The notes below the pieces were generated by a model. The model was given only the letters and a program-made list of their open reading frames with translations, made no database searches and had not been told where the DNA came from. The position numbers and the translations under genes are program-made. Positions 1 through 64,000 of a DNA stretch of 64,000 nucleotides are shown one piece after another (position 1 is the stretch's first letter; the number at the start of each line of letters is the position of its first letter). The stretch comes from Rhodothermia bacterium. GTDB lineage: Bacteria > Bacteroidota > Rhodothermia > Rhodothermales > JAAAOL01. Location of the stretch: positions 23,655-87,654 of the forward strand of contig JAUIDY010000009.1 of assembly GCA_030428385.1 (NCBI GenBank), in the 5' to 3' direction.

Positions 1-71
1 GTAGAAGACGACGTTTTTAAAGCCGTCAAGGGGATGAAATAACAAGTGCTGTAACCTAATCCTTCGGCTTC

Positions 72-728
72 ATGTCTCGCTCGGCCCTTCTTGTTGGTGC
101 CACCGGACTGGTGGGCCGTCACTGCCTTCACCGGCTGCTTGCCGACGAACGCTATGCAGAAGTAATCACGCTGGGAAGGCGTCCCCTGGAACACCAACAC
201 CCCCAATTGACACATCACATCGTCAATTTTGAGCAGCTTGCCGATTATGCCGATGTCATCCGGGGCGATGACGTGTTTTGCTGCCTGGGCACCACGATGA
301 AACAGGCCGGCTCGAAGGAGGCCTTCCGCACCGTCGACTACACGTATCCGCTGCAAATTGCCGAACTCGCCTTAACAAACGGGGCCACCCACTACCTGCT
401 CGTCTCCGCCACGGGCGCGAATTCGTCGTCGTGGTTTTTCTATAACCGCGTAAAAGGCGACCTCGAAAACGCCTTGCAAGCCCTCGGCTATCCCACCCTG
501 TCCCTCCTGCGTCCGTCGCTACTCACGGGCGACCGCGCAGAAAAGCGGACGGGCGAACAGGTGGGCGAATGGCTGCTGGATGTGTTTTCGTTCGCGCTGC
601 GTGGCCCGCTCGCCCGCGCTCGTCCCACCGCCGCCACTGATGTAGCCGCTGCCATGATCGCCGTCGCTCAAAACCCAACTCCTGGTGTTCAGGCGTACGA
701 GCCTGAGGACATCCGGCGGCTTAAATGA
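72..728 (+). CDS. NAD(P)H-binding oxidoreductase (HTATIP2/YraR-like atypical SDR)
   Basis: 218-aa ORF with an N-terminal Rossmann motif (LLVGATGLVGRH) and a YNRVK (YxxxK) motif. Size and layout are typical of NAD(P)-binding NmrA/HTATIP2-like proteins. Confidence 0.7.
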   Translation: MSRSALLVGATGLVGRHCLHRLLADERYAEVITLGRRPLEHQHPQLTHHIVNFEQLADYADVIRGDDVFCCLGTTMKQAGSKEAFRTVDYTYPLQIAELALTNGATHYLLVSATGANSSSWFFYNRVKGDLENALQALGYPTLSLLRPSLLTGDRAEKRTGEQVGEWLLDVFSFALRGPLARARPTAATDVAAAMIAVAQNPTPGVQAYEPEDIRRLK

Positions 729-753
729 TCAGATGAAGTGCCTAATATGGCTT

Positions 754-1731
754 CTAGCGTTGCAGCAAAACTTGCGTTGCTACGTGACTGCCCGTATTTG
801 ATAGGATTCGTAACAGGTAAACGCCTGAACTCAAGTTATAGGTCTCTATTTCAGCCCTATGTACGCCGACAGTACGCCAGCCTAGCTCCAAGTTTTGCAC
901 CTGCTGGCCAATCAGATTATATACTTGCAAAGATACCTCTTGTGGAGATGAAAGCTCATATTCCACCGTTGCCTTCGCGCGAAGAGGATTTGGAAATATG
1001 GAAACGATCGATAGTGATTGAGGAAGTGCCCCTTTATCTCTTTCGACCGTTGTTGCCACTTCGCTGAAGCCATACTCTTCCCCACCTAATCGTACAAAAA
1101 TAAGATCATTTCGATAGCCCCACTCAAAGTCCGCATCAATGATTTCTGCACCGATTCCGTGAACAAAACCAACACCAAACCCACTTCCCCTATGTGTAAA
1201 CATCTTCACAATAGTGCTTTCTAATTCACCAACACTAAAAATGATATGTTTGTCATAATCTCCATACACCGTCACGTCACTGCAATGAGGGCAATTGTAA
1301 CAAGCGAACTCGGAAAAAAAGTCTGCACTGAGATCACAAGCCAAATTGGGGTCTGGCCACGGCTGTTCTTGAGCAACGGAGTCCTCTTGTACCAAAGCTA
1401 CAATTGCCGTGTGAGTTGTGTCATATCGCAGATAATCAATCGATGATCTAAAGGGGGCAAATGCCGCATCATAAAAGGTTATCTGGTGCAAGAAGTAGCG
1501 CTCCTGCCCAATCAATGTATCGCCAACAATCTCACGTCGCTGATATCCTTCCGGGTATTCGCCCCAAATCTCATTACCATATTTGTACTCCCAAGCATTG
1601 CCTATTTGAAGGGGATAATACTCCCGCCAATCTGTTGTATCAGGTACAGGAACTAGCTGGGCTTGGGTGTAACAAGGGTATAGCACCCATAACAGTATTA
1701 ACCCTACTAGCCACTTCATATCCAGACTCAT
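754..1731 (-). CDS. Secreted hypothetical protein with T9SS (Por) C-terminal sorting domain
   Basis: Signal peptide (MKWLVGLILLWVLYPCYTQAQ). The C-terminal ~85 aa match the T9SS CTD pattern (FPNPLRAKATVEYEL...VYNLIGQQV...SGVYLLRI). The start is uncertain (1731 or 1719). The gene is visibly lower in G+C than its flanks. Confidence 0.7.
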   Translation of the reverse strand: MSLDMKWLVGLILLWVLYPCYTQAQLVPVPDTTDWREYYPLQIGNAWEYKYGNEIWGEYPEGYQRREIVGDTLIGQERYFLHQITFYDAAFAPFRSSIDYLRYDTTHTAIVALVQEDSVAQEQPWPDPNLACDLSADFFSEFACYNCPHCSDVTVYGDYDKHIIFSVGELESTIVKMFTHRGSGFGVGFVHGIGAEIIDADFEWGYRNDLIFVRLGGEEYGFSEVATTVERDKGALPQSLSIVSIFPNPLRAKATVEYELSSPQEVSLQVYNLIGQQVQNLELGWRTVGVHRAEIETYNLSSGVYLLRILSNTGSHVATQVLLQR

Positions 1732-1806
1732 TGCAGGCCTGACAATGACAAGGTTGAAGGTTAAAAATAAGGTCAATACACCAAATGATCCATCCCTACC
1801 GCATTC

Positions 1807-2343
1807 TCATCCCTGTGCTGGGGCCCACTCCTCCAGAAACGCGAGATACACCGCCTCGTCGTAGCCCTCGCCTTGCTCCAGTTCGCCCGTGCCTTGCGCA
1901 TGCAGCAGGTCACCGTTGGCATCGAGCACAAACAGGTGCGGATAACCGGGAATGGGCGGGTATTGCGAGAGAAACGCCTCGTTTTTGTTCTCCTCGCTGT
2001 AATTGATTTTCAGCACCACGTAGTTCGTTTCGAGGGCCTCCTTGATCGAGGGCGTCTCCTCGATGAACCGATCCATGCGGTGGCACCAACTGCACCACTC
2101 GCCGCCCACATCCAGCAAGATATGCCGCCCTGACTGCTTGGCCTCCACCACCGCAGCCGCCAAGTCCTCGGCCGGGTCGCGGGCCGGATCGAATGCTAGC
2201 ACCGGCTCATAGGGCACTGCCTCCACGGCGGGGGGAATTTCGGGGGCAGCGGTGTCTTCCCCTTCTTGCTGGGGCAAACAACCGACAAACAAAAACACGA
2301 GCAGGGTCAGGGGAAGCACAACCTTCGGCATTACTGACAACAC
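1807..2343 (-). CDS. Thioredoxin-fold lipoprotein (thioredoxin family, WCxxC)
   Basis: Lipobox-like LFVGC, a redox motif GGEWCSWCHRMD, and a thioredoxin-like_7-type C-terminal half (PGYPHLFVLDANG). Confidence 0.75.
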   Translation of the reverse strand: MLSVMPKVVLPLTLLVFLFVGCLPQQEGEDTAAPEIPPAVEAVPYEPVLAFDPARDPAEDLAAAVVEAKQSGRHILLDVGGEWCSWCHRMDRFIEETPSIKEALETNYVVLKINYSEENKNEAFLSQYPPIPGYPHLFVLDANGDLLHAQGTGELEQGEGYDEAVYLAFLEEWAPAQG

Positions 2344-2346
2344 CCT

Positions 2347-2730
2347 TTACTTAACGTTTTTCGATTTTTTGCTGGCTTTCGACGCAACCGCTGTACGGGC
2401 GCGGCGCTCGGCAACAATGGACAATACCCAAATTGCCAACCAGCCAACAGCAATGAGGATCCACGGGAGCGATTGCCATCGCCAGGCGGCCAGTGCAGCC
2501 AACACGTTGATCGCATACAACAGGTGAAAAATCCATCCCGGCACATCGGGCGTCTGCAACCGCTGCCCTGCCGCTCCGCCACTCCCCAGGAACGCAATGC
2601 CTTTGAGCAGCAGCATAAGCCCGGTGTAAACCACCACCACCCACCGCAGCCACAACGGATCGAACACCGCCGCCGCGATGATAGCAAGGGTCACCAGAAG
2701 ATCAACAATGACATGCTTGAGCCAGCCCAT
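2347..2730 (-). CDS. Small integral membrane protein, function unknown
   Basis: 127-aa ORF with about 4 hydrophobic helices and a basic C-terminal tail. No family recognised. Confidence 0.5.
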   Translation of the reverse strand: MGWLKHVIVDLLVTLAIIAAAVFDPLWLRWVVVVYTGLMLLLKGIAFLGSGGAAGQRLQTPDVPGWIFHLLYAINVLAALAAWRWQSLPWILIAVGWLAIWVLSIVAERRARTAVASKASKKSKNVK

Positions 2731-2802
2731 GAGGGAAGTGCAGGTTTAGGAGGATAAATGTTGGGGGCTGCAAGTTGAGGCGTGGCGCGGTTTTTTGCAA
2801 GC

Positions 2803-3798
2803 CTACGCCATCGCGAGACCCGGATCGTCGGCGTCGGGACTGGGCGGGGGTTCGTACGACCACGGGGCGGCTTCTTCCTCGTCCACGTCGGCGTAAAGCG
2901 GCATCTCGCGCAGCCGGATGGTTTCGTAGAAGGCGGTTTCGCTGCCGATCCAGCCGACGGTGGCCGCCGACCGCCCCAGCATCGCCGCCTGCTGCACCAG
3001 GAAAAGCACCCACATGCCGAGGGCTGTCGCCTCGGTAGCGGCGAAATCGAAGCCAAAGGGCAACAGCCACAGCACCGCGGCGACCACAAACCAGAGCAGG
3101 TATAACCAACTGGCCTGTCCATGCTGAAACGCCCACCGGATGCCCGTTCCAAAAGCGTCCCTCACCGCCTGCTCATCCACCACAAGGGCGATGCGGCTGT
3201 AGTCGTGCATCAGGTCGAGGACAGCAAAGACGCTGACAACCAGAATGGGCGCGAGGACAAAGTTGACCCAGAAAATGCCCACTTCGCCCCCCCACAACTG
3301 ATTCAAGATCCAGATCACCAGCCCCAGCCCTACCACAGCCATTACCAGCATCACCACATACATCAGCGCCAGCAGCATGGCACGGAGACCAAACCGCCCC
3401 ACGCCATCCCAGAAGGGCCGAATGGCGTCTCCGCGGAGCGCGTGCACCAACCCCACGTGCGCAACCGCCTTCCACATCAGCCACAGCGGAATCACCCACA
3501 GCAACTGCCCCACGATGGGAAAAAACGCATCGCCCACCTGCTCGCTGAAATCCATCCACACCGTGAAGTCGAACTGGGCGGCAAAATCGGGGGCAAAGCC
3601 ACTCTGCGCCACCTCTTCGTTGATCAGCAACAGCACACCAAGTGACAACACAAACGCCAGCGCGAGGTCAAGCACATACAGCAACACCGCCAGCCCCGGT
3701 CGTTTGCGCAACGCGTTGATGCCTGCTGAAAAACTAGAAAGGATCATGGGTTTAGGGTTTTGTTGGGCTGTCCGCCGTCGGCTATCGGCTTTCAGCAC
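2803..3798 (-). CDS. Polytopic membrane protein, function unknown
   Basis: 331-aa ORF with multiple long hydrophobic segments and an acidic C-terminal tail. The start is uncertain; an internal MILSSF is possible. Confidence 0.5.
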   Translation of the reverse strand: MLKADSRRRTAQQNPKPMILSSFSAGINALRKRPGLAVLLYVLDLALAFVLSLGVLLLINEEVAQSGFAPDFAAQFDFTVWMDFSEQVGDAFFPIVGQLLWVIPLWLMWKAVAHVGLVHALRGDAIRPFWDGVGRFGLRAMLLALMYVVMLVMAVVGLGLVIWILNQLWGGEVGIFWVNFVLAPILVVSVFAVLDLMHDYSRIALVVDEQAVRDAFGTGIRWAFQHGQASWLYLLWFVVAAVLWLLPFGFDFAATEATALGMWVLFLVQQAAMLGRSAATVGWIGSETAFYETIRLREMPLYADVDEEEAAPWSYEPPPSPDADDPGLAMA

Positions 3799-3895
3799 GT
3801 TGAGCAGGTCTATCAGGTCGTCTACTTACGGACTATGAATGACGCAAGTGTAGCTTGCACATGACGCGGAGCGCATGACACCTCCGAAGAAGGCA

Positions 3896-5845
3896 CTACA
3901 GCAGCCCGGTGATGAGCGTAAAAATCTGCTGGAGCCAGACGGCGGTTTTGAGTTGGTATTTGCGCCCCACCCGCCCGTCGGCTTCGCTCGTAAGCACCCT
4001 CCGGTTGTTCAGGCGGTTGGTATCGAGCAGGATGTGGTTTTCGGGATCGAGGAAGGCTTCGACGATGCGCTGATCGCCCTCAAACTCAAAGGCATACCAC
4101 TGGTCGCGCCCGTCCCATTCCTTGCGTTCCGTGGTGCCATCGGCATAGCGCACCTGCAAGGTTTGCGGGTAGATGGCGTCGGCTTTGCGCTCCACCCGCA
4201 CCCTGCTCTCAAACCGGTCGGGCTCTTCTTCTTCGCTCACGTTCCGGTTGCTGATGCTCACCACGCGGTAGTCCACCACGGCGGTGCCATACACAAACTG
4301 GTCGAAGAACCAGTCCAGTTCCTGCCCCGACACTTCCTCGGCAACGGCAATAAAGTCGCGGGTGGTGGGGTGGCGAAAGGCCCAGCGGTCGTAGTAAGTC
4401 CTCCAGACCTGGTGCATGGTTTCCCAGCCGAGGTAGTTTTCCAGCGTCTTGAGCAAGGTGGCGGGCTTGGCGTATGAATTGCGCCCGTATCCTCCATGCG
4501 GATAGTCCCACGCCCGCGCAAACACCTGCCCCCGCGACGGGTCATTTTTGGTGTAGCTTACCCGCTGCATGGCTTCGTCGCTGATCTGAAAACCCGGAAA
4601 GTCGAGGGCCGCCCCGGCGCCGTACACGTCATCCATAATGCGCACCTCGAAGTAGGAGTTCATGCCTTCGTCCAGCCATGCTTCCTCGGCCTCATTACTC
4701 GCCAAGATTCCGTAGAAATACTGATGCCCGAACTCGTGGATGGTGACGAGTTCGAGGAAGCGGGCCCACGCGGGCAGTTTGTACACCGTGCCGCACGTAA
4801 TCAGCGTAGGGTATTCCATGCCGTTTGAGCCGCCCACGCCATCGACCAGCGTGAGGCTGGTGTAGGGATACGGTCCCACCCATTCATCGAAGCGCTCCAG
4901 CGCCGCGATGGCGGAATCGAAGTGGCGCTGCACCTGGTCCTCGTGCTCGGGCTGAACGAGCAAGCGCAGGTTGACGTGCCGCCAGGTGGTGGTGTATTCT
5001 CTAAACGCCGGGCTCGTCGTCCACGCGAAGTCGTGTACATCGTCGGCGACATAGCGCAGCGTTTTCATGCCGCCGTCGGTGGTTTCTTCCACCTGCACCC
5101 CCGACGCCCCAAGCATATAATCTTCGGGCACCGTCATCCTTACGTCGTAGGTGCCGAAGTCGGCGTAGAACTCGCTGTTGGCGTGAAACTGGTGCGTGTA
5201 CCACTGGCCTTCAGGCGCATCTTCGGGCAGATACCGCTGGCCCGGCACTTCATAGACGCCCAGTTTGGGAAACCATTGCGCCACCATAAAAAACGGCGAG
5301 CCGTCGGCCTTTTCCTGCCAGCCCGTCCGCGCAAAGATCTGGGGCAGCTTCGAGGTGAAGTCGATGTCAAGGGCGATGGTCTCGCCCGGAAGGACGGCCT
5401 GCGGCAGTTGCACCGAGATCACGGTTTCGTCGTCGGGGTTGCCATCGTCAGGCCGGATGAACTGGATCTGCTGGGTGAGGTCGGCTCCTTCCACCCCGGC
5501 GAGTTGCATCCGGTCTACGGTCACGCCGCCCCACGGGTCGTTGCCTTCTGCCGTAAAGCCGCGATGCGCCCCGCCGCTCTCCTTCATAAACGTCGACCGT
5601 TCGTTTTTGAAGGCATTCAGGTACAGGTGAAACTGAAGCTCTTGCACGGGCACGTTGCCGGGGTTGCGCCATGTCACCTGCTGGGTGCCCTGCACGGTGC
5701 GCGTCTCGGGGTCGAGCGTCACGTTCATCGTGTACGACACGCGGCGCTCGGAAAGGGGCATGTCTGAGGTGGTGGGCGCGGGTTGCGCCTGGGCACTGCC
5801 CACAAGGAACAAGGAAAGGATTAGACCAACGGCTTGATAACGCAT
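3896..5845 (-). CDS. M1-family zinc metallopeptidase (aminopeptidase N-like), secreted
   Basis: Signal peptide ending AQAQ. Contains the HEFGHQYFYG (HExxH) motif and a downstream WLDEG glutamate ligand, the gluzincin/M1 signature. Confidence 0.85.
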   Translation of the reverse strand: MRYQAVGLILSLFLVGSAQAQPAPTTSDMPLSERRVSYTMNVTLDPETRTVQGTQQVTWRNPGNVPVQELQFHLYLNAFKNERSTFMKESGGAHRGFTAEGNDPWGGVTVDRMQLAGVEGADLTQQIQFIRPDDGNPDDETVISVQLPQAVLPGETIALDIDFTSKLPQIFARTGWQEKADGSPFFMVAQWFPKLGVYEVPGQRYLPEDAPEGQWYTHQFHANSEFYADFGTYDVRMTVPEDYMLGASGVQVEETTDGGMKTLRYVADDVHDFAWTTSPAFREYTTTWRHVNLRLLVQPEHEDQVQRHFDSAIAALERFDEWVGPYPYTSLTLVDGVGGSNGMEYPTLITCGTVYKLPAWARFLELVTIHEFGHQYFYGILASNEAEEAWLDEGMNSYFEVRIMDDVYGAGAALDFPGFQISDEAMQRVSYTKNDPSRGQVFARAWDYPHGGYGRNSYAKPATLLKTLENYLGWETMHQVWRTYYDRWAFRHPTTRDFIAVAEEVSGQELDWFFDQFVYGTAVVDYRVVSISNRNVSEEEEPDRFESRVRVERKADAIYPQTLQVRYADGTTERKEWDGRDQWYAFEFEGDQRIVEAFLDPENHILLDTNRLNNRRVLTSEADGRVGRKYQLKTAVWLQQIFTLITGLL

Positions 5846-6004
5846 GGTGCGGTCGCTAAAGCAAATGAAATCAACAAGTATGAACGCAAGAGCATGAGCA
5901 GAGGTTACGTTGTGCCGCCATCAGGTGCAATGCTACCACCACGCGATCTTTTCTTCCTCGCTAGCGCGTATCTTCGAACGCTTTGTCCCCCAACCCGCTG
6001 CCTC

Positions 6005-6697
6005 ATGCGTTCTCTATTGTTAGTCGCTTTTAGTCTGCTCACGCCGTTATTCGCCTTGGGGCAGTCGGCCGTTACCAACCAGAACCTGTTCGACACGACG
6101 CCTTTTTTGCCGGGGCTGTATGAGCAGCGCACCGCTCAGTTTGAGCAGGAGCCCGTTGTGCCAGGCCGCGTCATTTTTCTGGGCAACAGCATCACGCAGG
6201 GCGGCAACTGGCAGGCATTGCTGGGTGACGCCACCGTCATCAACCGGGGCATCGGCGGCGACATTACGTTTGGGGTGCTGGAGCGGCTGGACGACATCAC
6301 CCGGCGCAAGCCGTCGAAGCTGTTTGTCCTCATTGGCATCAACGACATCGGCAAGGACATCCCCGACGAAGTGATTGCCGACAACGTGCGGCAACTCATC
6401 GAGCGGGTGCAAACCGAAAGTCCGGAGACCGTGATTTACATCCAGAGTGTGCTGCCCGTCAACCCCGAATACCCGCGTTTCCCGCAGCATTACGACAAGG
6501 AATACCACGTGATGCGCGTCAACGAACTGCTGCGTGGCGTCGTGGCTGCCACCGAGACCCACTTCATCAACCTGTTTCCGCTGTTCACCGATGCCCAGGA
6601 ACGCCTCCGCGCCGAACTCACCGGCGACGGGCTGCACCTGAACCCGGCGGGATATGCGTTGTGGGTCCGCCATTTAAAAGAGATGGGGTATTTGTAG
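6005..6697 (+). CDS. SGNH/GDSL-family hydrolase (lipase/esterase)
   Basis: Start re-set to MRSLLLVAFSLL (signal peptide). Block I FLGNSITQGG, GIND block III, and a DGLHLN (DxxH) block V. Confidence 0.85.
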   Translation: MRSLLLVAFSLLTPLFALGQSAVTNQNLFDTTPFLPGLYEQRTAQFEQEPVVPGRVIFLGNSITQGGNWQALLGDATVINRGIGGDITFGVLERLDDITRRKPSKLFVLIGINDIGKDIPDEVIADNVRQLIERVQTESPETVIYIQSVLPVNPEYPRFPQHYDKEYHVMRVNELLRGVVAATETHFINLFPLFTDAQERLRAELTGDGLHLNPAGYALWVRHLKEMGYL

Positions 6698-6718
6698 GGA
6701 TGGGGGAAGGGAGAAGAG

Positions 6719-7381
6719 GTGACAGGGTTTATTTACAAACAAATGGAAGCAGCGATGAATGTTCAAGCGGGAGGAAACGATGTTGGCTCCGCAGGAGAAA
6801 CCAACTTTGTGAATATGGGCTGTTTTGGCGTGGGTGCCGTGGGACGCGGTTCCCGCTATCTGAAATCCACAGGGTTTGGCTCGTGCCTGGGCATGGTGCT
6901 TCACCTCTCCCGCGATGGCGGCGTGGGTGCCACCGTGCGCGCTGGGCTGCTGGCCCATTTTATGTCAGACAATAACATTGCCGGATCGTATCCGGGTTTT
7001 TTGCAGCGCCTCCGGCATCTCGAAGGTGCGATGGTTCCAGGCCCCTCGCTGTTGGGCATGGGCGGCATCCCCGGTGACGACTGGACCGCCTGTATCTTCC
7101 ACGGCGGCGATATGAACGGCGTGGCCGACTCCAAAACCGCCGAAGCCAGCCGGCTACTGGCCCGCAAACGCGCCCGAACGCTTAAAACCTACCTGACCAC
7201 GACCTGGGGCATCACCACCGTGGCCTACACCCCCGATGCGGGATATAAATCGACGGTGTTGGATATGCAAACGGGCGACCTGATGTTGTTTGATGACAAC
7301 GTCGCGGGAAGCGAAGCACCGCCCCGTGGCATGGACCTGTTCCGGCTTTCAGGCAAACCGCTGACCTTCAATAACAAATAG
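6719..7381 (+). CDS. Hypothetical protein with CheD-like Cys/His deamidase-type motifs
   Basis: STGFGSCLGMVLH...LLAHFM resembles the CheD TxGLGSCVAV...AHxMLP motif. HGGDMNG and the C-terminal WGITTVAYTPDAGYKSTVLDMQTGDLML parallel the CheD AGGASMF and GIKLVAEDTGG...TGKLLV segments. The comparison is from memory, not a search. Confidence 0.4.
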   Translation: MTGFIYKQMEAAMNVQAGGNDVGSAGETNFVNMGCFGVGAVGRGSRYLKSTGFGSCLGMVLHLSRDGGVGATVRAGLLAHFMSDNNIAGSYPGFLQRLRHLEGAMVPGPSLLGMGGIPGDDWTACIFHGGDMNGVADSKTAEASRLLARKRARTLKTYLTTTWGITTVAYTPDAGYKSTVLDMQTGDLMLFDDNVAGSEAPPRGMDLFRLSGKPLTFNNK

Positions 7382-7392
7382 CCAAGCATTCG

Positions 7393-8160
7393 ATGGCTTC
7401 CTCCCCCAACTTTCAACTCACCGATCAGGTCGCCCTTGTCACCGGAGCCAGCTACGGCATTGGGCGGGGGCTGGCGAAGGCGCTGGCCCGGGCCGGGGCG
7501 ACGGTCGCTGTCGCGGCGCGCTCCACCGATGCCCTGGAAACGCTGGTGGAGGAGATCCGCGCCGAGGGCGGCACCGCGCAGGCGTTTGCACTCGATGTGC
7601 GAGACGTGAATCATATTCGGGCATGTATTCAAGATGTCCACGGTGCGTTGGGGCGGCTCGACATTCTGGTTAACAACGCCGGGCTGGGGGCCAACCATCC
7701 GGCCCTCGACGTCACCGAAGCCGACTGGGACGAGATGATGGCAGTGAACCAGAAAGGGCTGTTTTTCTGCTGCCAGGCGGCGGGGCGCATCATGCTCGCT
7801 CAGGGCTACGGGCGGATCATCAACATGAGTTCGCAGGCCAGCCTCGTCGGTATCCGCGACCATGCGGTGTACTGCGCCTCGAAGGGCGGCGTGAACCAAC
7901 TGACGCGCGTGCTGGCACTCGAATGGTCGGCCTCGGGCGTAACGGTCAATGCCGTCGCGCCCACGTTTATCTACACCCCCGGCACCGCCGAACGCCTCGA
8001 CCAGCCCGCCTTCCGCCAAGGCGTGCTCGACCGGCTGCCCATCGGACGCGTGGGCACCATCGATGACGTAGCCGGGGCCGTGATTTATCTCGCCTCGCCC
8101 GCTGCTGCGCTGGTGACTGGGACCATTTTGCCCGTGGACGGGGGTTGGACCGCGCAATAA
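7393..8160 (+). CDS. SDR-family oxidoreductase (classical short-chain dehydrogenase)
   Basis: TGASYGIGRG cofactor motif, NNAG, and a catalytic YCASKGG (YxxxK) motif. 255 aa. Confidence 0.9.
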   Translation: MASSPNFQLTDQVALVTGASYGIGRGLAKALARAGATVAVAARSTDALETLVEEIRAEGGTAQAFALDVRDVNHIRACIQDVHGALGRLDILVNNAGLGANHPALDVTEADWDEMMAVNQKGLFFCCQAAGRIMLAQGYGRIINMSSQASLVGIRDHAVYCASKGGVNQLTRVLALEWSASGVTVNAVAPTFIYTPGTAERLDQPAFRQGVLDRLPIGRVGTIDDVAGAVIYLASPAAALVTGTILPVDGGWTAQ

Positions 8161-8305
8161 GATAGCCTTGACAGGCGCATCCCACCCGACTACCTTGTAG
8201 GGTTAGCCTTCGTTGTTCCCTTCGTGTACACGCACTTCTGGCCTGCCTCCTTTGGGCACATGCGACGGGTTACGCCTCGCCTACCCATCGCCAGCGGCCC
8301 TCGTG

Positions 8306-8908
8306 ATGAAGTTTGTCCTCTTTTCCGCGCTGTGTTTGGTGCTCACCATTTCGGCACAGGCGCAGCCTACGGCCCAACGGATTGGCGGCTTCTTCGCCGA
8401 CCTCCACCTCAACAGCGCCACCCTTAAACTGGATGATGCCTCGGCGAACGCGATGGACGGTCATGGACGCGGCGTAGGCGTGCTGGTGGGCTACAGCTTC
8501 CCGCGCTACGTAGCGTTTTACATTGAAGGAAACGGCGGGCGCATCAATCCGGACGACATCGACCCGCGCACCGACGTCGTTTCCTATCGCCCACTTCACC
8601 TCGATGTGGGCACTCAACTTATGGTGGACCTGGGGCCGTGGCGTCCGTACATCGATATCGCCTTTACGAAGCGGAGCATGGAGTTCTTTCTGAACGGCCT
8701 GGAATCGGGGATGTCAGGGACGGGCATCACATACGGCGGCGGCCTGCGTTTTTTCTTTGCGCCCGCCCTGGCACTCAACGCCTCGCTGAAAATCACGCAG
8801 GGCGCATTTGACAAGGTTGATGTAGGCCTGACCCAACAAGCCATTCCCGCCATCGACGCCCGGTCAGCACGACTGAACATCGGGCTTTCGTGGTACCTCG
8901 GACGATAG
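8306..8908 (+). CDS. Small outer-membrane beta-barrel protein (porin-family/OmpA-like barrel)
   Basis: Start re-set to MKFVLFSALCLVLTISAQAQ. Alternating amphipathic strands rich in G/Y/F, about 200 aa. Confidence 0.6.
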   Translation: MKFVLFSALCLVLTISAQAQPTAQRIGGFFADLHLNSATLKLDDASANAMDGHGRGVGVLVGYSFPRYVAFYIEGNGGRINPDDIDPRTDVVSYRPLHLDVGTQLMVDLGPWRPYIDIAFTKRSMEFFLNGLESGMSGTGITYGGGLRFFFAPALALNASLKITQGAFDKVDVGLTQQAIPAIDARSARLNIGLSWYLGR

Positions 8909-8925
8909 GTTTTTACGTGTAACCG

Positions 8926-9618
8926 ATGGCTTTTCAACTGACACAGGTAGTCCCGTGGGGACGTACGTTTGAAGAATACGAACGCATGTTCGCACTTTCT
9001 GCGGCGGACGTCACGCGTTCCATACTCGGATGTGGCGATGGCCCCGCCAGCTTTAACGCCGAAGGCACCCAACGCGGCCTCCACATCACCTCGGTTGATC
9101 CACTTTATGCTGCCACGCGAGCACAAATCGCCCAGCGCATCGCCGAGACGACGCCCGACATCATTGCCCAGCTTCAGGAAAACAAGAACGCTTTTGTCTG
9201 GGACTATTTCTCCTCCGTCGAAACCCTCGTGGCTATGCGCATCCGCGCCATGGAGACCTTTCTGAGCGATTACGACGCTGGGCGCGCTGCCGAACGCTAC
9301 CTCGAGGCCGCCTTACCCACGCTTCCCTTCGCCGACGGCGCCTTCGACCTGGCGTTGTGCTCGCACCTGTTGTTTCTCTACTCCGATCACCTGTCCAGTT
9401 CCTTCCATTGCGACGCCATCACCGAAATGATGCGTGTGGCTCACGAGGTTCGGGTTTTTCCCCTCATCACGCTCGCAGGAAAACCCTCTCCCCACCTCAA
9501 CACGGTCATAAACACCGCCCAGCGCGCTGGATGGCTGGCGCAACTAGAATCGGTGGCCTACGAATTCCAGCGGGGCGGCGACACCATGCTCCGGCTCACG
9601 CGTCCAGCCAACAAATAA
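8926..9618 (+). CDS. Class I SAM-dependent methyltransferase (putative)
   Basis: Motif I-like ILGCGDGPASF, with later FDLALCSHLLFLY (post-II/III). 230 aa. Confidence 0.55.
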   Translation: MAFQLTQVVPWGRTFEEYERMFALSAADVTRSILGCGDGPASFNAEGTQRGLHITSVDPLYAATRAQIAQRIAETTPDIIAQLQENKNAFVWDYFSSVETLVAMRIRAMETFLSDYDAGRAAERYLEAALPTLPFADGAFDLALCSHLLFLYSDHLSSSFHCDAITEMMRVAHEVRVFPLITLAGKPSPHLNTVINTAQRAGWLAQLESVAYEFQRGGDTMLRLTRPANK

Positions 9619-9868
9619 TCTTTTACACCTACTTGCAGTGATAATATCAATTCTTCGGTTTACTTTTCGAATTAGCCCTTATTTTTGAATATTTGCGCAC
9701 ATCTGTATACTATTTTCCATTATACGCAGCGTCTAAGTATTGATATATAATCTATTTTCGTCAATAAATACTACAAATGACCGTTATTTGAGTTGTTTTT
9801 ACATATCCGCTTTTTACACCTGTAATACTTCGTATTTAAATGATCAACAAGACTTAGGAACCCTGCTA

Positions 9869-9975
9869 TCGTCATCACGAAGCTCCGCAGAAGCTGTGGT
9901 GCTCTCACCCCCCGCGGTGCTCTTTCGTATCGGGGTAAGATCGCCACGTTGCCTTCGGCTCCTCGCGATGACGAG
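9869..9975. repeat. Intergenic hairpin repeat, family A, copy 1
   Basis: Shares the frame GTCATCACGAAG...CTGTGGT...CTCACCCC...GGGGT.AGATCGCCACGT.GCCT..GGCTCCTCGCGATGACGAG with 61262-61368 and, inverted, with 51371-51462. Confidence 0.8.
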
Positions 9976-10138
9976 TGGGGGCGTGCGCCCATCCTGAGAC
10001 GTAGCAACGCTACGGGTTAGCATGACGCTGAAATGAGGCGTTGTGCTAGTTCCAACAAAGGAGATCTCTCCTCGCGTAGCCTGTGCTGAACTTGATTCAG
10101 TGCTCGTCGAGATGACAAGAACGGATGTTCGGGTAGTC

Positions 10139-11329
10139 CTAGCGGTCAAACAAGGTCGGATTGTGCGCCCGGTCGGCGAGGGCTCCGATGAGGCGGCGGT
10201 TGGCGCGAGGGAAGGCAAAGTCATCTAGCTCCTCGGCCCAAACCCAGCGGATCGGCTGCCCTTCCCGGGGCGTGGGTGTGCCCTGCTTGAGGCGGCAGCG
10301 AAAGGCATGCAGCGTCACTTTAAGGTGTGTGTAGGTGTGGTTGACCCGGTGAAACAGGTCGACGATTTCCACTTCAATGCCGAGTTCTTCGCGAAGCTCG
10401 CGGCGACACGTTTCGTTCAGGGTTTCCCCTGCCTCTTGCTTGCCGCCCGGAAACTCCCACAATCCGCCCAGCATCTTGTCCTCGGGGCGGCGCTGGATGA
10501 GCAGGCGGCCCGCGTCATCAAACACCAGCCCAATAGCGATGTCGAAGTGCGGCACGGGCGGTTTCTTTTTTTTGACCGGGAATGCTTCGGGCGTCCCCTT
10601 GGCGGACGCGGCACAAACCGTGTGTAAAGGACACGTCGGACATGAAGGTGCCGAGGGCGAACACACCATCGCGCCCAGTTCCATCATCGCCTCGTTGAAG
10701 TCGCCGGGATGCGCGGGTTCAAGCAAGGCGTCCGCGAGGGCTTGCAAGGCCTTGCGGGTGCGGCTGCTGGAAATGTCGTCGGCAAGGGCAAACACCCGCG
10801 TCAGCACGCGCATGACGTTGCCATCCAGCACCGCGTGCGGGCGGCCATAGGCGATGGAAAGCACCGCGGCGGCGGTATACGGCCCGATGCCCGGCAGCGT
10901 GATGATGTCGTCGTAGGTATCGGGCACCGTGCCGCCGAACACCTCCACCACCCGCTTCGCCGCCTTGTGCAGGTTGCGGGCGCGGGAGTAATAGCCCAAT
11001 CCTTCCCACCGCAGCAGCACGGTATCCAGTGGGGCAGCGGCCAGCGCCTCCACCGTGGGAAATGCCTCGGTGAACCGCTCGTAATACGGCCACGCCTGAT
11101 CCACGCGGGTCTGCTGAAGCATAATCTCCGACAGCCAGATGCGGTACGGGTCATCGGTGCGCCGCCACGGCATGTCGCGCTTGACGGAGGCGAACCATGT
11201 CAGCAGATCCTGCCGGAAGGCGCGTTGATGCGCGTTGGTGAGGGCGTCTACGTAGGGAAGGATGGGCGTGTGGGGGTATGGGAGGGTGGGTGTGGGAGAA
11301 AGGGTAGCTGTTTTTCCTTCGAGACGCAA
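10139..11329 (-). CDS. mutY: A/G-specific adenine DNA glycosylase MutY (with C-terminal NUDIX-like domain)
   Basis: PYRIWLSEIMLQQTRV, the HhH-GPD region LPGIGPYTAAAV, a C-x6-C-x2-C-x5-C FeS loop (CSPSAPSCPTCPLHTVC), and a MutT-like C-terminus (GGLWEFPGGK). Confidence 0.92.
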   Translation of the reverse strand: MRLEGKTATLSPTPTLPYPHTPILPYVDALTNAHQRAFRQDLLTWFASVKRDMPWRRTDDPYRIWLSEIMLQQTRVDQAWPYYERFTEAFPTVEALAAAPLDTVLLRWEGLGYYSRARNLHKAAKRVVEVFGGTVPDTYDDIITLPGIGPYTAAAVLSIAYGRPHAVLDGNVMRVLTRVFALADDISSSRTRKALQALADALLEPAHPGDFNEAMMELGAMVCSPSAPSCPTCPLHTVCAASAKGTPEAFPVKKKKPPVPHFDIAIGLVFDDAGRLLIQRRPEDKMLGGLWEFPGGKQEAGETLNETCRRELREELGIEVEIVDLFHRVNHTYTHLKVTLHAFRCRLKQGTPTPREGQPIRWVWAEELDDFAFPRANRRLIGALADRAHNPTLFDR

Positions 11330-11382
11330 TCAGATCCTGCGTCGATGCACATTTACCCCGGCTGGGTGGTATAACCAGCACA

Positions 11383-13173
11383 TTGCCGGAAACTGCCTTT
11401 CCCTTTTTGCGATTTATTGCTCCACATATCCTGCTGCTGATTGGTCTGTTCCTGCCTTTGCCGGGGGCATGGGCACAATCACCCAGCGATTCGTCATCTA
11501 CGCCAGCGTGGACCTTAATCGCCGATGGTGAGGAGGTTGCCTGGCCGCTGGAGGCTTCGTATCCCGCCGACAGCCTCGCGGTGGTCGCCCGAAAGATCTT
11601 GCACCTCTTCCAACGAGAGGGCTTCTACTACGCAGAGATCGACTCGGCAACGATCGACACGACGCAGACGCCCCTTGCGGCTGCGCTGTTTGCCACCCGT
11701 GGCGAGGCGGTGGCGTTGGGCGAACTGGCGATAACAGGCGCGACAGCGCTGGACTCGCTAGCGCTGCTGCGGCTGATGGACACCCGTCCGGGACGCCCCC
11801 TCGACGCCGAGCGGTTGGAGACAGACATCGACGCCCTCTTACAGCAGTACGAAGCCGCGGGGCTGCCGCTGGCCCGCATCCGCATCGACAACGTGGAGCA
11901 AATGGCCCAGGCTCCCTCCCAACTCCGCCTGACCTTGGATGTATACGAAGGCCGCACGCTGACGCTGGAACGGGTGCAGTTGCACGGTGCCGAACGCACC
12001 AAAGTACCCTATGCGATGCGCGTCGCCGGGCTGCGCAACGGGCAGTCGCTCACCGGGTACGACCCCGTTGAGATCCAGCGAAGGCTGGAAGCCACGGGCT
12101 TTTTCCGCAGCGTAGACGTGCCCGAACTGCTAATCCGCGCCGACACCGCCGCGACGATCCGCATCCCCGTAGTGGAAGAAGCCCCCGGCGCGTTCGACCT
12201 CGTGCTGGGTTATGTGCCTTCGCAAGGGACGGGCACGATGCAAGGCGGGCTGGTGGGCAACGGCCACTTGACCCTGCGCAACCTGTTCGGTGGCGGTCGC
12301 GTGCTGGCGCTTAAGCTGAACCGGCTGCCGGGCAGCATCAGCAGCGTCGATGTGCGGGCCGCCGATCCGTTTATCGCGGGCTTTCCGTTTCGGCTGGAGA
12401 CGCGGTTTGCCGGGATTCAGCAAGACTCCACCTACGGGCAGCAGCGCTACGCCGTGGAGGCGGGTTATCGGTTTGGGCAGGACGTAGAAATTTTCAGCAC
12501 CCTGAGCCGCGAGCAAACCAAACCGGGACAGGCCGGACTCCGGCTGATTGGCGGGCGGCAACGTATCGCCCGAAGTACAGGGCTTTTCTATGGCCTCGGA
12601 ATGCGCTTCGAGCGGCTGGACCGCCTCTACAATCCCCGCCGGGGACTTCTGGCCGAAACCAACGTCGAGCGCGGGCGCAAGGAACGCACCACCCGCCGCA
12701 CCATCGAGGCCGACTCCCTCATCACCGAGACGACATTCCTCCGGCAGGAGCGGTTGCGAGCAACGCTGCGGGGCTACCTCCCCACCTTTGCGCGGCAAGT
12801 GCTCGTCCTCGGCGGCGAGGCGCAGGTGCTGCTCAGCAATGAATACGACGCCAGCGACCTGTACCGCTTTGGCGGCGCGACGTCGCTGCGGGGCTACAAC
12901 GAGGAGCAGTTTCTCGGCCGCGCCGTGGGCCGCGTCTTCACCGAATACCGCTATCAGCTCGACCGCACCTCTTACGCCTTTGTGTTTTTCGACCTTGGCT
13001 ACGAAGAGCGCCCCGCCATCGAAGACCAGCCGTCGCAGCGCGGCTTCCATCCCGGCTATGGCCTCGGCGCACAGGTCGGCACCGACCTCGGCCTCATCAC
13101 CTTCACCCTCGCCAGCAACCCCGAAGACCCCGACGGCGTGCGTGTGCATCTGGGCCTGTCGATTGGGCTTTGA
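11383..13173 (+). CDS. BamA/TamA-family outer-membrane protein (POTRA + surface-antigen barrel)
   Basis: TTG start in the ORF track and a signal peptide. POTRA-like repeats are followed by a barrel with motifs typical of the bacterial surface antigen (D15) family (RGY..., GLSIGL end). Confidence 0.75.
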   Translation: MPETAFPFLRFIAPHILLLIGLFLPLPGAWAQSPSDSSSTPAWTLIADGEEVAWPLEASYPADSLAVVARKILHLFQREGFYYAEIDSATIDTTQTPLAAALFATRGEAVALGELAITGATALDSLALLRLMDTRPGRPLDAERLETDIDALLQQYEAAGLPLARIRIDNVEQMAQAPSQLRLTLDVYEGRTLTLERVQLHGAERTKVPYAMRVAGLRNGQSLTGYDPVEIQRRLEATGFFRSVDVPELLIRADTAATIRIPVVEEAPGAFDLVLGYVPSQGTGTMQGGLVGNGHLTLRNLFGGGRVLALKLNRLPGSISSVDVRAADPFIAGFPFRLETRFAGIQQDSTYGQQRYAVEAGYRFGQDVEIFSTLSREQTKPGQAGLRLIGGRQRIARSTGLFYGLGMRFERLDRLYNPRRGLLAETNVERGRKERTTRRTIEADSLITETTFLRQERLRATLRGYLPTFARQVLVLGGEAQVLLSNEYDASDLYRFGGATSLRGYNEEQFLGRAVGRVFTEYRYQLDRTSYAFVFFDLGYEERPAIEDQPSQRGFHPGYGLGAQVGTDLGLITFTLASNPEDPDGVRVHLGLSIGL

Positions 13174-13280
13174 GACGTGATAGGGAATGGGGTTTGGGGA
13201 ATGGGGAGTTGATCGTTGTCGATTCCGGAAAGTGATTGGTCCTTTTTCGGGGTTCAAGAATACAGGGTTTCTCCCAAACT

Positions 13281-13380
13281 CCTCCCTTGAGGGAGGTGGC
13301 CGAGTGGGAGGCGAGGTCGGAGGGTGTTCATCCGTTCCACACACCCCCAGCCTCTTCGAGGCAGCCCCCTCAAGGGGGCG
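13281..13380. repeat. Intergenic multi-hairpin repeat, family C, copy 1
   Basis: CTCCCTTGAGGGAGGTGGCCGAG...GGAGGGTGT...ACACCCC..GCCTCTTCGAGGC..CCCCCTCAAGGGGG. Related copies lie at 34351-34445 and, inverted, at 51481-51560 and 45612-45655. Confidence 0.8.
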
Positions 13381-13611
13381 GTTGACTGGTTTTCTCGTCA
13401 ATCCCAAAACGAATACACCTACTTCAAAATGACGGAGGATCCCCAACTTTCTCCTCTACCGAACGCACGTGAGAAAGTAATCGAGAGGTTGATTCAGGCG
13501 TGTACCCAAAGACCAGAAGATGAAACTCGTCCAAGTTTTTCTTCTGCTCATTGCATTTTTAGCCTTGGCTAAATATATTTTTACTAATCTATTTCCCGAC
13601 TTCTCTGCTGC

Positions 13612-15870
13612 ATGCACATGCATTCCTTATATCGTTCCCTTTCAATTATCGTCCTGCTTTGCCTGACGCCGGGCCTTGCCCTTGCGCAAGGCATTCTCAC
13701 CGGGCATGTTACCACCGATGGCGCGGCCGTGCCGTTTGCGTCTGTCGGGGTGAAGGGCACCACCCTCGGCACGGTGGCCAACATGGACGGCGTCTACCGG
13801 CTTGAACTGGCCGCTGGAAGCTACACGCTGGTGGCTTCAGCGGTGGGGTATCGCACGACGGAAGCGACGGTAACCATCACCGATGACGCTACCGCAACGG
13901 TCGATTTTGCGCTGGAAGAAGTGGTGCTCGAAAGCGACGGCATCACGGTGACGGGCACGCTCGTGGAGACGTTTGTTGCGGAATCGCCCGTGAAGGTCAG
14001 TGTCATCTCGCCGCGCTATCTGGAGAAAATCCCGACGGCGAACGTGATGGAAGTGCTCGAAAACGTCAACGGGCTCTATCAGCAGGTCGACTGTGCGGTG
14101 TGCGGCACCAACAACATCCGCATCAACGGCATGGACGGGCCGTACACGGCCGTGCTGATCGACGGGATGCCGATTATGAGCAGCCTCGCCACGGTCTACG
14201 GGCTCAACGGCATCAGCCCCGGGCTCATCCAGCAGGTCGAGGTGATCAAAGGGCCGATGTCGACGCTCTATGGCAGCGAAGCGATGGGCGGCGTCATCAA
14301 CATCATCACCAAAAACCCGCGCCTCGCCAACACGGTGTCGGTGAACACCTTCGGCACCAGCGACGCCGAGTATGCGATGGACCTCGGCGTGGTGCCCACA
14401 CGCGGGCGGCTGGCGACGCTGCTCTCGGGCACGCTGTTTTACAACAACCGCTTCCTCGACGACAACGCCGACGACTTCGCCGACCTGACGCTGAATACCC
14501 GCGCCTCGCTCTTCACCAAAGCCTCGCTGAGCGACCGCAACGGTCTGCCGCAAGCCGACCTCTCGGCGCGGTACTATTACGAAGACCGCCTTGGCGGGAC
14601 GCAGGGGTTTATCGACGCGTTTTCGGATGATTTGCGTGGCTCGGACCAGTTGTATGGCGAGACCATTCGGACGCACCGCGTGGAAGTGGTCGGGCGCTAC
14701 CACCTGCTTCCGCGTGAAGGCGTAAAGCTCGACGTGGCGTTTAACCACCACGACCAAGACAGCTATTACGGCGCCGACAGCTACCAGGCCAAACAAACCA
14801 CCGGCTTTGCCCAACTGACGTGGCCGATGCGCTTCGGCAGCCGCCACTCTACGCTGCTGGGCGGGGCATTGCGGGCGCAGCGCTACGACGACAACACCGT
14901 CGCCACGGGTACCTTCAACGAAGCAGGCCAGGAAATCGCCAACAACCCCGACGATCGGTTCATCCCCGGCGTGTTTGTGCAGCACGAATGGGTAACATCC
15001 GAGGCGGTGCGGCTGCTGGCGGGGGCTCGCGTTGATTATCAGCAAGACTACGGCCTGATCCCATCGCCGCGCCTGAGCATGAAGTACAGCCCCAGCGAAA
15101 ACACCACCCTGCGGCTAAACGGCGGCACCGGCTTCCGCATCGTCAACCTGTTCACCGAGGATCACGCCGCCTACACCGGCTCGCGGGCTACGGTGCTACT
15201 GGAAGACCTTGAGCCCGAGCGCTCGGTGAGTGGCACCGCCAGCCTGCGCCACATCCTTCCGTTCGGCGCGAACCCGCTGACGGTGGATCTCGAAGGCTTC
15301 TACACGTATTTCACCAACAAAATCGAACCCGACTACGAACAGCCCGGCTTCATCGTCTACCAGAACCTCGACGGCTCGGCGACAACGCGCGGCGTCTCGC
15401 TGACGGTTTCGCAGTCGTTCACGCGTTTGCCGCTCACCTACACCGTGGGCGGGACGCTGATGGACGTGTTTGTGGATGACGACGCCGGCACGCGTGCACC
15501 GCTGGAATTCGCGCCCGACTTCCAGGGCGTGGCGAACGCGTCCTACCAATTCCCACGCGGCTGGGCAGTGGACTACACGATGAACCTGACCGGCCCGATG
15601 AAGATGCCCGAGTACGACGCGCCCTTCGAGCGCCCGTCGACGTCGCCGACGTTTAGCCTCCACAACCTACAAATCACCAAAGACATCCGCCTGCCGGAAG
15701 GCGCGTTGTTGCAAGCCTACCTCGCCGTGGAAAACCTCTTTGGCTACACGCAGGCCGCGCCCCTCATCGACCCCGCCAACCCGTTCGGCCCGCACTTCGA
15801 CACGGCGTACGTCTACGGCCCGATCCACGGGCGGTGCACGGGCGTCGGGCTCCGCGTGACGCGGCGGTAG
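13612..15870 (+). CDS. TonB-dependent receptor with N-terminal carboxypeptidase-regulatory-like domain
   Basis: Signal peptide, a CarbopepD_reg-like segment (GHVTTDGAAVPFASVGVKGT...GYR), a plug domain (IEVIKGPMSTLYGSEAMGGVINIITK), and a long barrel. Confidence 0.88.
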   Translation: MHMHSLYRSLSIIVLLCLTPGLALAQGILTGHVTTDGAAVPFASVGVKGTTLGTVANMDGVYRLELAAGSYTLVASAVGYRTTEATVTITDDATATVDFALEEVVLESDGITVTGTLVETFVAESPVKVSVISPRYLEKIPTANVMEVLENVNGLYQQVDCAVCGTNNIRINGMDGPYTAVLIDGMPIMSSLATVYGLNGISPGLIQQVEVIKGPMSTLYGSEAMGGVINIITKNPRLANTVSVNTFGTSDAEYAMDLGVVPTRGRLATLLSGTLFYNNRFLDDNADDFADLTLNTRASLFTKASLSDRNGLPQADLSARYYYEDRLGGTQGFIDAFSDDLRGSDQLYGETIRTHRVEVVGRYHLLPREGVKLDVAFNHHDQDSYYGADSYQAKQTTGFAQLTWPMRFGSRHSTLLGGALRAQRYDDNTVATGTFNEAGQEIANNPDDRFIPGVFVQHEWVTSEAVRLLAGARVDYQQDYGLIPSPRLSMKYSPSENTTLRLNGGTGFRIVNLFTEDHAAYTGSRATVLLEDLEPERSVSGTASLRHILPFGANPLTVDLEGFYTYFTNKIEPDYEQPGFIVYQNLDGSATTRGVSLTVSQSFTRLPLTYTVGGTLMDVFVDDDAGTRAPLEFAPDFQGVANASYQFPRGWAVDYTMNLTGPMKMPEYDAPFERPSTSPTFSLHNLQITKDIRLPEGALLQAYLAVENLFGYTQAAPLIDPANPFGPHFDTAYVYGPIHGRCTGVGLRVTRR

Positions 15871-15878
15871 ACAGGCAG

Positions 15879-17150
15879 CTATCTCCCTCGCCGTGCCAAC
15901 AGGCGTTCGGGGTAAAAAACCGCCTGGATCAGGTTGTATTCCAGTTGGCTGAAGGCGAACCGCTTTCCTTCTACCTCGAAGAACGCATTCGGATACCAGC
16001 GGAGATTCGTCCGCAGGATGAGGAATTCGTCGGTCTTGCCGGGCAAGATGTCCCAGCCAAACGTAAGGCCCGGATTTATTTTGGTGGCGGTTAAGGCGGT
16101 GTGCCCGAGGGCATCTTCTTCGTCATATTCCACCCGGTCGTAGGCCACGTTGAGGCCCACGTACGGCGCAAAGCCGGTGAAATCGAACAGGAACTTGTTG
16201 ACCTCAAACGCCAGCGAGGTTTTCTGAATGGTTTGGGTGACGCCGTAGGCCGCATTCTCGAAGCGCGGATTCCGAAACGAGAAGGCCGCAAACACCCCCG
16301 CTTTGTTGAGTTGATAGCCCAACGCGAGGTCGAAGTACGGATCGGAGGCCTGCTTCTCGTTTAAGAAGGCGAATTCATCCGTGTTGTACTCCGACGCCGC
16401 CAGGCTAAACGAATTGGACGGCCCCGCCCCGATGAAAAAATTGCCCCGGCGGCTGGCATGGGACCCCAGCCGAGAAAACGTGCCATAGCTGTTCCACCGT
16501 TCCGTAGTGGCTGGGTTGCTGCTTGTGGATCGCTCCATTGCATAGATGATCCCGAACTGCACGCTGAAGGAAGGCGTTTTGATGGTTTCAGCATGGGTGC
16601 GCGACAGGGCATAGTCCCACGTGTGATCGGGGTAATAGCTCACCCCCAGCCGGGCCGCCACTGGCCCCACGCCATACAGCACCCCGGCATCGGGCACCCA
16701 GACAAAATTCTTCTGGTACACCGGCTGGTCGTCTGCGGGCTTGACGATCTGCTTAAAATCGAGGGCCGACCAACTGAGGCCGACATACGGACGGAGTTTT
16801 TTCTCCCGGAATGCCCACGGCAAAAACCGCGCGCCCGTCACCGCCGCATGCGTCAACGCATAATCCGTGGTTTCATTCGGCGAAAGCTGGTGCTGATACA
16901 GCGGGAACGACACGTAAAATTCCCCATGCCCCCAGAAATGAAAGCCGCCCCAGTAGAGCATGGCGTTCATCGAGGCGGGATGTTCAAAGGCAATCGATTC
17001 GTTGTCGGAAAGTCGTTGGCCGGTAAACGAGGGGAAATAGCTGCCGCCCACTTCGAAGTAGGTCTTGGCAAAATCGAGGCGGGTGTGTTCTTGGCCCAGG
17101 GCCGTCATAGCCTGCATGCAGAGAAGCAGCAGGAGCATTCCTTTTTTCAT
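15879..17150 (-). CDS. Outer-membrane beta-barrel-type hypothetical protein
   Basis: Signal peptide MKKGMLLLLLCMQAMTALGQ and an aromatic-rich alternating pattern. Convergent with the TonB receptor, with only 8 nt between the stops. Confidence 0.55.
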   Translation of the reverse strand: MKKGMLLLLLCMQAMTALGQEHTRLDFAKTYFEVGGSYFPSFTGQRLSDNESIAFEHPASMNAMLYWGGFHFWGHGEFYVSFPLYQHQLSPNETTDYALTHAAVTGARFLPWAFREKKLRPYVGLSWSALDFKQIVKPADDQPVYQKNFVWVPDAGVLYGVGPVAARLGVSYYPDHTWDYALSRTHAETIKTPSFSVQFGIIYAMERSTSSNPATTERWNSYGTFSRLGSHASRRGNFFIGAGPSNSFSLAASEYNTDEFAFLNEKQASDPYFDLALGYQLNKAGVFAAFSFRNPRFENAAYGVTQTIQKTSLAFEVNKFLFDFTGFAPYVGLNVAYDRVEYDEEDALGHTALTATKINPGLTFGWDILPGKTDEFLILRTNLRWYPNAFFEVEGKRFAFSQLEYNLIQAVFYPERLLARRGR

Positions 17151-17477
17151 GGAGGGGTGGGTTCAGCGGATGGGCGGCGCACGTGTCCCTTCGTAGTTGG
17201 CGGGAGGAGGCAACTAGGGCGCACCGCTACCGTGCGGTACAGTGATTTCCGATGCATCGCCACACGCCCTGGCGCGGCGCGGCCTCGTGAAAAACGAACG
17301 CCGCAAGGAAAGGCTTATTCAGATAGCCGCACCATCGAGAAAAGGGACCAAAACCCTCGGAAAAACGAATGTCATACAAAAGTATGAGGGCTCTATTGTT
17401 TTGTTTTACAAAAACTTATACAAAATATGATTCGAGACAATTCCAGCGCATATTCCTTTGCGTGTGGCTCTCTTTCC

Positions 17478-17561
17478 CGTCATCCCGAACGCATGTGAGG
17501 GATCTCGACGAGTGGAAATATTGCCTAACGACCAGATCTCTCTCTTACGTTCGGGATGACG
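17478..17561. repeat. Intergenic hairpin repeat, family B, copy 1
   Basis: Perfect 14-bp outer stem CGTCATCCCGAACG / CGTTCGGGATGACG enclosing an inner GAGGGATCT...AGATCTCTC pairing. Confidence 0.75.
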
Positions 17562-17628
17562 AGGGGGCAAATCGGACCATGTATCAAACGTCACCGAAAA
17601 AACGCCCTAATGCGGAGAGCAGGACGCC

Positions 17629-18489
17629 TTAGCCCGACAGCAGCGCAACGAGTTCGACCTTATTATTGACGCCCGCTTTTTTATAGATGTTGGAGACGTG
17701 TGTTTTGACGGTGGGCACGGAGATGAAGAGCGCTTCGGCGGTTTGTTTGTACGTCGCTCCTTTCACGAGGTGCTCGATCACTTCTTTCTCCCGCTCGGTA
17801 AAGCCGTAGTTCTTCAGTTGCTGGTCTTTGACGGTGTTTGCAGGCTTAAAAAGGGATAAACGCTGCATGTCATCCCAAATTTTCCCTCCGGCCAAGACGA
17901 TAAACAACAACGGGAACGTGAAGCCGATCCGGCTCTCAAACCCCCTGTTTTCTGCGAAATACGTTGCCGCCAACGAAAGGGGCAGCACAATCAGGCAGGC
18001 AAGCGCCGTCATGCGCTCGACACGTTCCCGGTGCGCCATCCGTGCATGCGGCGGGGTTTTCCGAATGAGGATCATCGCATAAACGACCGAGAGCCCCAAA
18101 TAAATGGCCACCACATATTGCATGATGCGCAGAAACCCCCACCCATAACCGATAAGAACGAGGGCCGCCAGCACCACGCCCAGTGCCACCATAGCCTGCC
18201 GCATGCGTGGCCCCACAGTGTGTCGCCGCTCCGCCCAGGTGTTCAACACCGTAGCCAGCCCCACCAGAATCATGGTGATCAGAAGAAAGGTGTTGACCGC
18301 TTCGGCCGCTTCGGCAAAGGCTGCAAAGTAGGTTAGCGTCAAGGCCACAATAAGCAGCAGCAGCGCACCCGTTAAAAAGAGGGTTTCCCACGTCTCTAAC
18401 TTGCGGGAATAGCAGATGAATCCAAGAAAAAGGGCAACGATGGTGAAGGTATAGGCCGCTATCAGAAGAATAAGTTCTAGGACTTCCAT
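17629..18489 (-). CDS. Membrane-embedded (about 7 TM) LuxR-family transcriptional regulator
   Basis: About seven hydrophobic helices are followed by a LuxR/GerE HTH (FTEREKEVIEHLVKGATYKQTAEALFISVPTVKTHVSNIYKK). Confidence 0.8.
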   Translation of the reverse strand: MEVLELILLIAAYTFTIVALFLGFICYSRKLETWETLFLTGALLLLIVALTLTYFAAFAEAAEAVNTFLLITMILVGLATVLNTWAERRHTVGPRMRQAMVALGVVLAALVLIGYGWGFLRIMQYVVAIYLGLSVVYAMILIRKTPPHARMAHRERVERMTALACLIVLPLSLAATYFAENRGFESRIGFTFPLLFIVLAGGKIWDDMQRLSLFKPANTVKDQQLKNYGFTEREKEVIEHLVKGATYKQTAEALFISVPTVKTHVSNIYKKAGVNNKVELVALLSG

Positions 18490-18614
18490 CGATCATTGAG
18501 GGTTGTTCGCCAGCCCCAAAATACAATCACAACCGTTGCGTTGAAGCACAGCTTCGAACGCCGTCGGTCATTTTGAACAATCTTCGCTGCTTGGGTGCTA
18601 CCGAGTTGTCCCAT

Positions 18615-19061
18615 CTACAGGCGCCATTCCATATCCACCCGATCCATGCCCGGCCCCCAACCATCGGCGGTGCGCCTTATTTCAACGGCTCCAAATCGCG
18701 CAAAAAACGGAGCCGACTTCTGGCTCGCAGCAATATCAATCTCCGCCAGGCCTTGTCCTCGGCCCACCTGGGCTGCTCGTTCCATCATTTGCCGTCCCAC
18801 CCCCCTTCCCCGCACCGTAGGGTCCAGCATAATCCAGGAAATTCGTCCGCGTTTCGCCTTGGCATGAACCTTCAGGCCGTACGCTCCCACAACGGCCTCG
18901 TCAAAAACACACACGGTATAAAAGCCTGGGTTGGAATCCAGGAATTGCGCATACTCGCTACGCTCGTTCGGCGCAAAATAGGCCGGACAGTTGGCATCGA
19001 ACACGCCAAGGCACGCCGCACGGTCGGCAGGCGCAAAAGAGCGAAAGGAAATAGCAGGCAT
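18615..19061 (-). CDS. GNAT-family N-acetyltransferase
   Basis: Start re-set to MPAISFRSF. Acetyl-CoA motif A-like VRGRGVGRQMMERA. About 148 aa. Confidence 0.75.
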   Translation of the reverse strand: MPAISFRSFAPADRAACLGVFDANCPAYFAPNERSEYAQFLDSNPGFYTVCVFDEAVVGAYGLKVHAKAKRGRISWIMLDPTVRGRGVGRQMMERAAQVGRGQGLAEIDIAASQKSAPFFARFGAVEIRRTADGWGPGMDRVDMEWRL

Positions 19062-19136
19062 GGCAACAGCAGAAAGGGAAGCCACCAATCTACTCCAACA
19101 CCCCACGGCAACAAAGCACGGATGTCGCCAAACGGC

Positions 19137-20468
19137 CTATGCCCGCAGCGGCTCGCCAAACTTGGTGTCGATGGTGATGCCGAGGTCTTTGAGCATGGCG
19201 GTAGGCAGCGTGCCGCCGGCGAAGATGAAGACGTAGTCGTTGGGAAGGGTGTGGCTTTCGCCCTCCGCCCCGCGATAGGTTACCGACGCCTCTGTGATTT
19301 CGGTGAGGTTGGTTTCACGCAAGAAGTTGATGCGCCCGTTCATGATGGCATCCTCGATGCGTTCCTGATTGAGCGGCTTGAGACGGCTGAACTTGGCCTT
19401 GCGGTACGACAGGCGCACGTCGTTGCCCGGCTGTTCGCTGAGTGCCAGCGCGGCCTCGATGGCGGAATCGCCGCCGCCCACTACGGTAACACGACACTGC
19501 TGATACTGGTCGGGCTCCAGCAGCGAATACGCGACGTTGGGGCTGTTTTCGCCGGAAACGCCCAACTTGCGCGGGATGCCGCGCCGCCCGATGGCGAGCA
19601 CGATGCGGCGGGTGGTGTAGGTAGACTGGCTCGTGCGTACGACAAACAACCCATCTCTCCCTCGCTCGGCCCCTTCAAACATTTCGCCGGTACGGATGTG
19701 CGCATCGACGTTGGTTTGGGCAATGATGTCCTCCCAGGTTGCAATCAGGTCTTCCTTCGAGATCTGCTTGAACGTAAGCTTACCATAACCCGGCACGTGA
19801 ATCGGGAAGGTCATCACCAGCTTACGGCGCGGGTAATACCGCACGGTCCCGCCGATGTCTTCTTTCTCGATGGTGACAAACCGCAGGTTGTGGTGCAGGC
19901 AGTTCAACGATGCCGCCAGCCCCGCCGGGCCACACCCCACAATCAACACATCGTAGGCGTCGTCGGGCGTCCGCTTTTTCTCTTGCACAATACCTTCGAC
20001 ACACTGCCGCGCCTGCTCGAAGGCGTTGCGGATCAGCCCCATCCCACCTAGTTCGCCCACCACGTAGATGCCATCCTCATTCGTCTCGAAGTTTTCCTGG
20101 ATGCGGGGAATATCGACGCCGCGCTTCGCCGTACCCAGCACCAGTTGAATGGCCTCTACGGGGCACGAGCGTTCGCAGAGACCGTGGCCCACGCAGTGCG
20201 TCGCGTTGATCGTCACTGCCTGCCCCGCGATGAGCCCCAGCACGTCTTTTTCGGGGCACACCGCCATACAGTTCGCCGCGCCAATACAAATGTTGGGATT
20301 CACGACAGGGTGTAGCGACGCCGGTTCGGCCCCGCCCTGCGCCTGTACTTTCTCAAGGGCGGCTTCCGCCTTGCGCTCGGCCTTGCGGTGCTTCAGGTAA
20401 TAGGGCAGCATAAACACCAGCACGAGCAGACCCGCCACCAGCCAGATGAGTGTCGTTTCGTCCAGCAT
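19137..20468 (-). CDS. Membrane-anchored ferredoxin-domain / FAD-NAD(P)-binding oxidoreductase (thioredoxin-reductase-like fold, no CxxC disulfide)
   Basis: Start re-set to MLDETTLIWLVAGLLVLVFML. The longer ORF would overlap the upstream gene; the ATG sits in a TGATG overlap at 20466-20470. One N-terminal TM helix followed by KHRKAERK. Two ferredoxin-type motifs, CIGAANCMAVCP and CVGHGLCERSCP. GxGxxG motifs DVLIVGCGPAG and VTVVGGGDSAIEAA. Confidence 0.8.
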   Translation of the reverse strand: MLDETTLIWLVAGLLVLVFMLPYYLKHRKAERKAEAALEKVQAQGGAEPASLHPVVNPNICIGAANCMAVCPEKDVLGLIAGQAVTINATHCVGHGLCERSCPVEAIQLVLGTAKRGVDIPRIQENFETNEDGIYVVGELGGMGLIRNAFEQARQCVEGIVQEKKRTPDDAYDVLIVGCGPAGLAASLNCLHHNLRFVTIEKEDIGGTVRYYPRRKLVMTFPIHVPGYGKLTFKQISKEDLIATWEDIIAQTNVDAHIRTGEMFEGAERGRDGLFVVRTSQSTYTTRRIVLAIGRRGIPRKLGVSGENSPNVAYSLLEPDQYQQCRVTVVGGGDSAIEAALALSEQPGNDVRLSYRKAKFSRLKPLNQERIEDAIMNGRINFLRETNLTEITEASVTYRGAEGESHTLPNDYVFIFAGGTLPTAMLKDLGITIDTKFGEPLRA

Positions 20469-22126
20469 CAGAAGCTCCACCACAGGCTGGTGTTGAGGGC
20501 GACGTTTCGCAGCGACGCACCTTGCTGCACCCGCACCTGGGTGCTCGATTGCAACCGACGGCGCAGCGGCACTACCACCTGCACCGACGCAGCGTGTGTT
20601 ACGAGCGGAGCCCGCGAGAGCGTGGTGGTGCGCGCAAACTGGTACTGCACCCGCGTCCGCAGCTTCTGATACCGATGCGTCACGCCCGTGTTGATAAAAA
20701 GCGACGTGCCCCGGTCCGCGTCCCAGTAACTGACCATTGCGTTGCCGCCCAACCCCCCGATGCCGAGGTCGGGATGCTGAATATAGCCGCTCCATGTCCG
20801 GCTCGTAGTGGTGCCCTCGGAACGGTTCAGCGACAGGTCGCCGCCCAGCGTAGCACGGGCGATTTGCCACGTGACACCTGCGCTGGCCTGATCGCGACGG
20901 TCGGCGATGACGCGGGCGATGCGCCAGATGCTGTACGGTCGCCGCACCTGATACCGACCGCGCAGGTGTAGCCGCTGGGCGAGCCGGACGTTGCTGCGCA
21001 CGTAAAACTGCGACGCCACCCAGTTGCCCTCCAGCGGGTCACGGTCCACCTGGATGTCACTCCGAAGGCTCCACGCCCCAACTTGCACCCGTTGCGACAG
21101 CCCCGCAAAACGATGCGTCAGCAGGTCATTGGTGGGGCGCACTTCGTTGAACGAGACCTCGGCGCTGTAGCGTACGCCATCGCGGTCGCCCACCGCAAAA
21201 TCGGCGAAGGCAGAATAGCGCGGCATCGTCGAAGAGAACCCTTCGTTGCTGCGATCGGGCATAAACCCCACTGCCGTCCCGATGCCTGCACGGTCTCCTG
21301 CATACCGTACCAGCAAACCGTCCCAGTAGCCGCTGAACCGTTCGTAGCGGTTGTAAAACCGTCCCGCCTCCACCACGGCGTTGTGAAACGACCGGGACAG
21401 CTTGGCCTCGTAGGTCCGAAAACTCGTCGTGGGTGTGATGGCACGGCCTGAGGTGTAGCGGTAGTCGGTGCGGAGACGGGTCTGAAAGCGCAGGCCTCCG
21501 GGCAAATTGCGCACGTTGAGGTTCACGCCCAGCGACGGCGTCGCAAACGTACGCGATGTGCGGTTGGTCACTCCGTCGGTCATTCCGCGATCTCCCTGCC
21601 GGTCCGTTGTCCACTCCGTCACCGAATACGACGTATTCAGCCCAAGCAGGATACGCCCCGACACGTCCAATTCCCTTTGCCTTCGGGTTGCTGTTGCCGT
21701 ACGACGCGGCGGCACAGCATTTTGTGTACCGACATCCCGTGTCGGCACTTCGTCCGCTGGCACTACGGTCTCCGATGGTGCATCCTCAACAATGGCCGGT
21801 GGCACAGCTTCTTCCGCAGAACTGACCTGTAATTCCAGATCCATGCCCAACGTCACCGGAAACGGCGGTCCGGCAAACGTCACCACGCTGCGGTCTGACA
21901 TGCTGCTGATTACGAGAAAAGCGCCCTGCACCTCGCCGCCCATAAACACCGCCAGTGTGTCGTCCGGCAGCACCTGCTCACCCCGCCCCACATCCAGGTA
22001 GAGGTTCTGCCCGGCGATGTACGTCACCCGTGCCGGAATCCGGGCCTCCTGCGCCTGTGCCACCGATGCGCCCATCATCCCGCACAACAAAAACGCTATG
22101 TGCCAGCGGCTAATCCTTTTCACCAT
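20468..22126 (-). CDS. Outer-membrane beta-barrel-type protein (candidate porin partner of the cytochromes)
   Basis: Signal peptide MVKRISRWHIAFLLCGMMGASVAQAQ and a ~100-aa N-terminal soluble domain. This is followed by a low-complexity linker and ~400 aa of alternating amphipathic strands ending ...LNTSLWWSF (terminal aromatic OMP signature). Confidence 0.65.
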   Translation of the reverse strand: MVKRISRWHIAFLLCGMMGASVAQAQEARIPARVTYIAGQNLYLDVGRGEQVLPDDTLAVFMGGEVQGAFLVISSMSDRSVVTFAGPPFPVTLGMDLELQVSSAEEAVPPAIVEDAPSETVVPADEVPTRDVGTQNAVPPRRTATATRRQRELDVSGRILLGLNTSYSVTEWTTDRQGDRGMTDGVTNRTSRTFATPSLGVNLNVRNLPGGLRFQTRLRTDYRYTSGRAITPTTSFRTYEAKLSRSFHNAVVEAGRFYNRYERFSGYWDGLLVRYAGDRAGIGTAVGFMPDRSNEGFSSTMPRYSAFADFAVGDRDGVRYSAEVSFNEVRPTNDLLTHRFAGLSQRVQVGAWSLRSDIQVDRDPLEGNWVASQFYVRSNVRLAQRLHLRGRYQVRRPYSIWRIARVIADRRDQASAGVTWQIARATLGGDLSLNRSEGTTTSRTWSGYIQHPDLGIGGLGGNAMVSYWDADRGTSLFINTGVTHRYQKLRTRVQYQFARTTTLSRAPLVTHAASVQVVVPLRRRLQSSTQVRVQQGASLRNVALNTSLWWSF

Positions 22127-25100
22127 TGGGATGACACGAATAACACGCGTTGGATTCGTAGATGTAGCCCGGCACTTCGTCGTGATCCTCGTTTGTTTCC
22201 TGCAAGGTGTGGCAGGTCAGGCAGGTGAAGACCATAAAGTCATCGGGCTGTTGGTGGCAATCCTGACAGGTGTTCCACTCCTCATCATGTTTGCCGGAGA
22301 AAATGGGGAAGTAGTCGCCGTCGTGGTTGAAGTCGGCAGGCTGCCAGGCGTCGGGGTTATGGCAACTGAGGCACGTCGTCGGATAGCCTTGCCCGCCGTG
22401 CTCCTGCTGAAAATCGGGCTGGTGACACGTAAAACAGTCGTTTTCATCGGACGGATCGAACAGCGGAATCAAATCCGGCGGCGGCCCATGACACGCCGAG
22501 CAGGGCAGGCTGATATGCGACCCAATCAGGTCGAAGCCGCCAGACACCGTGCCATGCTCGAAAACCGCGCCTTCCCAGGTATCAACAGTATGGCATTCCA
22601 GGCAGGTGGTCGGAAAACCACTGCCGCCATGCTGGCCGTCGTAGTCCGTCTGATGACAGGCGATGCAATCGTTCTGGTCGAGCGGCGTAAACAGCGGATC
22701 GAAGGCGGGCGGTGGCGCGTGACAGGCCGCACACGGCAGCGGGGCATGCGCACCCACCAGCGCAAAGCCGTTTGCCGAGGTCGCGTGGTTGAATGTGGCG
22801 TTTTCCCAATCTTCCACATCGTGACACGTGGCGCAGGTGAATGGGAAGCCGTCCGCCGCGTGCTGCGTCTGGTAATCCGTCTGATGGCACGCGTAGCAAT
22901 CCTGGTCATCCGTGGGGTTATAAATCAGGTCGAAGTCAGGCGGTGGTGTGTGGCACTGCTGGCAATCGAGATCCTCATGCGAGCCCAGCAGGTTAAAGCC
23001 GCCTGATGCCACGGCGTGGTCAAATACTGCATCGTCCCAGGTGTCGGTGGCGTGACAATCGAGGCAGGTGGTCGGGAAGCCGGTCCCCGCGTGCTCGTCA
23101 TCGTAATCGCTCTGGTGGCAGGCAATGCAATCGTTCTGATCCAGCGGCGTAAACAGCGGCGAAAAATCGGGCGGCGGCGCATGACAGGCCGCGCAGGGCA
23201 GTGGCGCGTGCGCTCCCACGAGCGCAAAGCCATTCGCTGAGGTCGCGTGATCGAACGCAGCGTTTTCCCAGTCCTCTACGTTATGGCACGTCGCACAGGT
23301 AAACGGGAAGCCGTCGGCTGCATGCTGCGCCTGATAGTCCGGCTGGTGACAGGCGTAGCAGTCCTGATCATCCGTTGGATCGAACAGCGGCACCAGATCC
23401 GGCGGGGGGCCGTGGCATGACGCGCAGTCCAGCACTTCATGCGCGCCCAGCAGATTAAAGCCGCCTGACGACACGGCATGATCAAACGCCGTCGCGTCCC
23501 AGCTATCCGTCCCGTGACACGTCAGGCACGTCGTTGGGAAGCCACTCCCGCCGTGTTGCTCGTCATAGTCGGGCTGGTGGCAGGCAAAACAATCCTGATC
23601 GCTGGTGGGATCAAACAGCGGCACGAGGTCAGGTGGCGGGCCGTGGCACGACGCACAGTCCAGCGCCGCATGCGCACCGAGCAGATTAAAGCCATCCGAA
23701 GACGCTGCATGCTCGAAGTCGGCCCCATCCCAACTGTTGGTGCCATGGCAGGTCAGGCAAGTCGTCGGGAAACCACTTCCGCCGTGCTGGGCATCGTAAT
23801 CCGGTTGGTGGCAACTGATGCAATCGTCCTGGTTCAGCGGCTCGAACAGCGGATCGTAGCCAGGCGGAGGGCCATGGCACGCCGAACATGCCAAAGCGTT
23901 GTGCGCTCCCACCAGCACAAAGCCATCGGCCACGGTCTCGTGCGCAAATGTTACGCCTGTCCAGTCGTTGGCATTGTGGCAATCGAGGCAGGTCGTGGGG
24001 AAGCCGCCACCCGCGTGCTGGGCGTCGAAGTCGGGTTGGTGGCACGCGATGCAATCATTCACCCCATCCGGCGTAAACAACGGCGTCAGATCCGGCGGCG
24101 GGCCGTGGCACGAGGCGCAATCCAGCCCATCGTGCGCCCCGATTAAGCCGAAGCCGTTCGAGGCCACGGCGTGATCAAACGCCCCAGTCTCCCAACTGTC
24201 GATGCCGTGGCACGTGGTACACGTCGTTGGGAAGCCGCTGCCACCGTGCTGAGCGTCGTAATCCGGCTGGTGGCAGGCATAACAGTCCTGATCATTGGCC
24301 GGGGTAAACAGGGGTGTCAGATCCGGCGGCGGGCCATGACACGCAGAACAGTCCAGCGCGTCGTGTGCACCGAGCAGGTTAAAGCCTCCCGACGGAACGG
24401 CATGATCAAACGCCCCGCTGTCCCAACTCTCAGTGCCGTGACACGTCGTGCAGGTTGTGGGAAAACCACTGCCCGCATGCTCGTCGTCATAATCAGCTTG
24501 ATGGCAGGCCACGCAGTCCTGGTTGTCGGCGGGCGCAAAAAGGGGCGTCAAGTCCGGCGGCGGGCCGTGGCACGAGGCGCAATCCAGCACGTCATGCGCG
24601 CCTTGCAACGCGAAGCCGCCGGAGGCTCCCACATGGTCAAACGTGCCGCCTTCCCACGCATCTACCCCGTGGCAGCGCAGACAGGTGGTCGGGAAGCCGC
24701 TGCCGCCATGCTCCTCGTCGTAATCGGGCTGGTGACACGTAATACAATCGTCCTGACCCGACGGCATAAACAACGGCTCGTACGACGGCTCTTGATGACA
24801 CGCCGCGCATTCCAGGGTGTTGTGCGCGCCCACCAGCCCAAAGCCATTGGCAATGCCCGCGTGATCCAGCGAAATTTCGTCCCAATCCTCCACGTTGTGA
24901 CACGTCTCGCACGTGGTCGGGAAGTTGCTCCCGCCATGCTCATCCTGATAGTCGGGCTGATGACAGGCAAAACAGTCTTGGTCGTTGGCGGGCGCAAAAA
25001 GGGGCGTCAAGTCCGGCGGCGGGCCGTGGCAGTTCTGGCATTCCAGGTCGCCATGCGCCCCCAGCAGGTTAAAGCCGTCCGAAATGATGGCGTGGTCAAA

Positions 25101-27080
25101 CGCATCGCTGTCCCAGCTATCCGTGCCGTGGCAGGTGGTACACGTCGTCGGGAAGCCGCTGCCACCGTGCTCCTCTTGATAATCGGGCTGGTGACAGGTG
25201 TAGCAATCCTGATCGTTGGCCGGGGTAAACAGGGGTGTCAGATCCGGCGGGGGGCCGTGGCACGCGGAGCACGGCAAGGCGTTGTGCGCGCCGAGCAAAC
25301 CGAATCCTCCCGAAGCTCCGTCATGGGCAAATGTCGCGTCGCGCCAATCCTCGGCGTTGTGGCACGTCTGGCACGTCGTGGGATACCCCGTTCCGGCATG
25401 CGCGCCGTCGTAATCAGGCTGGTGGCACGTGAGGCAATCCTCGGTGCCGCTCGGCGCAAACAGCGGGTCGAAGGCGGGCGGCGGAGCATGGCAGGCGCTG
25501 CACGGCTGCTCCTCATGCGTCCCGATGAGGGCAAAGCCATTGGCCGACACGGCGTGGTCGAACTGCGCCTCGTCCCAGTCCTCCAGGTTGTGACACGTCT
25601 GGCACGTAAACGGGAAACCGTCGCCGCCGTGCTCATCCTGATAGTCGGGCTGGTGACACGCGATGCAGTCGTCGGGGCTGGCGGCGGCAAACAGCGGCGA
25701 AAAGTCGGGCGGGGCGTTGTGACACGCGAAACAGTTCAACACACGGTGCGCCCCCGCGAGGTCGAAGCCCCCCGACGCAGCGGCATGATCAAATGCACCG
25801 CTGTCCCAACTATCCGTGCCATGACAGGTGAGGCACGTGGTTGGATAACCGCTGCCGCCGTGTTCTTGCTGAAAATCGGACTGGTGACAGGTGATGCAAT
25901 CGTCGGTGGCGCTCGGTGTAAACAAGGGGTCAAAGGCAGGCGGGACCGTGTGGCACGCGGAGCACGGCATCGCCTCATGCGCGCCGATCAGCGCAAAGCC
26001 GTTGGCCGAGGCGGCGTGGTCGAAGACGCCTTCGGTCCAGTCGTCGGCGTTGTGGCATGTCTGGCACGTCGTCGGGTAGCCTTGCCCGCCGTGGGCGCTC
26101 GCAAAGTCCGGCTGGTGACACGTCAGGCAGTCATCATTGCCGCTCGGCATAAACAGCGGCTCAAAACCCGGCGGGGCCTGATGACATGCGGCGCAATCGA
26201 GCCCGTCGTGCGCGCCAAGCAAGGCAAAGCCATCGGCCACGCTGGCATGGTCAAACACCGCGTTTTCCCACGAGTCGAGGGCGTGGCAGTCGAGGCAGGC
26301 TGTCGGGAAACTGGCATTGTGCACGGCGTCATAATCCGCCTGGTGACACGTCAGGCAGTCGTCGTTGCCCGCGGGCGCAAATAACACATCGAAGCCGGGA
26401 GGCTCGGTGTGGCACGCGGAGCACGGCAACACGTCGTGCGCGCCGAGCAGGGCAAAGCCTGCCGCAAACGCGGTGTGGTCGAAGGGTGGAACGTCGAGCC
26501 AGGCGGTAGAGCCGTGGCAGGTGTCGCAGGTCGTGGGGAAACCGTCGGCGGCGTGCGCTACATCATAATCGGGCGTATGGCAGGCGAGGCATTCGGTGTC
26601 GAGCGGACTGAACGCCCCGCCCTCATCCGACGTGTGGCAACTCGCGCAGGTGATCTGGGCGTGCGCTCCGGTGAGCGGGAACTGGGTGCGGTTGTGCACC
26701 TCCAGCCCGTTCACGTCCAGAAAGGTCGTGGTGTTGTGGCACTCAATACACGCCTCCTCAAACTGCCCCAGATGCACGTCCACATGGCACGTCGCGCAGT
26801 TGTTGGCTTCCACCTTCGGTGCGTCGAAGCGCAGGTCGAGGTGACACGTCGCACAGGTGGTTTGTGTATGACTTCCGGTGAGCGGAAAGGTGGTCTGGCG
26901 GTTGTGGTCAAACAGCAGCGAGTCGAGCAGGGGCGTCCAGCCATCGGTGCGGTGACAGTTGGCGCAGTCGAGCCCCTCCGGCAGCGTCCCGTGCGGATTA
27001 TCCGTCCGTGCCTGTGCCTGCGCCGACATCACGCCGATGCTGAGCAAAAGGAGCGCTATGACGAAGCCTGCGTATCTCAT
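22110..27080 (-). CDS. Giant multihaem c-type cytochrome, 64 CxxCH motifs (18 tandem tri-haem modules)
   Basis: I counted 64 CxxCH by eye. Sec signal peptide MRYAGFVIALLLLSIGVMSAQAQA. The start at 27080 forms an ATGA overlap with the upstream stop; the ORF track offers an alternative start at 27095. There is no lipobox and no T9SS CTD. Confidence 0.9.
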   Translation of the reverse strand: MRYAGFVIALLLLSIGVMSAQAQARTDNPHGTLPEGLDCANCHRTDGWTPLLDSLLFDHNRQTTFPLTGSHTQTTCATCHLDLRFDAPKVEANNCATCHVDVHLGQFEEACIECHNTTTFLDVNGLEVHNRTQFPLTGAHAQITCASCHTSDEGGAFSPLDTECLACHTPDYDVAHAADGFPTTCDTCHGSTAWLDVPPFDHTAFAAGFALLGAHDVLPCSACHTEPPGFDVLFAPAGNDDCLTCHQADYDAVHNASFPTACLDCHALDSWENAVFDHASVADGFALLGAHDGLDCAACHQAPPGFEPLFMPSGNDDCLTCHQPDFASAHGGQGYPTTCQTCHNADDWTEGVFDHAASANGFALIGAHEAMPCSACHTVPPAFDPLFTPSATDDCITCHQSDFQQEHGGSGYPTTCLTCHGTDSWDSGAFDHAAASGGFDLAGAHRVLNCFACHNAPPDFSPLFAAASPDDCIACHQPDYQDEHGGDGFPFTCQTCHNLEDWDEAQFDHAVSANGFALIGTHEEQPCSACHAPPPAFDPLFAPSGTEDCLTCHQPDYDGAHAGTGYPTTCQTCHNAEDWRDATFAHDGASGGFGLLGAHNALPCSACHGPPPDLTPLFTPANDQDCYTCHQPDYQEEHGGSGFPTTCTTCHGTDSWDSDAFDHAIISDGFNLLGAHGDLECQNCHGPPPDLTPLFAPANDQDCFACHQPDYQDEHGGSNFPTTCETCHNVEDWDEISLDHAGIANGFGLVGAHNTLECAACHQEPSYEPLFMPSGQDDCITCHQPDYDEEHGGSGFPTTCLRCHGVDAWEGGTFDHVGASGGFALQGAHDVLDCASCHGPPPDLTPLFAPADNQDCVACHQADYDDEHAGSGFPTTCTTCHGTESWDSGAFDHAVPSGGFNLLGAHDALDCSACHGPPPDLTPLFTPANDQDCYACHQPDYDAQHGGSGFPTTCTTCHGIDSWETGAFDHAVASNGFGLIGAHDGLDCASCHGPPPDLTPLFTPDGVNDCIACHQPDFDAQHAGGGFPTTCLDCHNANDWTGVTFAHETVADGFVLVGAHNALACSACHGPPPGYDPLFEPLNQDDCISCHQPDYDAQHGGSGFPTTCLTCHGTNSWDGADFEHAASSDGFNLLGAHAALDCASCHGPPPDLVPLFDPTSDQDCFACHQPDYDEQHGGSGFPTTCLTCHGTDSWDATAFDHAVSSGGFNLLGAHEVLDCASCHGPPPDLVPLFDPTDDQDCYACHQPDYQAQHAADGFPFTCATCHNVEDWENAAFDHATSANGFALVGAHAPLPCAACHAPPPDFSPLFTPLDQNDCIACHQSDYDDEHAGTGFPTTCLDCHATDTWDDAVFDHAVASGGFNLLGSHEDLDCQQCHTPPPDFDLIYNPTDDQDCYACHQTDYQTQHAADGFPFTCATCHDVEDWENATFNHATSANGFALVGAHAPLPCAACHAPPPAFDPLFTPLDQNDCIACHQTDYDGQHGGSGFPTTCLECHTVDTWEGAVFEHGTVSGGFDLIGSHISLPCSACHGPPPDLIPLFDPSDENDCFTCHQPDFQQEHGGQGYPTTCLSCHNPDAWQPADFNHDGDYFPIFSGKHDEEWNTCQDCHQQPDDFMVFTCLTCHTLQETNEDHDEVPGYIYESNACYSCHPNGEKD

Positions 27081-28777
27081 CCGTCGCCGTGGCAATCTTT
27101 ACAGGCCATACCCATCGGGCGATACCGCACGAAGACGCTTCCATCCGAGGCCGTTTCTTCGCGGTGGCACGAGGCGCAGGTCACGTTTTGATGCGCTCCA
27201 ACGAGTTCAAACCGCGTCGTGTTATGGTCGAACGCCGCAATAACAAAGGCCTCGGTGGTGTGGCATGTCTCGCAGGTGCGCCCCGCAAACTGATCGCGGT
27301 GCGGCTGGTCTTCAGCGTGGCAACTTGCGCAGGTGGTCTCCAGTCCCCGGAATCGCTGCACCGCCTCGCCCGCCACCGTCGTCTCGGCGTGGCAGGATGC
27401 ACAATCAACCGTTGCGTGTTGTCCGGTCAACGGGAAATCCGTTGTGGTATGATCAAACGCCGCCAGGTCCCAGCCGTCGGTGGCGTGGCAATCGACGCAG
27501 GCGGTGGTGCCAGCAGCGTCAGCAAACTGATCGCCATGTGGGCTGTCTTCCGCGTGGCACGTCTGGCACGTCGTTTCCTCGAAGTCAAAGTGGGGTTCAT
27601 TGCCTGAACGGTGGCAGGCGCTGCACGGCGTGGCGAGGTGCGCGCCCGTCAACGGAAACGCCGTCGTGGTGTTGTGCGCATCAAGGTCGAACGTCACGGG
27701 CAGCCAGCCGTCCTGCGTGTGGCAGTTGGTGCAAAGCATCCCGGCTTCGCGATCGGCAAACGCGCCGTCGTGCTCATCCACATGACACGACAGGCAATCC
27801 TCGGCGTGGAGGGCGGGAAACGTGTTGCCCAGTGTCCCAGCCACAAATTCGAGGCGAAACAGGTCATCATTACGGGCCGGTTTGCCATGACACGCGGCGC
27901 AATCGAGATTCGCGTGTTGCCCGACGAGCAAGAAGCCCGTTGCTTCGTGGTTAAACGTCGCAGCATTAAACCCGCTGAGGCGGCCCCACCCGGCGGTATC
28001 GTGGCAGTTCTGACAGGTCGCGCCAAACGCCCCATCGTGCGGGTCGGCATGGCACGCCGCGCAGGTGTCAAAACGCAGGTTCTGGTATTGCACCACTTGT
28101 TCCCCGCCGATGGTCGCTTCGCCGTGGCACGAGGCGCAATCCACCGTTTGGTGCCGCCCGGTGAGGACAAACCGTGCCGTGGCATGGTCAAACTGTTCTG
28201 CGCCTTCCCACTGGGTTTCCACATGGCAGGTGGTGCAGGTTGTCGAGCTAAACTGCTTGCCGTGCGGGCTGTCGGCGGCGTGGCACGTCTGGCAGGTGGT
28301 GCCCAGGCCGAGGTACGTTTTTTCCAGCGCGTTGTGTTCACCCTTAAATTGCCGAACCTCGACATCGGTGATAAATTCGGATTGATGACAACCCCGGCAC
28401 TCCACCGTCTGATGCGCGCCTACCAGTTCAAAGCCTGTGTCGCGGTGATCAAACGCTTCAGTATCGAAGCGCAACACATCGAACGTCCGCCCGAAGTGTT
28501 CTTTGTGGCACGTCGCGCAGTTGGCGTCTACCGTCGCATGAAATCCTTCCTCGGCGCTGATGCGTGCTTCCAGTGGCGTGTGGCAATCCAGGCACCGCGC
28601 CCGGTCGATGCCGCGCTGCCCAAGGGTGTGGCACTGCGTGCAGTTGCGGATGCCTTCCAGCGCGGCGTGGGCCTGCGACAGTTCCCCCGGCGAGATGAGT
28701 TGGGCCTGCGCCGCGTACGTCCCCACCGATCCCATCAAAAAAAGAAGGATTAAAAAATGTGGGGTGAAGGAACGCAT
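27077..28777 (-). CDS. Multihaem c-type cytochrome, 20 CxxCH motifs (c3/c7-like repeats)
   Basis: Start re-set to MRSFTPHFLILLFLMGSVGTYAAQAQ. I counted 20 CxxCH by eye. Recurrent F(D/N)H-x3-5-F-x-L-x-G-x-H-x4-C-x2-CH units. Confidence 0.9.
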   Translation of the reverse strand: MRSFTPHFLILLFLMGSVGTYAAQAQLISPGELSQAHAALEGIRNCTQCHTLGQRGIDRARCLDCHTPLEARISAEEGFHATVDANCATCHKEHFGRTFDVLRFDTEAFDHRDTGFELVGAHQTVECRGCHQSEFITDVEVRQFKGEHNALEKTYLGLGTTCQTCHAADSPHGKQFSSTTCTTCHVETQWEGAEQFDHATARFVLTGRHQTVDCASCHGEATIGGEQVVQYQNLRFDTCAACHADPHDGAFGATCQNCHDTAGWGRLSGFNAATFNHEATGFLLVGQHANLDCAACHGKPARNDDLFRLEFVAGTLGNTFPALHAEDCLSCHVDEHDGAFADREAGMLCTNCHTQDGWLPVTFDLDAHNTTTAFPLTGAHLATPCSACHRSGNEPHFDFEETTCQTCHAEDSPHGDQFADAAGTTACVDCHATDGWDLAAFDHTTTDFPLTGQHATVDCASCHAETTVAGEAVQRFRGLETTCASCHAEDQPHRDQFAGRTCETCHTTEAFVIAAFDHNTTRFELVGAHQNVTCASCHREETASDGSVFVRYRPMGMACKDCHGDG

Positions 28778-28858
28778 CACACAAAAAGGGCGAAGCGGTG
28801 AAACGCAAGCTATGCGCAGCTCCTGCACAAGTGTGCAGATCATGCGCAAGACTAACAA

Positions 28859-29506
28859 CTACGGGTGTTCGGCGGGAATGCGGGCAAGGGCCTGGGTGGC
28901 CATGCCTTGCATCTTGGCGTCGGCGGTCTGCGCGGCGACGGGCTCCCACCAGCGACGGGCCTCCGCGAAACGCCCCTGGTTGGCATGAATCGCGCCGAGG
29001 TTATACATGGCCGAGGGGTCGTTCGGGTGGTGCACAAGGAGCGTTTCCATGGCGGTTTGCGCGTCGGTCCAGCGGTTTAGCAAGCCATAGGTCTGCGCCA
29101 GGTCCAGCCACGCCTGCTGGTCGGTGGGGCGCAGCGCCACGTACTGCTCATAGGCCGCCACAGCCTCTTCGAGTTGGTGCCCGTCATGCTGCAACCGCGC
29201 CAGTTTGAGCCACTCCTCAGCGTTTTCAGGTGTTTCATCGGTGGTTTGCTTCAGGCGCTGCAACTCGGCGTGTACGTTGGGCGAGACGTTGCTTTCATCT
29301 GGCGTAAACACCGTCCGCGGCGTGTGCGTGGGGATAAACGGCGACGACGGGGTGCTGTCTGTCGTTCGGACCACATGCGGTGTCTGAGCCGTGGTTTGCG
29401 ACGGCACTACCGTCTCTGTATGCGATGTGGCAAACCAGAAGTAACCAAGGACCAAGACCAGCAACAGCAGGCCGACGAGGATGAGCGGACGTTGCAAAAA
29501 CGACAT
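28859..29506 (-). CDS. N-terminally membrane-anchored TPR-repeat protein
   Basis: TM helix LILVGLLLLVLVLGYFWF, then a low-complexity linker and about 3 TPR units (EEAVAAYEQYVALRPTDQQAWLDLAQTY...). Confidence 0.75.
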   Translation of the reverse strand: MSFLQRPLILVGLLLLVLVLGYFWFATSHTETVVPSQTTAQTPHVVRTTDSTPSSPFIPTHTPRTVFTPDESNVSPNVHAELQRLKQTTDETPENAEEWLKLARLQHDGHQLEEAVAAYEQYVALRPTDQQAWLDLAQTYGLLNRWTDAQTAMETLLVHHPNDPSAMYNLGAIHANQGRFAEARRWWEPVAAQTADAKMQGMATQALARIPAEHP

Positions 29507-29516
29507 GGCGGTGGGG

Positions 29517-30389
29517 TTAAAAGATCCAGGTATAACCGAAGGCGATGGCCACCCCTACGTGAACCAGCAACACGACGAGCAAAATGAGCGCCAAGGGCAG
29601 ATGAAGCACATGCCAGTAACCAAAAAGCCGCTGAAACGGCTGCATCACCTGTTGCTGCTGGGTGAGCGTCAGGCTTTTCAAAAACAGAGGGATGACTTCT
29701 GAAACGGTATCGGGAGTAACGTCTTGTTCATAAAGCCGCGCTTCGAGACGACGCCCCAGGTTGCGGCGGCCCATGTCGAACCGGAGCGCCCGAAAGAGCG
29801 CGGCGCCAAAACCACTGACGGCAGGCATCTGCATCTCGCGGAGCAGCCCCTCCACATCGCCACCCTTCCATTCCAGCGCGGCGCTGATCTGCGCGGCCAG
29901 CGCCGCTTGCTGCTTGCGCAACTCATTTAAGGAGTAAAACACCCCGTTGAGGGTCTTCGGGATGTGCACATACACGTAGCGCCCGAAGACGCCACTCACC
30001 ACCACAATGGTCATGCTCCAGAACGCAATCGCCACGATGTTTCCCACCTTAAACGTGGTATGCAGCAGAATAAAATACGGCCCCAGCGTACAGAGGAAGA
30101 TGTGAAACGTGAGCCAGGTACGCAGCTTGCCGAACCGATGCAGCCACGTCCACCGCTTGCGCAGGCTGTACGAGGACACCCCGACGATCATCATCAGCGT
30201 GCCGAGAATGCCGAGCCCCTGCCCCACCAGCCCCGATGGCTTAAAGGCTTCGTGGGCGGTCATAAACGGACGCTCGGCCAGCGGCGTCAGGTAATACTGG
30301 AAGCCACCCCAAAGCGGCAACACCGCCAGTGCTACCCACAAAAGCGGAAGCACTACACGGCGACGAATCAAAACCATATCAAACGGCAA
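29517..30389 (-). CDS. Five-TM membrane protein with two H-x13-H helices (candidate di-haem cytochrome b-type electron transfer subunit)
   Basis: His96/His110 lie in predicted TM3 and His263/His277 in TM5, each pair exactly 13 residues apart. A ~115-aa basic loop separates TM4 and TM5. The start is TTG at 30389 or ATG at 30377. Confidence 0.6.
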   Translation of the reverse strand: MPFDMVLIRRRVVLPLLWVALAVLPLWGGFQYYLTPLAERPFMTAHEAFKPSGLVGQGLGILGTLMMIVGVSSYSLRKRWTWLHRFGKLRTWLTFHIFLCTLGPYFILLHTTFKVGNIVAIAFWSMTIVVVSGVFGRYVYVHIPKTLNGVFYSLNELRKQQAALAAQISAALEWKGGDVEGLLREMQMPAVSGFGAALFRALRFDMGRRNLGRRLEARLYEQDVTPDTVSEVIPLFLKSLTLTQQQQVMQPFQRLFGYWHVLHLPLALILLVVLLVHVGVAIAFGYTWIF

Positions 30390-30508
30390 CTACGGGTGAA
30401 GAACAACGCCGCGCACCGGCAAAACAAGGTTTATGCCATAATGCCAAAAGGAGGCTATTGCCGAAAAAGGTTCGTCAGGAGATCACGACAAATGATGTAG
30501 GGGATTAC

Positions 30509-30618
30509 ATCCTCTCCGAGGAAGACTCCACTTTCGTTCTGTCATCCTCTGTCTCCCCTTACGCCTAAGGGGAGACAGAAAGCGGAGCCACAAACGTGGC
30601 GAGTATTTCGGAGGGGAT
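30509..30618 (+). mobile_element. 110-bp MITE-like element, family D, copy 1
   Basis: Terminal inverted repeats ATCC(T/C)CTCCGA...TCGGAGGGGAT and a central perfect 14-bp hairpin TCTGTCTCCCCTTA-cgcc-TAAGGGGAGACAGA. About 96% identical to 31137-31246. Confidence 0.8.
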
Positions 30619-30661
30619 CACACAGCCACCATATGCCGGGAATAATGTCCTTTGCTCAGAA

Positions 30662-31096
30662 TCAGCCAACCAGCGACGGATCAATCGTCCACAAAATCCC
30701 GTGCACCACATCATCGATGGAACGCACCACCTGTTCATTCTCGAAACGGAGCACGCGTATTCCTTTGCTTTCCAAAAAGCGAGTCCGCTGCGTGTCGTAT
30801 GCCCAGCGGTCCGGGTCGTCATGCACGGCACCGTCTAGCTCTATCGCCAGGTGCGCTGTGGCACAAAAGAAGTCCACGATATAAGGGCCGACTGGGTGCT
30901 GCCGCCGGAATTTGCGCCCCTCCAGTTGGCGGCGTCGCAGGCGTTTCCAGAGCATGGCTTCGGCGGTGGTGGCTTCATTTCGCAAGTGGCGGCGGAACTG
31001 GGTGCGGCGTTTTCTAAAGTCCGCGCTGGCTTCAAGATGGAATTTCTCCTTTGGCCTGCCAGAAAGAAGCGCGTCTTGTCGCTTATCGTTGGGCAT
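30662..31096 (-). CDS. DUF559 endonuclease-domain protein (Vsr-like fold)
   Basis: FRRQHPVGPYIVDFFC...LAIELDGAVHDD...RTRFLESKGIRVLRFEN is the hallmark DUF559 pattern. Confidence 0.85.
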   Translation of the reverse strand: MPNDKRQDALLSGRPKEKFHLEASADFRKRRTQFRRHLRNEATTAEAMLWKRLRRRQLEGRKFRRQHPVGPYIVDFFCATAHLAIELDGAVHDDPDRWAYDTQRTRFLESKGIRVLRFENEQVVRSIDDVVHGILWTIDPSLVG

Positions 31097-31136
31097 GATT
31101 CATTCAGCGCTTTATCAAAAAGCCTCTGTATTTATT

Positions 31137-31246
31137 ATCCCCTCCGAGGATGACTCCACTTCCGTTCTGTCATCCTCTGTCTCCCCTTACGCCTAAGGGG
31201 AGACAGAAAGCGGAGCCACAAACGTGGCGAGCATTTCGGAGGGGAT
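31137..31246 (+). mobile_element. 110-bp MITE-like element, family D, copy 2
   Basis: Same orientation and structure as 30509-30618, with 4 mismatches by eye. Perfect 11-bp TIR ATCCCCTCCGA. Confidence 0.8.
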
Positions 31247-31297
31247 TGATCGTAGCGGTTTGATGCCTCATACGAAGGGACCGGGAGCCACAACTCC

Positions 31298-31789
31298 CTA
31301 CCCCATCCCCACGGCTTCGCGGTTGGGGCAGGCGTCGCGCTTGCAGTGGCCGTACAGGTTCAGGGCGTGTTGCTTGATCTCGAACTGGTAGAACTCGGCG
31401 ACCATTTCCTGGATGCTCTGGATGCGCGGGTCGCAGAACTCCAGCACCTCGTTGCAGTCGAGGCAGATGAGGTGGTCGTGCTGCCAGTAGCTGTAGGAAC
31501 GCTCGTACTTGGCCTGGTTCTTTCCGAACTGATGCTTCACGACGAGTTCGCACTCCAGCAGCAGGTCTAGGGTGTTGTAGACCGTGGCGCGGCTCACGCG
31601 GCTCCCGCTTTGTTTGAGGCGCACGTACAGTTCGTCGGCGTCGATGTGTTCGTTGATGGCGTAGATGGCATCCAAAACCACGTTGCGCTCTGTGGTCTGG
31701 CGCAGGCCCTTGCGTTTGAGAAACGCCTGAAACCGCTGGTGGACTTCATCGAGTTGCTGTTGGGGAAGCGTAGACATGGGATGCCGCAA
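31298..31789 (-). CDS. fur: Fur-family metal-responsive transcriptional repressor
   Basis: Winged-helix N-terminus (RQTTERNVVLDAIY...VSRATVYNTLDLL). HDHLICLDCNEVLEF and a C-terminal HCKRDAC give metal-site Cys/His pairs. The start is 31789 or 31777. Confidence 0.88.
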   Translation of the reverse strand: MRHPMSTLPQQQLDEVHQRFQAFLKRKGLRQTTERNVVLDAIYAINEHIDADELYVRLKQSGSRVSRATVYNTLDLLLECELVVKHQFGKNQAKYERSYSYWQHDHLICLDCNEVLEFCDPRIQSIQEMVAEFYQFEIKQHALNLYGHCKRDACPNREAVGMG

Positions 31790-31835
31790 TCAATCAAACA
31801 TGCCAGTGGAGAGAGACACCTTGTACAAGGTTGAC

Positions 31836-32462
31836 TCAGACGGGGTCCCGGGGCGGTGGTGGTAAATCCAGCGCCTGCACATCTTTCCAAATCGCCGCAT
31901 GCAGCGCTTCCACGGTGCGCATCCCATCCAGTTTAATGATCCGATCTGGGAATTCCGCCGCCAGCTTTTGATATTCGGCAGCCACCCGCCCGAAAAACGC
32001 CTCGCCTGCCGTTTCCATGCGATCCCCGGCCCGGCGGCGCTTGACAGCTTCGCCGGGATCAATATCGATGAGGTACGTCCGGACAGGCACCAAACCACCC
32101 ACCACGCGCTGATTGAAGGCATCCAGCCATTCCCGATCCACCGCCTCCCGCCCTGCCCCCTGGTACGCCACGGTCGAGTCATAAAACCGGTCACAGATCA
32201 CGATACGTCCACTTTGCAGCGCGGGGCGAATGCGCTCGGCGACCAGTTGGGAGCGGGACGCCGAAAAAAGCAACAGCTCCGCAAAACCGTCGATGCGCAG
32301 GTCGTTGTCTAACAACAACCCCCGCACCTTTTCCGAGAGTTCGGTGCCGCCTGGCTCACGAAGTAAAATCGGATGGTAGCCCTCTGCTGCCAGGTGTTCA
32401 ATGAGCAGCCGTGCCTGTGTACTTTTGCCACTGCCATCAATCCCTTCAAACGTAATCAACAT
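31836..32462 (-). CDS. tmk: dTMP (thymidylate) kinase
   Basis: MLITFEGIDGSGKSTQ P-loop, a DRF/Y motif (CDRFYDSTVAYQG), and ~208 aa. Confidence 0.92.
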   Translation of the reverse strand: MLITFEGIDGSGKSTQARLLIEHLAAEGYHPILLREPGGTELSEKVRGLLLDNDLRIDGFAELLLFSASRSQLVAERIRPALQSGRIVICDRFYDSTVAYQGAGREAVDREWLDAFNQRVVGGLVPVRTYLIDIDPGEAVKRRRAGDRMETAGEAFFGRVAAEYQKLAAEFPDRIIKLDGMRTVEALHAAIWKDVQALDLPPPPRDPV

Positions 32463-32800
32463 AGGCGTTCTATGAAATCAATCGAAACGTTCGTGGTGGT
32501 TCCCTGATGAATGGACAAACATGGAGTGAAGGTAACCATGCCTGTGCTGATAAACCGACTCCCCGCAAAGGAAACAGCAGGGATGATCGTATGCGGGCAG
32601 ATAATCCTGGCCCCCTGCGCTTCATCAGCCAACTTTCAACTGCTTGATTTTTCTATTTTTAGCAAACACGGAATCTAGGACGCCATGGCAGGGTATAAGC
32701 GCGAGATTAACAGCCGTCTTGCATCTGGGGTCGCCTCCGTTTATAATTGACCTTTCCTGACGGCGTTTTTATTTCATTGGGCACTAACCACCGCCGCTTT

Positions 32801-34204
32801 ATGAGTATGTTTGAATTCGGCTTTGACCACTTCGACTTCGAAGACGAGGGCCGACTCAACGACCTCATCAGCTCGTACGAAAGCCAAAGCGGGTCGAGCT
32901 ACTTCGACTCGGAAGCGCTGGAAGATATTGCGACGTATTATTTCGAGCGCGGCCAACTCCTAGACGCCCTCGGTGCCATCGACCGCCTGATTGATATGCA
33001 GCCGTATTCGTCGGATGCATGGATGCGGCGGGGCGTGCTGCTGAATAACATCGGCCAACACGAAAACGCGCTCGACGCGTACGAAAAAGCCCTGGAGCTA
33101 AATCCGGCCGACACGGAGTCGATTGTTAACCTCGGCATTACGTTAGACAGCCTCGGACGGCCCGAAGAAGCCCTGGAGGCCTATAACCGAGCCTTGCAGT
33201 ACGACCCCCTTAATGAAGAAGCCTTCTTCAACCGGGGCGTGACGCTGGAACGCATGGACCGACTGGAGGAAGCCGTGGCGGCGTTTGAGGAATGTGTGGA
33301 GCGCAATCCCGACCACCCGGAAGCATGGTACGAACTGGGCTATTGCTACGACCGCCTGGAAGCCAACGATTCCAGCGTGTCGTGCTACGACCGCCACATC
33401 GACCTCGACCCGTACTCGCACGATGCGTGGTACAACCGGGGCATCGTACTCAACCGCATGGGGCGCTTTCAAGAGGCAGTAGACTCTTATGAGATGGCGC
33501 TCGCTATTCAGGACGACTTTGCGTCGGCGTATTACAACCGGGGCAACGCGCTCGCAAACCTCGGCAAGCTGAGTGAAGCCGTCGAAAGTTACCAACAGGT
33601 CGTAGAACTCGAAGGGGGCGACGCCGCCACGTTCTACAACATGGCGCTGGCGCACGAAGACCTGCGCGATCACTCCCGCGCCATCGAATATTTCCGCAAG
33701 GCACTCGACCAAGATGAGTTGTACGCCGAAGCCTGGTATGGCCTCGGCTGCTGCCTCGACGCGCAGGAACGCTTTAAGGATGCCCTCCGCTGCTTCCGGC
33801 GCGCCGTAGAGATCAACCCGGAGACCGTCGAGTTCTGGTATGCCAAGGCCGACTGCGAGTACAACGCCCGCATGCTCTCCGACGCGCTGGTGTCATACAG
33901 CACCGTGGTGCAACTGAGCCCGACCAACAGCGACGCGTGGCTCGACCTCGCCGAGACGCTGTTTGAGGCGCACCGGCTCGAAGAAGCGCTGGCGTCGTAC
34001 AACCACGCCATCTCGTTGCAGCCCAACGCGGCCGCGCCGTATGTACAGCAGGCCAAAGCGCTGTTCGCCCTCGGCCGCTCCGATGAAAGCATCCGGTCGC
34101 TGCAAATGGCCTTCCGCCTCGACCCAAAGACGAAGGACGACTTCCGGAAAACCTACCCCGACCTGTACCGCGACGTGCATTTCCGACGCCAACTCGGTCT
34201 GTAA
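32801..34204 (+). CDS. Tetratricopeptide-repeat (TPR) protein
   Basis: About 12 consecutive 34-aa TPR units (AWxxxGxxxxxxGxxxEAxxxYxxALxxxP pattern). Start re-set to MSMFEF; the start is uncertain. Confidence 0.85.
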   Translation: MSMFEFGFDHFDFEDEGRLNDLISSYESQSGSSYFDSEALEDIATYYFERGQLLDALGAIDRLIDMQPYSSDAWMRRGVLLNNIGQHENALDAYEKALELNPADTESIVNLGITLDSLGRPEEALEAYNRALQYDPLNEEAFFNRGVTLERMDRLEEAVAAFEECVERNPDHPEAWYELGYCYDRLEANDSSVSCYDRHIDLDPYSHDAWYNRGIVLNRMGRFQEAVDSYEMALAIQDDFASAYYNRGNALANLGKLSEAVESYQQVVELEGGDAATFYNMALAHEDLRDHSRAIEYFRKALDQDELYAEAWYGLGCCLDAQERFKDALRCFRRAVEINPETVEFWYAKADCEYNARMLSDALVSYSTVVQLSPTNSDAWLDLAETLFEAHRLEEALASYNHAISLQPNAAAPYVQQAKALFALGRSDESIRSLQMAFRLDPKTKDDFRKTYPDLYRDVHFRRQLGL

Positions 34205-34230
34205 CCCGCTTCCACATCATGACATTCACA

Positions 34231-34259
34231 GGCAGACGCTCGTTCGTCTGCCTTTTTTT
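34231..34259 (+). terminator. Rho-independent terminator downstream of the TPR gene
   Basis: GGCAGACG-ctcgtt-CGTCTGCC followed by TTTTTTT, 27 nt after the stop codon. Confidence 0.8.
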
Positions 34260-34350
34260 ATGCCTGCAGCGCACGATATTAGGCTCCGAACAGAACCTCG
34301 CTGACCATTACCTTTGGCATCGCTTGAAACGCCAAGGATGCGTCCCGAAA

Positions 34351-34445
34351 CCTCTCCCTTGAGGGAGGTGGCCCGCAGGGCCGGAGGGTGTACATAACGT
34401 CGAGATACACCCCGAGCCTCTACGAGGCAGCCCCCAAAGGGCAGT
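34351..34445. repeat. Intergenic multi-hairpin repeat, family C, copy 2
   Basis: CTCTCCCTTGAGGGAGGTGGCC...GGAGGGTGTAC...GATACACCCC..GCCTCTACGAGGC. Collinear with 13281-13380. Confidence 0.8.
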
Positions 34446-34473
34446 TCTTTATGGCTTCGCTGTCCAACCTGAT

Positions 34474-35388
34474 TTGCCTGTTGACCAATCACACATGAAC
34501 CTGCAAAAAAGCATTAAACATTTCCTCCACGGCCTGCTGATGGGCGGGGCTGACATTATCCCCGGTGTCAGCGGGGGCACCATGGCGCTGATCGTGGGTG
34601 TCTATGAAGACCTCGTCGCCGCCATCAGCCATCTGTTTACCGCCGCCCTCTCGCTGCTGCGCCTGGATCTTGACACCATCAAGGACCGCGTGCAACAGGT
34701 AAAATGGGGCGTCATCCTGCCGCTCGGCGTGGGGATTGTGACGGCGTTGCTGGTGGGAGCCAAGTTTATTCCGGGACTGCTGGAGCAATATCCCGTGCAA
34801 TGCCGGGGCTTTTTCTTCGGCCTCATTGCGGGCTCGCTCATTATCCCGTGGCACCGCATCGCCCAACCCAGCCCCCGCGATTATGCCATCGCTGTGGTGG
34901 CCGCCGTGGTAGCGTTTGTGCTGGTGGGCCTGCCGCCTCGTGAACTCGCTGACCCCTCGCTGCTCTATGTCTTTCTGTGCGCCATGGTTGCCATCTGTGC
35001 GATGATTTTGCCCGGTGTGAGTGGTTCGTTTCTGCTGCTCGTGCTCGGCATCTACGAAGCCACGCTGACGGCCATCAACGATCGAAATATGGTCTACGTG
35101 CTCACGTTTATGGTGGGCGCGGGCCTCGGCATCGGGCTCTTCTCGAAGCTGCTGAACCGGTTGCTGGAGAACTACCACGACATCACGATGGCGGCACTCG
35201 TTGGGTTGATGGCGGGGTCGCTGCGGGCCTTGTGGCCGTGGCTCGCCGAAGACCGTTCAATGCTGTGGCCCGGCGCGGGTGACCCGGTGGGCAGCGTGGT
35301 TGCGCTGGTGGTGCTGGGTGTCGTCCTGGTGCTCGGGTTGCATTGGCTGGGCAACCGCGCCAAAGCCGAGGTCTCAGCGCAGGCGTAG
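34474..35388 (+). CDS. DUF368-family membrane protein (family reported as an undecaprenyl-phosphate translocase)
   Basis: GGADIIPGVSGGTMALIVGVYE and a second PGVSGSFLLLVLGIYE half-repeat, with ~8 TM. The real start may be MNLQKS at 34495. Confidence 0.8.
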   Translation: MPVDQSHMNLQKSIKHFLHGLLMGGADIIPGVSGGTMALIVGVYEDLVAAISHLFTAALSLLRLDLDTIKDRVQQVKWGVILPLGVGIVTALLVGAKFIPGLLEQYPVQCRGFFFGLIAGSLIIPWHRIAQPSPRDYAIAVVAAVVAFVLVGLPPRELADPSLLYVFLCAMVAICAMILPGVSGSFLLLVLGIYEATLTAINDRNMVYVLTFMVGAGLGIGLFSKLLNRLLENYHDITMAALVGLMAGSLRALWPWLAEDRSMLWPGAGDPVGSVVALVVLGVVLVLGLHWLGNRAKAEVSAQA

Positions 35389-37641
35389 CACCTGCCCGGT
35401 AGCGCGTGTGTCCTGGCGTGTCGTCACGGCGTAAAAGTAGATGCCGGTGGGCAGGGCTTCAGCATCAAACGCCACGTGGTGTTCGCCGGGTGGCAGCCTG
35501 GCATCCAGCAACCGCCGCACCACACGCCCGCGCACGTCATAGACCGTCACCGTCACGCCCTCTGCCTTTTCGAGCCGAAAACGCAGTGTTGTTGTGGTGC
35601 GAAAGGGGTTGGGATAGGCAGGCAAAAGCGCTACTTCTTGATGCGAAAGCTCCGGCCTTTCACCAACAGCGGTATCGATTTGCAGGTTTTCGTAGTAGCG
35701 CAGGCCACCGCCCCGTGTGCCCAGCAGCAAATCACCGTCGCCATCGGCGTCTATATCGGCCATGTGTGGTGCAAGTAGCGTGGCGCTTGTTGAGGGTACT
35801 TCGGCTTCGGCCTGTACAAATGCGGGGGCTTGTGGCGTGCCGTCGTTGCGCAGCAACACCAACCCATCGCGCTCGGTGCCCACGAGCAGATCCATATCGC
35901 CGTCGCGGTCCCAATCTACGGGTGTCGGAACGGTTCGGGAGCCCAGATCAAGCCCTGCCACAGCTTCGGTCACCAGCGTAAACTGCGGCGCTTGCGGCGT
36001 ACCATCGTTCCGGAAGTGGTTGACGGTGCCTGCGTTTTCGCCCACGAGCAAATCGAAGTCGCCATCGGCATCCAGATCTGCCAGCGTCGGTGTCGCCAGG
36101 CTGCCGCTCGACCCCGTGTCGCGCAGGCTCACCAAGCGCGGCTCGCCGAGGACAAAGGCTGGAGCCTGCGGCGTGCCGTCATTGCGGTAATATGCCACGG
36201 CGCCGTTAAACCCACCGACAAGCAAATCGAGGTCGCCATCGGCATCCACGTCGGCGAGCGCAGGGGCGGCATTAAACGCCGTTCCGAGATCCAGATAATC
36301 CGTATTGACGAGCTGAAATGCGGGCTGTTCGGGCGTGCCGGTGTTCTCAAAAAACGTCAGCGAGGCACGTTGGGGGGCGACCGGGTTGATCTTGTTACCC
36401 ACAAGCAGATCCAAGTCGCCGTCGCTATCTAAATCGCCCAGCGCCGCAAGCCCCTCATCCCCCACATCGATTTGCCCAATAAACCGCTGCGTGCGCAACG
36501 TATGCCCCTCATCGACGCGTTCCATAAAATGAAAATTATCCACCAGGTTTTGCGCCGCCCCAAACGCCCCGCCCAGCACCCCAACGAACAAATCCAGATC
36601 ATCGTCGCCATCAAGGTCGGCAAACACGGGGGCATTGTAGCCGCTCGTCATCAGCGGATCGGTGAGGGGAAACGTGTCAGATTGCAGATGTAGCGTTGGT
36701 GCACCACACGTTCCCGTGTTCTCGATGAAGTAGAGGCTGGGGGAAAAGAAATCGCCCCAGATCAGGTCGTCATCGCCATCCTCATCCACGTCGGCAAAAT
36801 CCAGCGCGTTCGCTCCGTGCAGGACGTTGTCGGCCTTCTCTCCAGCCGTCCCGCCGACAATTTCAAGGTTCTCATACCGATCGGTGACAAACGCAAAGGT
36901 GGGCACTGCATTCGGCCCCAGCCCCTGGTTTTCATAAAACGTCAACGTGCCGGAGAGCGAGCCGACAAACAAGTCTAGGTCGTTGTCGCAATCCAGATCG
37001 GCGAGGGCAGGGATGTTTTGGCGGTCGGAGAAGATAAACGCGCCGGCGGTATCACGCAGCGTATCGGCGGCCAGGACAAACTGCGGCGCTTGCGGCGTGC
37101 CAACGTTGCGAAAGTAGCGCAGCAGACTGAAGGGCTGCTCGGCGTAAAGATCTAGGTCGCCGTCCCCATCCATGTCGGCAAAGCGCGACCATTCGCCCAC
37201 TGCCAACCCGGCCCATGCATCGGTGCGCCACACAAAAACAGGCGCTTGTGGGGTCCCCGTGTTTTCGAAGTAGATCAACTCATCGACCCGCTCTTGCACA
37301 AACAGGTCTACATCGCCGTCGGCGTCGATGTCCACAAACTGCGGGCGCGGGATGTTAAAACCGCCGAGGAACGGGTGGTCGTATGGCCGTCCATCGGACC
37401 CAATGACGGGAAACGGCGCAACGGCTTGCTCGAAAGGCTGAGCGGTGGCCGCGAGCGGGGCAAGCACGACCGCAAGCAGGAACAGAAGTTTGGAAGTATG
37501 CGGGTGTGGGGGTGTGAGGGGATGGGAGGTTATTATTGGGCGAAAAAGTCCAGGTCTTTTCGCCAAGATGTGCGTCATCCATCGCATCGCCCAAACCCCG
37601 AAACACCCAAACACCCATACGTCCAAACGCAGCCGCATCAC
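35374..37641 (-). CDS. FG-GAP/VCBS-repeat protein with T9SS C-terminal sorting domain
   Basis: Many D-x-D-x-D-G-D-x-D-L repeats (DADGDVDLFV, DMDGDGDLDLY, DLDCDNDLDLFVG ...). CTD: AYPNPFRTTTTLRFRL...VTVYDVRGRVV...GIYFYAV. The start is uncertain, as the signal-peptide-like LLFLLAVVLAPLAATAQP begins ~50 aa into the ORF. Confidence 0.8.
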   Translation of the reverse strand: MMRLRLDVWVFGCFGVWAMRWMTHILAKRPGLFRPIITSHPLTPPHPHTSKLLFLLAVVLAPLAATAQPFEQAVAPFPVIGSDGRPYDHPFLGGFNIPRPQFVDIDADGDVDLFVQERVDELIYFENTGTPQAPVFVWRTDAWAGLAVGEWSRFADMDGDGDLDLYAEQPFSLLRYFRNVGTPQAPQFVLAADTLRDTAGAFIFSDRQNIPALADLDCDNDLDLFVGSLSGTLTFYENQGLGPNAVPTFAFVTDRYENLEIVGGTAGEKADNVLHGANALDFADVDEDGDDDLIWGDFFSPSLYFIENTGTCGAPTLHLQSDTFPLTDPLMTSGYNAPVFADLDGDDDLDLFVGVLGGAFGAAQNLVDNFHFMERVDEGHTLRTQRFIGQIDVGDEGLAALGDLDSDGDLDLLVGNKINPVAPQRASLTFFENTGTPEQPAFQLVNTDYLDLGTAFNAAPALADVDADGDLDLLVGGFNGAVAYYRNDGTPQAPAFVLGEPRLVSLRDTGSSGSLATPTLADLDADGDFDLLVGENAGTVNHFRNDGTPQAPQFTLVTEAVAGLDLGSRTVPTPVDWDRDGDMDLLVGTERDGLVLLRNDGTPQAPAFVQAEAEVPSTSATLLAPHMADIDADGDGDLLLGTRGGGLRYYENLQIDTAVGERPELSHQEVALLPAYPNPFRTTTTLRFRLEKAEGVTVTVYDVRGRVVRRLLDARLPPGEHHVAFDAEALPTGIYFYAVTTRQDTRATGQVLRLR

Positions 37642-40340
37642 TTAACCAGCGTCACCGCCCGAACCTGCGCCGTGGTGCGGCTCGTGGCACGGATGAAATA
37701 AGTACCGCTCTTGAGCCCGTCGGCATCGAAGTACAACGTGTGGGTGCCCGTGGGCAGCACGCCATCATGCAGCGTTGCCACCTGGCGTCCGAGCAGGTCG
37801 TACACCGCCACGGTCGCGCGCTCTGTGGCAGGAATGCTCAGCGTGATGCTCGTCGTTGGGTTAAACGGGTTGGGGTACGCCGCCGCTAGCGTCATGCCCG
37901 TCGGCACCTCGTTGCTTTCGGTCGCTACCTTGAAGGCCGTCACGTTCAGCACAAACAGCCCGGCCTCGCTGCTGCTGAGGATAATATTGCCGCTCGGAAA
38001 AAACGGGTAGGCTGTCCACGCGCCTGAGAAGCCGGGATTATCCGTGTTGGGCACGGTGTCGAAAAAGGCGACTTCCACAGGGTTCGCCATGTCGCTGATA
38101 TCGAGGACACGCATCCCGCTGGCGTAGTTGGCCTGATACACAAAGTTGCCGCGCACGTACTGGTTGTGGTCCGACGAGCCCGAAACGCCGAAGTATTCGG
38201 TCAGCACCTCGGGGTTGTCGAGGTCGGCGAGGTCCCAGACGATGGTGCGGGTGCGCGCCGCGAGGCCGCCCGTCTCATCCAGTTCGTCGTCCTGCAAAAA
38301 GTAGCGATGGTCGTCCGTCAGCCAGCCCTGATGTACATACGCCGCGTTCGGATACGTGGCCCGCGAGATGGCAACGGGGTTGGCTTTGTCGGTCACATCG
38401 GCGATGCCGAGGGTAAACTCGCTGGCGTTGAAGCAGAGTTCGCGCCCGAAATAATCGGTGTCGGGGCCGTGGTAGACCACACATTGTGCGTCGTGGATGT
38501 AGCCCGGTGCGACGCGTCCGCCCGTTTCGGGATCAAGAAAACATCCGGCAAACTCCGGGTTGACGGGATCGCTGATGTCGATCATGTGCAAACCCGCTCC
38601 GCACCCCGGATCCGGCTGCGGCTCGCCTGTGATGCCGACGGCGTAGGCAAACCCCGTTTCCTCGTTGATGATCACGTTGTGCGCCTCGTCGAAACCGTCG
38701 TAGCGGGCCGTTTCGGTGAAGGTAACCGGCGGATTGGTGACAGCGCGGAGTTGGGTGAGGTCGAACACCTGCATGCCCTGATTGCCCACGTTGTCGGCCA
38801 CGATGAAGGCGTGATTGGCGTAGACCTTCACATCGCGCCAGGTGGCGACGAAGCTGCCGTTGCTGCGCGGCAAAAAGCCCACCACCACCGGATTCAGCGG
38901 GTCGGTGACATCCACAAACGAGACGCCATCATCCACGCCAGCCAGCGCATATTCGCGGTCGGTTTCGGGATCGACCCAGCCCCACAGGTCATTCGCATCG
39001 GCCCCGGTCCCCAGCACATCGGTGGGAATGTAGGCCAGCAGTTCCACGCCTTGGCACGGGAAACCCGCCGCGTTGCCCTGTTCACAGGCGATGCGCTCGC
39101 CCGTAATGGCCTCGGCGACGGTGCCCGATCCGGCGATGGGGAGTTGCTCGATCCAGGTGTCGGCTTCGTCAAGCGCAAACAAAGCGCCTCCACCAAAGCC
39201 GTCATTTCCATTTAAGGCACCGGCGATGCCGGTGGCCTCACCGAGGGCGACGCTCCATCCAAACTCGCCGCCGCCGCTGACGGATAACTCTTGCTGCTCA
39301 AACCAGCGGTTGCCGCCGCTGTAGCGGTACACATACACCGCGCCCGTGCGGTTATTCCGGCGGCGGGCCCCCACCCACAACTCCTCGCCCCGCACGGCGA
39401 TGGCATTGCCAAAAATGTCGGGATCGGTGGCGGTGCGGGTGAGCTTGGCATGTTCGGTCCATTCGCCGGTGGTTTCGTCGGGGGTGAACACATAGGCCCC
39501 GCCCTGGAAACCGTTGTGGGTGGCGGCACCAATGGCCAGCACCCCTTCGTCCACGTCCAGTGCAAAGCCAAAGCGGTCGCCCGGCACGGTGTCCAGGGCT
39601 ACCAGCTTCTGCGCCTCGGCCCAGCCTCCGCTGTTATTACGCCGGAAGACATACACGGCGCCGCCGCCCGTTGCAAGCTGCGCCCCCACAAAGGCTTCCT
39701 CTCCTTGCACCTTCACAGCCCAACCGTGAAACTCGCCCTCGGTAGCATCGCCCCCAACGAGCCGGGCTTGCTGCACCCACGCGCCACTTCCGTCCTCTTG
39801 CGCAAACACATACGCCGCCCCCGTTCCGCTCGCCGAGGCCCCCACAATCACTGTTTCGCCATCGGTGGCGACGGCTTCGCCGAAGTTCTGATTGGGAAAC
39901 GAGTCGTCAGGTTGCAGCCGGGCTTCCTCCAGCCATGTGTCGTCGGCTTGCCGCCGAAAGATATGCACGGCCCCAGCGGTGTTATCCACCGTGTGTGCGC
40001 CCACCACCAGCAGGTTTCCGGCAAGGTCTACCGCCTGCCCGAATCCATCGCCTCGGCTGGGCTGCCCGGCCTGCAACACCTGCACCTGCGTCCAATTCCC
40101 CTCAATATCACTGGCATACACAAACACGCGTCCGGGCTCTACGAGGCTACGGCCTTCGCCTACCACGGCGCGGTGTCCGTCCATCGCCACGGCCTCCCCA
40201 AAGCCTTTGCCCTCCACCTCCACATCTAAAATATCAGACTTGGCAAACCCGACAGGTTGTGCTTGCACATGCGTGGAGGTGATGGCCCCCAGCGCAAGTA
40301 CCACAAAAGCGATAAGACGGATCATGTGTGTGCGCATCAA
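37638..40340 (-). CDS. FG-GAP_2-type propeller + choice-of-anchor-B/LVIVD domain protein with T9SS CTD
   Basis: Signal peptide ...THVQAQ. N-terminal repeats (G.AV...G..L.VGA...G.AYVF). A central segment is paralogous to the next gene (WRDVKVYANHAFIVADNVGNQGMQVFDLTQLR...). CTD: AYPNPFNPTTSITLSIP...VAVYDLLGRQV...GTYFIRA. Confidence 0.8.
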   Translation of the reverse strand: MMRTHMIRLIAFVVLALGAITSTHVQAQPVGFAKSDILDVEVEGKGFGEAVAMDGHRAVVGEGRSLVEPGRVFVYASDIEGNWTQVQVLQAGQPSRGDGFGQAVDLAGNLLVVGAHTVDNTAGAVHIFRRQADDTWLEEARLQPDDSFPNQNFGEAVATDGETVIVGASASGTGAAYVFAQEDGSGAWVQQARLVGGDATEGEFHGWAVKVQGEEAFVGAQLATGGGAVYVFRRNNSGGWAEAQKLVALDTVPGDRFGFALDVDEGVLAIGAATHNGFQGGAYVFTPDETTGEWTEHAKLTRTATDPDIFGNAIAVRGEELWVGARRRNNRTGAVYVYRYSGGNRWFEQQELSVSGGGEFGWSVALGEATGIAGALNGNDGFGGGALFALDEADTWIEQLPIAGSGTVAEAITGERIACEQGNAAGFPCQGVELLAYIPTDVLGTGADANDLWGWVDPETDREYALAGVDDGVSFVDVTDPLNPVVVGFLPRSNGSFVATWRDVKVYANHAFIVADNVGNQGMQVFDLTQLRAVTNPPVTFTETARYDGFDEAHNVIINEETGFAYAVGITGEPQPDPGCGAGLHMIDISDPVNPEFAGCFLDPETGGRVAPGYIHDAQCVVYHGPDTDYFGRELCFNASEFTLGIADVTDKANPVAISRATYPNAAYVHQGWLTDDHRYFLQDDELDETGGLAARTRTIVWDLADLDNPEVLTEYFGVSGSSDHNQYVRGNFVYQANYASGMRVLDISDMANPVEVAFFDTVPNTDNPGFSGAWTAYPFFPSGNIILSSSEAGLFVLNVTAFKVATESNEVPTGMTLAAAYPNPFNPTTSITLSIPATERATVAVYDLLGRQVATLHDGVLPTGTHTLYFDADGLKSGTYFIRATSRTTAQVRAVTLVK

Positions 40341-40346
40341 GAAGGT

Positions 40347-42815
40347 TTATTTGAGAAGTGAGACCGCCCGAAGCTGCTGGGTGTGCGCCCCGGTGGCCCG
40401 GACGAAGTAGGTGCCACTGGATAATCCCGCCGCGTCGAAGCGAAGCGCGTGCGTACCGACGGGCAATAGCCCTTCGTGCAGCGTTGCCACGCGCCGCCCA
40501 AGTAGGTCATACACGGCGACGGTCACCTCACCCGGGGCCGCCAGCGTCAGGTCCAGCGAAGTCGCAGGATTAAACGGGTTGGGGTAGGCGGCGGATAGGG
40601 AAAAGGCGTCGGGAAGCTCAGCGACCCCTTCGGTATCGACGGCGACAATCAGGCTGGTGGCGGCCTGTCCATCGGAGAGTACCACAGCGGGATGCGGGCG
40701 GTTTTGCTGAGCAGCATCCAGAAAGCCAGAAAGAAGCAGCGTGATCGCCTCCCCTGCATGATCCGAAACATCCAACTTGTAGCGGTACGACTGACCATCG
40801 GCATCGATTACCATTTGATACAGGCCGGGCGGGACGGACTGATAGCCACTTACTGCTCCATAATCCAGATCCACGCCCAATGCCAGGGCGGGGCCGCCGA
40901 TGCCTTGCATGGACACCGTCACGCCTCCTGCATCGATGACGCCTTGCGCCACAAACACATCCACGTCGGCGGCATCGCGGGCCTGCAACAGCGCATCGGG
41001 CTTAAGCGCCACGCTGAGTGCTGTATCAAAGCCATCGGGGTTGCGCTCGTAGGCATCGGGGTCGGTGACGCCTTGAAGGACCAGCACGTACGTTTCGGTG
41101 GCACCCAGCGTCACGGGCACCGTGAGTAGTGGCTCTGCGTCGGGCGTGCCATCCGCAGGCAGCAGCCGCAGTTCATGCGCGGTGCCGCCAGGAAGCGTGA
41201 GCAAATCGGTCCCATGTTGGTATTCCAACCCGGCGGCGATGAGTTCGTCGCCGATATACACATCAACGACCTCCACGGCGGGATCGGACATATTGTGGAT
41301 GAGTTGCGCCCGCGCCATGCTGGCATCCGGCGCATTTACTTGTACGCTCACTTCGGCGGCATCGGTGCCACCCGTGGGGTCCTGTACGGCGTACGCAAAC
41401 CCATCACGACCCGAAAAATTGCGGTTCGGGCGGTAGGTGATGCTTCCATCGGCGTTGACGGTGGCGGTGCCGTTGGCAGGCGGGGTTGCCAGCGTCAGCG
41501 TCAGCGCCTCGCCATTGGGGTCGAGGTCGTTGGCTCCTACCTCGATGCGTACCTGCGCGTTGGTGGAGGTCGTGGCGTAGTCGTTGCGGGCGGCAGGACG
41601 CAGCGGCATCGCCGGACGCACCAGAAAGAGCCCGCCCGAAATGTCGCTGACCAGCACCGTGCCGCTCTTAAAAAACGGATACACGCTCCAGGCCCCCGAC
41701 TCCCCTTGCGGCGCGGTGTCGAGGTAGGCAATTTCCACTGGATCCAGCCGATCGCTGATGTCGAGCAAGCGGAAACCCGCGCCGTAATTGGCCTGATACA
41801 TATAATCGCCCACAATGTACAGGTTGTGGTCAGTGGACGAGGTGTTGGCGCGGTGTTCGGCCACCAGTTCCGGCGCGTCGAGATCGACGAGGTCCCAGAT
41901 GTAGGTGGTTGTGCTCAGGTTAAACGAGTTTTCGTCGGCTTCGTCGTTCTGGTAATAATACCGATGATCGTCGGTCAGCCACCCCTGGTGCGTGTAGGCC
42001 GCCGTCGGGTAGGTCGCCGTGCTTAATTCGACGGGCTGGCTTTTGTTGGTCACATCGGCAATGGAGATGCCACGTTCGTCCGCGCCGATGCAGATCTCCT
42101 GGCCCTGGTGGTCTTCATCGGGGCCCCGATAGATGACGCACTGCGCGTCGTGCGTGTAGCCCCGCCCGACGGACGAGTTAAAACATCCGGCAAAGTCGGG
42201 CTCGGCGGGCTCGCGCACGTCGATGATATGGAGGCCGAGGCCACACGGCTGGTCGCCGCCGCTAGAACCGACACTATAGGCAAAGCCCGTCTCCTCGTTG
42301 ATCACGATGTTGTGCGCACTGCCAATGCCCGTGTAGCGGGCCGTCTCTTCAAAAATCGTGGGCTCGGTGACGGTACGCAGTTGCGTAAGGTCGAAGACCT
42401 GCACGCCGTGCTGCCCCGCTCCGTCGGCCACAATAAACGCATGGTTCTCGTACACCTTCACGTCGCGCCAGGTGGTGGCGACGGTGTTACTGCGCAACGC
42501 GCCGAGGTAGAGCGGGTCTTCAGGGTTGGTCACGTCAACAAACGTAACGCCGTTGAACATACTCGCCAGCGCATACTCATGGCCCGTATCGGGGTCGGTC
42601 CAGCCCCAGAGGTCATTTGCCGCACTGGGCGCAAACTGCTCGCCGATGTCAAACGACGAAACGGGCAGGTTGGCAAAAACATCGACGCTGCTACACGACA
42701 GGCCCACTACAAACCCGTTCTGGCACAGCGTGGCGACCCGGTCGATGGCGGCCTGTCCTTGTGCAGGCACCGCCGCGAGCAACCCAACGGCCAACAGCCA
42801 ACAGATTCGTTTCAT
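40347..42815 (-). CDS. Choice-of-anchor-B/LVIVD domain + cadherin-like/Ig-like + DUF4397-like protein with T9SS CTD
   Basis: Signal peptide MKRICWLLAVGLLAAVPAQGQ. WRDVKVYENHAFIVADGAGQHGVQVFDLTQLR. A mid region VGANDLDPNGEALTLTLATPPANGTATVNADGSITYRPN. A DUF4397-like segment (AQLIHNMSDPAVEVVDVYIGD). CTD: AYPNPFNPATSLDLTL...VAVYDLLGRRV...GTYFVRA. Confidence 0.8.
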   Translation of the reverse strand: MKRICWLLAVGLLAAVPAQGQAAIDRVATLCQNGFVVGLSCSSVDVFANLPVSSFDIGEQFAPSAANDLWGWTDPDTGHEYALASMFNGVTFVDVTNPEDPLYLGALRSNTVATTWRDVKVYENHAFIVADGAGQHGVQVFDLTQLRTVTEPTIFEETARYTGIGSAHNIVINEETGFAYSVGSSGGDQPCGLGLHIIDVREPAEPDFAGCFNSSVGRGYTHDAQCVIYRGPDEDHQGQEICIGADERGISIADVTNKSQPVELSTATYPTAAYTHQGWLTDDHRYYYQNDEADENSFNLSTTTYIWDLVDLDAPELVAEHRANTSSTDHNLYIVGDYMYQANYGAGFRLLDISDRLDPVEIAYLDTAPQGESGAWSVYPFFKSGTVLVSDISGGLFLVRPAMPLRPAARNDYATTSTNAQVRIEVGANDLDPNGEALTLTLATPPANGTATVNADGSITYRPNRNFSGRDGFAYAVQDPTGGTDAAEVSVQVNAPDASMARAQLIHNMSDPAVEVVDVYIGDELIAAGLEYQHGTDLLTLPGGTAHELRLLPADGTPDAEPLLTVPVTLGATETYVLVLQGVTDPDAYERNPDGFDTALSVALKPDALLQARDAADVDVFVAQGVIDAGGVTVSMQGIGGPALALGVDLDYGAVSGYQSVPPGLYQMVIDADGQSYRYKLDVSDHAGEAITLLLSGFLDAAQQNRPHPAVVLSDGQAATSLIVAVDTEGVAELPDAFSLSAAYPNPFNPATSLDLTLAAPGEVTVAVYDLLGRRVATLHEGLLPVGTHALRFDAAGLSSGTYFVRATGAHTQQLRAVSLLK

Positions 42816-42957
42816 AGGATTTATATGATTTGATCAAGAACACAGTATACGAGGGGGAATTGCGCAGAAACAGGCAATTTTGTGCCCGGTGTTGGGAAGT
42901 GGGGGAAGCGAAATGTATGTTGCTTGCCCTTGTTCGTTCCAGCTTCAGCAATTCCTT

Positions 42958-43734
42958 ATGATGGCCCTCACCAACCGCCTCGTTTGTATCACCGGCGCTT
43001 CGGCAGGGATTGGCGCAGCGTGTGCTACGGCCTTTGCGCAGGCCGGTGCCCGCCTGCTCCTCTGCGCCCGCCGCCCCGACAAACTCGACGCCGCCGCCAC
43101 CCAGCTTCGGAAAACACACGGCGTAGACATCCACACGTTTACCCTTGATGTACGCGACGCCGACGCGGTGACCACCGCCTTCGCTGAATTGCCCGACGCA
43201 TGGCAGGCCATCGACGTGCTGGTGAACAACGCGGGACTCTCGAAGGCAATGGATCCGGTGTACGCCAACACCATCGGCGACATCGACGTGATGGTGGACA
43301 CGAACGTGAAGGGGTTGCTGTACGTGACGCGGGCGGTGGTGCCCGGCATGAAGGACCGCAACCACGGCCACATCATTAACATCGGCTCGACGGCGGGGCA
43401 CGCCGTATACCCCGGCGGCACCGTGTATTGCGCAACGAAGCACGCGGTGGGCGCGCTCACGCAAGGGCTCAAGATGGACCTGCACGGCACCCGCGTGCGC
43501 GTCTCGACGGTGGACCCCGGCATGGTGGAGACCGACTTCAGCCTCGTGCGCTTTGAGGGCGATGCCGCACGCGCCGACGCCGTCTACGCCAACACCGAAC
43601 CGCTCACCCCCGACGATGTGGCCGACGCCGTGGTGTGGTGTGCCAGCCGTCCCGCGCGGGTTAACATTCAGGAGATTATCTTAACCACGGTGGATCAATC
43701 GTCGGCGACAATGATTCACCGCCACGCTCCCTGA
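42958..43734 (+). CDS. SDR-family NAD(P)-dependent oxidoreductase (YdfG-like)
   Basis: Start re-set to MMALTNRLVCITGASAGIG. Contains NNAG and YCATKHA (YxxxK). Confidence 0.88.
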   Translation: MMALTNRLVCITGASAGIGAACATAFAQAGARLLLCARRPDKLDAAATQLRKTHGVDIHTFTLDVRDADAVTTAFAELPDAWQAIDVLVNNAGLSKAMDPVYANTIGDIDVMVDTNVKGLLYVTRAVVPGMKDRNHGHIINIGSTAGHAVYPGGTVYCATKHAVGALTQGLKMDLHGTRVRVSTVDPGMVETDFSLVRFEGDAARADAVYANTEPLTPDDVADAVVWCASRPARVNIQEIILTTVDQSSATMIHRHAP

Positions 43735-43759
43735 CCCTGAGGCCACCCGGTTCCTTTCC

Positions 43760-44398
43760 ATGCGTGTTGTTTTTCCTGCCGCCTTGCTGCTTTCGGTGCT
43801 GCTCCTCACCGGATGCTCGGCTGGTGCCCAACTGGCGCAAAAAGACGCGACCATCGACTCGCTGCACGTCGTCAACCGGCACCTGACCGCCGATGTGTAT
43901 GCCCTCGAAGACTCCATCCTCTTCTTCAAAGACATCGACTCGGGCCAGTATTACCGCGACCGGGGCGTGCTGCGCGACAGCATCGAAAAGCTCAACTTCC
44001 TGCTGGCCGAGCAGACCGATCCACTGCCACCGCCTGCCCTCGCCGTCCTGTCCGTCGATGCGCTGTTTGCCCCCGCCAGCGCCACCCTCACCCCGGAAGG
44101 CCAATCCACCCTTGCCAGCTTGGTTGATACACTCCGCACGATGAACGGCCGCATCCGCGTAGAGGGCCATGCCGACAATGTGCCCGTGAGCGGTAGCCTC
44201 CAGGAAAAATACCCCAGCAACTGGGAGCTTTCGGCGGCCCGCGCCGCTGCCGTCGTGCGCTTCTTCACCGAAAACGACCTGCCCCCTGCCCGCTTCGAGG
44301 TCGTCAGCTTCGGCGACACCAACCCAAAAACTCCCAACACCTCCGCCGCCGGACGCCGCGCCAACCGCCGCATCCGTCTTGTGGTGGTGCCATGGTAG
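43760..44398 (+). CDS. OmpA/MotB-domain lipoprotein
   Basis: Lipobox LLLTGCS. C-terminal OmpA-like peptidoglycan-binding domain (RVEGHADNVP...NWELSAARAAAVVRFF...GRRANRRIRLVV). Confidence 0.82.
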   Translation: MRVVFPAALLLSVLLLTGCSAGAQLAQKDATIDSLHVVNRHLTADVYALEDSILFFKDIDSGQYYRDRGVLRDSIEKLNFLLAEQTDPLPPPALAVLSVDALFAPASATLTPEGQSTLASLVDTLRTMNGRIRVEGHADNVPVSGSLQEKYPSNWELSAARAAAVVRFFTENDLPPARFEVVSFGDTNPKTPNTSAAGRRANRRIRLVVVPW

Positions 44399-44491
44399 CA
44401 TAGCTGTCGGCTGTTAGCTCCTGGCTATCCGCTTTCTAATTTGCGCCGATAGCTGAAAGCCGACAGCCGATAGCTGCAAGCCACAAAACCC

Positions 44492-45514
44492 ATGCTCAAA
44501 CGTCTGCTCCTCTTCCTGTTGGTTGTCATCGCCGCCTTCGCTGCGTTTGTGGCGTGGGGCAGCCGAGGGACACTTGATGAAAGTGAGTGGGCTACCATCA
44601 CCACGTACGACGCCGTGGTCCCACCGCCTGCCGACACGTTCACGGTGGTGACGTACAACCTCGGCTACCTGTCGGGCTTAACGAACAACCGCGCTATCAC
44701 GCGCACGGAGGCGATGTTCGACGCCAACCTGGAGGCTGCTGCGCGGATGCTTGATTCGCTGGATGCGGACTTCATCGCGTTTCAGGAGATTGACCTCGGC
44801 GCAAACCGGTCGTTTGGCGTACAGCAGGTGGACGAACTGGCGGAGCGCGGTGGCTATTTTGCGGCCGCCACCGCGGTCAACTGGGATGAGCGCTATGTGC
44901 CGTTCCCCGGCGCGTTGTACGACCCCAGCGACCATTTCGGCCAGATGCGCTCCGGGCAGGCCGTCCTGAGCCGCTACCCGATCCTCGAACACCACCGCGT
45001 CGTCCTGCCGCCCCTTACCGACATTCCGTGGCTCCCGGCGTTTCTGGATCCCCTCGGCACACGGTTTTTCATCGACCGCCTCGCGCAGATCGTGATTGTG
45101 GATGTAGACCAACCGTTGGTGCTGATCAACGTCCACCTCGAAGCCTGGGGCGCGGCACTTCGCGAACAACAAGCCGTGGTGGTGCGCGACCTAGTGCAGC
45201 AATATGCGGATACATACCCCGTGCTTCTCCTCGGCGACTTCAACACCCCGCTTCCGCTCGATCCCAGCGAGGAAACCCTGCCGACCCTGCTCGCAGACGG
45301 CACCCTCCTCGAAGCCTTCTCCGACACCCTGGCGTCTCTCCCCGGCACCTATCCCGCCGACGACCCGCAATACAAAATCGACCACCTTTTCTACGAGCCC
45401 GCCGACGTACAGGTGGTGGATGCGTTTGTCATCGATGGCACGCCCCAGCCCTCCGACCACCGCGCCGTAGCCGTGCGCTTGATGTTGTCTACCGATTCCA
45501 GCGCCGTGGATTAA
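44492..45514 (+). CDS. Endonuclease/exonuclease/phosphatase (EEP) family protein
   Basis: N-terminal TM/signal, then VVTYNLGY, DADFIAFQEID and a C-terminal SDHRAVAV, the EEP catalytic motifs. Confidence 0.85.
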   Translation: MLKRLLLFLLVVIAAFAAFVAWGSRGTLDESEWATITTYDAVVPPPADTFTVVTYNLGYLSGLTNNRAITRTEAMFDANLEAAARMLDSLDADFIAFQEIDLGANRSFGVQQVDELAERGGYFAAATAVNWDERYVPFPGALYDPSDHFGQMRSGQAVLSRYPILEHHRVVLPPLTDIPWLPAFLDPLGTRFFIDRLAQIVIVDVDQPLVLINVHLEAWGAALREQQAVVVRDLVQQYADTYPVLLLGDFNTPLPLDPSEETLPTLLADGTLLEAFSDTLASLPGTYPADDPQYKIDHLFYEPADVQVVDAFVIDGTPQPSDHRAVAVRLMLSTDSSAVD

Positions 45515-45571
45515 TCATTCGGTGGCTAGCTTTTGGGGTCACCGCTCCGCCGCGCAACTCTGCCAGATTGA

Positions 45572-45655
45572 GAGATCCTGAAACAAGTTCAGGATGACAT
45601 TTAGGACGCAAAGAACACCCTCCAACCTCACCTATGGCTCGGCCACCTCCCTAAA
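45572..45655. repeat. Composite intergenic repeat (family B hairpin plus inverted, truncated family C copy)
   Basis: GAGATCCTGAAacaaGTTCAGGATGAC (45572-45598) is followed by the reverse complement of ...TAGGGAGGTGGCCGAGCC...GGAGGGTGT (45612-45655). Confidence 0.7.
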
Positions 45656-45731
45656 GACAAGAGTGTTGCGTCAACTCTGACATTTAAGCATCTCTCCCTT
45701 TCCCCCATACCCCCTTTCTCCCACACCTCAA

Positions 45732-47792
45732 TCACCCCTTCAAGTCCTTCTCCAACTGCTCGATGTTGTCCCGCAGGTCGGCGGCAAGTTCAAAGTCGAG
45801 GTTTTCGGCGGCGTCGAGCATTTCGGTGCGCATCTGCGTGATGAGGTCACGCTTTTGGTCGGGCGTGAGGTATTTCACGACGGGGTCGGCGACGATGCTG
45901 GGCAGCTTGGGCTCGCCGTACTGGTGGCGCGAGGCCGGTTCGCGGTCGCCCGCTTGTTTTTCCTCGGCGATGACGGTACCGCGCATGATCTGGTCGCGGT
46001 CTTTGGTCACGGTCCGGGGCACGATGCCGTGTTCTTCGTTGTACGCCAGTTGGATCTCACGGCGGCGCTCGGTCTCGTCCATCATCCGCTGCATCGAGCC
46101 GGTGATTTTGTCGGCGTACATGATGATGATGCTGTTGATGTTGCGGGCGGCGCGGCCTGCCGTCTGGATCAGCGAGCGCTCGGAGCGGAGGAAACCTTCT
46201 TTATCGGCGTCGAGGATGGCGACGAGTGCCACTTCGGGCAGGTCCAACCCTTCGCGCAACAGGTTGACGCCCACCAGCACGTCGAAGACGCCGAGCCGCA
46301 GGTCGCGCAGCAGGTCCACCCGCGCCAGCGCATCGATGTCGGAATGTAAGTAGCGCACCGCGATGCCGAACGAATCAAGGTAGTCGGACAGGTCTTCGGC
46401 CATGCGCTTCGTGAGCGTGGTCACCAGCACCCGCTCGCCGCGGTCGATGACGGTACGGACTTCGTCCATCAGGTCATCGATCTGGTTCTCGGTCGGACGC
46501 ACCTGGACCTTGGGGTCGGGAATGCCGGTCGGGCGGATGATCTGCTCGACGAAGACGCCCGCTGTTTTTTCCAACTCGTAGTCGCTGGGCGTGGCGCTGA
46601 CGAAGATCACCTGATGGTGCCGGTCCTCGAACTCTTCAAATGTCATCGGGCGGTTGTCCAGCGCCGAGGGGAGCCGGAAGCCATGCTCCACGAGGTTCAG
46701 CTTGCGGGCGCGGTCACCGTTGTACATCGCCCGCACCTGCGGCAGCGTCACGTGGCTCTCGTCGATCACCAGCAAAAAGTCGTCGGGGAAATAGTCGAAC
46801 AGACACGCGGGGCGTTCGCCGGGCGCGCGGCCCGTCAGGTGGCGGCTGTAGTTCTCTATGCCGGAGCAATAGCCCACCTCGCGCATCATCTCGATGTCGA
46901 ACATCGTGCGTTGCTCCAGCCGCTGCGCCTCCAGCATCCGCCCGTCTTCGTGCAGCACCGCCAGCCGCCAGCGCAGTTCGTCCTCGATGCTGAAGATGGC
47001 GCGTTCCAGTTGCTCGCGGGGCGTGACGAAGATTTTCGCGGGGTAGATCGTCAGGATTTGCTCTTCGTGCATCTCCTTACCCGTCAGCGGATCGAAGACG
47101 GCAATGCGGTCGATTTCGTCGCCCCAGAACTCAATGCGGTAGGCGAGTTCTTCGAGGTACGCGGGAAAGATGTCCACCACGTCGCCGCGCACACGGAAGC
47201 GCCCCGGCAGAAATTCGAGGTCGTTGCGCTCGTAATAAATGTTGATGAGTTGGCGCAGCAGCTCGTTGCGCTCGATCTCAACACCGGGTCGCACCTGGAC
47301 GATCTGGCTTTTGTATTCTTCCGGCGAGCCGAGGCCGTAGATACACGACACCGACGCCACCACAATCACATCGCTGCGCCCCGACACCAGCGCCGATGTG
47401 GTCCGCAGCCGCAGCCGGTCGATGCGGTCATTCACGGCCATGTCCTTCTCAATGTAGGTGTCCGAGTGGACGATGTATGCCTCCGGCTGATAGTAGTCGT
47501 AGTACGAGATAAAAAACTCGACGGCGTTGTTCGGGAAAAACTGCTTAAACTCGGCGTAAAGCTGTGCAGCGAGCGTTTTGTTGTGGCTCATCACCAGCGT
47601 CGGCTTGCCCGCGTTGGCAATGACGTGGCTGGCCGAAAACGTCTTGCCCGTGCCCGTCGCGCCCAGCAGCGTCTGGTAGTTGTCGCCACGTTCCAGCCCG
47701 TCGGTGAGTTCAGCGATGGCCCGCGGCTGGTCGCCCATCGGGGTAAATGGTGCGTCGAGTTGGAAGGCTTGGTCGAGGTAGGCGTCGTGCAT
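45732..47792 (-). CDS. uvrB: Excinuclease ABC subunit B
   Basis: GDQPRAI, the [11 protein letters not shown] Walker A, helicase motifs, and a C-terminal UVR domain ([16 protein letters not shown]). 686 aa. Confidence 0.97.
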
Positions 47793-47838
47793 GGATTAGG
47801 TCAGCAGGTCTTTCAGGTCGGCAGGTCGCAGGTCGGTC

Positions 47839-48822
47839 TTAATGCTGGGAAAAAGCTGTTCCGTTCCATCGCCAAGCGGAGGTGCCTTGCAGATGTACCC
47901 CGCCGATCCAGCGGTCGATCCCGTTGAGGTGGATCGCGGCGGCGGTGCGCTGGTGGACGGCGTGACCGGATTCGCTCAGGTGCAAGCGCTGGTTCAGGAA
48001 AGCGGCTGGCGGTTTGCCGAGCGGCGGGGGTTGAAACGGGGTGTGGTCGGTGGTGTGTAAGAGCGGGTGTGGGCCTTGCGTGAGGGCGGCGAGGCGCAGC
48101 CAGAACGAAGCATCGCCCATAAACTTGGCGTCTTCCTGTGCCTGCGTCGCTTGAAACAATGCGCCGGGTGCGTGCACCCCACCAGCGACGACATCCAGAA
48201 TCTGCTGCTCCGTGCGCGAAAGCCCGTTTTTAGTGTGTGGATATTCCTCGGCAAGGCGATGCAGCGCGGCATGCAAAAAAGGAAGCGCCGTGGTATCAAC
48301 ATCGAGCAAGGCGGCGAGCGGCTCCGGCGTGCTTTCACCCAACGCCTTCCATGCGGCCTGGGCGAGGGTATATTGATCCGGCATCACCAACGGGCGGACT
48401 TGATGCAGTGCCTGCAACCGCTCTGGGCTTGATTCGGAAACAAATTCAGCCTCGCAGATCAGCGAAACCGGTGTTGTCAGATCAAGCCCAGCCAGCCGGT
48501 CCAAAATCTGAAGCAGTTGCAGTTGGTCGTACAAATCATGTTCAAACCACAGCACCACCTCGTCATACGACGCCGCGTTTGCGAGCGTCGCATCGCGTTG
48601 CTCGAAACGGGCGCGGACGTTTTCCTTCTCGGCCCAGCCACACGCGGCGATAAACGCGGCACGGGTTTCAAGAAGCACTTCGGGCGGCTGTTGGGTGGGC
48701 ACGGGACCGTCGTGCAACACGTCGTCCCACGAGACAAAATCGCCCGTGAACCCGGCATGCTGCAAGGTGGCGACGGCACTCTGGCCGTTGGTGACAAACA
48801 GCGTAGGCGAAGCAGCGGCCAT
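47839..48822 (-). CDS. DUF1835-domain protein (with probable DUF3658-like C-terminus)
   Basis: N-terminus LFVTNGQSAVATLQHAGFTGDFVSWDDVLHDGPVP matches my recollection of the DUF1835 signature. Not verified by a search. Confidence 0.55.
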   Translation of the reverse strand: MAAASPTLFVTNGQSAVATLQHAGFTGDFVSWDDVLHDGPVPTQQPPEVLLETRAAFIAACGWAEKENVRARFEQRDATLANAASYDEVVLWFEHDLYDQLQLLQILDRLAGLDLTTPVSLICEAEFVSESSPERLQALHQVRPLVMPDQYTLAQAAWKALGESTPEPLAALLDVDTTALPFLHAALHRLAEEYPHTKNGLSRTEQQILDVVAGGVHAPGALFQATQAQEDAKFMGDASFWLRLAALTQGPHPLLHTTDHTPFQPPPLGKPPAAFLNQRLHLSESGHAVHQRTAAAIHLNGIDRWIGGVHLQGTSAWRWNGTAFSQH

Positions 48823-48894
48823 AAAAAACCGAGGGTGGGAATAAAGCAGTGGGGGAAACGCACGAAGATAGAGGCACTGGGTGCCACCCCTATG

Positions 48895-50058
48895 TCAGGG
48901 GGCAGGCATCATGCTTGTTGCGCTGGGTGCTTTTTCCGTCAAACCATCTGCATTCCCCACATCAGTCACTGTCCCATCCAGCAGGTCATTCAGCCAGGCA
49001 TTTGCGGTTTTCCCCGCGATGGGCTCCCCAAACAGGCGGCTGTTGCTAAAAAGAAAGGTGTGTTCGCTACCCGGCGCGAAGTACGTCGCCCAATTGTCGG
49101 GCATCCGACTGCGTAGGTCAAAAAGGGCCGCATCAAAGATATCCGCGTTCAGAAGGGGCGGAAACCCGTTGCCGTCATAATCGGCAAAGCCGAGGAAGAA
49201 GCGGATGGTTTCGTCGTGGCGGTGCGAAAAGAGTCCAAAATGCGCGGCGGGGTAGCGTTCGCTGTAATAGTCGTAGATGCCTTCGAGTCCATCGCCGGTG
49301 GCCGAGATGCGCTGTGGAAAGTCGTTGGGCAGGGTTGCCTCGAAGTTCCAGAGCGTGCGGAAGGTCTGTTGCAAGCTGGGCGGAAAGGCCGCATCGTCGG
49401 CGAAGACGGGGCCGGAGTCCACCAGCAACGTCAGGCTGTCTGTTCCGGTGATCGGGCTAAAGGTTTGCGCCACCAAATCGAAGTTGAACAACGCCCCGAA
49501 GCCTCCCGCGCTGGCACCCATCAGCAAGACGCGCTCCTGGTCGCTGAACGCAGGCGCGAGGGCGTCCATGTAACGCTCCATGTTGCGGTGCCCCACAAAC
49601 TGCTGCGGCCCAAAGGACGAAACCTCCGTGTCCGGCGCATCGCCCGCATGCACATCGCCGGTGCAGTAGGGCACGTAGACGAGGTTCCAGTCGCGAAGCG
49701 GGTTTTCCGGGTTGCTCGCGTCGAACACACCCTGGTTGCCACGCACCGAAAGACCCGATCTAAATTCAGGCTCGCCAAAAAACGTCAGGCCCTGCACGCA
49801 GGTAATGCCATTAAAACACGCCCCGCCCCCTTCGAGGTAGATGGCAAGGCGCGTCGCATTCTCTTGCACCCGGATGCCAATCCCCGTCGGCGAGCCGTCG
49901 CGGCACTGCGCTCCGTTGATGGGCACCCACTCCCATTCGCCCAAGGACAGGCTGGCCCGGTCGATTTCTAGGCTGTCGTCGGCACTGTCGCAGCCCGCCA
50001 GCAACACCACCAGCAGGACACCCAACAACCACGTCTCCAGAGACTTCATAACCATCAA
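48895..50058 (-). CDS. Pectin-acetylesterase-family (PAE/Notum-like) hydrolase, lipoprotein
   Basis: Lipobox LLAGCDS, then YLEGGGACF, YVPYCTGDVHAG and LLMGASAGGFGA, the ordered PAE-family motifs. Confidence 0.6.
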   Translation of the reverse strand: MMVMKSLETWLLGVLLVVLLAGCDSADDSLEIDRASLSLGEWEWVPINGAQCRDGSPTGIGIRVQENATRLAIYLEGGGACFNGITCVQGLTFFGEPEFRSGLSVRGNQGVFDASNPENPLRDWNLVYVPYCTGDVHAGDAPDTEVSSFGPQQFVGHRNMERYMDALAPAFSDQERVLLMGASAGGFGALFNFDLVAQTFSPITGTDSLTLLVDSGPVFADDAAFPPSLQQTFRTLWNFEATLPNDFPQRISATGDGLEGIYDYYSERYPAAHFGLFSHRHDETIRFFLGFADYDGNGFPPLLNADIFDAALFDLRSRMPDNWATYFAPGSEHTFLFSNSRLFGEPIAGKTANAWLNDLLDGTVTDVGNADGLTEKAPSATSMMPAP

Positions 50059-50196
50059 GCGATTGGATCAACAACGGACGCTATCAACGCAGGAAGGGGC
50101 TGGGAGATTCAAGACTGAGGAGGCTTTCGGCTATCGGGGCGAGACGTGCCGGGGCACGTCTTTACGATCTGCCCTAACTTCGCCCTTGCCAACCCC

Positions 50197-51252
50197 TCAG
50201 CGCCCGGTGACCTCGAACACAAACAGCCCGTGCGTGCGGTCGCTGACGTAGACGTTGCCGGACGGCGTAAACGGATAGACGCCCCACGCGCCGTTGAAGC
50301 CTTGCTGGTTAACATCCGGGTCGGTGTCGTATTCATCGGCGAGGATCGGCTGCGTGGGGTCTTCCACATCGTAGACGCGCAGCCCGGCGGCATAGTACGA
50401 GACAAACGCGATCTCGTCGTCGATGTAGAGGTTGTGCACTGTTGCAAAGGTGTCAACAATACTGGTGACGAGTTCGGGGACAGCCGGGTTTTGCAGGTCC
50501 CACACGGTGATGTCGGCATTGGCATCGAGGGAAAGCTCGTCGCACACATACAGGTAGCGCCCGTCGGCGGTGGGCCAGCCGCTGTGGTGATACTGGATCG
50601 TGGGAAGCGTGATGCTGCCGAGGAGCAGCGGGTCGGCAGGGTCGGTGATGTCGTAGATATGCGTCGCATCGCCGTGGAAGTCGTACAGGCGGTTGCCAAT
50701 GGCGGTGGCATCGTGGCCGTTCGAGGGCGTGTCTTCTTGCCAGATCAGCACGGGATTGGCCGGGTCGCTCCGCAGGTCAAAGATGCGCAGCCCCGGCACC
50801 TCGGCGTATAGCAGACCCTGGTCGTCGATGAAGATGTTGTGCGCCGACGGGAAACCGCCCACAACAACCGGATTGGCAGGGTCCGACAGGTCGATGATGC
50901 GCCCAAGGTCTTGCCCGCCATCGGGGCCACCCGTGACGGTGTAGGCGTACTGCTGCCACGTCTTGATATCAAAGCCGGAGCCTTCGTTTACCGTGCCCAC
51001 GACCGTAGGTGCGCCGGGGGCGGATACATCAATGACGTACAGCGCGGGCCATTCGCGGTTGATGCCGAGCGTGCCGAGCAGCGCGTATTCCTTGTCGGTG
51101 TCGGGGTCGGCGTAGCCCCAGATGTCGGCATACGGCACGGCTTCGGGTGTGAGTTGGCCCAGCAGGTTGACCGTAATCACACGCGGCCCCGTTTCCGCGC
51201 TGTCGCACGCGGCGAGGAGGAACAGTAAGACAAACGGCGCAGCCCAGCGCAT
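50197..51252 (-). CDS. Choice-of-anchor-B/LVIVD-repeat beta-propeller lipoprotein
   Basis: Start re-set to MRWAAPFVLLFLLAACDS (lipobox). YADIWGYADPDTDKEYALLGT parallels NDLWGWVDPETDREYALAGV of the 900-aa protein. No T9SS CTD. Confidence 0.7.
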   Translation of the reverse strand: MRWAAPFVLLFLLAACDSAETGPRVITVNLLGQLTPEAVPYADIWGYADPDTDKEYALLGTLGINREWPALYVIDVSAPGAPTVVGTVNEGSGFDIKTWQQYAYTVTGGPDGGQDLGRIIDLSDPANPVVVGGFPSAHNIFIDDQGLLYAEVPGLRIFDLRSDPANPVLIWQEDTPSNGHDATAIGNRLYDFHGDATHIYDITDPADPLLLGSITLPTIQYHHSGWPTADGRYLYVCDELSLDANADITVWDLQNPAVPELVTSIVDTFATVHNLYIDDEIAFVSYYAAGLRVYDVEDPTQPILADEYDTDPDVNQQGFNGAWGVYPFTPSGNVYVSDRTHGLFVFEVTGR

Positions 51253-51370
51253 CGGCAGGATCGGTTGGTGAAGGAGAGTCCCCAAGAAGCAAAAGGGAAG
51301 CGCCGGGTGCAAGGCAAAAAGTGAAGGCTGGAGCCCCTCGTTTTTCATCGCTCCAATTCAGCCTCTTGAA

Positions 51371-51462
51371 AGCCAAAGGCGACGTGGCGACCTCATCCCG
51401 TCTGCGGTGCTTTTTCCTCGCGGGGTGAGATCACCACAGGATCTACGATCCTTCGTGATGAC
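51371..51462. repeat. Family A hairpin repeat, copy 3 (inverted, 3' arm degenerate)
   Basis: The reverse complement reads GTCATCACGAAGGATCgtaGATCCTGTGGTGATCTCACCCCG...CGGGATGAGGTCGCCACGTCGCCTTTGGCT. Confidence 0.75.
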
Positions 51463-51480
51463 AAGAAAATGAATGTCTTG

Positions 51481-51560
51481 CAGAGGCTGGGGGTGTTCGG
51501 GGCGTACATACACCCTCCGACCTCGCCTGTAGCTCGGCCACCTCCCTCAAGGGAGGGGGT
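51481..51560. repeat. Family C repeat, copy 3 (inverted)
   Basis: The reverse complement reads CCCTCCCTTGAGGGAGGTGGCCGAGCTACAGGCGAGGTCGGAGGGTGTATGTACGCCCCGAACACCCCCAGCCTCTG. Confidence 0.8.
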
Positions 51561-51584
51561 TTGCGTAGGTCCTGTATGAATGGG

Positions 51585-52757
51585 TCAACCTACCTGTACC
51601 AGTTCCTTCAGCGCGTCCCACGTTCGCTCACAATTGCGTCCGTCTGCGCCGAGCATGTAGGTATCGAGGAATGTTTGGGCTTGGGACTCGCAGCAGGTGG
51701 GATCTTCAAGTGCCTGATCGACGGCGGCGAGCAGTTCGTCGAAGTCGTGCGCCAACAAGCCACCATGTTCTTGCGGGGGCAGCTTCCAGATGTAGCGGGC
51801 CGACTCGACTTTTTTCGTCACGACGCCCGCCACGGTGTATTGTCGCCACAGAAACGCCTCGTCGGCGCTGCGCACGGGGTAGATATGAATGGTGGGGCGG
51901 CGCGTGGCATAAAACAGGTTGGCGATGCTGCTGTAGTTCGTCAGCAACACGTCGGCGACCTGCATGTCGAGGTAGTTGTCGGGGTCCTGGTCCTTAAACT
52001 TGAGCAGGACGTGGGCGTGGCGGCTCGCCAGTTCATGCAAAAACCGGCGGTAGGGTTTGTCGAAGCGGTACGAGTCGTGCAGGCGCAGGATGACGTTGAC
52101 GTCGTGCTCGTCAAACCGCGTCAGCAAGCGCTCGAACAAGTCGGCGTCGGTGCCCCAGTGGGCGAACAGTTCGCCGTAATGCCACGTGGGCGCGAGCAGC
52201 ACGGTTTTGCGGTTGACGACATCGAACGGGTAATACGGCTGCGCCCGCGCCCGGTCGAGCCGTTCGCGCAGGTCGTCATGGCTGGCGGCACCGAGGATGC
52301 GGCAGTTGGCTGCATCGAAGCCGCTGACGGTGGTGCGGTGCTCCTGATCCCAGGGCCCAAAGCATTGCCACCGGAAGTCGGGATTCGGCTGGCGGGCATC
52401 GCCCCAGGTGCGGCGAAGGCCGCTGTGCAGCCAGCGCATCTCTTTTTCGTCGTTCGGCCCTTTCCACCCGAAGCCGTGCCACAGCATCATCGCCTTCGGT
52501 GAGGTGCGGAACAGCGGCGGGCGGTTGTCCATCAGCGTCACATCGGCGTGAAAGACATGTTTGCTGAGAAGGTGGTGGTACGCCCGGCGGGGGATGAAGT
52601 CGGCACGCAGGGGGAATAACTCGGCGACGCCCTGCTTGAGAAACGCAGCAGGGTCGTCCATCACAATCTTGACCTCGGCGTCGGTGTGCTGATCTAGATA
52701 CTTGGTGAAGCTCCAGAGGTCAGCGCCAAACGTGGTAGGCCAGACAAGGACGTGCAT
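51585..52757 (-). CDS. CDP-glycerol glycerophosphotransferase (TagB/TagF)-like protein
   Basis: VLLAPTWH... and DVLLTNYSSIANLFYATRRPTIHIYP resemble the TagF-family ILYAPTWR and DVLITDYSS...P.IFY motifs. Recalled, not searched. Confidence 0.5.
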   Translation of the reverse strand: MHVLVWPTTFGADLWSFTKYLDQHTDAEVKIVMDDPAAFLKQGVAELFPLRADFIPRRAYHHLLSKHVFHADVTLMDNRPPLFRTSPKAMMLWHGFGWKGPNDEKEMRWLHSGLRRTWGDARQPNPDFRWQCFGPWDQEHRTTVSGFDAANCRILGAASHDDLRERLDRARAQPYYPFDVVNRKTVLLAPTWHYGELFAHWGTDADLFERLLTRFDEHDVNVILRLHDSYRFDKPYRRFLHELASRHAHVLLKFKDQDPDNYLDMQVADVLLTNYSSIANLFYATRRPTIHIYPVRSADEAFLWRQYTVAGVVTKKVESARYIWKLPPQEHGGLLAHDFDELLAAVDQALEDPTCCESQAQTFLDTYMLGADGRNCERTWDALKELVQVG

Positions 52758-52833
52758 ACAAAAACGGCGTCATCAAAAAGGGGTCCCGGCGAAGCAGGTG
52801 GGGCGCAATATAGGCAGCGCTTTTCAACAATCG

Positions 52834-53745
52834 CTACCGAAACTGCTGGGCAAAATCATCCATCACGGCCTGCCACGTGGCGCGGCTCTGCTGGTGGGTG
52901 GCATGAGCCAGCGTCCACTGGCGCGGGGCGTACGTCGTCGTGGCCAGCGAATCCAGAAAACGACCCACCTCCTCCTTCAACTGCGGCAGGTCGTGGTACG
53001 CCACGTCGGGGTCGATGAGGTACACGTCCTGCGGACGGTCGCGGTCTTGCATCAGGCCCACGCGGGTGAAAAAGCAGGGCAGGTTCATTGCCATCGCCTC
53101 GTTGCATACGATGCTGTTGCCCTCGTAGCGGCTCAGGTGCAGGAAGGCGCGGGCAGAACGCATGCGGTCGGGTACGTCGTCCGGGGCGCAGTTGAGCGGC
53201 TCGAAGCGCCAATCGGGGAAGTGGGCCGCCAAGGGGGGAATCAGATCGCGTCCTTTGTGCTTAAACCGGGCGTCGTGCAGGATCAGGCGGGAGCCTTCAT
53301 TGTCCAGCTTACCGTCGAAGCGCTTGATGTCGATGGGGTGGTAGATCACGTGTGCCGCGCCGCTGCCGTACAGCCGCTCGAAGGTCTCGGCGATCCATTG
53401 GGCACAGGCCACCCACAGCGTGTTGCGCCGCCGGGCGGCGCGGCGTTGGGCGCGTTGGAGCCGCCAGTGGTTAAACTTCCGCGTCGCCGAAAACTTAACC
53501 GCCCCCACGCCATGCTGAAACCCGATCACCGGGATGTCCTCGGGCCAGTCGAGCACGCGCTGGTTGTCGCACACCACCGGAATCTTTTCGCGCTGCACCC
53601 ACCCAAAGTCGCGCCGTTCGGGCGTCATAAACGTCACCTCGTCGAACACCAGCCGCAGGTTGCGCGCAAACGTCTCGACACCGCCCGTGGTGGTCTCGGG
53701 GTCGTAGCGGCTGTAGTGGACGATGTGGTACGGTAGCTTTTCCAT
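52834..53745 (-). CDS. Glycosyltransferase (GT-B fold, GT4-like)
   Basis: The N-terminus contains TTGGVETFARNL. C-terminal YEGNSIVCNEAMAMNLP (E-x7-E-type motif). Confidence 0.65.
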   Translation of the reverse strand: MEKLPYHIVHYSRYDPETTTGGVETFARNLRLVFDEVTFMTPERRDFGWVQREKIPVVCDNQRVLDWPEDIPVIGFQHGVGAVKFSATRKFNHWRLQRAQRRAARRRNTLWVACAQWIAETFERLYGSGAAHVIYHPIDIKRFDGKLDNEGSRLILHDARFKHKGRDLIPPLAAHFPDWRFEPLNCAPDDVPDRMRSARAFLHLSRYEGNSIVCNEAMAMNLPCFFTRVGLMQDRDRPQDVYLIDPDVAYHDLPQLKEEVGRFLDSLATTTYAPRQWTLAHATHQQSRATWQAVMDDFAQQFR

Positions 53746-53760
53746 AAAAAGGTAAAAGAG

Positions 53761-55305
53761 TCAGGCATCAGGGCGGCGACGGCGGAAGGCCTTGAGGAGC
53801 ACATATTCGCGGAGGAACCGCCATTCCGCACGGCTGATCAGTCCGGTGAGCGAGCCCACCAGCGCAAAGCCAAAAAGAATGATGGCCGCCTCGCTGAGCA
53901 GGGCCCAAAGCGGTGTGGTCTCTACGTTAAACTTAAAGAAAACCGCCAGCGCGACGGCGGGCAGGGCCGCCAGCACCACCTTGAACCACGCCCCCAGCGG
54001 AAACACCTGCCGGAACGGCACACCCGCCGTCTTGCCAATATACCAGGTATAGCCACACACCATCGGGATAAAGGCGAGCATGGTACCCAGCGCGGGGCCG
54101 TTAAACCCGATCCACCACACCAGCGGCACGCTGATCACCACGTTCGACATAAACGCGATGAGGGCGGCGCGGAAGACGTATTTTGGCTTGCCCGCCGCGA
54201 CGAGGATGGTGCCAAACGCGGTGATGCGGCCCATTGTCATTAGCGCATAAAAACGCAGCACGCTGGCCCCATTTACGTAGTCGGCGGTGAAAAGCAGCGT
54301 AATGGTTTCTTCGGCAGCCACGACAAAAACCAGCGCAATCGGCACCACAAGCAAGGCTGTTTTGCTGGCCTGCTCGCGCCACACGCCCACGGCTTCTTTC
54401 AGGCGGCCTTCCTTGAACAACTCGCTGAAGCGCGGCCCATACGCCACGCCCACGGCATAGGCGAGACTGGGGATGATGGGCACCTGCCAACTCCCGGCTG
54501 TGTACTCGGCGTACGCTATCGCGCCGAGGGGAATGATGAGGAAGCGGTCGAAGCGGTTGTTGATGTTCGAGATCAACTCTGTGACACCGACGGGCAACGC
54601 AAAGTTGATCATACGACGCACGCTCAGGTCGGTCGGCGCACGCGGGGTATCGCGGTAGACGCGGTAAAAAAAGAACAGCGTCGTCAGCCCAAACACGATC
54701 CCGACACTGCTCAACACGAGCATCACGGTCCACACACTCGCGCCCAGCGCCAGCGGCACCAGTGTCCCGAGGCTCATGCCCAGCGAGCGGATGATGGAGG
54801 TGCTCGCGGCGGCCCGGTCGCGGTCTTCAATGACCAGCAGGTTGGGCAACATCCGCATCGGCAGGTCGCCCAGCGGCAGCCCGGCGAGGGCGATGAGATA
54901 ATGCAGCCGCACCTCGGTCTCCAGCACCTCGGCGGCGCTCAGGCCTGCGATGAGCAGTTGGACGAGTACCGCGCCGAAGCCAAGACTCAGCAGCAACCGC
55001 CCCATGCGCCCGGCGATGGCGCGGCGTTCGCCCCGCGACCGCGTGGGCAGGTGAAACGCCAGCGTACCCGGCAACCCCAGCGTCAACACCATGGTGATGG
55101 TGGTGTTGATCAGCAGCAGCGACGTCAGCACGCCCACCTCGGTTTTGCCCAACAGCCGCACGATGATGAGCGGGGCGATGACTTCGGTGAGGCCCGCCAG
55201 AATATGCCCGACGGCAAGCACCCCGGCCTGATGGGATGCCTGAGATTTTTTGTCGGCGACGGGATTCAACGAAGCAGGAACCGGGTGAGGATCAGAAACA
55301 GCCAA
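53761..55305 (-). CDS. Polysaccharide flippase (Wzx/MOP superfamily)
   Basis: 514 aa with about 14 TM helices, placed between glycosyltransferases. Confidence 0.7.
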   Translation of the reverse strand: MAVSDPHPVPASLNPVADKKSQASHQAGVLAVGHILAGLTEVIAPLIIVRLLGKTEVGVLTSLLLINTTITMVLTLGLPGTLAFHLPTRSRGERRAIAGRMGRLLLSLGFGAVLVQLLIAGLSAAEVLETEVRLHYLIALAGLPLGDLPMRMLPNLLVIEDRDRAAASTSIIRSLGMSLGTLVPLALGASVWTVMLVLSSVGIVFGLTTLFFFYRVYRDTPRAPTDLSVRRMINFALPVGVTELISNINNRFDRFLIIPLGAIAYAEYTAGSWQVPIIPSLAYAVGVAYGPRFSELFKEGRLKEAVGVWREQASKTALLVVPIALVFVVAAEETITLLFTADYVNGASVLRFYALMTMGRITAFGTILVAAGKPKYVFRAALIAFMSNVVISVPLVWWIGFNGPALGTMLAFIPMVCGYTWYIGKTAGVPFRQVFPLGAWFKVVLAALPAVALAVFFKFNVETTPLWALLSEAAIILFGFALVGSLTGLISRAEWRFLREYVLLKAFRRRRPDA

Positions 55306-55383
55306 AAAGCACCCAAAGAACGGGCACGCATAAAGTTTGGAAGATACGCCTTCGATCTGCTCAAGAACGCAAGAATTCGACCA

Positions 55384-56514
55384 TCACAGCCGCGCCGCGA
55401 TGAAGTGAAGCACCTTTTCCGCCCGCCGGTCCCATGTTAACGCTTCGCCATCGGTGCGGGCTTGCGTGGCGAGGCGCAGACGCAGGGCCTCGTCGTCGAG
55501 TAGCTGGCGCAAGCGGGCGAGGGCGGCGTCGAAGGCGTCGGGCGTGACGAGGGCGGCGTTGTGGTTGTCGGTCAGCACCTCCTCCACGTCGGGCGTGCGC
55601 CCCGCGAGGATGGCGCGTCCGGCGGCGAGGTAGAGGAAGGTTTTGATGGGCAGGACGGTGTTGCCCACGTTTTCCAGCGGCTTGCTCGTGGGTGGGATAA
55701 GCAGCACGTCGGCGGCGTAGAGGTACGGCACCGTCGCGCTGAGCGGCTGCCACGGCACGATGCGCACGTTGCGGAGCCCTGCCGCCCGTTGCTCCACCGG
55801 CCCATAGCCCTCCGAGCCCACCAGCACAAATGTCACCTCCGGCAAGGCCTCGGCGAGGTCCAGCACCAGTCCCAGACCTTTCTTTAGCGACACGCGCCCC
55901 GTGTACACCACTGTCGGCTGTTCGGGCAATCCACATTGCGCCCGCGCCTGTTGGGGCGTAAGCGACGGTTGCAGCACCCGGGGATGGTGGCCGTTGTGCG
56001 CGGTGAGCAGCTTCTCGCGGGGTACACCGATGCGGGCATAGCTTTCCATCGCCAGCCGCGAATGCAGCACCGCGCCGACGAAGTTCTTGTGCTGCCCGAC
56101 CCAGCGAAATAAGGGATGACTCAGCGGCTGTTGGTTGGGCCAGGGGCGGTAGGTTTCGTAGACCACGGGCCGCTCGGCAAACAATGCGCCCAGTAAGATT
56201 GGCAACGTGCGGGTATACACCACATCGGCCTGCCGCGCTGCCGGGTGACGCGGCCCCACGAGCCCTTGCGCCAGCTTTTCAATGCCGCGAATGTTGGGGT
56301 AGACGCTGCGCACGGTCGCCATCTGAAACGTCGGCGCGACTTCGTAATACGCCGCTACGTCGTCCCGCGTCGCAGGCGCACGGTCCCAGCGAGCAGGCGT
56401 CACCAGCGTCACGTACGCCCCCGCTTCGCCCATCGCGGCCGCCATCGCCAGCATCTGGCGCGTATCGGTGGCGGTGCGCGGCAGCACCTGATCGGTGACG
56501 TAGGCGATGTGCAT
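55384..56514 (-). CDS. Glycosyltransferase family 4-like
   Basis: Start re-set to MHIAYVTDQVLPR. GT-B C-terminal half (VTFVLVGSEGYG...ADVLLIPPT...LPIKTFLYLAAGRAILA). Confidence 0.7.
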   Translation of the reverse strand: MHIAYVTDQVLPRTATDTRQMLAMAAAMGEAGAYVTLVTPARWDRAPATRDDVAAYYEVAPTFQMATVRSVYPNIRGIEKLAQGLVGPRHPAARQADVVYTRTLPILLGALFAERPVVYETYRPWPNQQPLSHPLFRWVGQHKNFVGAVLHSRLAMESYARIGVPREKLLTAHNGHHPRVLQPSLTPQQARAQCGLPEQPTVVYTGRVSLKKGLGLVLDLAEALPEVTFVLVGSEGYGPVEQRAAGLRNVRIVPWQPLSATVPYLYAADVLLIPPTSKPLENVGNTVLPIKTFLYLAAGRAILAGRTPDVEEVLTDNHNAALVTPDAFDAALARLRQLLDDEALRLRLATQARTDGEALTWDRRAEKVLHFIAARL

Positions 56515-56716
56515 GGCGTACGATATTGTCTGCGTAGAGGTCGTTCCTACGTCCCAAGGGTTTTTTGATCCCCGCTCCTTCTTTATTCCTCCCTCTGAAA
56601 CACCCCGGGCTGAATCTTTGGGAATCCTCTCAAACAACCAGGGCACTAATTTTGAACAACACCGGAGTTTAGGAACATCAATTCCGAAGCACCGGTTCAT
56701 CGCCCTTCCTCAATCC

Positions 56717-57091
56717 ATGTATAGCTGGAAGACGCTGATGTCCAAATGGACGCCGCTTGTGCTCTTGTTGATCACCCTCCTTGGAGGCGTGTTCACAGGA
56801 TTTTCCGGCCCTACGATTGACGCCAACGACGAACATCGGACGGCAGAGCTACGTGCCGAGCACGTAACCCATCCGCTGTCCTCCCCATCAGATATGCCCC
56901 TTGCCCACCGGCTGGTGGCATACAGTATGGCCGAGGCGGACGTTGTTGAGACCAAGGGCGGCATGCCCGAACTGGAGGAAGCACAAGGTTCAGGCACCAC
57001 AAAGAGGCGGAGCCTATCTGTATCCATTCCCCCTCTTGCCGACACCGCTTCCGTTCCCCGTCATCTCCTCTACGGTGTCTTCTTGACCTGA
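56717..57091 (+). CDS. Hypothetical small membrane-anchored/secreted protein
   Basis: The ATG at 56717 gives MYSWKTLMSKWTPLVLLLITLLGGVF, a TM or signal segment. Lies in a lower-G+C, gene-poor stretch with no recognisable family. Confidence 0.3.
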   Translation: MYSWKTLMSKWTPLVLLLITLLGGVFTGFSGPTIDANDEHRTAELRAEHVTHPLSSPSDMPLAHRLVAYSMAEADVVETKGGMPELEEAQGSGTTKRRSLSVSIPPLADTASVPRHLLYGVFLT

Positions 57092-57403
57092 GGGTGCCCC
57101 TTTCCTGTAACGCCAGCCGCTTTACAGTGAGGTTGCGTCGCTTCACCGTTATCTCCTGAGGAGGAGTGGGATTTTTCTCTCTTTTCTCGCCCTGTGTTGA
57201 GGGTGTCGGTGAATCGGTTCTCGCCATCTTGAAAAACACGTGCAGCAACACAACTGCCCGTTGAGGACACAACCGTTGCCGGGATTTATCCAGGACTGCA
57301 TCGGTCCCTGCTACCTGGCTGACGCTCATCTGCGTGCTGGCTCTTCTCTTTTTCGGCGCACCGAATGCGCCCCATCTCTGCACCCTTTTTCCTTCTTAGA
57401 GCC

Positions 57404-57541
57404 ATGAAACCAACCATCACTCAGCAAGAACATTCCCTCCCCTCCTCCGACGCAAACACATCGCCATGGGCCTTCTACTTCCTGATGGGCACCCTGGTCT
57501 TGGGCCTGCTCTGCCTGCTGGTCTTGGGCTTCTTGTGGTAA
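57404..57541 (+). CDS. Candidate 45-aa single-TM micro-protein
   Basis: MKPTITQQEHSLPSSDANTSPWAFYFLMGTLVLGLLCLLVLGFLW, below the ORF-track cutoff and read by hand. Its ATG overlaps the TGA of a possible upstream 55-aa ORF (ATGA). Confidence 0.3.
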   Translation: MKPTITQQEHSLPSSDANTSPWAFYFLMGTLVLGLLCLLVLGFLW

Positions 57542-57593
57542 TAGCCATGAGTCCCTTGACCCATCGCAGCCACGCTACCAATTACCTTCGACG

Positions 57594-57680
57594 ATGAAAC
57601 AGGAAGAGCGCGCTATTCTACGGCTTGCGTTGTTTATCGCAGGCCTTGTTGTACTAACCGTTGTCTTCATGGTGCTCTAG
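57594..57680 (+). CDS. Candidate 28-aa single-TM micro-protein
   Basis: MKQEERAILRLALFIAGLVVLTVVFMVL, read by hand. It starts 52 nt after the previous micro-ORF stops. Confidence 0.25.
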   Translation: MKQEERAILRLALFIAGLVVLTVVFMVL

Positions 57681-57878
57681 CGCAGCCCACGACCACAAAG
57701 CCTGAACCGCCTCTTAGAAACGGTGTGGTATGTAGATTGGCAGGCGAGCCCGAGGGATTTTTGGATCTGCAACGAACGACTTTGGAGGCTCATAACAGCG
57801 CTATGGGCCTCCAAAGCGGGCGATGTCAGGGCCAAAAGGAACCGGGCATAGCCCCAAATTATCGTACCAGACCGTTTC

Positions 57879-58325
57879 TTAAAAGGAACTGCTCAACAGG
57901 CCGGGATCGGTGAATTCCACCAGCGGGAGCAGCCGCGAATCGGCGAGCGCCGCTGTCCGGTGCCCTTTGATGGCTTGGTAGTCCGGGTCTGCCGCCAGTG
58001 CCATAAACGCCTGGCGCGACCGATGGCGAACCAGCAACACCAGATCCCAGCTTTTATCCGGCGGGCCAATGAGAAAGGGGCCGCCGTCGCCCATAAACGC
58101 AAGGGCACTGCCATACTTCTGCAGGATTGGGTGGGTGTGATTCATGTACTGCCGATACGCCAGCCACCCTGAAATCGGAGCGCCCGGTTTGAGGTTGGGG
58201 TAATCCGAATAGTCGGCTTCTTCGCGGAACCGCAGCAGGTTCAACATGACAATCTCGCCGGGAAGATCACGCATAAAAAAGGCTTTGCCCGATTCCTGCG
58301 TGGCTTCGATGTACGATGTAGACAT
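57879..58325 (-). CDS. DUF1330-domain protein
   Basis: Start re-set to MSTSYIEATQESGKAFF. The layout ...IVMLNLLRF...DY..Y and ~148 aa size fit my recollection of DUF1330. Confidence 0.5.
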   Translation of the reverse strand: MSTSYIEATQESGKAFFMRDLPGEIVMLNLLRFREEADYSDYPNLKPGAPISGWLAYRQYMNHTHPILQKYGSALAFMGDGGPFLIGPPDKSWDLVLLVRHRSRQAFMALAADPDYQAIKGHRTAALADSRLLPLVEFTDPGLLSSSF

Positions 58326-58362
58326 TGGAGTAGGAGTCAGTGGAAGAGCAGCCACAAAATAC

Positions 58363-58401
58363 AACAGCCCTCGGAGCCATGTGCTCTGAGGGCTGTTTTT
58401 T
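58363..58401. terminator. Strong hairpin with T-run (terminator-like, strand ambiguous)
   Basis: 10-bp perfect stem AACAGCCCTC / GAGGGCTGTT around a 15-nt loop, followed by TTTTTT on the + strand. It lies 30 nt below the stop of the minus-strand MlaC-like gene. Confidence 0.5.
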
Positions 58402-58430
58402 GCTGAATTCAGGCTGAGGCGGGCAATGTA

Positions 58431-59057
58431 TTAGCGCGCCGCCAACATCCGATCGCGCTTGCGATTCAGGCTGTTCATCAGCGAATCAAAGCCTTTTTTG
58501 CGCATCACGGTCTGGAACGAGCGCTGGTAGCCTTCCACCGTACTCACATCGTCAATCGAAAAGTCGTCCACGTCCCACGTACCGTCGGTGGCGCGGCTCA
58601 TGTCGTAGGTGACCTTGGTCGGCGTGTCTTTGTAGGTTGTGGTCGTCAGCACCTGCGCCTCGTCACCGTTGACGATGATTTCGTCGTAGGCGATGGTGGC
58701 CTTGTAGATGTCGAGGTCGGCGAGTGACTGGGCGCGGACGATGTCGCTAAAGACGGTGACAAATTCGGTGCGCTGGGCGTCGGTGAGGTCGGCCCAGAAG
58801 GGACCGAGCGCCGCCTCGCTCATCGAGCGAAAGTCGATGTCGTCGTTGATGAGCGCCTTGAGTTGGTCGCGCTGGGCGTCGGTGAAGGTGGTTTTGTTGC
58901 CGAGGACATTCTTGATGTCCCGGTCGCGCTGCTCCAGCATCTGCTGGATTTCTTGCTGGGTGGACGTCTGGGCCTGCACGGGCAGCGCCAACCCAATCAT
59001 CAGCAGCAAGGCAAGGAAAGCGGTGAGGTGTTTAGCGGTGTTCAACATGGCAGACAT
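58431..59057 (-). CDS. MlaC/Ttg2D-family phospholipid-binding periplasmic protein
   Basis: Signal peptide ...LPVQAQ. ALINDDIDFRSMSEAALGPFWADLTDAQRTEFVTVFSDIVRAQ fits the toluene-tolerance Ttg2D pattern. Confidence 0.7.
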   Translation of the reverse strand: MSAMLNTAKHLTAFLALLLMIGLALPVQAQTSTQQEIQQMLEQRDRDIKNVLGNKTTFTDAQRDQLKALINDDIDFRSMSEAALGPFWADLTDAQRTEFVTVFSDIVRAQSLADLDIYKATIAYDEIIVNGDEAQVLTTTTYKDTPTKVTYDMSRATDGTWDVDDFSIDDVSTVEGYQRSFQTVMRKKGFDSLMNSLNRKRDRMLAAR

Positions 59058-59127
59058 CTATCGTGAAAACGGGTGATCAAAAGGGCGGAATGCGTACGCG
59101 TTGGCGTGTTTTTGTTTCGAGGTAAAA

Positions 59128-60522
59128 TTAATCAACAAGCGTGCCGGATTGTGCCTGCGTCGTCAACGTGCCCGTCGCCCGCAGGAGCCGCAGAATGGCG
59201 CGGTTGTAATTGTAGACGGTTTCGTAGTACCGCGCCTCTTCTTCCAACTGCGCCCGCACGGCATCGACAAGGTTTTCGGTGTCGCCGAGGTCGAGGTCGA
59301 AGTTGATCTGCTCCAGCCGCAGCCACTCGCGGCTGATGCGCAGCGCTTCGGTCTGGGCGTTGAGCGCGGCCTGCGCGATGACGAGATTGCGGTACGCTTC
59401 CTCGACCTCAAACAGGATCAACTGCTGCGCACCTTCCTGCTGGAAGCGTACCTCGTCGCGCTGGGCACGGGCCTGCTCTACTTTCGCACGGGTTTGCAGC
59501 ACGTTGAGTTGCATCCGCATCCCCGCGCCCACCTGAAAGCCCCGGCTCAAAAACGACTCGCCGATGTACGGGTTGCGCTGGCGGTAACGGCCCTCAGCAT
59601 ACGCAAAATTACCGCGCAGCCCCACGAATAGCTTAGGGTAATAATCAGACCGCGCCACGTCCACGAGTGCATCGCGAGCGGCAACCCCGGCGGCGGCCTG
59701 CTGCAACTCCGGACGCCGAAGTAGCCCCTGCGCGAGGTAAGTATCCAGCGAGTCGAGCACAAACGGCAAGGGCTCCAGCGTGGCTTCTTCTGGCACAAGC
59801 ACGGTGCCGTCGGGCAGGAAAAGCTGACGGCGCAGCGCCGTGCGGGCGGTCAGGCTCCGTTGCTCAATCTCGACGACACGGCGCAGGTATTCCTGCTCGG
59901 TGAGTTGCACCTGAAACAGGTCGGCGTCGTCCACATCGTCGGCCCCCTCTTGAAGCAGCCGGTCGATCTCGCGCTTGGCACGTTCCACGATGTCGCCCGT
60001 CTGTTGCGCCAGCCGCAGCAGCGCGTCGGTGAGCAGCACGTTGTAGTACAACTCGGCGGCGCGGAGGCCCACCTCCAGTTCCTTGTTTGCTACGTCGGCG
60101 CGTTCCAAGTCCACACCATGCTGAGCAGCTTCGATGCTTTTGCTGAGTTCGCCCCACGTCCAGATGGGCTGCAGGGCCTCAAACTCGACACGGTTAAACG
60201 GACGCAGGTCTTCCCAGTCGTTGCGCACGTCGGGATTCAGGTATAGCGCATCCGTCGGGAACGTATTGTCAGCGGGGATGTCGAGGCCGGGCGCAACCGC
60301 ATGCGCCGAGGTAGCGCTGAACTCGGTAAGGAAGCGGCTGGCGTGGGCGAGGCGGCTGCGGGCCTGCGCAAACGCGAGTCCGGCGCGGCGCTCCTCCACG
60401 TCGGGGCTGATTTCGAGCGCCCGTGTGATGGTGGCTTCGAGGCTGAGAGAAACGGTGTCACGCACCTGCGCCTGCGCGGCGGCGGGCAACAGGAGCACGG
60501 CAAAAACAAGCAGTCGGGACAT
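59128..60522 (-). CDS. TolC-family outer-membrane efflux protein
   Basis: Start re-set to MSRLLVFAVLLLPAAAQAQ. Two-fold repeated coiled-coil/OEP pattern (LSLEATITRALE..., AEGRYRQRNPY...). About 465 aa. Confidence 0.8.
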   Translation of the reverse strand: MSRLLVFAVLLLPAAAQAQVRDTVSLSLEATITRALEISPDVEERRAGLAFAQARSRLAHASRFLTEFSATSAHAVAPGLDIPADNTFPTDALYLNPDVRNDWEDLRPFNRVEFEALQPIWTWGELSKSIEAAQHGVDLERADVANKELEVGLRAAELYYNVLLTDALLRLAQQTGDIVERAKREIDRLLQEGADDVDDADLFQVQLTEQEYLRRVVEIEQRSLTARTALRRQLFLPDGTVLVPEEATLEPLPFVLDSLDTYLAQGLLRRPELQQAAAGVAARDALVDVARSDYYPKLFVGLRGNFAYAEGRYRQRNPYIGESFLSRGFQVGAGMRMQLNVLQTRAKVEQARAQRDEVRFQQEGAQQLILFEVEEAYRNLVIAQAALNAQTEALRISREWLRLEQINFDLDLGDTENLVDAVRAQLEEEARYYETVYNYNRAILRLLRATGTLTTQAQSGTLVD

Positions 60523-60626
60523 GAACGGCGGCAGATAAACTCGGTGCGCCACGGGAGCCGCAGCGCTTCGCCGCTTAGTAACGCCTGTCGGGCGGTTGGT
60601 GTCCGTGAAGGCCCGGTGGAAATGCA

Positions 60627-61082
60627 CTACGGCGTCACCAACTGAAACCGATTCGAGTAGCGTTCTTCCACCAGCGTGTTAAACGCCGCGTCTGCATACA
60701 GGTTAACCGCCAGCCGGTAGGAGGCCTCGGATTCGAGTGACTGGGTGGATACATGGGCAAGGCGAATCTCAAAAACGTGGGAGGCATCGGCGGCTATCAG
60801 CGAGGGCGAATAACACCGCTCGAAGCCGTGCACCATCCAGGTGTTGACGACGGTATCGCCCTGCACTTCCTCCAAGAAGACCTGTCCCGTGCAAATCACA
60901 AACACATCGGCGTCGGTGCGGTTGTCCACGGTAAGCCGGATGGTGGTCTCCGGATTGATTGGATAGGTGGTGGCATCGGTTTGGAGTTGCAGGGTGTCAT
61001 CGTCGGAAACGCCCACAATTTCGCACCCGCCTGTGAGCAGGTACGCTGAGAGAAGCAAGATCCAAATGACATGCTGTTTCAT
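60627..61082 (-). CDS. Hypothetical lipoprotein
   Basis: Start re-set to MKQHVIWILLLSAYLLTGGC (lipobox). Beta-rich ~150 aa with no recognisable family. Confidence 0.45.
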   Translation of the reverse strand: MKQHVIWILLLSAYLLTGGCEIVGVSDDDTLQLQTDATTYPINPETTIRLTVDNRTDADVFVICTGQVFLEEVQGDTVVNTWMVHGFERCYSPSLIAADASHVFEIRLAHVSTQSLESEASYRLAVNLYADAAFNTLVEERYSNRFQLVTP

Positions 61083-61261
61083 TGCGGCCTCGTGGAAAAA
61101 GGGCGATTGTTGAAAGGTACCGTGCAAATGACGAGAGGGAAAGCCCCAATGGCAGCCCTGTGTCTTCCTTGTGAGCGCCTCTGCATAAACCGGAGGTTCA
61201 TCCTGTAAATGACATTCCACAACGGTGATTTGTATGGAATCATCACCTTCCCCATTTTATG

Positions 61262-61368
61262 GTCATCACGAAGCTCCGAAGGAGCTGTGGTTGACCTCAC
61301 CCCGACAGGAAAGAACACCAGAACGGGGTGAGATCGCCACGTCGCCTCTGGCTCCTCGCGATGACGAG
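61262..61368. repeat. Intergenic hairpin repeat, family A, copy 2 (best preserved)
   Basis: Outer arms GTCATCACGAAG / CTCGCGATGACGAG. Inner hairpins AGCTCC-gaa-GGAGCT and CTCACCCCG-(19 nt)-CGGGGTGAG. Confidence 0.8.
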
Positions 61369-61384
61369 TGAAAGCGAGGAAAAG

Positions 61385-61879
61385 TTAATGCGCTTGGCGG
61401 GTCTGCACCGCTTCGACAAACGCCTCTGGGTCATGGGGAGAGATGACGATGGTTTTTTCGCCGAAACGGAGCACCACGGTACGGGCGGCGTCGGTGAGGT
61501 AGGCGCGGTACGGGCCGAGCAGGCTGTTGCGGAAGCGCCCGATGAACCCAAACAGCCCGCCATTGCCAAACGTGCGGATCGAACCGGCGGTGGCACCGGG
61601 GTAGACCTCGGCGTCGGTGAGGCCAGTGAGATCAATCGTCGTGTCCCAGCCGAGCCGGTGGATGTGCAAGACACCGTCGCGGATCGTGTAGCCACGCACT
61701 ACAAACGCCGCCGCGCCTACGATGATGGCGATGGGAATGCCCACTTTCATCGTTGTCCATGCTGCGGAGCCGTCGGGTGTGGGTTGCAAGCCCACAACGA
61801 TCAGGGCGGCAAGGAGAACAAGGAAGAAGCCGGTCACCAGCTTAAGCCGCAGGTCCCACGGGGCAGAAAACGTCGGCAT
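61385..61879 (-). CDS. Membrane-anchored bacterial PH-domain protein
   Basis: Start re-set to MPTFSAPW, since the longer ORF would overlap gluQ. Two TM helices, then GSIRTFGNGGLFGFIGRF...YRAYLTD...VVL, which I recall as a bPH-type pattern. Confidence 0.5.
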   Translation of the reverse strand: MPTFSAPWDLRLKLVTGFFLVLLAALIVVGLQPTPDGSAAWTTMKVGIPIAIIVGAAAFVVRGYTIRDGVLHIHRLGWDTTIDLTGLTDAEVYPGATAGSIRTFGNGGLFGFIGRFRNSLLGPYRAYLTDAARTVVLRFGEKTIVISPHDPEAFVEAVQTRQAH

Positions 61880-61935
61880 CGCAAACAAGGGTGCGTGAGG
61901 GTGAGAGAAAGTTACGTGGATGTACGTGCTAGGAT

Positions 61936-62952
61936 TCAGGCAAGCGCTTTGAGCGCCGGAGCCAACACATCCGGCAGCCGCCACGGCGCTTTGGGGATGG
62001 CATCCCACGAAAAAAGCGGCACCAGATCCACAGGGGAGCACGGAACGGGCTTCGGCAATAACCCCAGCGAATAGCCAAGATACCCCACAAACTGCTGCGC
62101 CGTCACCCCCGCCTCGCGCAACGAGCGGATGGTGAGGCCCGCGTCGCGCTTCGAGAGCTTTTCGCCGTCCACGTTCACCACCAGCGGCACATGCGCATAC
62201 GCCGGACGCATGCCGCCCAGCGCGTCGATCAGTTGGATCTGCCGCGCTGTAGAATCGAGCAAATCCTGCCCCCGCACCACTTCTGTCACACCCATCGCGA
62301 GATCATCCACGACTACCGCCAACTGGTAGGCATACACGCCATCGCGGCGCTTGAGCACGAAGTCGCCCACGGCTTCGCTCACGTTTTCCGTGATGGTGCC
62401 ACACACCGCGTCGTCGAACGCCACTGGCGCGTCATCTACGCGAAAACGCAACGCTGCATCAGGTTTTTTTTCGCCTTGAAACGCTGCGAACCAGTCGCCT
62501 GGCAGGTAGGTAGGGCGCAGCGAAGCGGGATAGGGTGGCAAACCACTATACCCATGTGGGGCCGAGGCCAGTGTCTGCAAGTCCTTGCGCGAGACGCGGC
62601 ACGGAAACAACCGTCCCCGCCCGTGCAGATGGGCCAGCGCTGCCTCGTAATGGCTACTTCGCTCGGATTGTTGATACGGCGCATGCGGGCCGCCAACGTC
62701 GGGGCCTTGGTCCCAGTCTAGCCCCATCCACCGCAGGTCGTCGAGGATGGCCTCTGCCATGCCCGGCACCGTTCGAGGACCGTCGAGGTCTTCCACGCGC
62801 ATAACAAACACGCCGCCTTGTGCCCGCACCGACAGCCACGCCGCGAGCGCGGTGCGTGCACTACCTACATGTAGCAACCCCGTAGGCGAAGGCGCATAAC
62901 GACCGCAGGGAACGGCAAACTCAGACACAGGCGCAGATGTGAAATTTGGCAA
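61936..62952 (-). CDS. gluQ: tRNA glutamyl-Q(34) synthetase (GluQRS)
   Basis: GRYAPSPTGLLHVGSARTAL (HIGH-type motif) and a truncated GluRS catalytic domain with no anticodon-binding domain. KLSKRD (KMSKS-like). ~338 aa. Confidence 0.85.
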   Translation of the reverse strand: MPNFTSAPVSEFAVPCGRYAPSPTGLLHVGSARTALAAWLSVRAQGGVFVMRVEDLDGPRTVPGMAEAILDDLRWMGLDWDQGPDVGGPHAPYQQSERSSHYEAALAHLHGRGRLFPCRVSRKDLQTLASAPHGYSGLPPYPASLRPTYLPGDWFAAFQGEKKPDAALRFRVDDAPVAFDDAVCGTITENVSEAVGDFVLKRRDGVYAYQLAVVVDDLAMGVTEVVRGQDLLDSTARQIQLIDALGGMRPAYAHVPLVVNVDGEKLSKRDAGLTIRSLREAGVTAQQFVGYLGYSLGLLPKPVPCSPVDLVPLFSWDAIPKAPWRLPDVLAPALKALA

Positions 62953-63056
62953 GGATGCGGGTCAAACGTCGCAATTCGTCCTTTGTTGGTTGGCAATACC
63001 GCCCGCCGCTTCCGTACCTTGTTCCTCCCCCGCCTTTCCTGTTATCCCTACCGTCC

Positions 63057-63350
63057 ATGCCCAAATCGACTGGCGTCCAAACCCTCGGTTCGGCCCTCGA
63101 AGCCCTCATCGACAGCATGAAGATCCGCTCGAAGATCGACGCGGTGCGGATTGTGGAGGCGTGGGCGGCGCTGGCAGGACCGCAGATCAACGGGGTGACC
63201 GACTCGGCGCGGGTGAAGGGGCGCACGCTGCATGTGCAGATCCGCTCGTCGGCGTGGCGGCACGAACTCCACCGCCGCCGCTCACAATGGCGCGACCATC
63301 TCAACCTGCAACTCGGCGAAGCGCTCGTCGAGGAGATTGTGTTTCGGTAG
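63057..63350 (+). CDS. DUF721-domain protein (DciA-like)
   Basis: Start re-set to MPKSTGVQTLGSALEALI. The pattern ...IVEAWAALAGPQI...GRTLHVQIRSSAWRHEL...EIVFR is typical of DUF721. Confidence 0.65.
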   Translation: MPKSTGVQTLGSALEALIDSMKIRSKIDAVRIVEAWAALAGPQINGVTDSARVKGRTLHVQIRSSAWRHELHRRRSQWRDHLNLQLGEALVEEIVFR

Positions 63351-63382
63351 GCGAGGCTGACGGCCCTTTCCGTTGAAACGAG

Positions 63383-63640
63383 ATGGACAACAAGAACCAA
63401 GAACAAGCGGCGCTGGACTACCTCCGGGATCTTGGTTTTCTCATCCGTGAGGCAGCCGTCGAAGCGCGTGCGCAGCGCGAGCTACTGCACGCTGAAGGAA
63501 AGCCTGATGCATTCGAGACAGGCCGAGCGATGGCCTACTATGAAGTCGCCTCGCTTTTGGCACAGCAGGCACAGGTGTTTGGGCTAGATCCGTCAATGCT
63601 GGCTTTTAACGGATTCGACCCGGATCGAGACCTTCTCTAG
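63383..63640 (+). CDS. Hypothetical small helical protein
   Basis: 85-aa ORF with coding-like composition and no recognisable family. Confidence 0.35.
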   Translation: MDNKNQEQAALDYLRDLGFLIREAAVEARAQRELLHAEGKPDAFETGRAMAYYEVASLLAQQAQVFGLDPSMLAFNGFDPDRDLL

Positions 63641-63678
63641 GTACCAAATTGCCAGAAAAAGCGGTGTATTCAAAAAGT

Positions 63679-63775
63679 GTCATCCTGAACTCGTTTCAGG
63701 ATCTCATCAAAATTTGCTCCTTTGAGATTCCGACACGAGCGAAGCGACTGATGAAGTAAACAAGTTCGGAATGAC
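63679..63775. repeat. Intergenic hairpin repeat, family B, copy 3
   Basis: Outer arms GTCATCCTGAAC...GTTCGGAATGAC with an inner hairpin CCTGAActcgTTTCAGG. Confidence 0.75.
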
Positions 63776-63800
63776 ATCCCAGATCGTTTCGGATAGGCCC

Positions 63801-64000
63801 TTACGCCGCCCCTTTCCCTTCGGCGCGCTCCAGCACTTTCTTCAGGCGCGGCTTGCGGAGCGGCACGGGTTCGGGCTTCTTCTTGGCTTTCATGCGCAGG
63901 TTCAGCATCTCCACAAACACCGAGAACGCCATCGCGAAGTAGATGTAGCCCTTCGGAATGTGCTGCTCGAAGCCCTCGGCCACCAGCACCACGCCGATGA
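63801..64000 (-). CDS. TerC-family integral membrane protein (C-terminal part; gene runs off the window)
   Basis: [23 protein letters not shown] is a conserved TerC/YegH-type C-terminal helix. The reading frame stays open to the window edge. Confidence 0.7.

Follow-up and report, generated by a model that had tools for sequence, protein, structure and literature searches.

The closest described counterparts of the locus treated here are the PCC3 porin-cytochrome clusters, which were defined bioinformatically in Alpha-, Beta- and Gammaproteobacteria, e.g., as Slit_0867-0870 of Sideroxydans lithotrophicus ES-1 (He et al. 2017, Front Microbiol 8:1584). Their inner-membrane protein was described as having ~300 aa and five TM segments, with SGxxG on TM4 and W-x3-H-x13-H on TM3 and TM5 (He et al. 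2017). The periplasmic cytochrome of proteobacterial PCC3 carries 21, 24 or 27 haems on a tri-haem repeat of ~66 aa, the large PCC3 cytochromes carry up to 63 haems, with 34 as the median, and AlphaFold models of these cytochromes have been described as long and mostly linear; for the porin of L. cholodnii, 22 transmembrane regions have been predicted. The two PCC3 clusters of Sideroxydans ES-1 are weakly expressed and uninduced by Fe(II). Giant cytochromes have also been listed as "undescribed" in Saprospiraceae and Paludibaculum MAGs (PMC11495043, mSystems 2024), where haem motifs were counted and extracellular electron transfer or a capacitor role was speculated upon, whereas modules, ligands and operon were not described. 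The 64-haem cytochrome encoded in our window (the whole 64,000-nt stretch of a Rhodothermia bacterium contig that was analysed) belongs to the same family: a 112-haem Bryobacterales protein (P0017) and ~100-haem Saprospiraceae proteins are its homologues, with identities of 30-36% across 98-100% of its length. Two recent surveys, a preprint on EET in peat and the MHCscan paper, do not describe this family. Giant cytochromes of this kind have been noticed before and never dissected or tested. What is new here is a candidate PCC3-like conduit in a Rhodothermales/Gemmatimonadota/Bacteroidota lineage, with a flavo-FeS partner added.

The gene for the 64-haem cytochrome lies on the minus strand at 22110-27080, within an ORF that spans 22110..27095 and whose most likely start, the ATG at 27080, gives a protein of 1656 aa; the frame is unbroken across 4,971 nt. 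Counted over the 1661-residue ORF, the composition is 64 CxxCH motifs, 128 His, 128 Cys and 6 Met, with all 128 of the 128 Cys inside CxxCH motifs and a packing of ~26 residues per haem. By its signal peptide, read off the translation (MRYAGFVIALLLLSIGVMSAQAQA; 27009..27080, minus strand), the protein is Sec-exported, and the peptide is probably cut between AQA and R by a signal peptidase I (SPase I)-type enzyme; inspection of the translation found no lipobox Cys in this peptide. Pfam and sequence inspection found no T9SS C-terminal domain, and T9SS export was dropped as an explanation because the C-terminus carries a haem domain in place of a sorting domain. It had been considered since three T9SS-tailed proteins are encoded in the window; the host does use that system.

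Most of the protein is an array of 18 tandem tri-haem modules with 54 haems, which an earlier note on this DNA had placed at 22389..26543 (minus strand), the exact equivalent of residues 185-1569 when numbered along the ORF. With module borders cut five residues ahead of every third CxxCH, the 18 collinear modules of that note are recovered, but its size range of 76-78 aa is too wide, 17 modules having 77 aa, one having 76 aa and none 78 aa. Pairwise identity among them averages 59% (41-87%). The 18-module alignment bears out the claim of three CxxCH motifs plus three invariant extra His per module, the invariant columns comprising the 6 Cys, the 3 motif His, FDH, GAH/GTH/GSH and the His of xxH-G/A, among others; the three extra His stand in conserved columns, and when homologues of 38-60% identity are added, in an alignment of 45 rows, these His columns are still invariant or at least 90% conserved. 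It was likewise correct that no Met is conserved, as the conserved columns of the modules contain none of the 6 Met, two of which, at positions 6 and 23, belong to the signal peptide. Modules 9-11 were modelled with AlphaFold2 (mean pLDDT 82.5); the model repeats the same pattern of short helices in each module and contains no beta domains, and a structural neighbour search with this three-module model found none.

Long tandem repeats are easily misassembled, and one could suppose that the array is an assembly artefact or belongs to a decaying gene. We regard this as extremely improbable: the modules are at least 22% apart in DNA, their third codon positions are only 40-48% identical, the frame is intact with every Cys still in its motif, and intact homologues lie on megabase-size contigs. 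Tandem Repeats Finder reports periods of 231 bp and 462 bp with 72-76% matches. Even modules 15 and 17, the closest pair with 87% of amino acids shared, agree at only 78% of DNA positions and, where third codon positions are counted, at 48%; the repeats are therefore real and old, and recent duplication as their source is ruled out by the third-codon divergence.

The prediction that all haems have bis-His ligation is well supported by the translation, which provides 64 non-motif His for 64 haems; because no Met is conserved, all-bis-His is the natural reading. Each haem would have its own conserved distal His, an indication that the haems are low-spin, bis-His and used for electron transfer, and that a catalytic site is absent. 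Haems that are all bis-His mostly have low potentials.

The repeating unit is better framed as H-x8-CxxCH...FDH...GxH-x4-CxxCH...CxxCH, in which case the termini can be read as divergent copies of it. The earlier note had set both termini apart as differing from the core; divergent they are, but once reframed they look like the same kind of unit and not like another domain type. The N-terminal 6-haem region (26544..27008, minus strand; 6 CxxCH) is read as two divergent tri-haem units: it has seven non-motif His, of which H35 (H-x8-C) and H108 (H-x7-C) have a spacing resembling that of the core modules, and the three-module HMM also matches the N-terminal regions of homologues. The C-terminal 4-haem region (22110..22388 with the stop codon, minus strand; 4 CxxCH and 3 non-motif His) is interpreted as one tri-haem unit to which a single haem is added as a cap (EDH...CYSCHPNG), and 105 of 120 homologues carry a C-terminal C[YLF]xCHPxG cap. 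Since the N-terminus would be two units and the C-terminus one unit plus the cap, the whole protein can be described as 21 tri-haem units and one capping haem, 21x3+1 = 64. The haem count is congruent to 1 modulo 3 in 95 of the 120 homologues, which reach up to 115 haems and have a median of 2.05 His per haem at a packing of ~25 aa per haem; among relatives the number of haems ranges from 13 to 115. Judging from these sequences, conserved end-pieces flank a central array whose length varies among relatives in three-haem steps.

The array had been compared in the earlier note to c7/c3-type units polymerised as in GSU1996 of Geobacter sulfurreducens. The window protein does share with GSU1996/PpcA the idea of a one-chain "nanowire" of concatenated tri-haem units of ~70-80 aa, and both match PF14522 (Cytochrome_C7), the 64-haem cytochrome at 267.7 bits against a cut-off of 24.8 (E = 2.8e-81, 11 stretches). 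On this match, and with three haems per ~77-aa unit, the protein could be taken for a true cytochrome c7 polymer homologous to GSU1996, a reading we find very unlikely. PF14522 is a broad profile ("c7 and related"); the 64-haem cytochrome also matches Cytochrom_c3_2 and, at 147 bits, PF22113 (MtrC/MtrF domain II/IV). In a profile search of all PDB sequences the best match to the module was NrfB (E = 1.4e-5, over only ~100 residues), and no PpcA or GSU1996 chain appeared even at E <= 10. Comparison with PpcA by hhalign gave a probability of only 16.7%, with His47 of c7 opposite a non-His column and the distal His unaligned, a result to be taken as approximate. Ligands and motifs also follow each other in a different order, being H, H, CxxCH, H, CxxCH, CxxCH in c7 and H, CxxCH, H, H, CxxCH, CxxCH here (H-x8-CxxCH-x11-H-x12-H-x4-CxxCH-x17-CxxCH), and no cyclic permutation of the unit reproduces the c7 order. 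The window protein has 21 units and 64 haems; GSU1996 has only four units, with 12 haems in all. Each of its domains has one His-Met haem, whereas no such haem, and no conserved Met that could serve one, is predicted here. GSU1996 is periplasmic and is not known to be co-encoded with a porin. The c7/GSU1996 polymer reading was set aside on the PDB profile search, the hhalign result and the ligand order. Of the earlier comparison the match to the Cytochrome_C7 profile stands, while the analogy to GSU1996 is weak. In NrfB/MtrA-type chains all haems are bis-His, as is predicted here.

The gene is the fourth of six, in the order inner-membrane protein, TPR protein, 20-haem cytochrome, 64-haem cytochrome, beta-barrel and FeS/FAD oxidoreductase, all on the minus strand. 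Stop and start codons overlap among these genes, and the operon is predicted from such overlaps to be translationally coupled. The first gene (29517..30377) encodes an inner-membrane protein of 286 aa with two predicted b-type haems, the motifs W92LTFH-x13-H, W259HVLH-x13-H and SG132VFG, and four to five TM segments by crude hydropathy, which makes the number of helices approximate. It matches no Pfam family; its nearest relative is in a Rhodothermales MAG (63% identity), and its motifs recur in four related loci and in Emticicia. The second gene (28859..29506) encodes a membrane-anchored protein of 215 aa that matches Pfam TPR families (TPR_CcmH_CycH PF23914 at 44 bits, cut-off 42), is possibly an apocytochrome or assembly chaperone, and has a homologue in the cluster at three related loci (L001, L002 and L003).

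The third gene (27077..28777), whose stop overlaps the start of the 64-haem gene (ATGA), encodes a cytochrome c of 566 aa with a signal peptide, 20 CxxCH motifs and 44 His, presumed to be the periplasmic or barrel-inserted partner. Its repeat, C..CH-xxDxPHxxQF...C..CH...W...FDH..F.L.G.H....C..CH, contains several FDH-x-F-x-L-x-G-x-H-x4-CxxCH units, in agreement with the domain kinship between the two cytochromes that the earlier note had seen; what that note had missed is the PCC3-type porin-cytochrome operon around them. Downstream of the 64-haem gene, with its ATG 17 nt inside the 3' end of that gene, comes the gene for an outer-membrane beta-barrel protein of 552 aa (20468..22126) ending in ...LWWSF. 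Its AlphaFold2 model (mean pLDDT 85.2) begins with a signal helix and a small beta domain (30-101), continues with a linker (105-148) that is disordered, and then shows ~22 long strands (154-551), for which pLDDT exceeds 90; in a Foldseek search of the PDB the top 50 matches to this model were all outer-membrane barrels, and MtrB was absent from these 50. On this model the protein is presumed to be the porin or sheath of the conduit. The last gene (19137..20468), whose start overlaps the stop of the barrel gene (TGATG), encodes a 2x[4Fe-4S] and FAD/NAD(P)-binding oxidoreductase of ~443 aa (Pfam Fer4_10/Fer4_21 and Pyr_redox_2/3) with an N-terminal membrane anchor consisting of a hydrophobic helix and then a basic stretch.

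The same gene set was found at loci of Rhodothermales, Gemmatimonadota, Bryobacterales and Bacteroidota. Of 40 related loci in which the gene for the inner-membrane protein is flanked by at least 6 kb to either side, all (40/40) have a 20-haem-type cytochrome, 36 have an FeS/FAD homologue that shares its strand with the inner-membrane protein, and 36 have two cytochromes of at least 13 haems; relatives of the 20-haem cytochrome have 17, 20 or 23 haems. Cultured hosts of the cluster are Emticicia oligotrophica DSM 17448, where it is on the plasmid pEMTOL02, and Rubrivirga sp. IMCC45206. On proteobacterial plasmids, in clusters without a porin, a homologue of the inner-membrane protein (32-34% identity over ~110 residues) has an FAD_binding_6/NAD_binding_1/Fer2 reductase on one side and a 7-haem cytochrome on the other.

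The operon matches the published description of the PCC3 porin-cytochrome cluster (He et al. 2017). Common to both are a beta-barrel, a ~21-haem cytochrome (20 haems here), a larger repeat-rich cytochrome and a ~300-aa inner-membrane protein, whose motifs here fit the definition of the PCC3/PCC4 inner-membrane protein (He et al. 2017). The barrel, at ~22 strands, resembles the L. cholodnii porin, and both systems have a low packing of ~25-27 aa per haem and a proposed role as molecular wire. The window cluster differs in its hosts (Rhodothermales and FCB-group relatives), in the extra TPR protein and in the extra FeS/FAD oxidoreductase of 36/40 loci. It differs too in the large cytochrome, with 77-aa tri-haem units and a 3n+1 count here, against repeats of ~47 or 23 aa, without three-haem steps in the count, in the extracellular cytochromes of proteobacterial PCC3; these archetype repeat lengths we count against the match.

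With MtrCAB of Shewanella the shared logic is that of a barrel that sheathes a periplasmic multihaem wire leading to an outer cytochrome. Here, however, the barrel has ~22 strands versus 26 in MtrB and is not related to it in sequence, and the input is not a CymA-type quinol dehydrogenase. The NCBIfam MtrA/DmsE model TIGR03508 gave the 20-haem neighbour 65 bits, below its cut-off of 192 bits, and had no match in the 64-haem cytochrome, nor did TIGR03507, the family test for MtrC/OmcA; unlike MtrC/OmcA, and despite its PF22113 match, the giant protein has no beta-barrel domains I/III in the three-module structure model and no lipobox. Membership in MtrCAB or Geobacter Pcc was rejected, the NCBIfam models being below cut-off or absent and MtrB missing from the top 50 matches of the barrel.

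A third likeness concerns the input side. Fre-MsrQ is a two-component NOX-like precedent, in which an NAD(P)H flavoprotein works with a membrane di-haem-b protein. The window proteins would share with Fre-MsrQ, NOX-like and ferric-reductase-domain proteins two H-x13-H sites for haem b and a cytoplasmic NAD(P)H flavoprotein serving a periplasmic acceptor. In comparison with Fre-MsrQ, the inner-membrane protein here belongs to no Pfam family, the reductase has a thioredoxin-reductase fold with 2x[4Fe-4S], and the acceptor would be a chain of 84 c-type haems.

We propose, at a probability of roughly 55%, that the 64-haem cytochrome is the long distal "wire" of a PCC3-type porin-cytochrome conduit leading from the cytoplasm to the exterior. 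The chain would fold as a rod with its haems close together and a length of tens of nanometres (~50-60 nm when scaled from the ~10 nm quoted for decahaem MtrA), one of its conserved ends would dock on the 20-haem cytochrome inside or at the ~22-strand barrel, and the wire would connect the envelope, for the passage of electrons, with insoluble or polymeric redox partners far from it. At the other end, the di-haem-b inner-membrane protein may transfer electrons through the inner membrane, given its likeness to ferric-reductase, NOX and MsrQ proteins, and because it is almost invariably co-encoded with the FeS/FAD NAD(P)-binding protein, the input partner may be this 4Fe-4S/FAD protein, facing the cytoplasm. 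Electrons would then pass from NAD(P)H through FAD, FeS, two haems b, 20 haems and 64 haems to an external acceptor, an outward and quinone-independent path for their disposal or delivery. Gene neighbourhood and domain content suggest both this direction and the NAD(P)H input; a quinone-active cytochrome b has been proposed for PCC3 instead (He et al. 2017). The arrangement of reductase, inner-membrane protein and 7-haem cytochrome on plasmids we count as independent support for the proposed input side.

Against the conduit we count the weak expression of PCC3 in ES-1 and the export signals of the giant protein, which has an SPase-I signal only, with neither lipobox nor T9SS domain. The same signals would suit a protein that stays in the periplasm, as an electron store ("capacitor") for up to 64 electrons or as a wire filling that compartment; the proteobacterial PCC3 periplasmic cytochrome, with its ~66-aa tri-haem repeat and its three-haem steps, would be a parallel, and a capacitor role has already been speculated upon for these proteins (PMC11495043). 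We nonetheless judge a periplasmic location unlikely, since a rod of at least 64 haems would be far longer than the periplasm is wide, the 20-haem cytochrome encoded in the operon already has the size proposed for spanning it, and the giant gene is translationally coupled to that of the barrel. Variation from 13 to 115 haems, beside a near-constant partner of 17, 20 or 23 haems, also fits a distal, environment-facing element better.

The flow might run the other way, with extracellular Fe(II), Mn(II), minerals or cathodes oxidised and their electrons taken inward via the cytochrome-b-like protein to the quinone pool. PCC3 was found in iron and manganese oxidisers and proposed to serve uptake (He et al. 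2017), and multihaem wires are intrinsically bidirectional. PCC3 of Sideroxydans ES-1 is down-regulated on Fe(II), however, and the co-encoded FeS/FAD NAD(P)-binding protein (36/40 loci) fits uptake poorly, as reduction of NAD(P)+ by electrons from Fe(II), moving inward against the membrane potential, would be thermodynamically unfavourable. With the low potential usual for all-bis-His haems also speaking against it, uptake seems to us improbable.

The outward conduit can be extended to a broader scheme, "NOX-to-nanowire", which we offer as a speculation, doubtful as a whole. In it, a quinone-independent path would lead from NAD(P)H over an FeS-flavoprotein and a di-haem-b protein to a periplasmic 20-haem wire in a 22-strand barrel and a one-chain haem rod of ~50 nm that would stick out from the cell, its reach evolving by gain or loss of three-haem cassettes (3n+1, 13-115 haems); such systems would constitute widespread, unrecognised EET in the mostly aerobic or facultative FCB-group and in Acidobacteriota.

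Giant cytochromes with from 50 to more than 100 haems recur in soil, sediment and wastewater metagenomes, where they have been listed only as "undescribed". The present locus gives them an anatomy, namely a tri-haem cassette predicted to be all-bis-His, a 3n+1 rule and conserved end-pieces, and a context, namely an operon of six genes, conserved and trans-envelope, for which an NAD(P)H-linked input is plausible. Because cultured hosts have been identified in E. oligotrophica DSM 17448 and Rubrivirga sp. IMCC45206, their function is open to experiment, and the 77-residue repeat would be an attractive building block for engineered protein wires. Should each of these proteins be a wire of ~50 nm made of one chain, no longer monomeric conductor would be known in biology, and if the proposal is true, extracellular electron transfer would extend to phyla not regarded as electroactive.

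The longest open reading frame of the region (27095 to 22110, minus strand) encodes, from the ATG at 27080, a 1656-residue protein beginning with a signal peptide, MRYAGFVIALLLLSIGVMSAQAQA followed by RTDNPHG. It has 64 CxxCH motifs and, over its full sequence, no CxxxCH or CxxxxCH variants; it contains 128 Cys (all within motifs), 128 His and only 6 Met. The coordinates given in the earlier note for an array of tri-haem modules, 22389-26543, equal residues 185-1569 exactly. With module boundaries set five residues ahead of every third CxxCH, this stretch divided into 18 collinear modules as claimed, although the sizes, put at 76-78 aa, came to 77 aa for 17 modules and 76 aa for the other. Aligned with MAFFT, they required just one indel, of one residue. 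Three CxxCH motifs and three further His (F-D/E/A-H, G-A/T/S-H, and a His eight residues past the third motif's own His) were invariant in 18 of 18 modules, as were several structural residues, among them P3, W15, GF, L, DC, Q and D. No Met fell in any conserved column, as the note had held, and the signal peptide accounts for two of the six. When the modules were aligned with three-module windows of homologues (45 rows, 38-60% identity), the Cys and His columns remained invariant or at least 90% conserved.

How alike the modules are bears on the alternative that the repeat array is an artefact. Their pairwise identity averaged 59%, and the closest pair, modules 15 and 17, had 87% amino acid, 78% DNA and 48% third-position identity, values that mark the repeats as old and kept by selection. 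We conclude that the 18-module observation is real, rightly placed and far above chance. Tandem Repeats Finder reported periods of 231 bp and 462 bp with 72-76% matches, the latter reflecting a two-module duplication around modules 14-17. This higher-order repeat lies at 22599-23594 inside the array (identity 74% for modules 14/16, 87% for 15/17), and such pairing indicates that at least one expansion step copied two cassettes together.

By region, the haems number 6 (N-terminal), 54 (modules) and 4 (C-terminal), and the 64 non-motif His number 7, 54 and 3. This imbalance vanishes when the unit is started at the "third" His, giving H-x8-CxxCH - x11 - H - x12 - H-x4-CxxCH - x17 - CxxCH. The same His-to-Cys spacing recurs at the extreme N-terminus (NPH35-x8-C44) and, one residue shorter, at DVH108-x7-C116, and an HMM of three modules also matched the N-terminal regions of homologues; the N-terminal six haems therefore represent two divergent units. 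The C-terminal four are one such unit closed by a lone capping haem (EDH...CYSCHPNG), so that the protein is 21 x 3 + 1 = 64 haems. The termini, which had been said to differ from the modules, are thus better read as divergent copies of the same unit, apart from one cap haem. The 120 best homologues span 34-115 haems and 926-2826 aa. Of these, 95 have a haem count that leaves a remainder of 1 on division by three (chance alone would give about 40), and 105 carry the cap motif; the tri-haem cassette is therefore the step by which the family grows or shrinks. The median values were 2.05 His and 25 residues per haem. A single distal His for each haem is a trait of the entire family, which strongly supports the all-bis-His prediction as far as sequence can; the ligand-count inference behind it was sound. 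Since no ligand is spare or missing, there is no candidate catalytic haem. Five homologues of Saprospiraceae type (P0015, P0016, P0048, P0078 and P0119) repeat a cap-like C-terminal domain many times internally (FPIYSGxH...W..C..CH...F.C..CH.NPETD..H...GY.Y....CL.CHPxG), and so show a larger super-repeat, unlike the pure tri-haem array here.

Literal homology to a c7 polymer was an alternative account of these modules. Pfam matched Cytochrome_C7 (PF14522, 2.8e-81, 11 stretches) as well as Cytochrom_c3_2 and the profile for MtrC/MtrF domains II/IV; no NCBIfam model scored above its cut-off. Against all PDB sequences, however, a three-module query matched NrfB only (E = 1e-4), and the 45-row profile again found NrfB best (E = 1.4e-5, about 100 residues), with no PpcA, c7 or GSU1996 chain up to E <= 10. 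By hhalign, that profile reached 16.7% probability against PpcA, with the distal ligands unaligned. In c7, ligands and motifs follow the sequence H, H, CxxCH, H, CxxCH, CxxCH; no rotation of the order found here, H, CxxCH, H, H, CxxCH, CxxCH, reproduces it. GSU1996 domains contain a His-Met haem, for which this protein, unlike them, has no conserved Met. On these results the protein is not a c7 polymer in the family sense; the earlier comparison with c7 and GSU1996 was only loosely right, and is fair as a functional analogy to a concatenated tri-haem wire.

Six genes on the minus strand run in the same direction, and that of the 64-haem cytochrome (27080-22110) comes fourth. Ahead of it lie genes for an inner-membrane protein of 286 aa (30377-29517), a TPR protein (29506-28859) and a cytochrome with 20 haems (28777-27077); after it come those for a 552-aa protein that matched no Pfam family (22126-20468) and for a protein of 4Fe-4S dicluster plus pyridine-nucleotide-disulphide-oxidoreductase fold (20468-19137). 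The last four overlap one another: the 20-haem stop and giant start share ATGA, the ATG of the 552-aa gene lies 17 nt within the 3' end of the giant gene, and its stop forms TGATG with the oxidoreductase start. In the inner-membrane protein, W-x3-H-x13-H occurs twice and SGxxG once. The FeS-flavoprotein has an N-terminal hydrophobic helix followed by a basic stretch, and its sequence holds no export signal. The TPR protein matched the CcmH/CycH TPR family marginally (44 bits, cut-off 42) and may aid maturation of the very long apocytochromes. The 552-aa protein, predicted with 53 homologues (mean pLDDT 85.2), is by its model an outer-membrane barrel, in which a signal helix is followed by a small beta domain, then by a disordered linker rich in Pro and by about 22 long strands in antiparallel order (pLDDT > 90); its C-terminus is ...LWWSF, and a Foldseek search of the PDB gave outer-membrane barrels (ushers, TonB-dependent transporters, porins) for each of the 50 best matches. 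The beta domain and linker, the latter about 45 residues, occupy residues 30-148 ahead of the barrel; the Gemmatimonadota counterpart (locus L002, 3430-5874) is longer, at 814 aa, with an AMIN domain, and both extensions may be periplasmic or peptidoglycan tethers. The giant cytochrome is co-translated with the 20-haem cytochrome and the barrel. Two genes downstream of the operon, past a GNAT acetyltransferase (18615-19106), lies the gene of a 286-aa protein (17629-18489, minus strand) that joins a multi-pass membrane N-half to a LuxR/GerE helix-turn-helix at the C-terminus and may be a regulator bound to the membrane. Two further minus-strand proteins had no Pfam match: one of 423 aa (15879-17150), adjoining a TonB-dependent receptor gene (13612-15870), and one of 327 aa (47839-48822).

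This arrangement, the decisive context absent from the earlier note, is PCC3-like. PCC3 was defined in Proteobacteria by comparative genomics alone (He et al. 2017, Front Microbiol 8:1584), its components including a porin, an "extracellular" cytochrome (median 34 haems, up to 63), a "periplasmic" cytochrome (median 21), and an inner-membrane protein, about 300 aa long and with five TM helices, of which TM4 carries SGxxG and TM3 and TM5 carry W-x3-H-x13-H; this protein was compared to ferric-reductase/cytochrome-b di-haem proteins. The cytochromes, which contain internal repeats and about 26-30 residues for each haem, were proposed as molecular wires (He et al. 2017). Every feature that could be tested was found in our operon, which differs from proteobacterial PCC3 by its extra flavo-FeS component. 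Periplasmic PCC3 cytochromes of Gallionellaceae have 21, 24 or 27 haems, i.e. three-haem steps, and PCC3 AlphaFold models from that family were called "long and mostly linear"; the Sideroxydans ES-1 clusters showed weak expression and no induction by Fe(II). Across loci L001-L084 the partner cytochrome (the 20-haem protein at 27077-28777 in the window) has 17, 20 or 23 haems (3n+2), so that the partner too shifts length by three haems.

At E <= 1e-10, more than 1600 of the 8000 candidates scored matched the giant cytochrome; these proteins belong to Rhodothermales, Gemmatimonadota, Eisenbacteria, Acidobacteriota, Saprospiraceae and Ignavibacteria. Among them are the giant "undescribed" cytochromes of PMC11495043 (the 112-haem Bryobacterales P0017 and others); our protein, from Rhodothermales, is one member of this large lineage of modular giants, which crosses phyla and has been noticed before but not described. 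The operon's gene set was repeated in four loci of different phyla. A scan of one genome per species with the inner-membrane protein profile confirmed at least 584 loci, the best 80 all from the FCB group or Gemmatimonadota. In the 40 loci with at least 6 kb either side of that gene, a 17-, 20- or 23-haem homologue was always present (40/40), the FeS-FAD oxidoreductase occurred in 36, every time on the same strand, and 36 had two cytochromes of at least 13 haems; the second cytochrome spans 13 to 112 haems across related loci. In Bacteroidota clusters (L004, 20518-23580; L087, 6818-9904) the conduit genes have a fused ResB-CcsA gene (about 1020 aa) as immediate neighbour; none was seen near the operon in the window. 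ResB-CcsA is the System II machinery of cytochrome c biogenesis.

The secreted protein strings together 64 haem sites at close spacing, and every site has its own conserved distal His. We propose that it would carry electrons over long range, as the wire at the outer end of a porin-cytochrome conduit, with its conserved termini serving as docking and terminal sites and its variable cassette number setting its reach. Scaled from decahaem MtrA, whose length is quoted as roughly 100 Å, it might extend about 50-60 nm. The H-x13-H pairs of the inner-membrane protein and its near-obligate, cytoplasm-facing FeS-flavoprotein partner suggest that electrons enter from NAD(P)H, not quinol, through a two-component system of the NOX/FRE kind. 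Independent support comes from plasmids of Methylophaga pinxianii (L085, 7073-10850) and Qipengyuania citrea (L086, 6929-10773), where a homologous inner-membrane protein (two H-x13-H, SGFVG) is placed between a FAD_binding_6/NAD_binding_1/Fer2 reductase and a heptahaem cytochrome c. This four-gene module, completed by a DUF1622 protein, contains no porin and has ccm and heavy-metal genes as neighbours; it resembles a minimal system of NOX type feeding electrons to the periplasm. The conduit might alternatively take up electrons and feed the quinone pool; with NAD(P)H-linked input, outward flow would be thermodynamically more natural.

The most serious issue for the wire reading is the cell location of the giant cytochrome, whose sequence has neither a lipobox nor a T9SS tail; the alternative here is a periplasmic capacitor. 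Three successive large proteins (755, 900 and 822 aa; 35374-42815, minus strand), with FG-GAP, LVIVD or cadherin-like repeats, do bear T9SS sorting domains at their C-termini, so that the organism possesses this secretion system, yet the cytochrome lacks such a tail.

Two hosts are cultured. The cluster is chromosomal in Rubrivirga sp. IMCC45206 (L020), and in Emticicia oligotrophica DSM 17448 lies entirely on the 100-kb plasmid pEMTOL02 (L087, record 78197-90781), in the order ccsA, inner-membrane protein, FeS-FAD (Fer4/FAD) protein, 23-haem cytochrome, 40-haem cytochrome, 538-aa barrel candidate and GW-domain protein. The plasmid location suggests that the conduit is horizontally mobile, and offers in Emticicia an experimental host for it. 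We rate the operon as a variant, with a flavo-FeS component, of a PCC3-type kind already known and experimentally uncharacterised. The module anatomy, the 3n+1 rule, the NAD(P)H-input hypothesis and the cultured hosts make the long-standing question of what these cytochromes are for directly testable.
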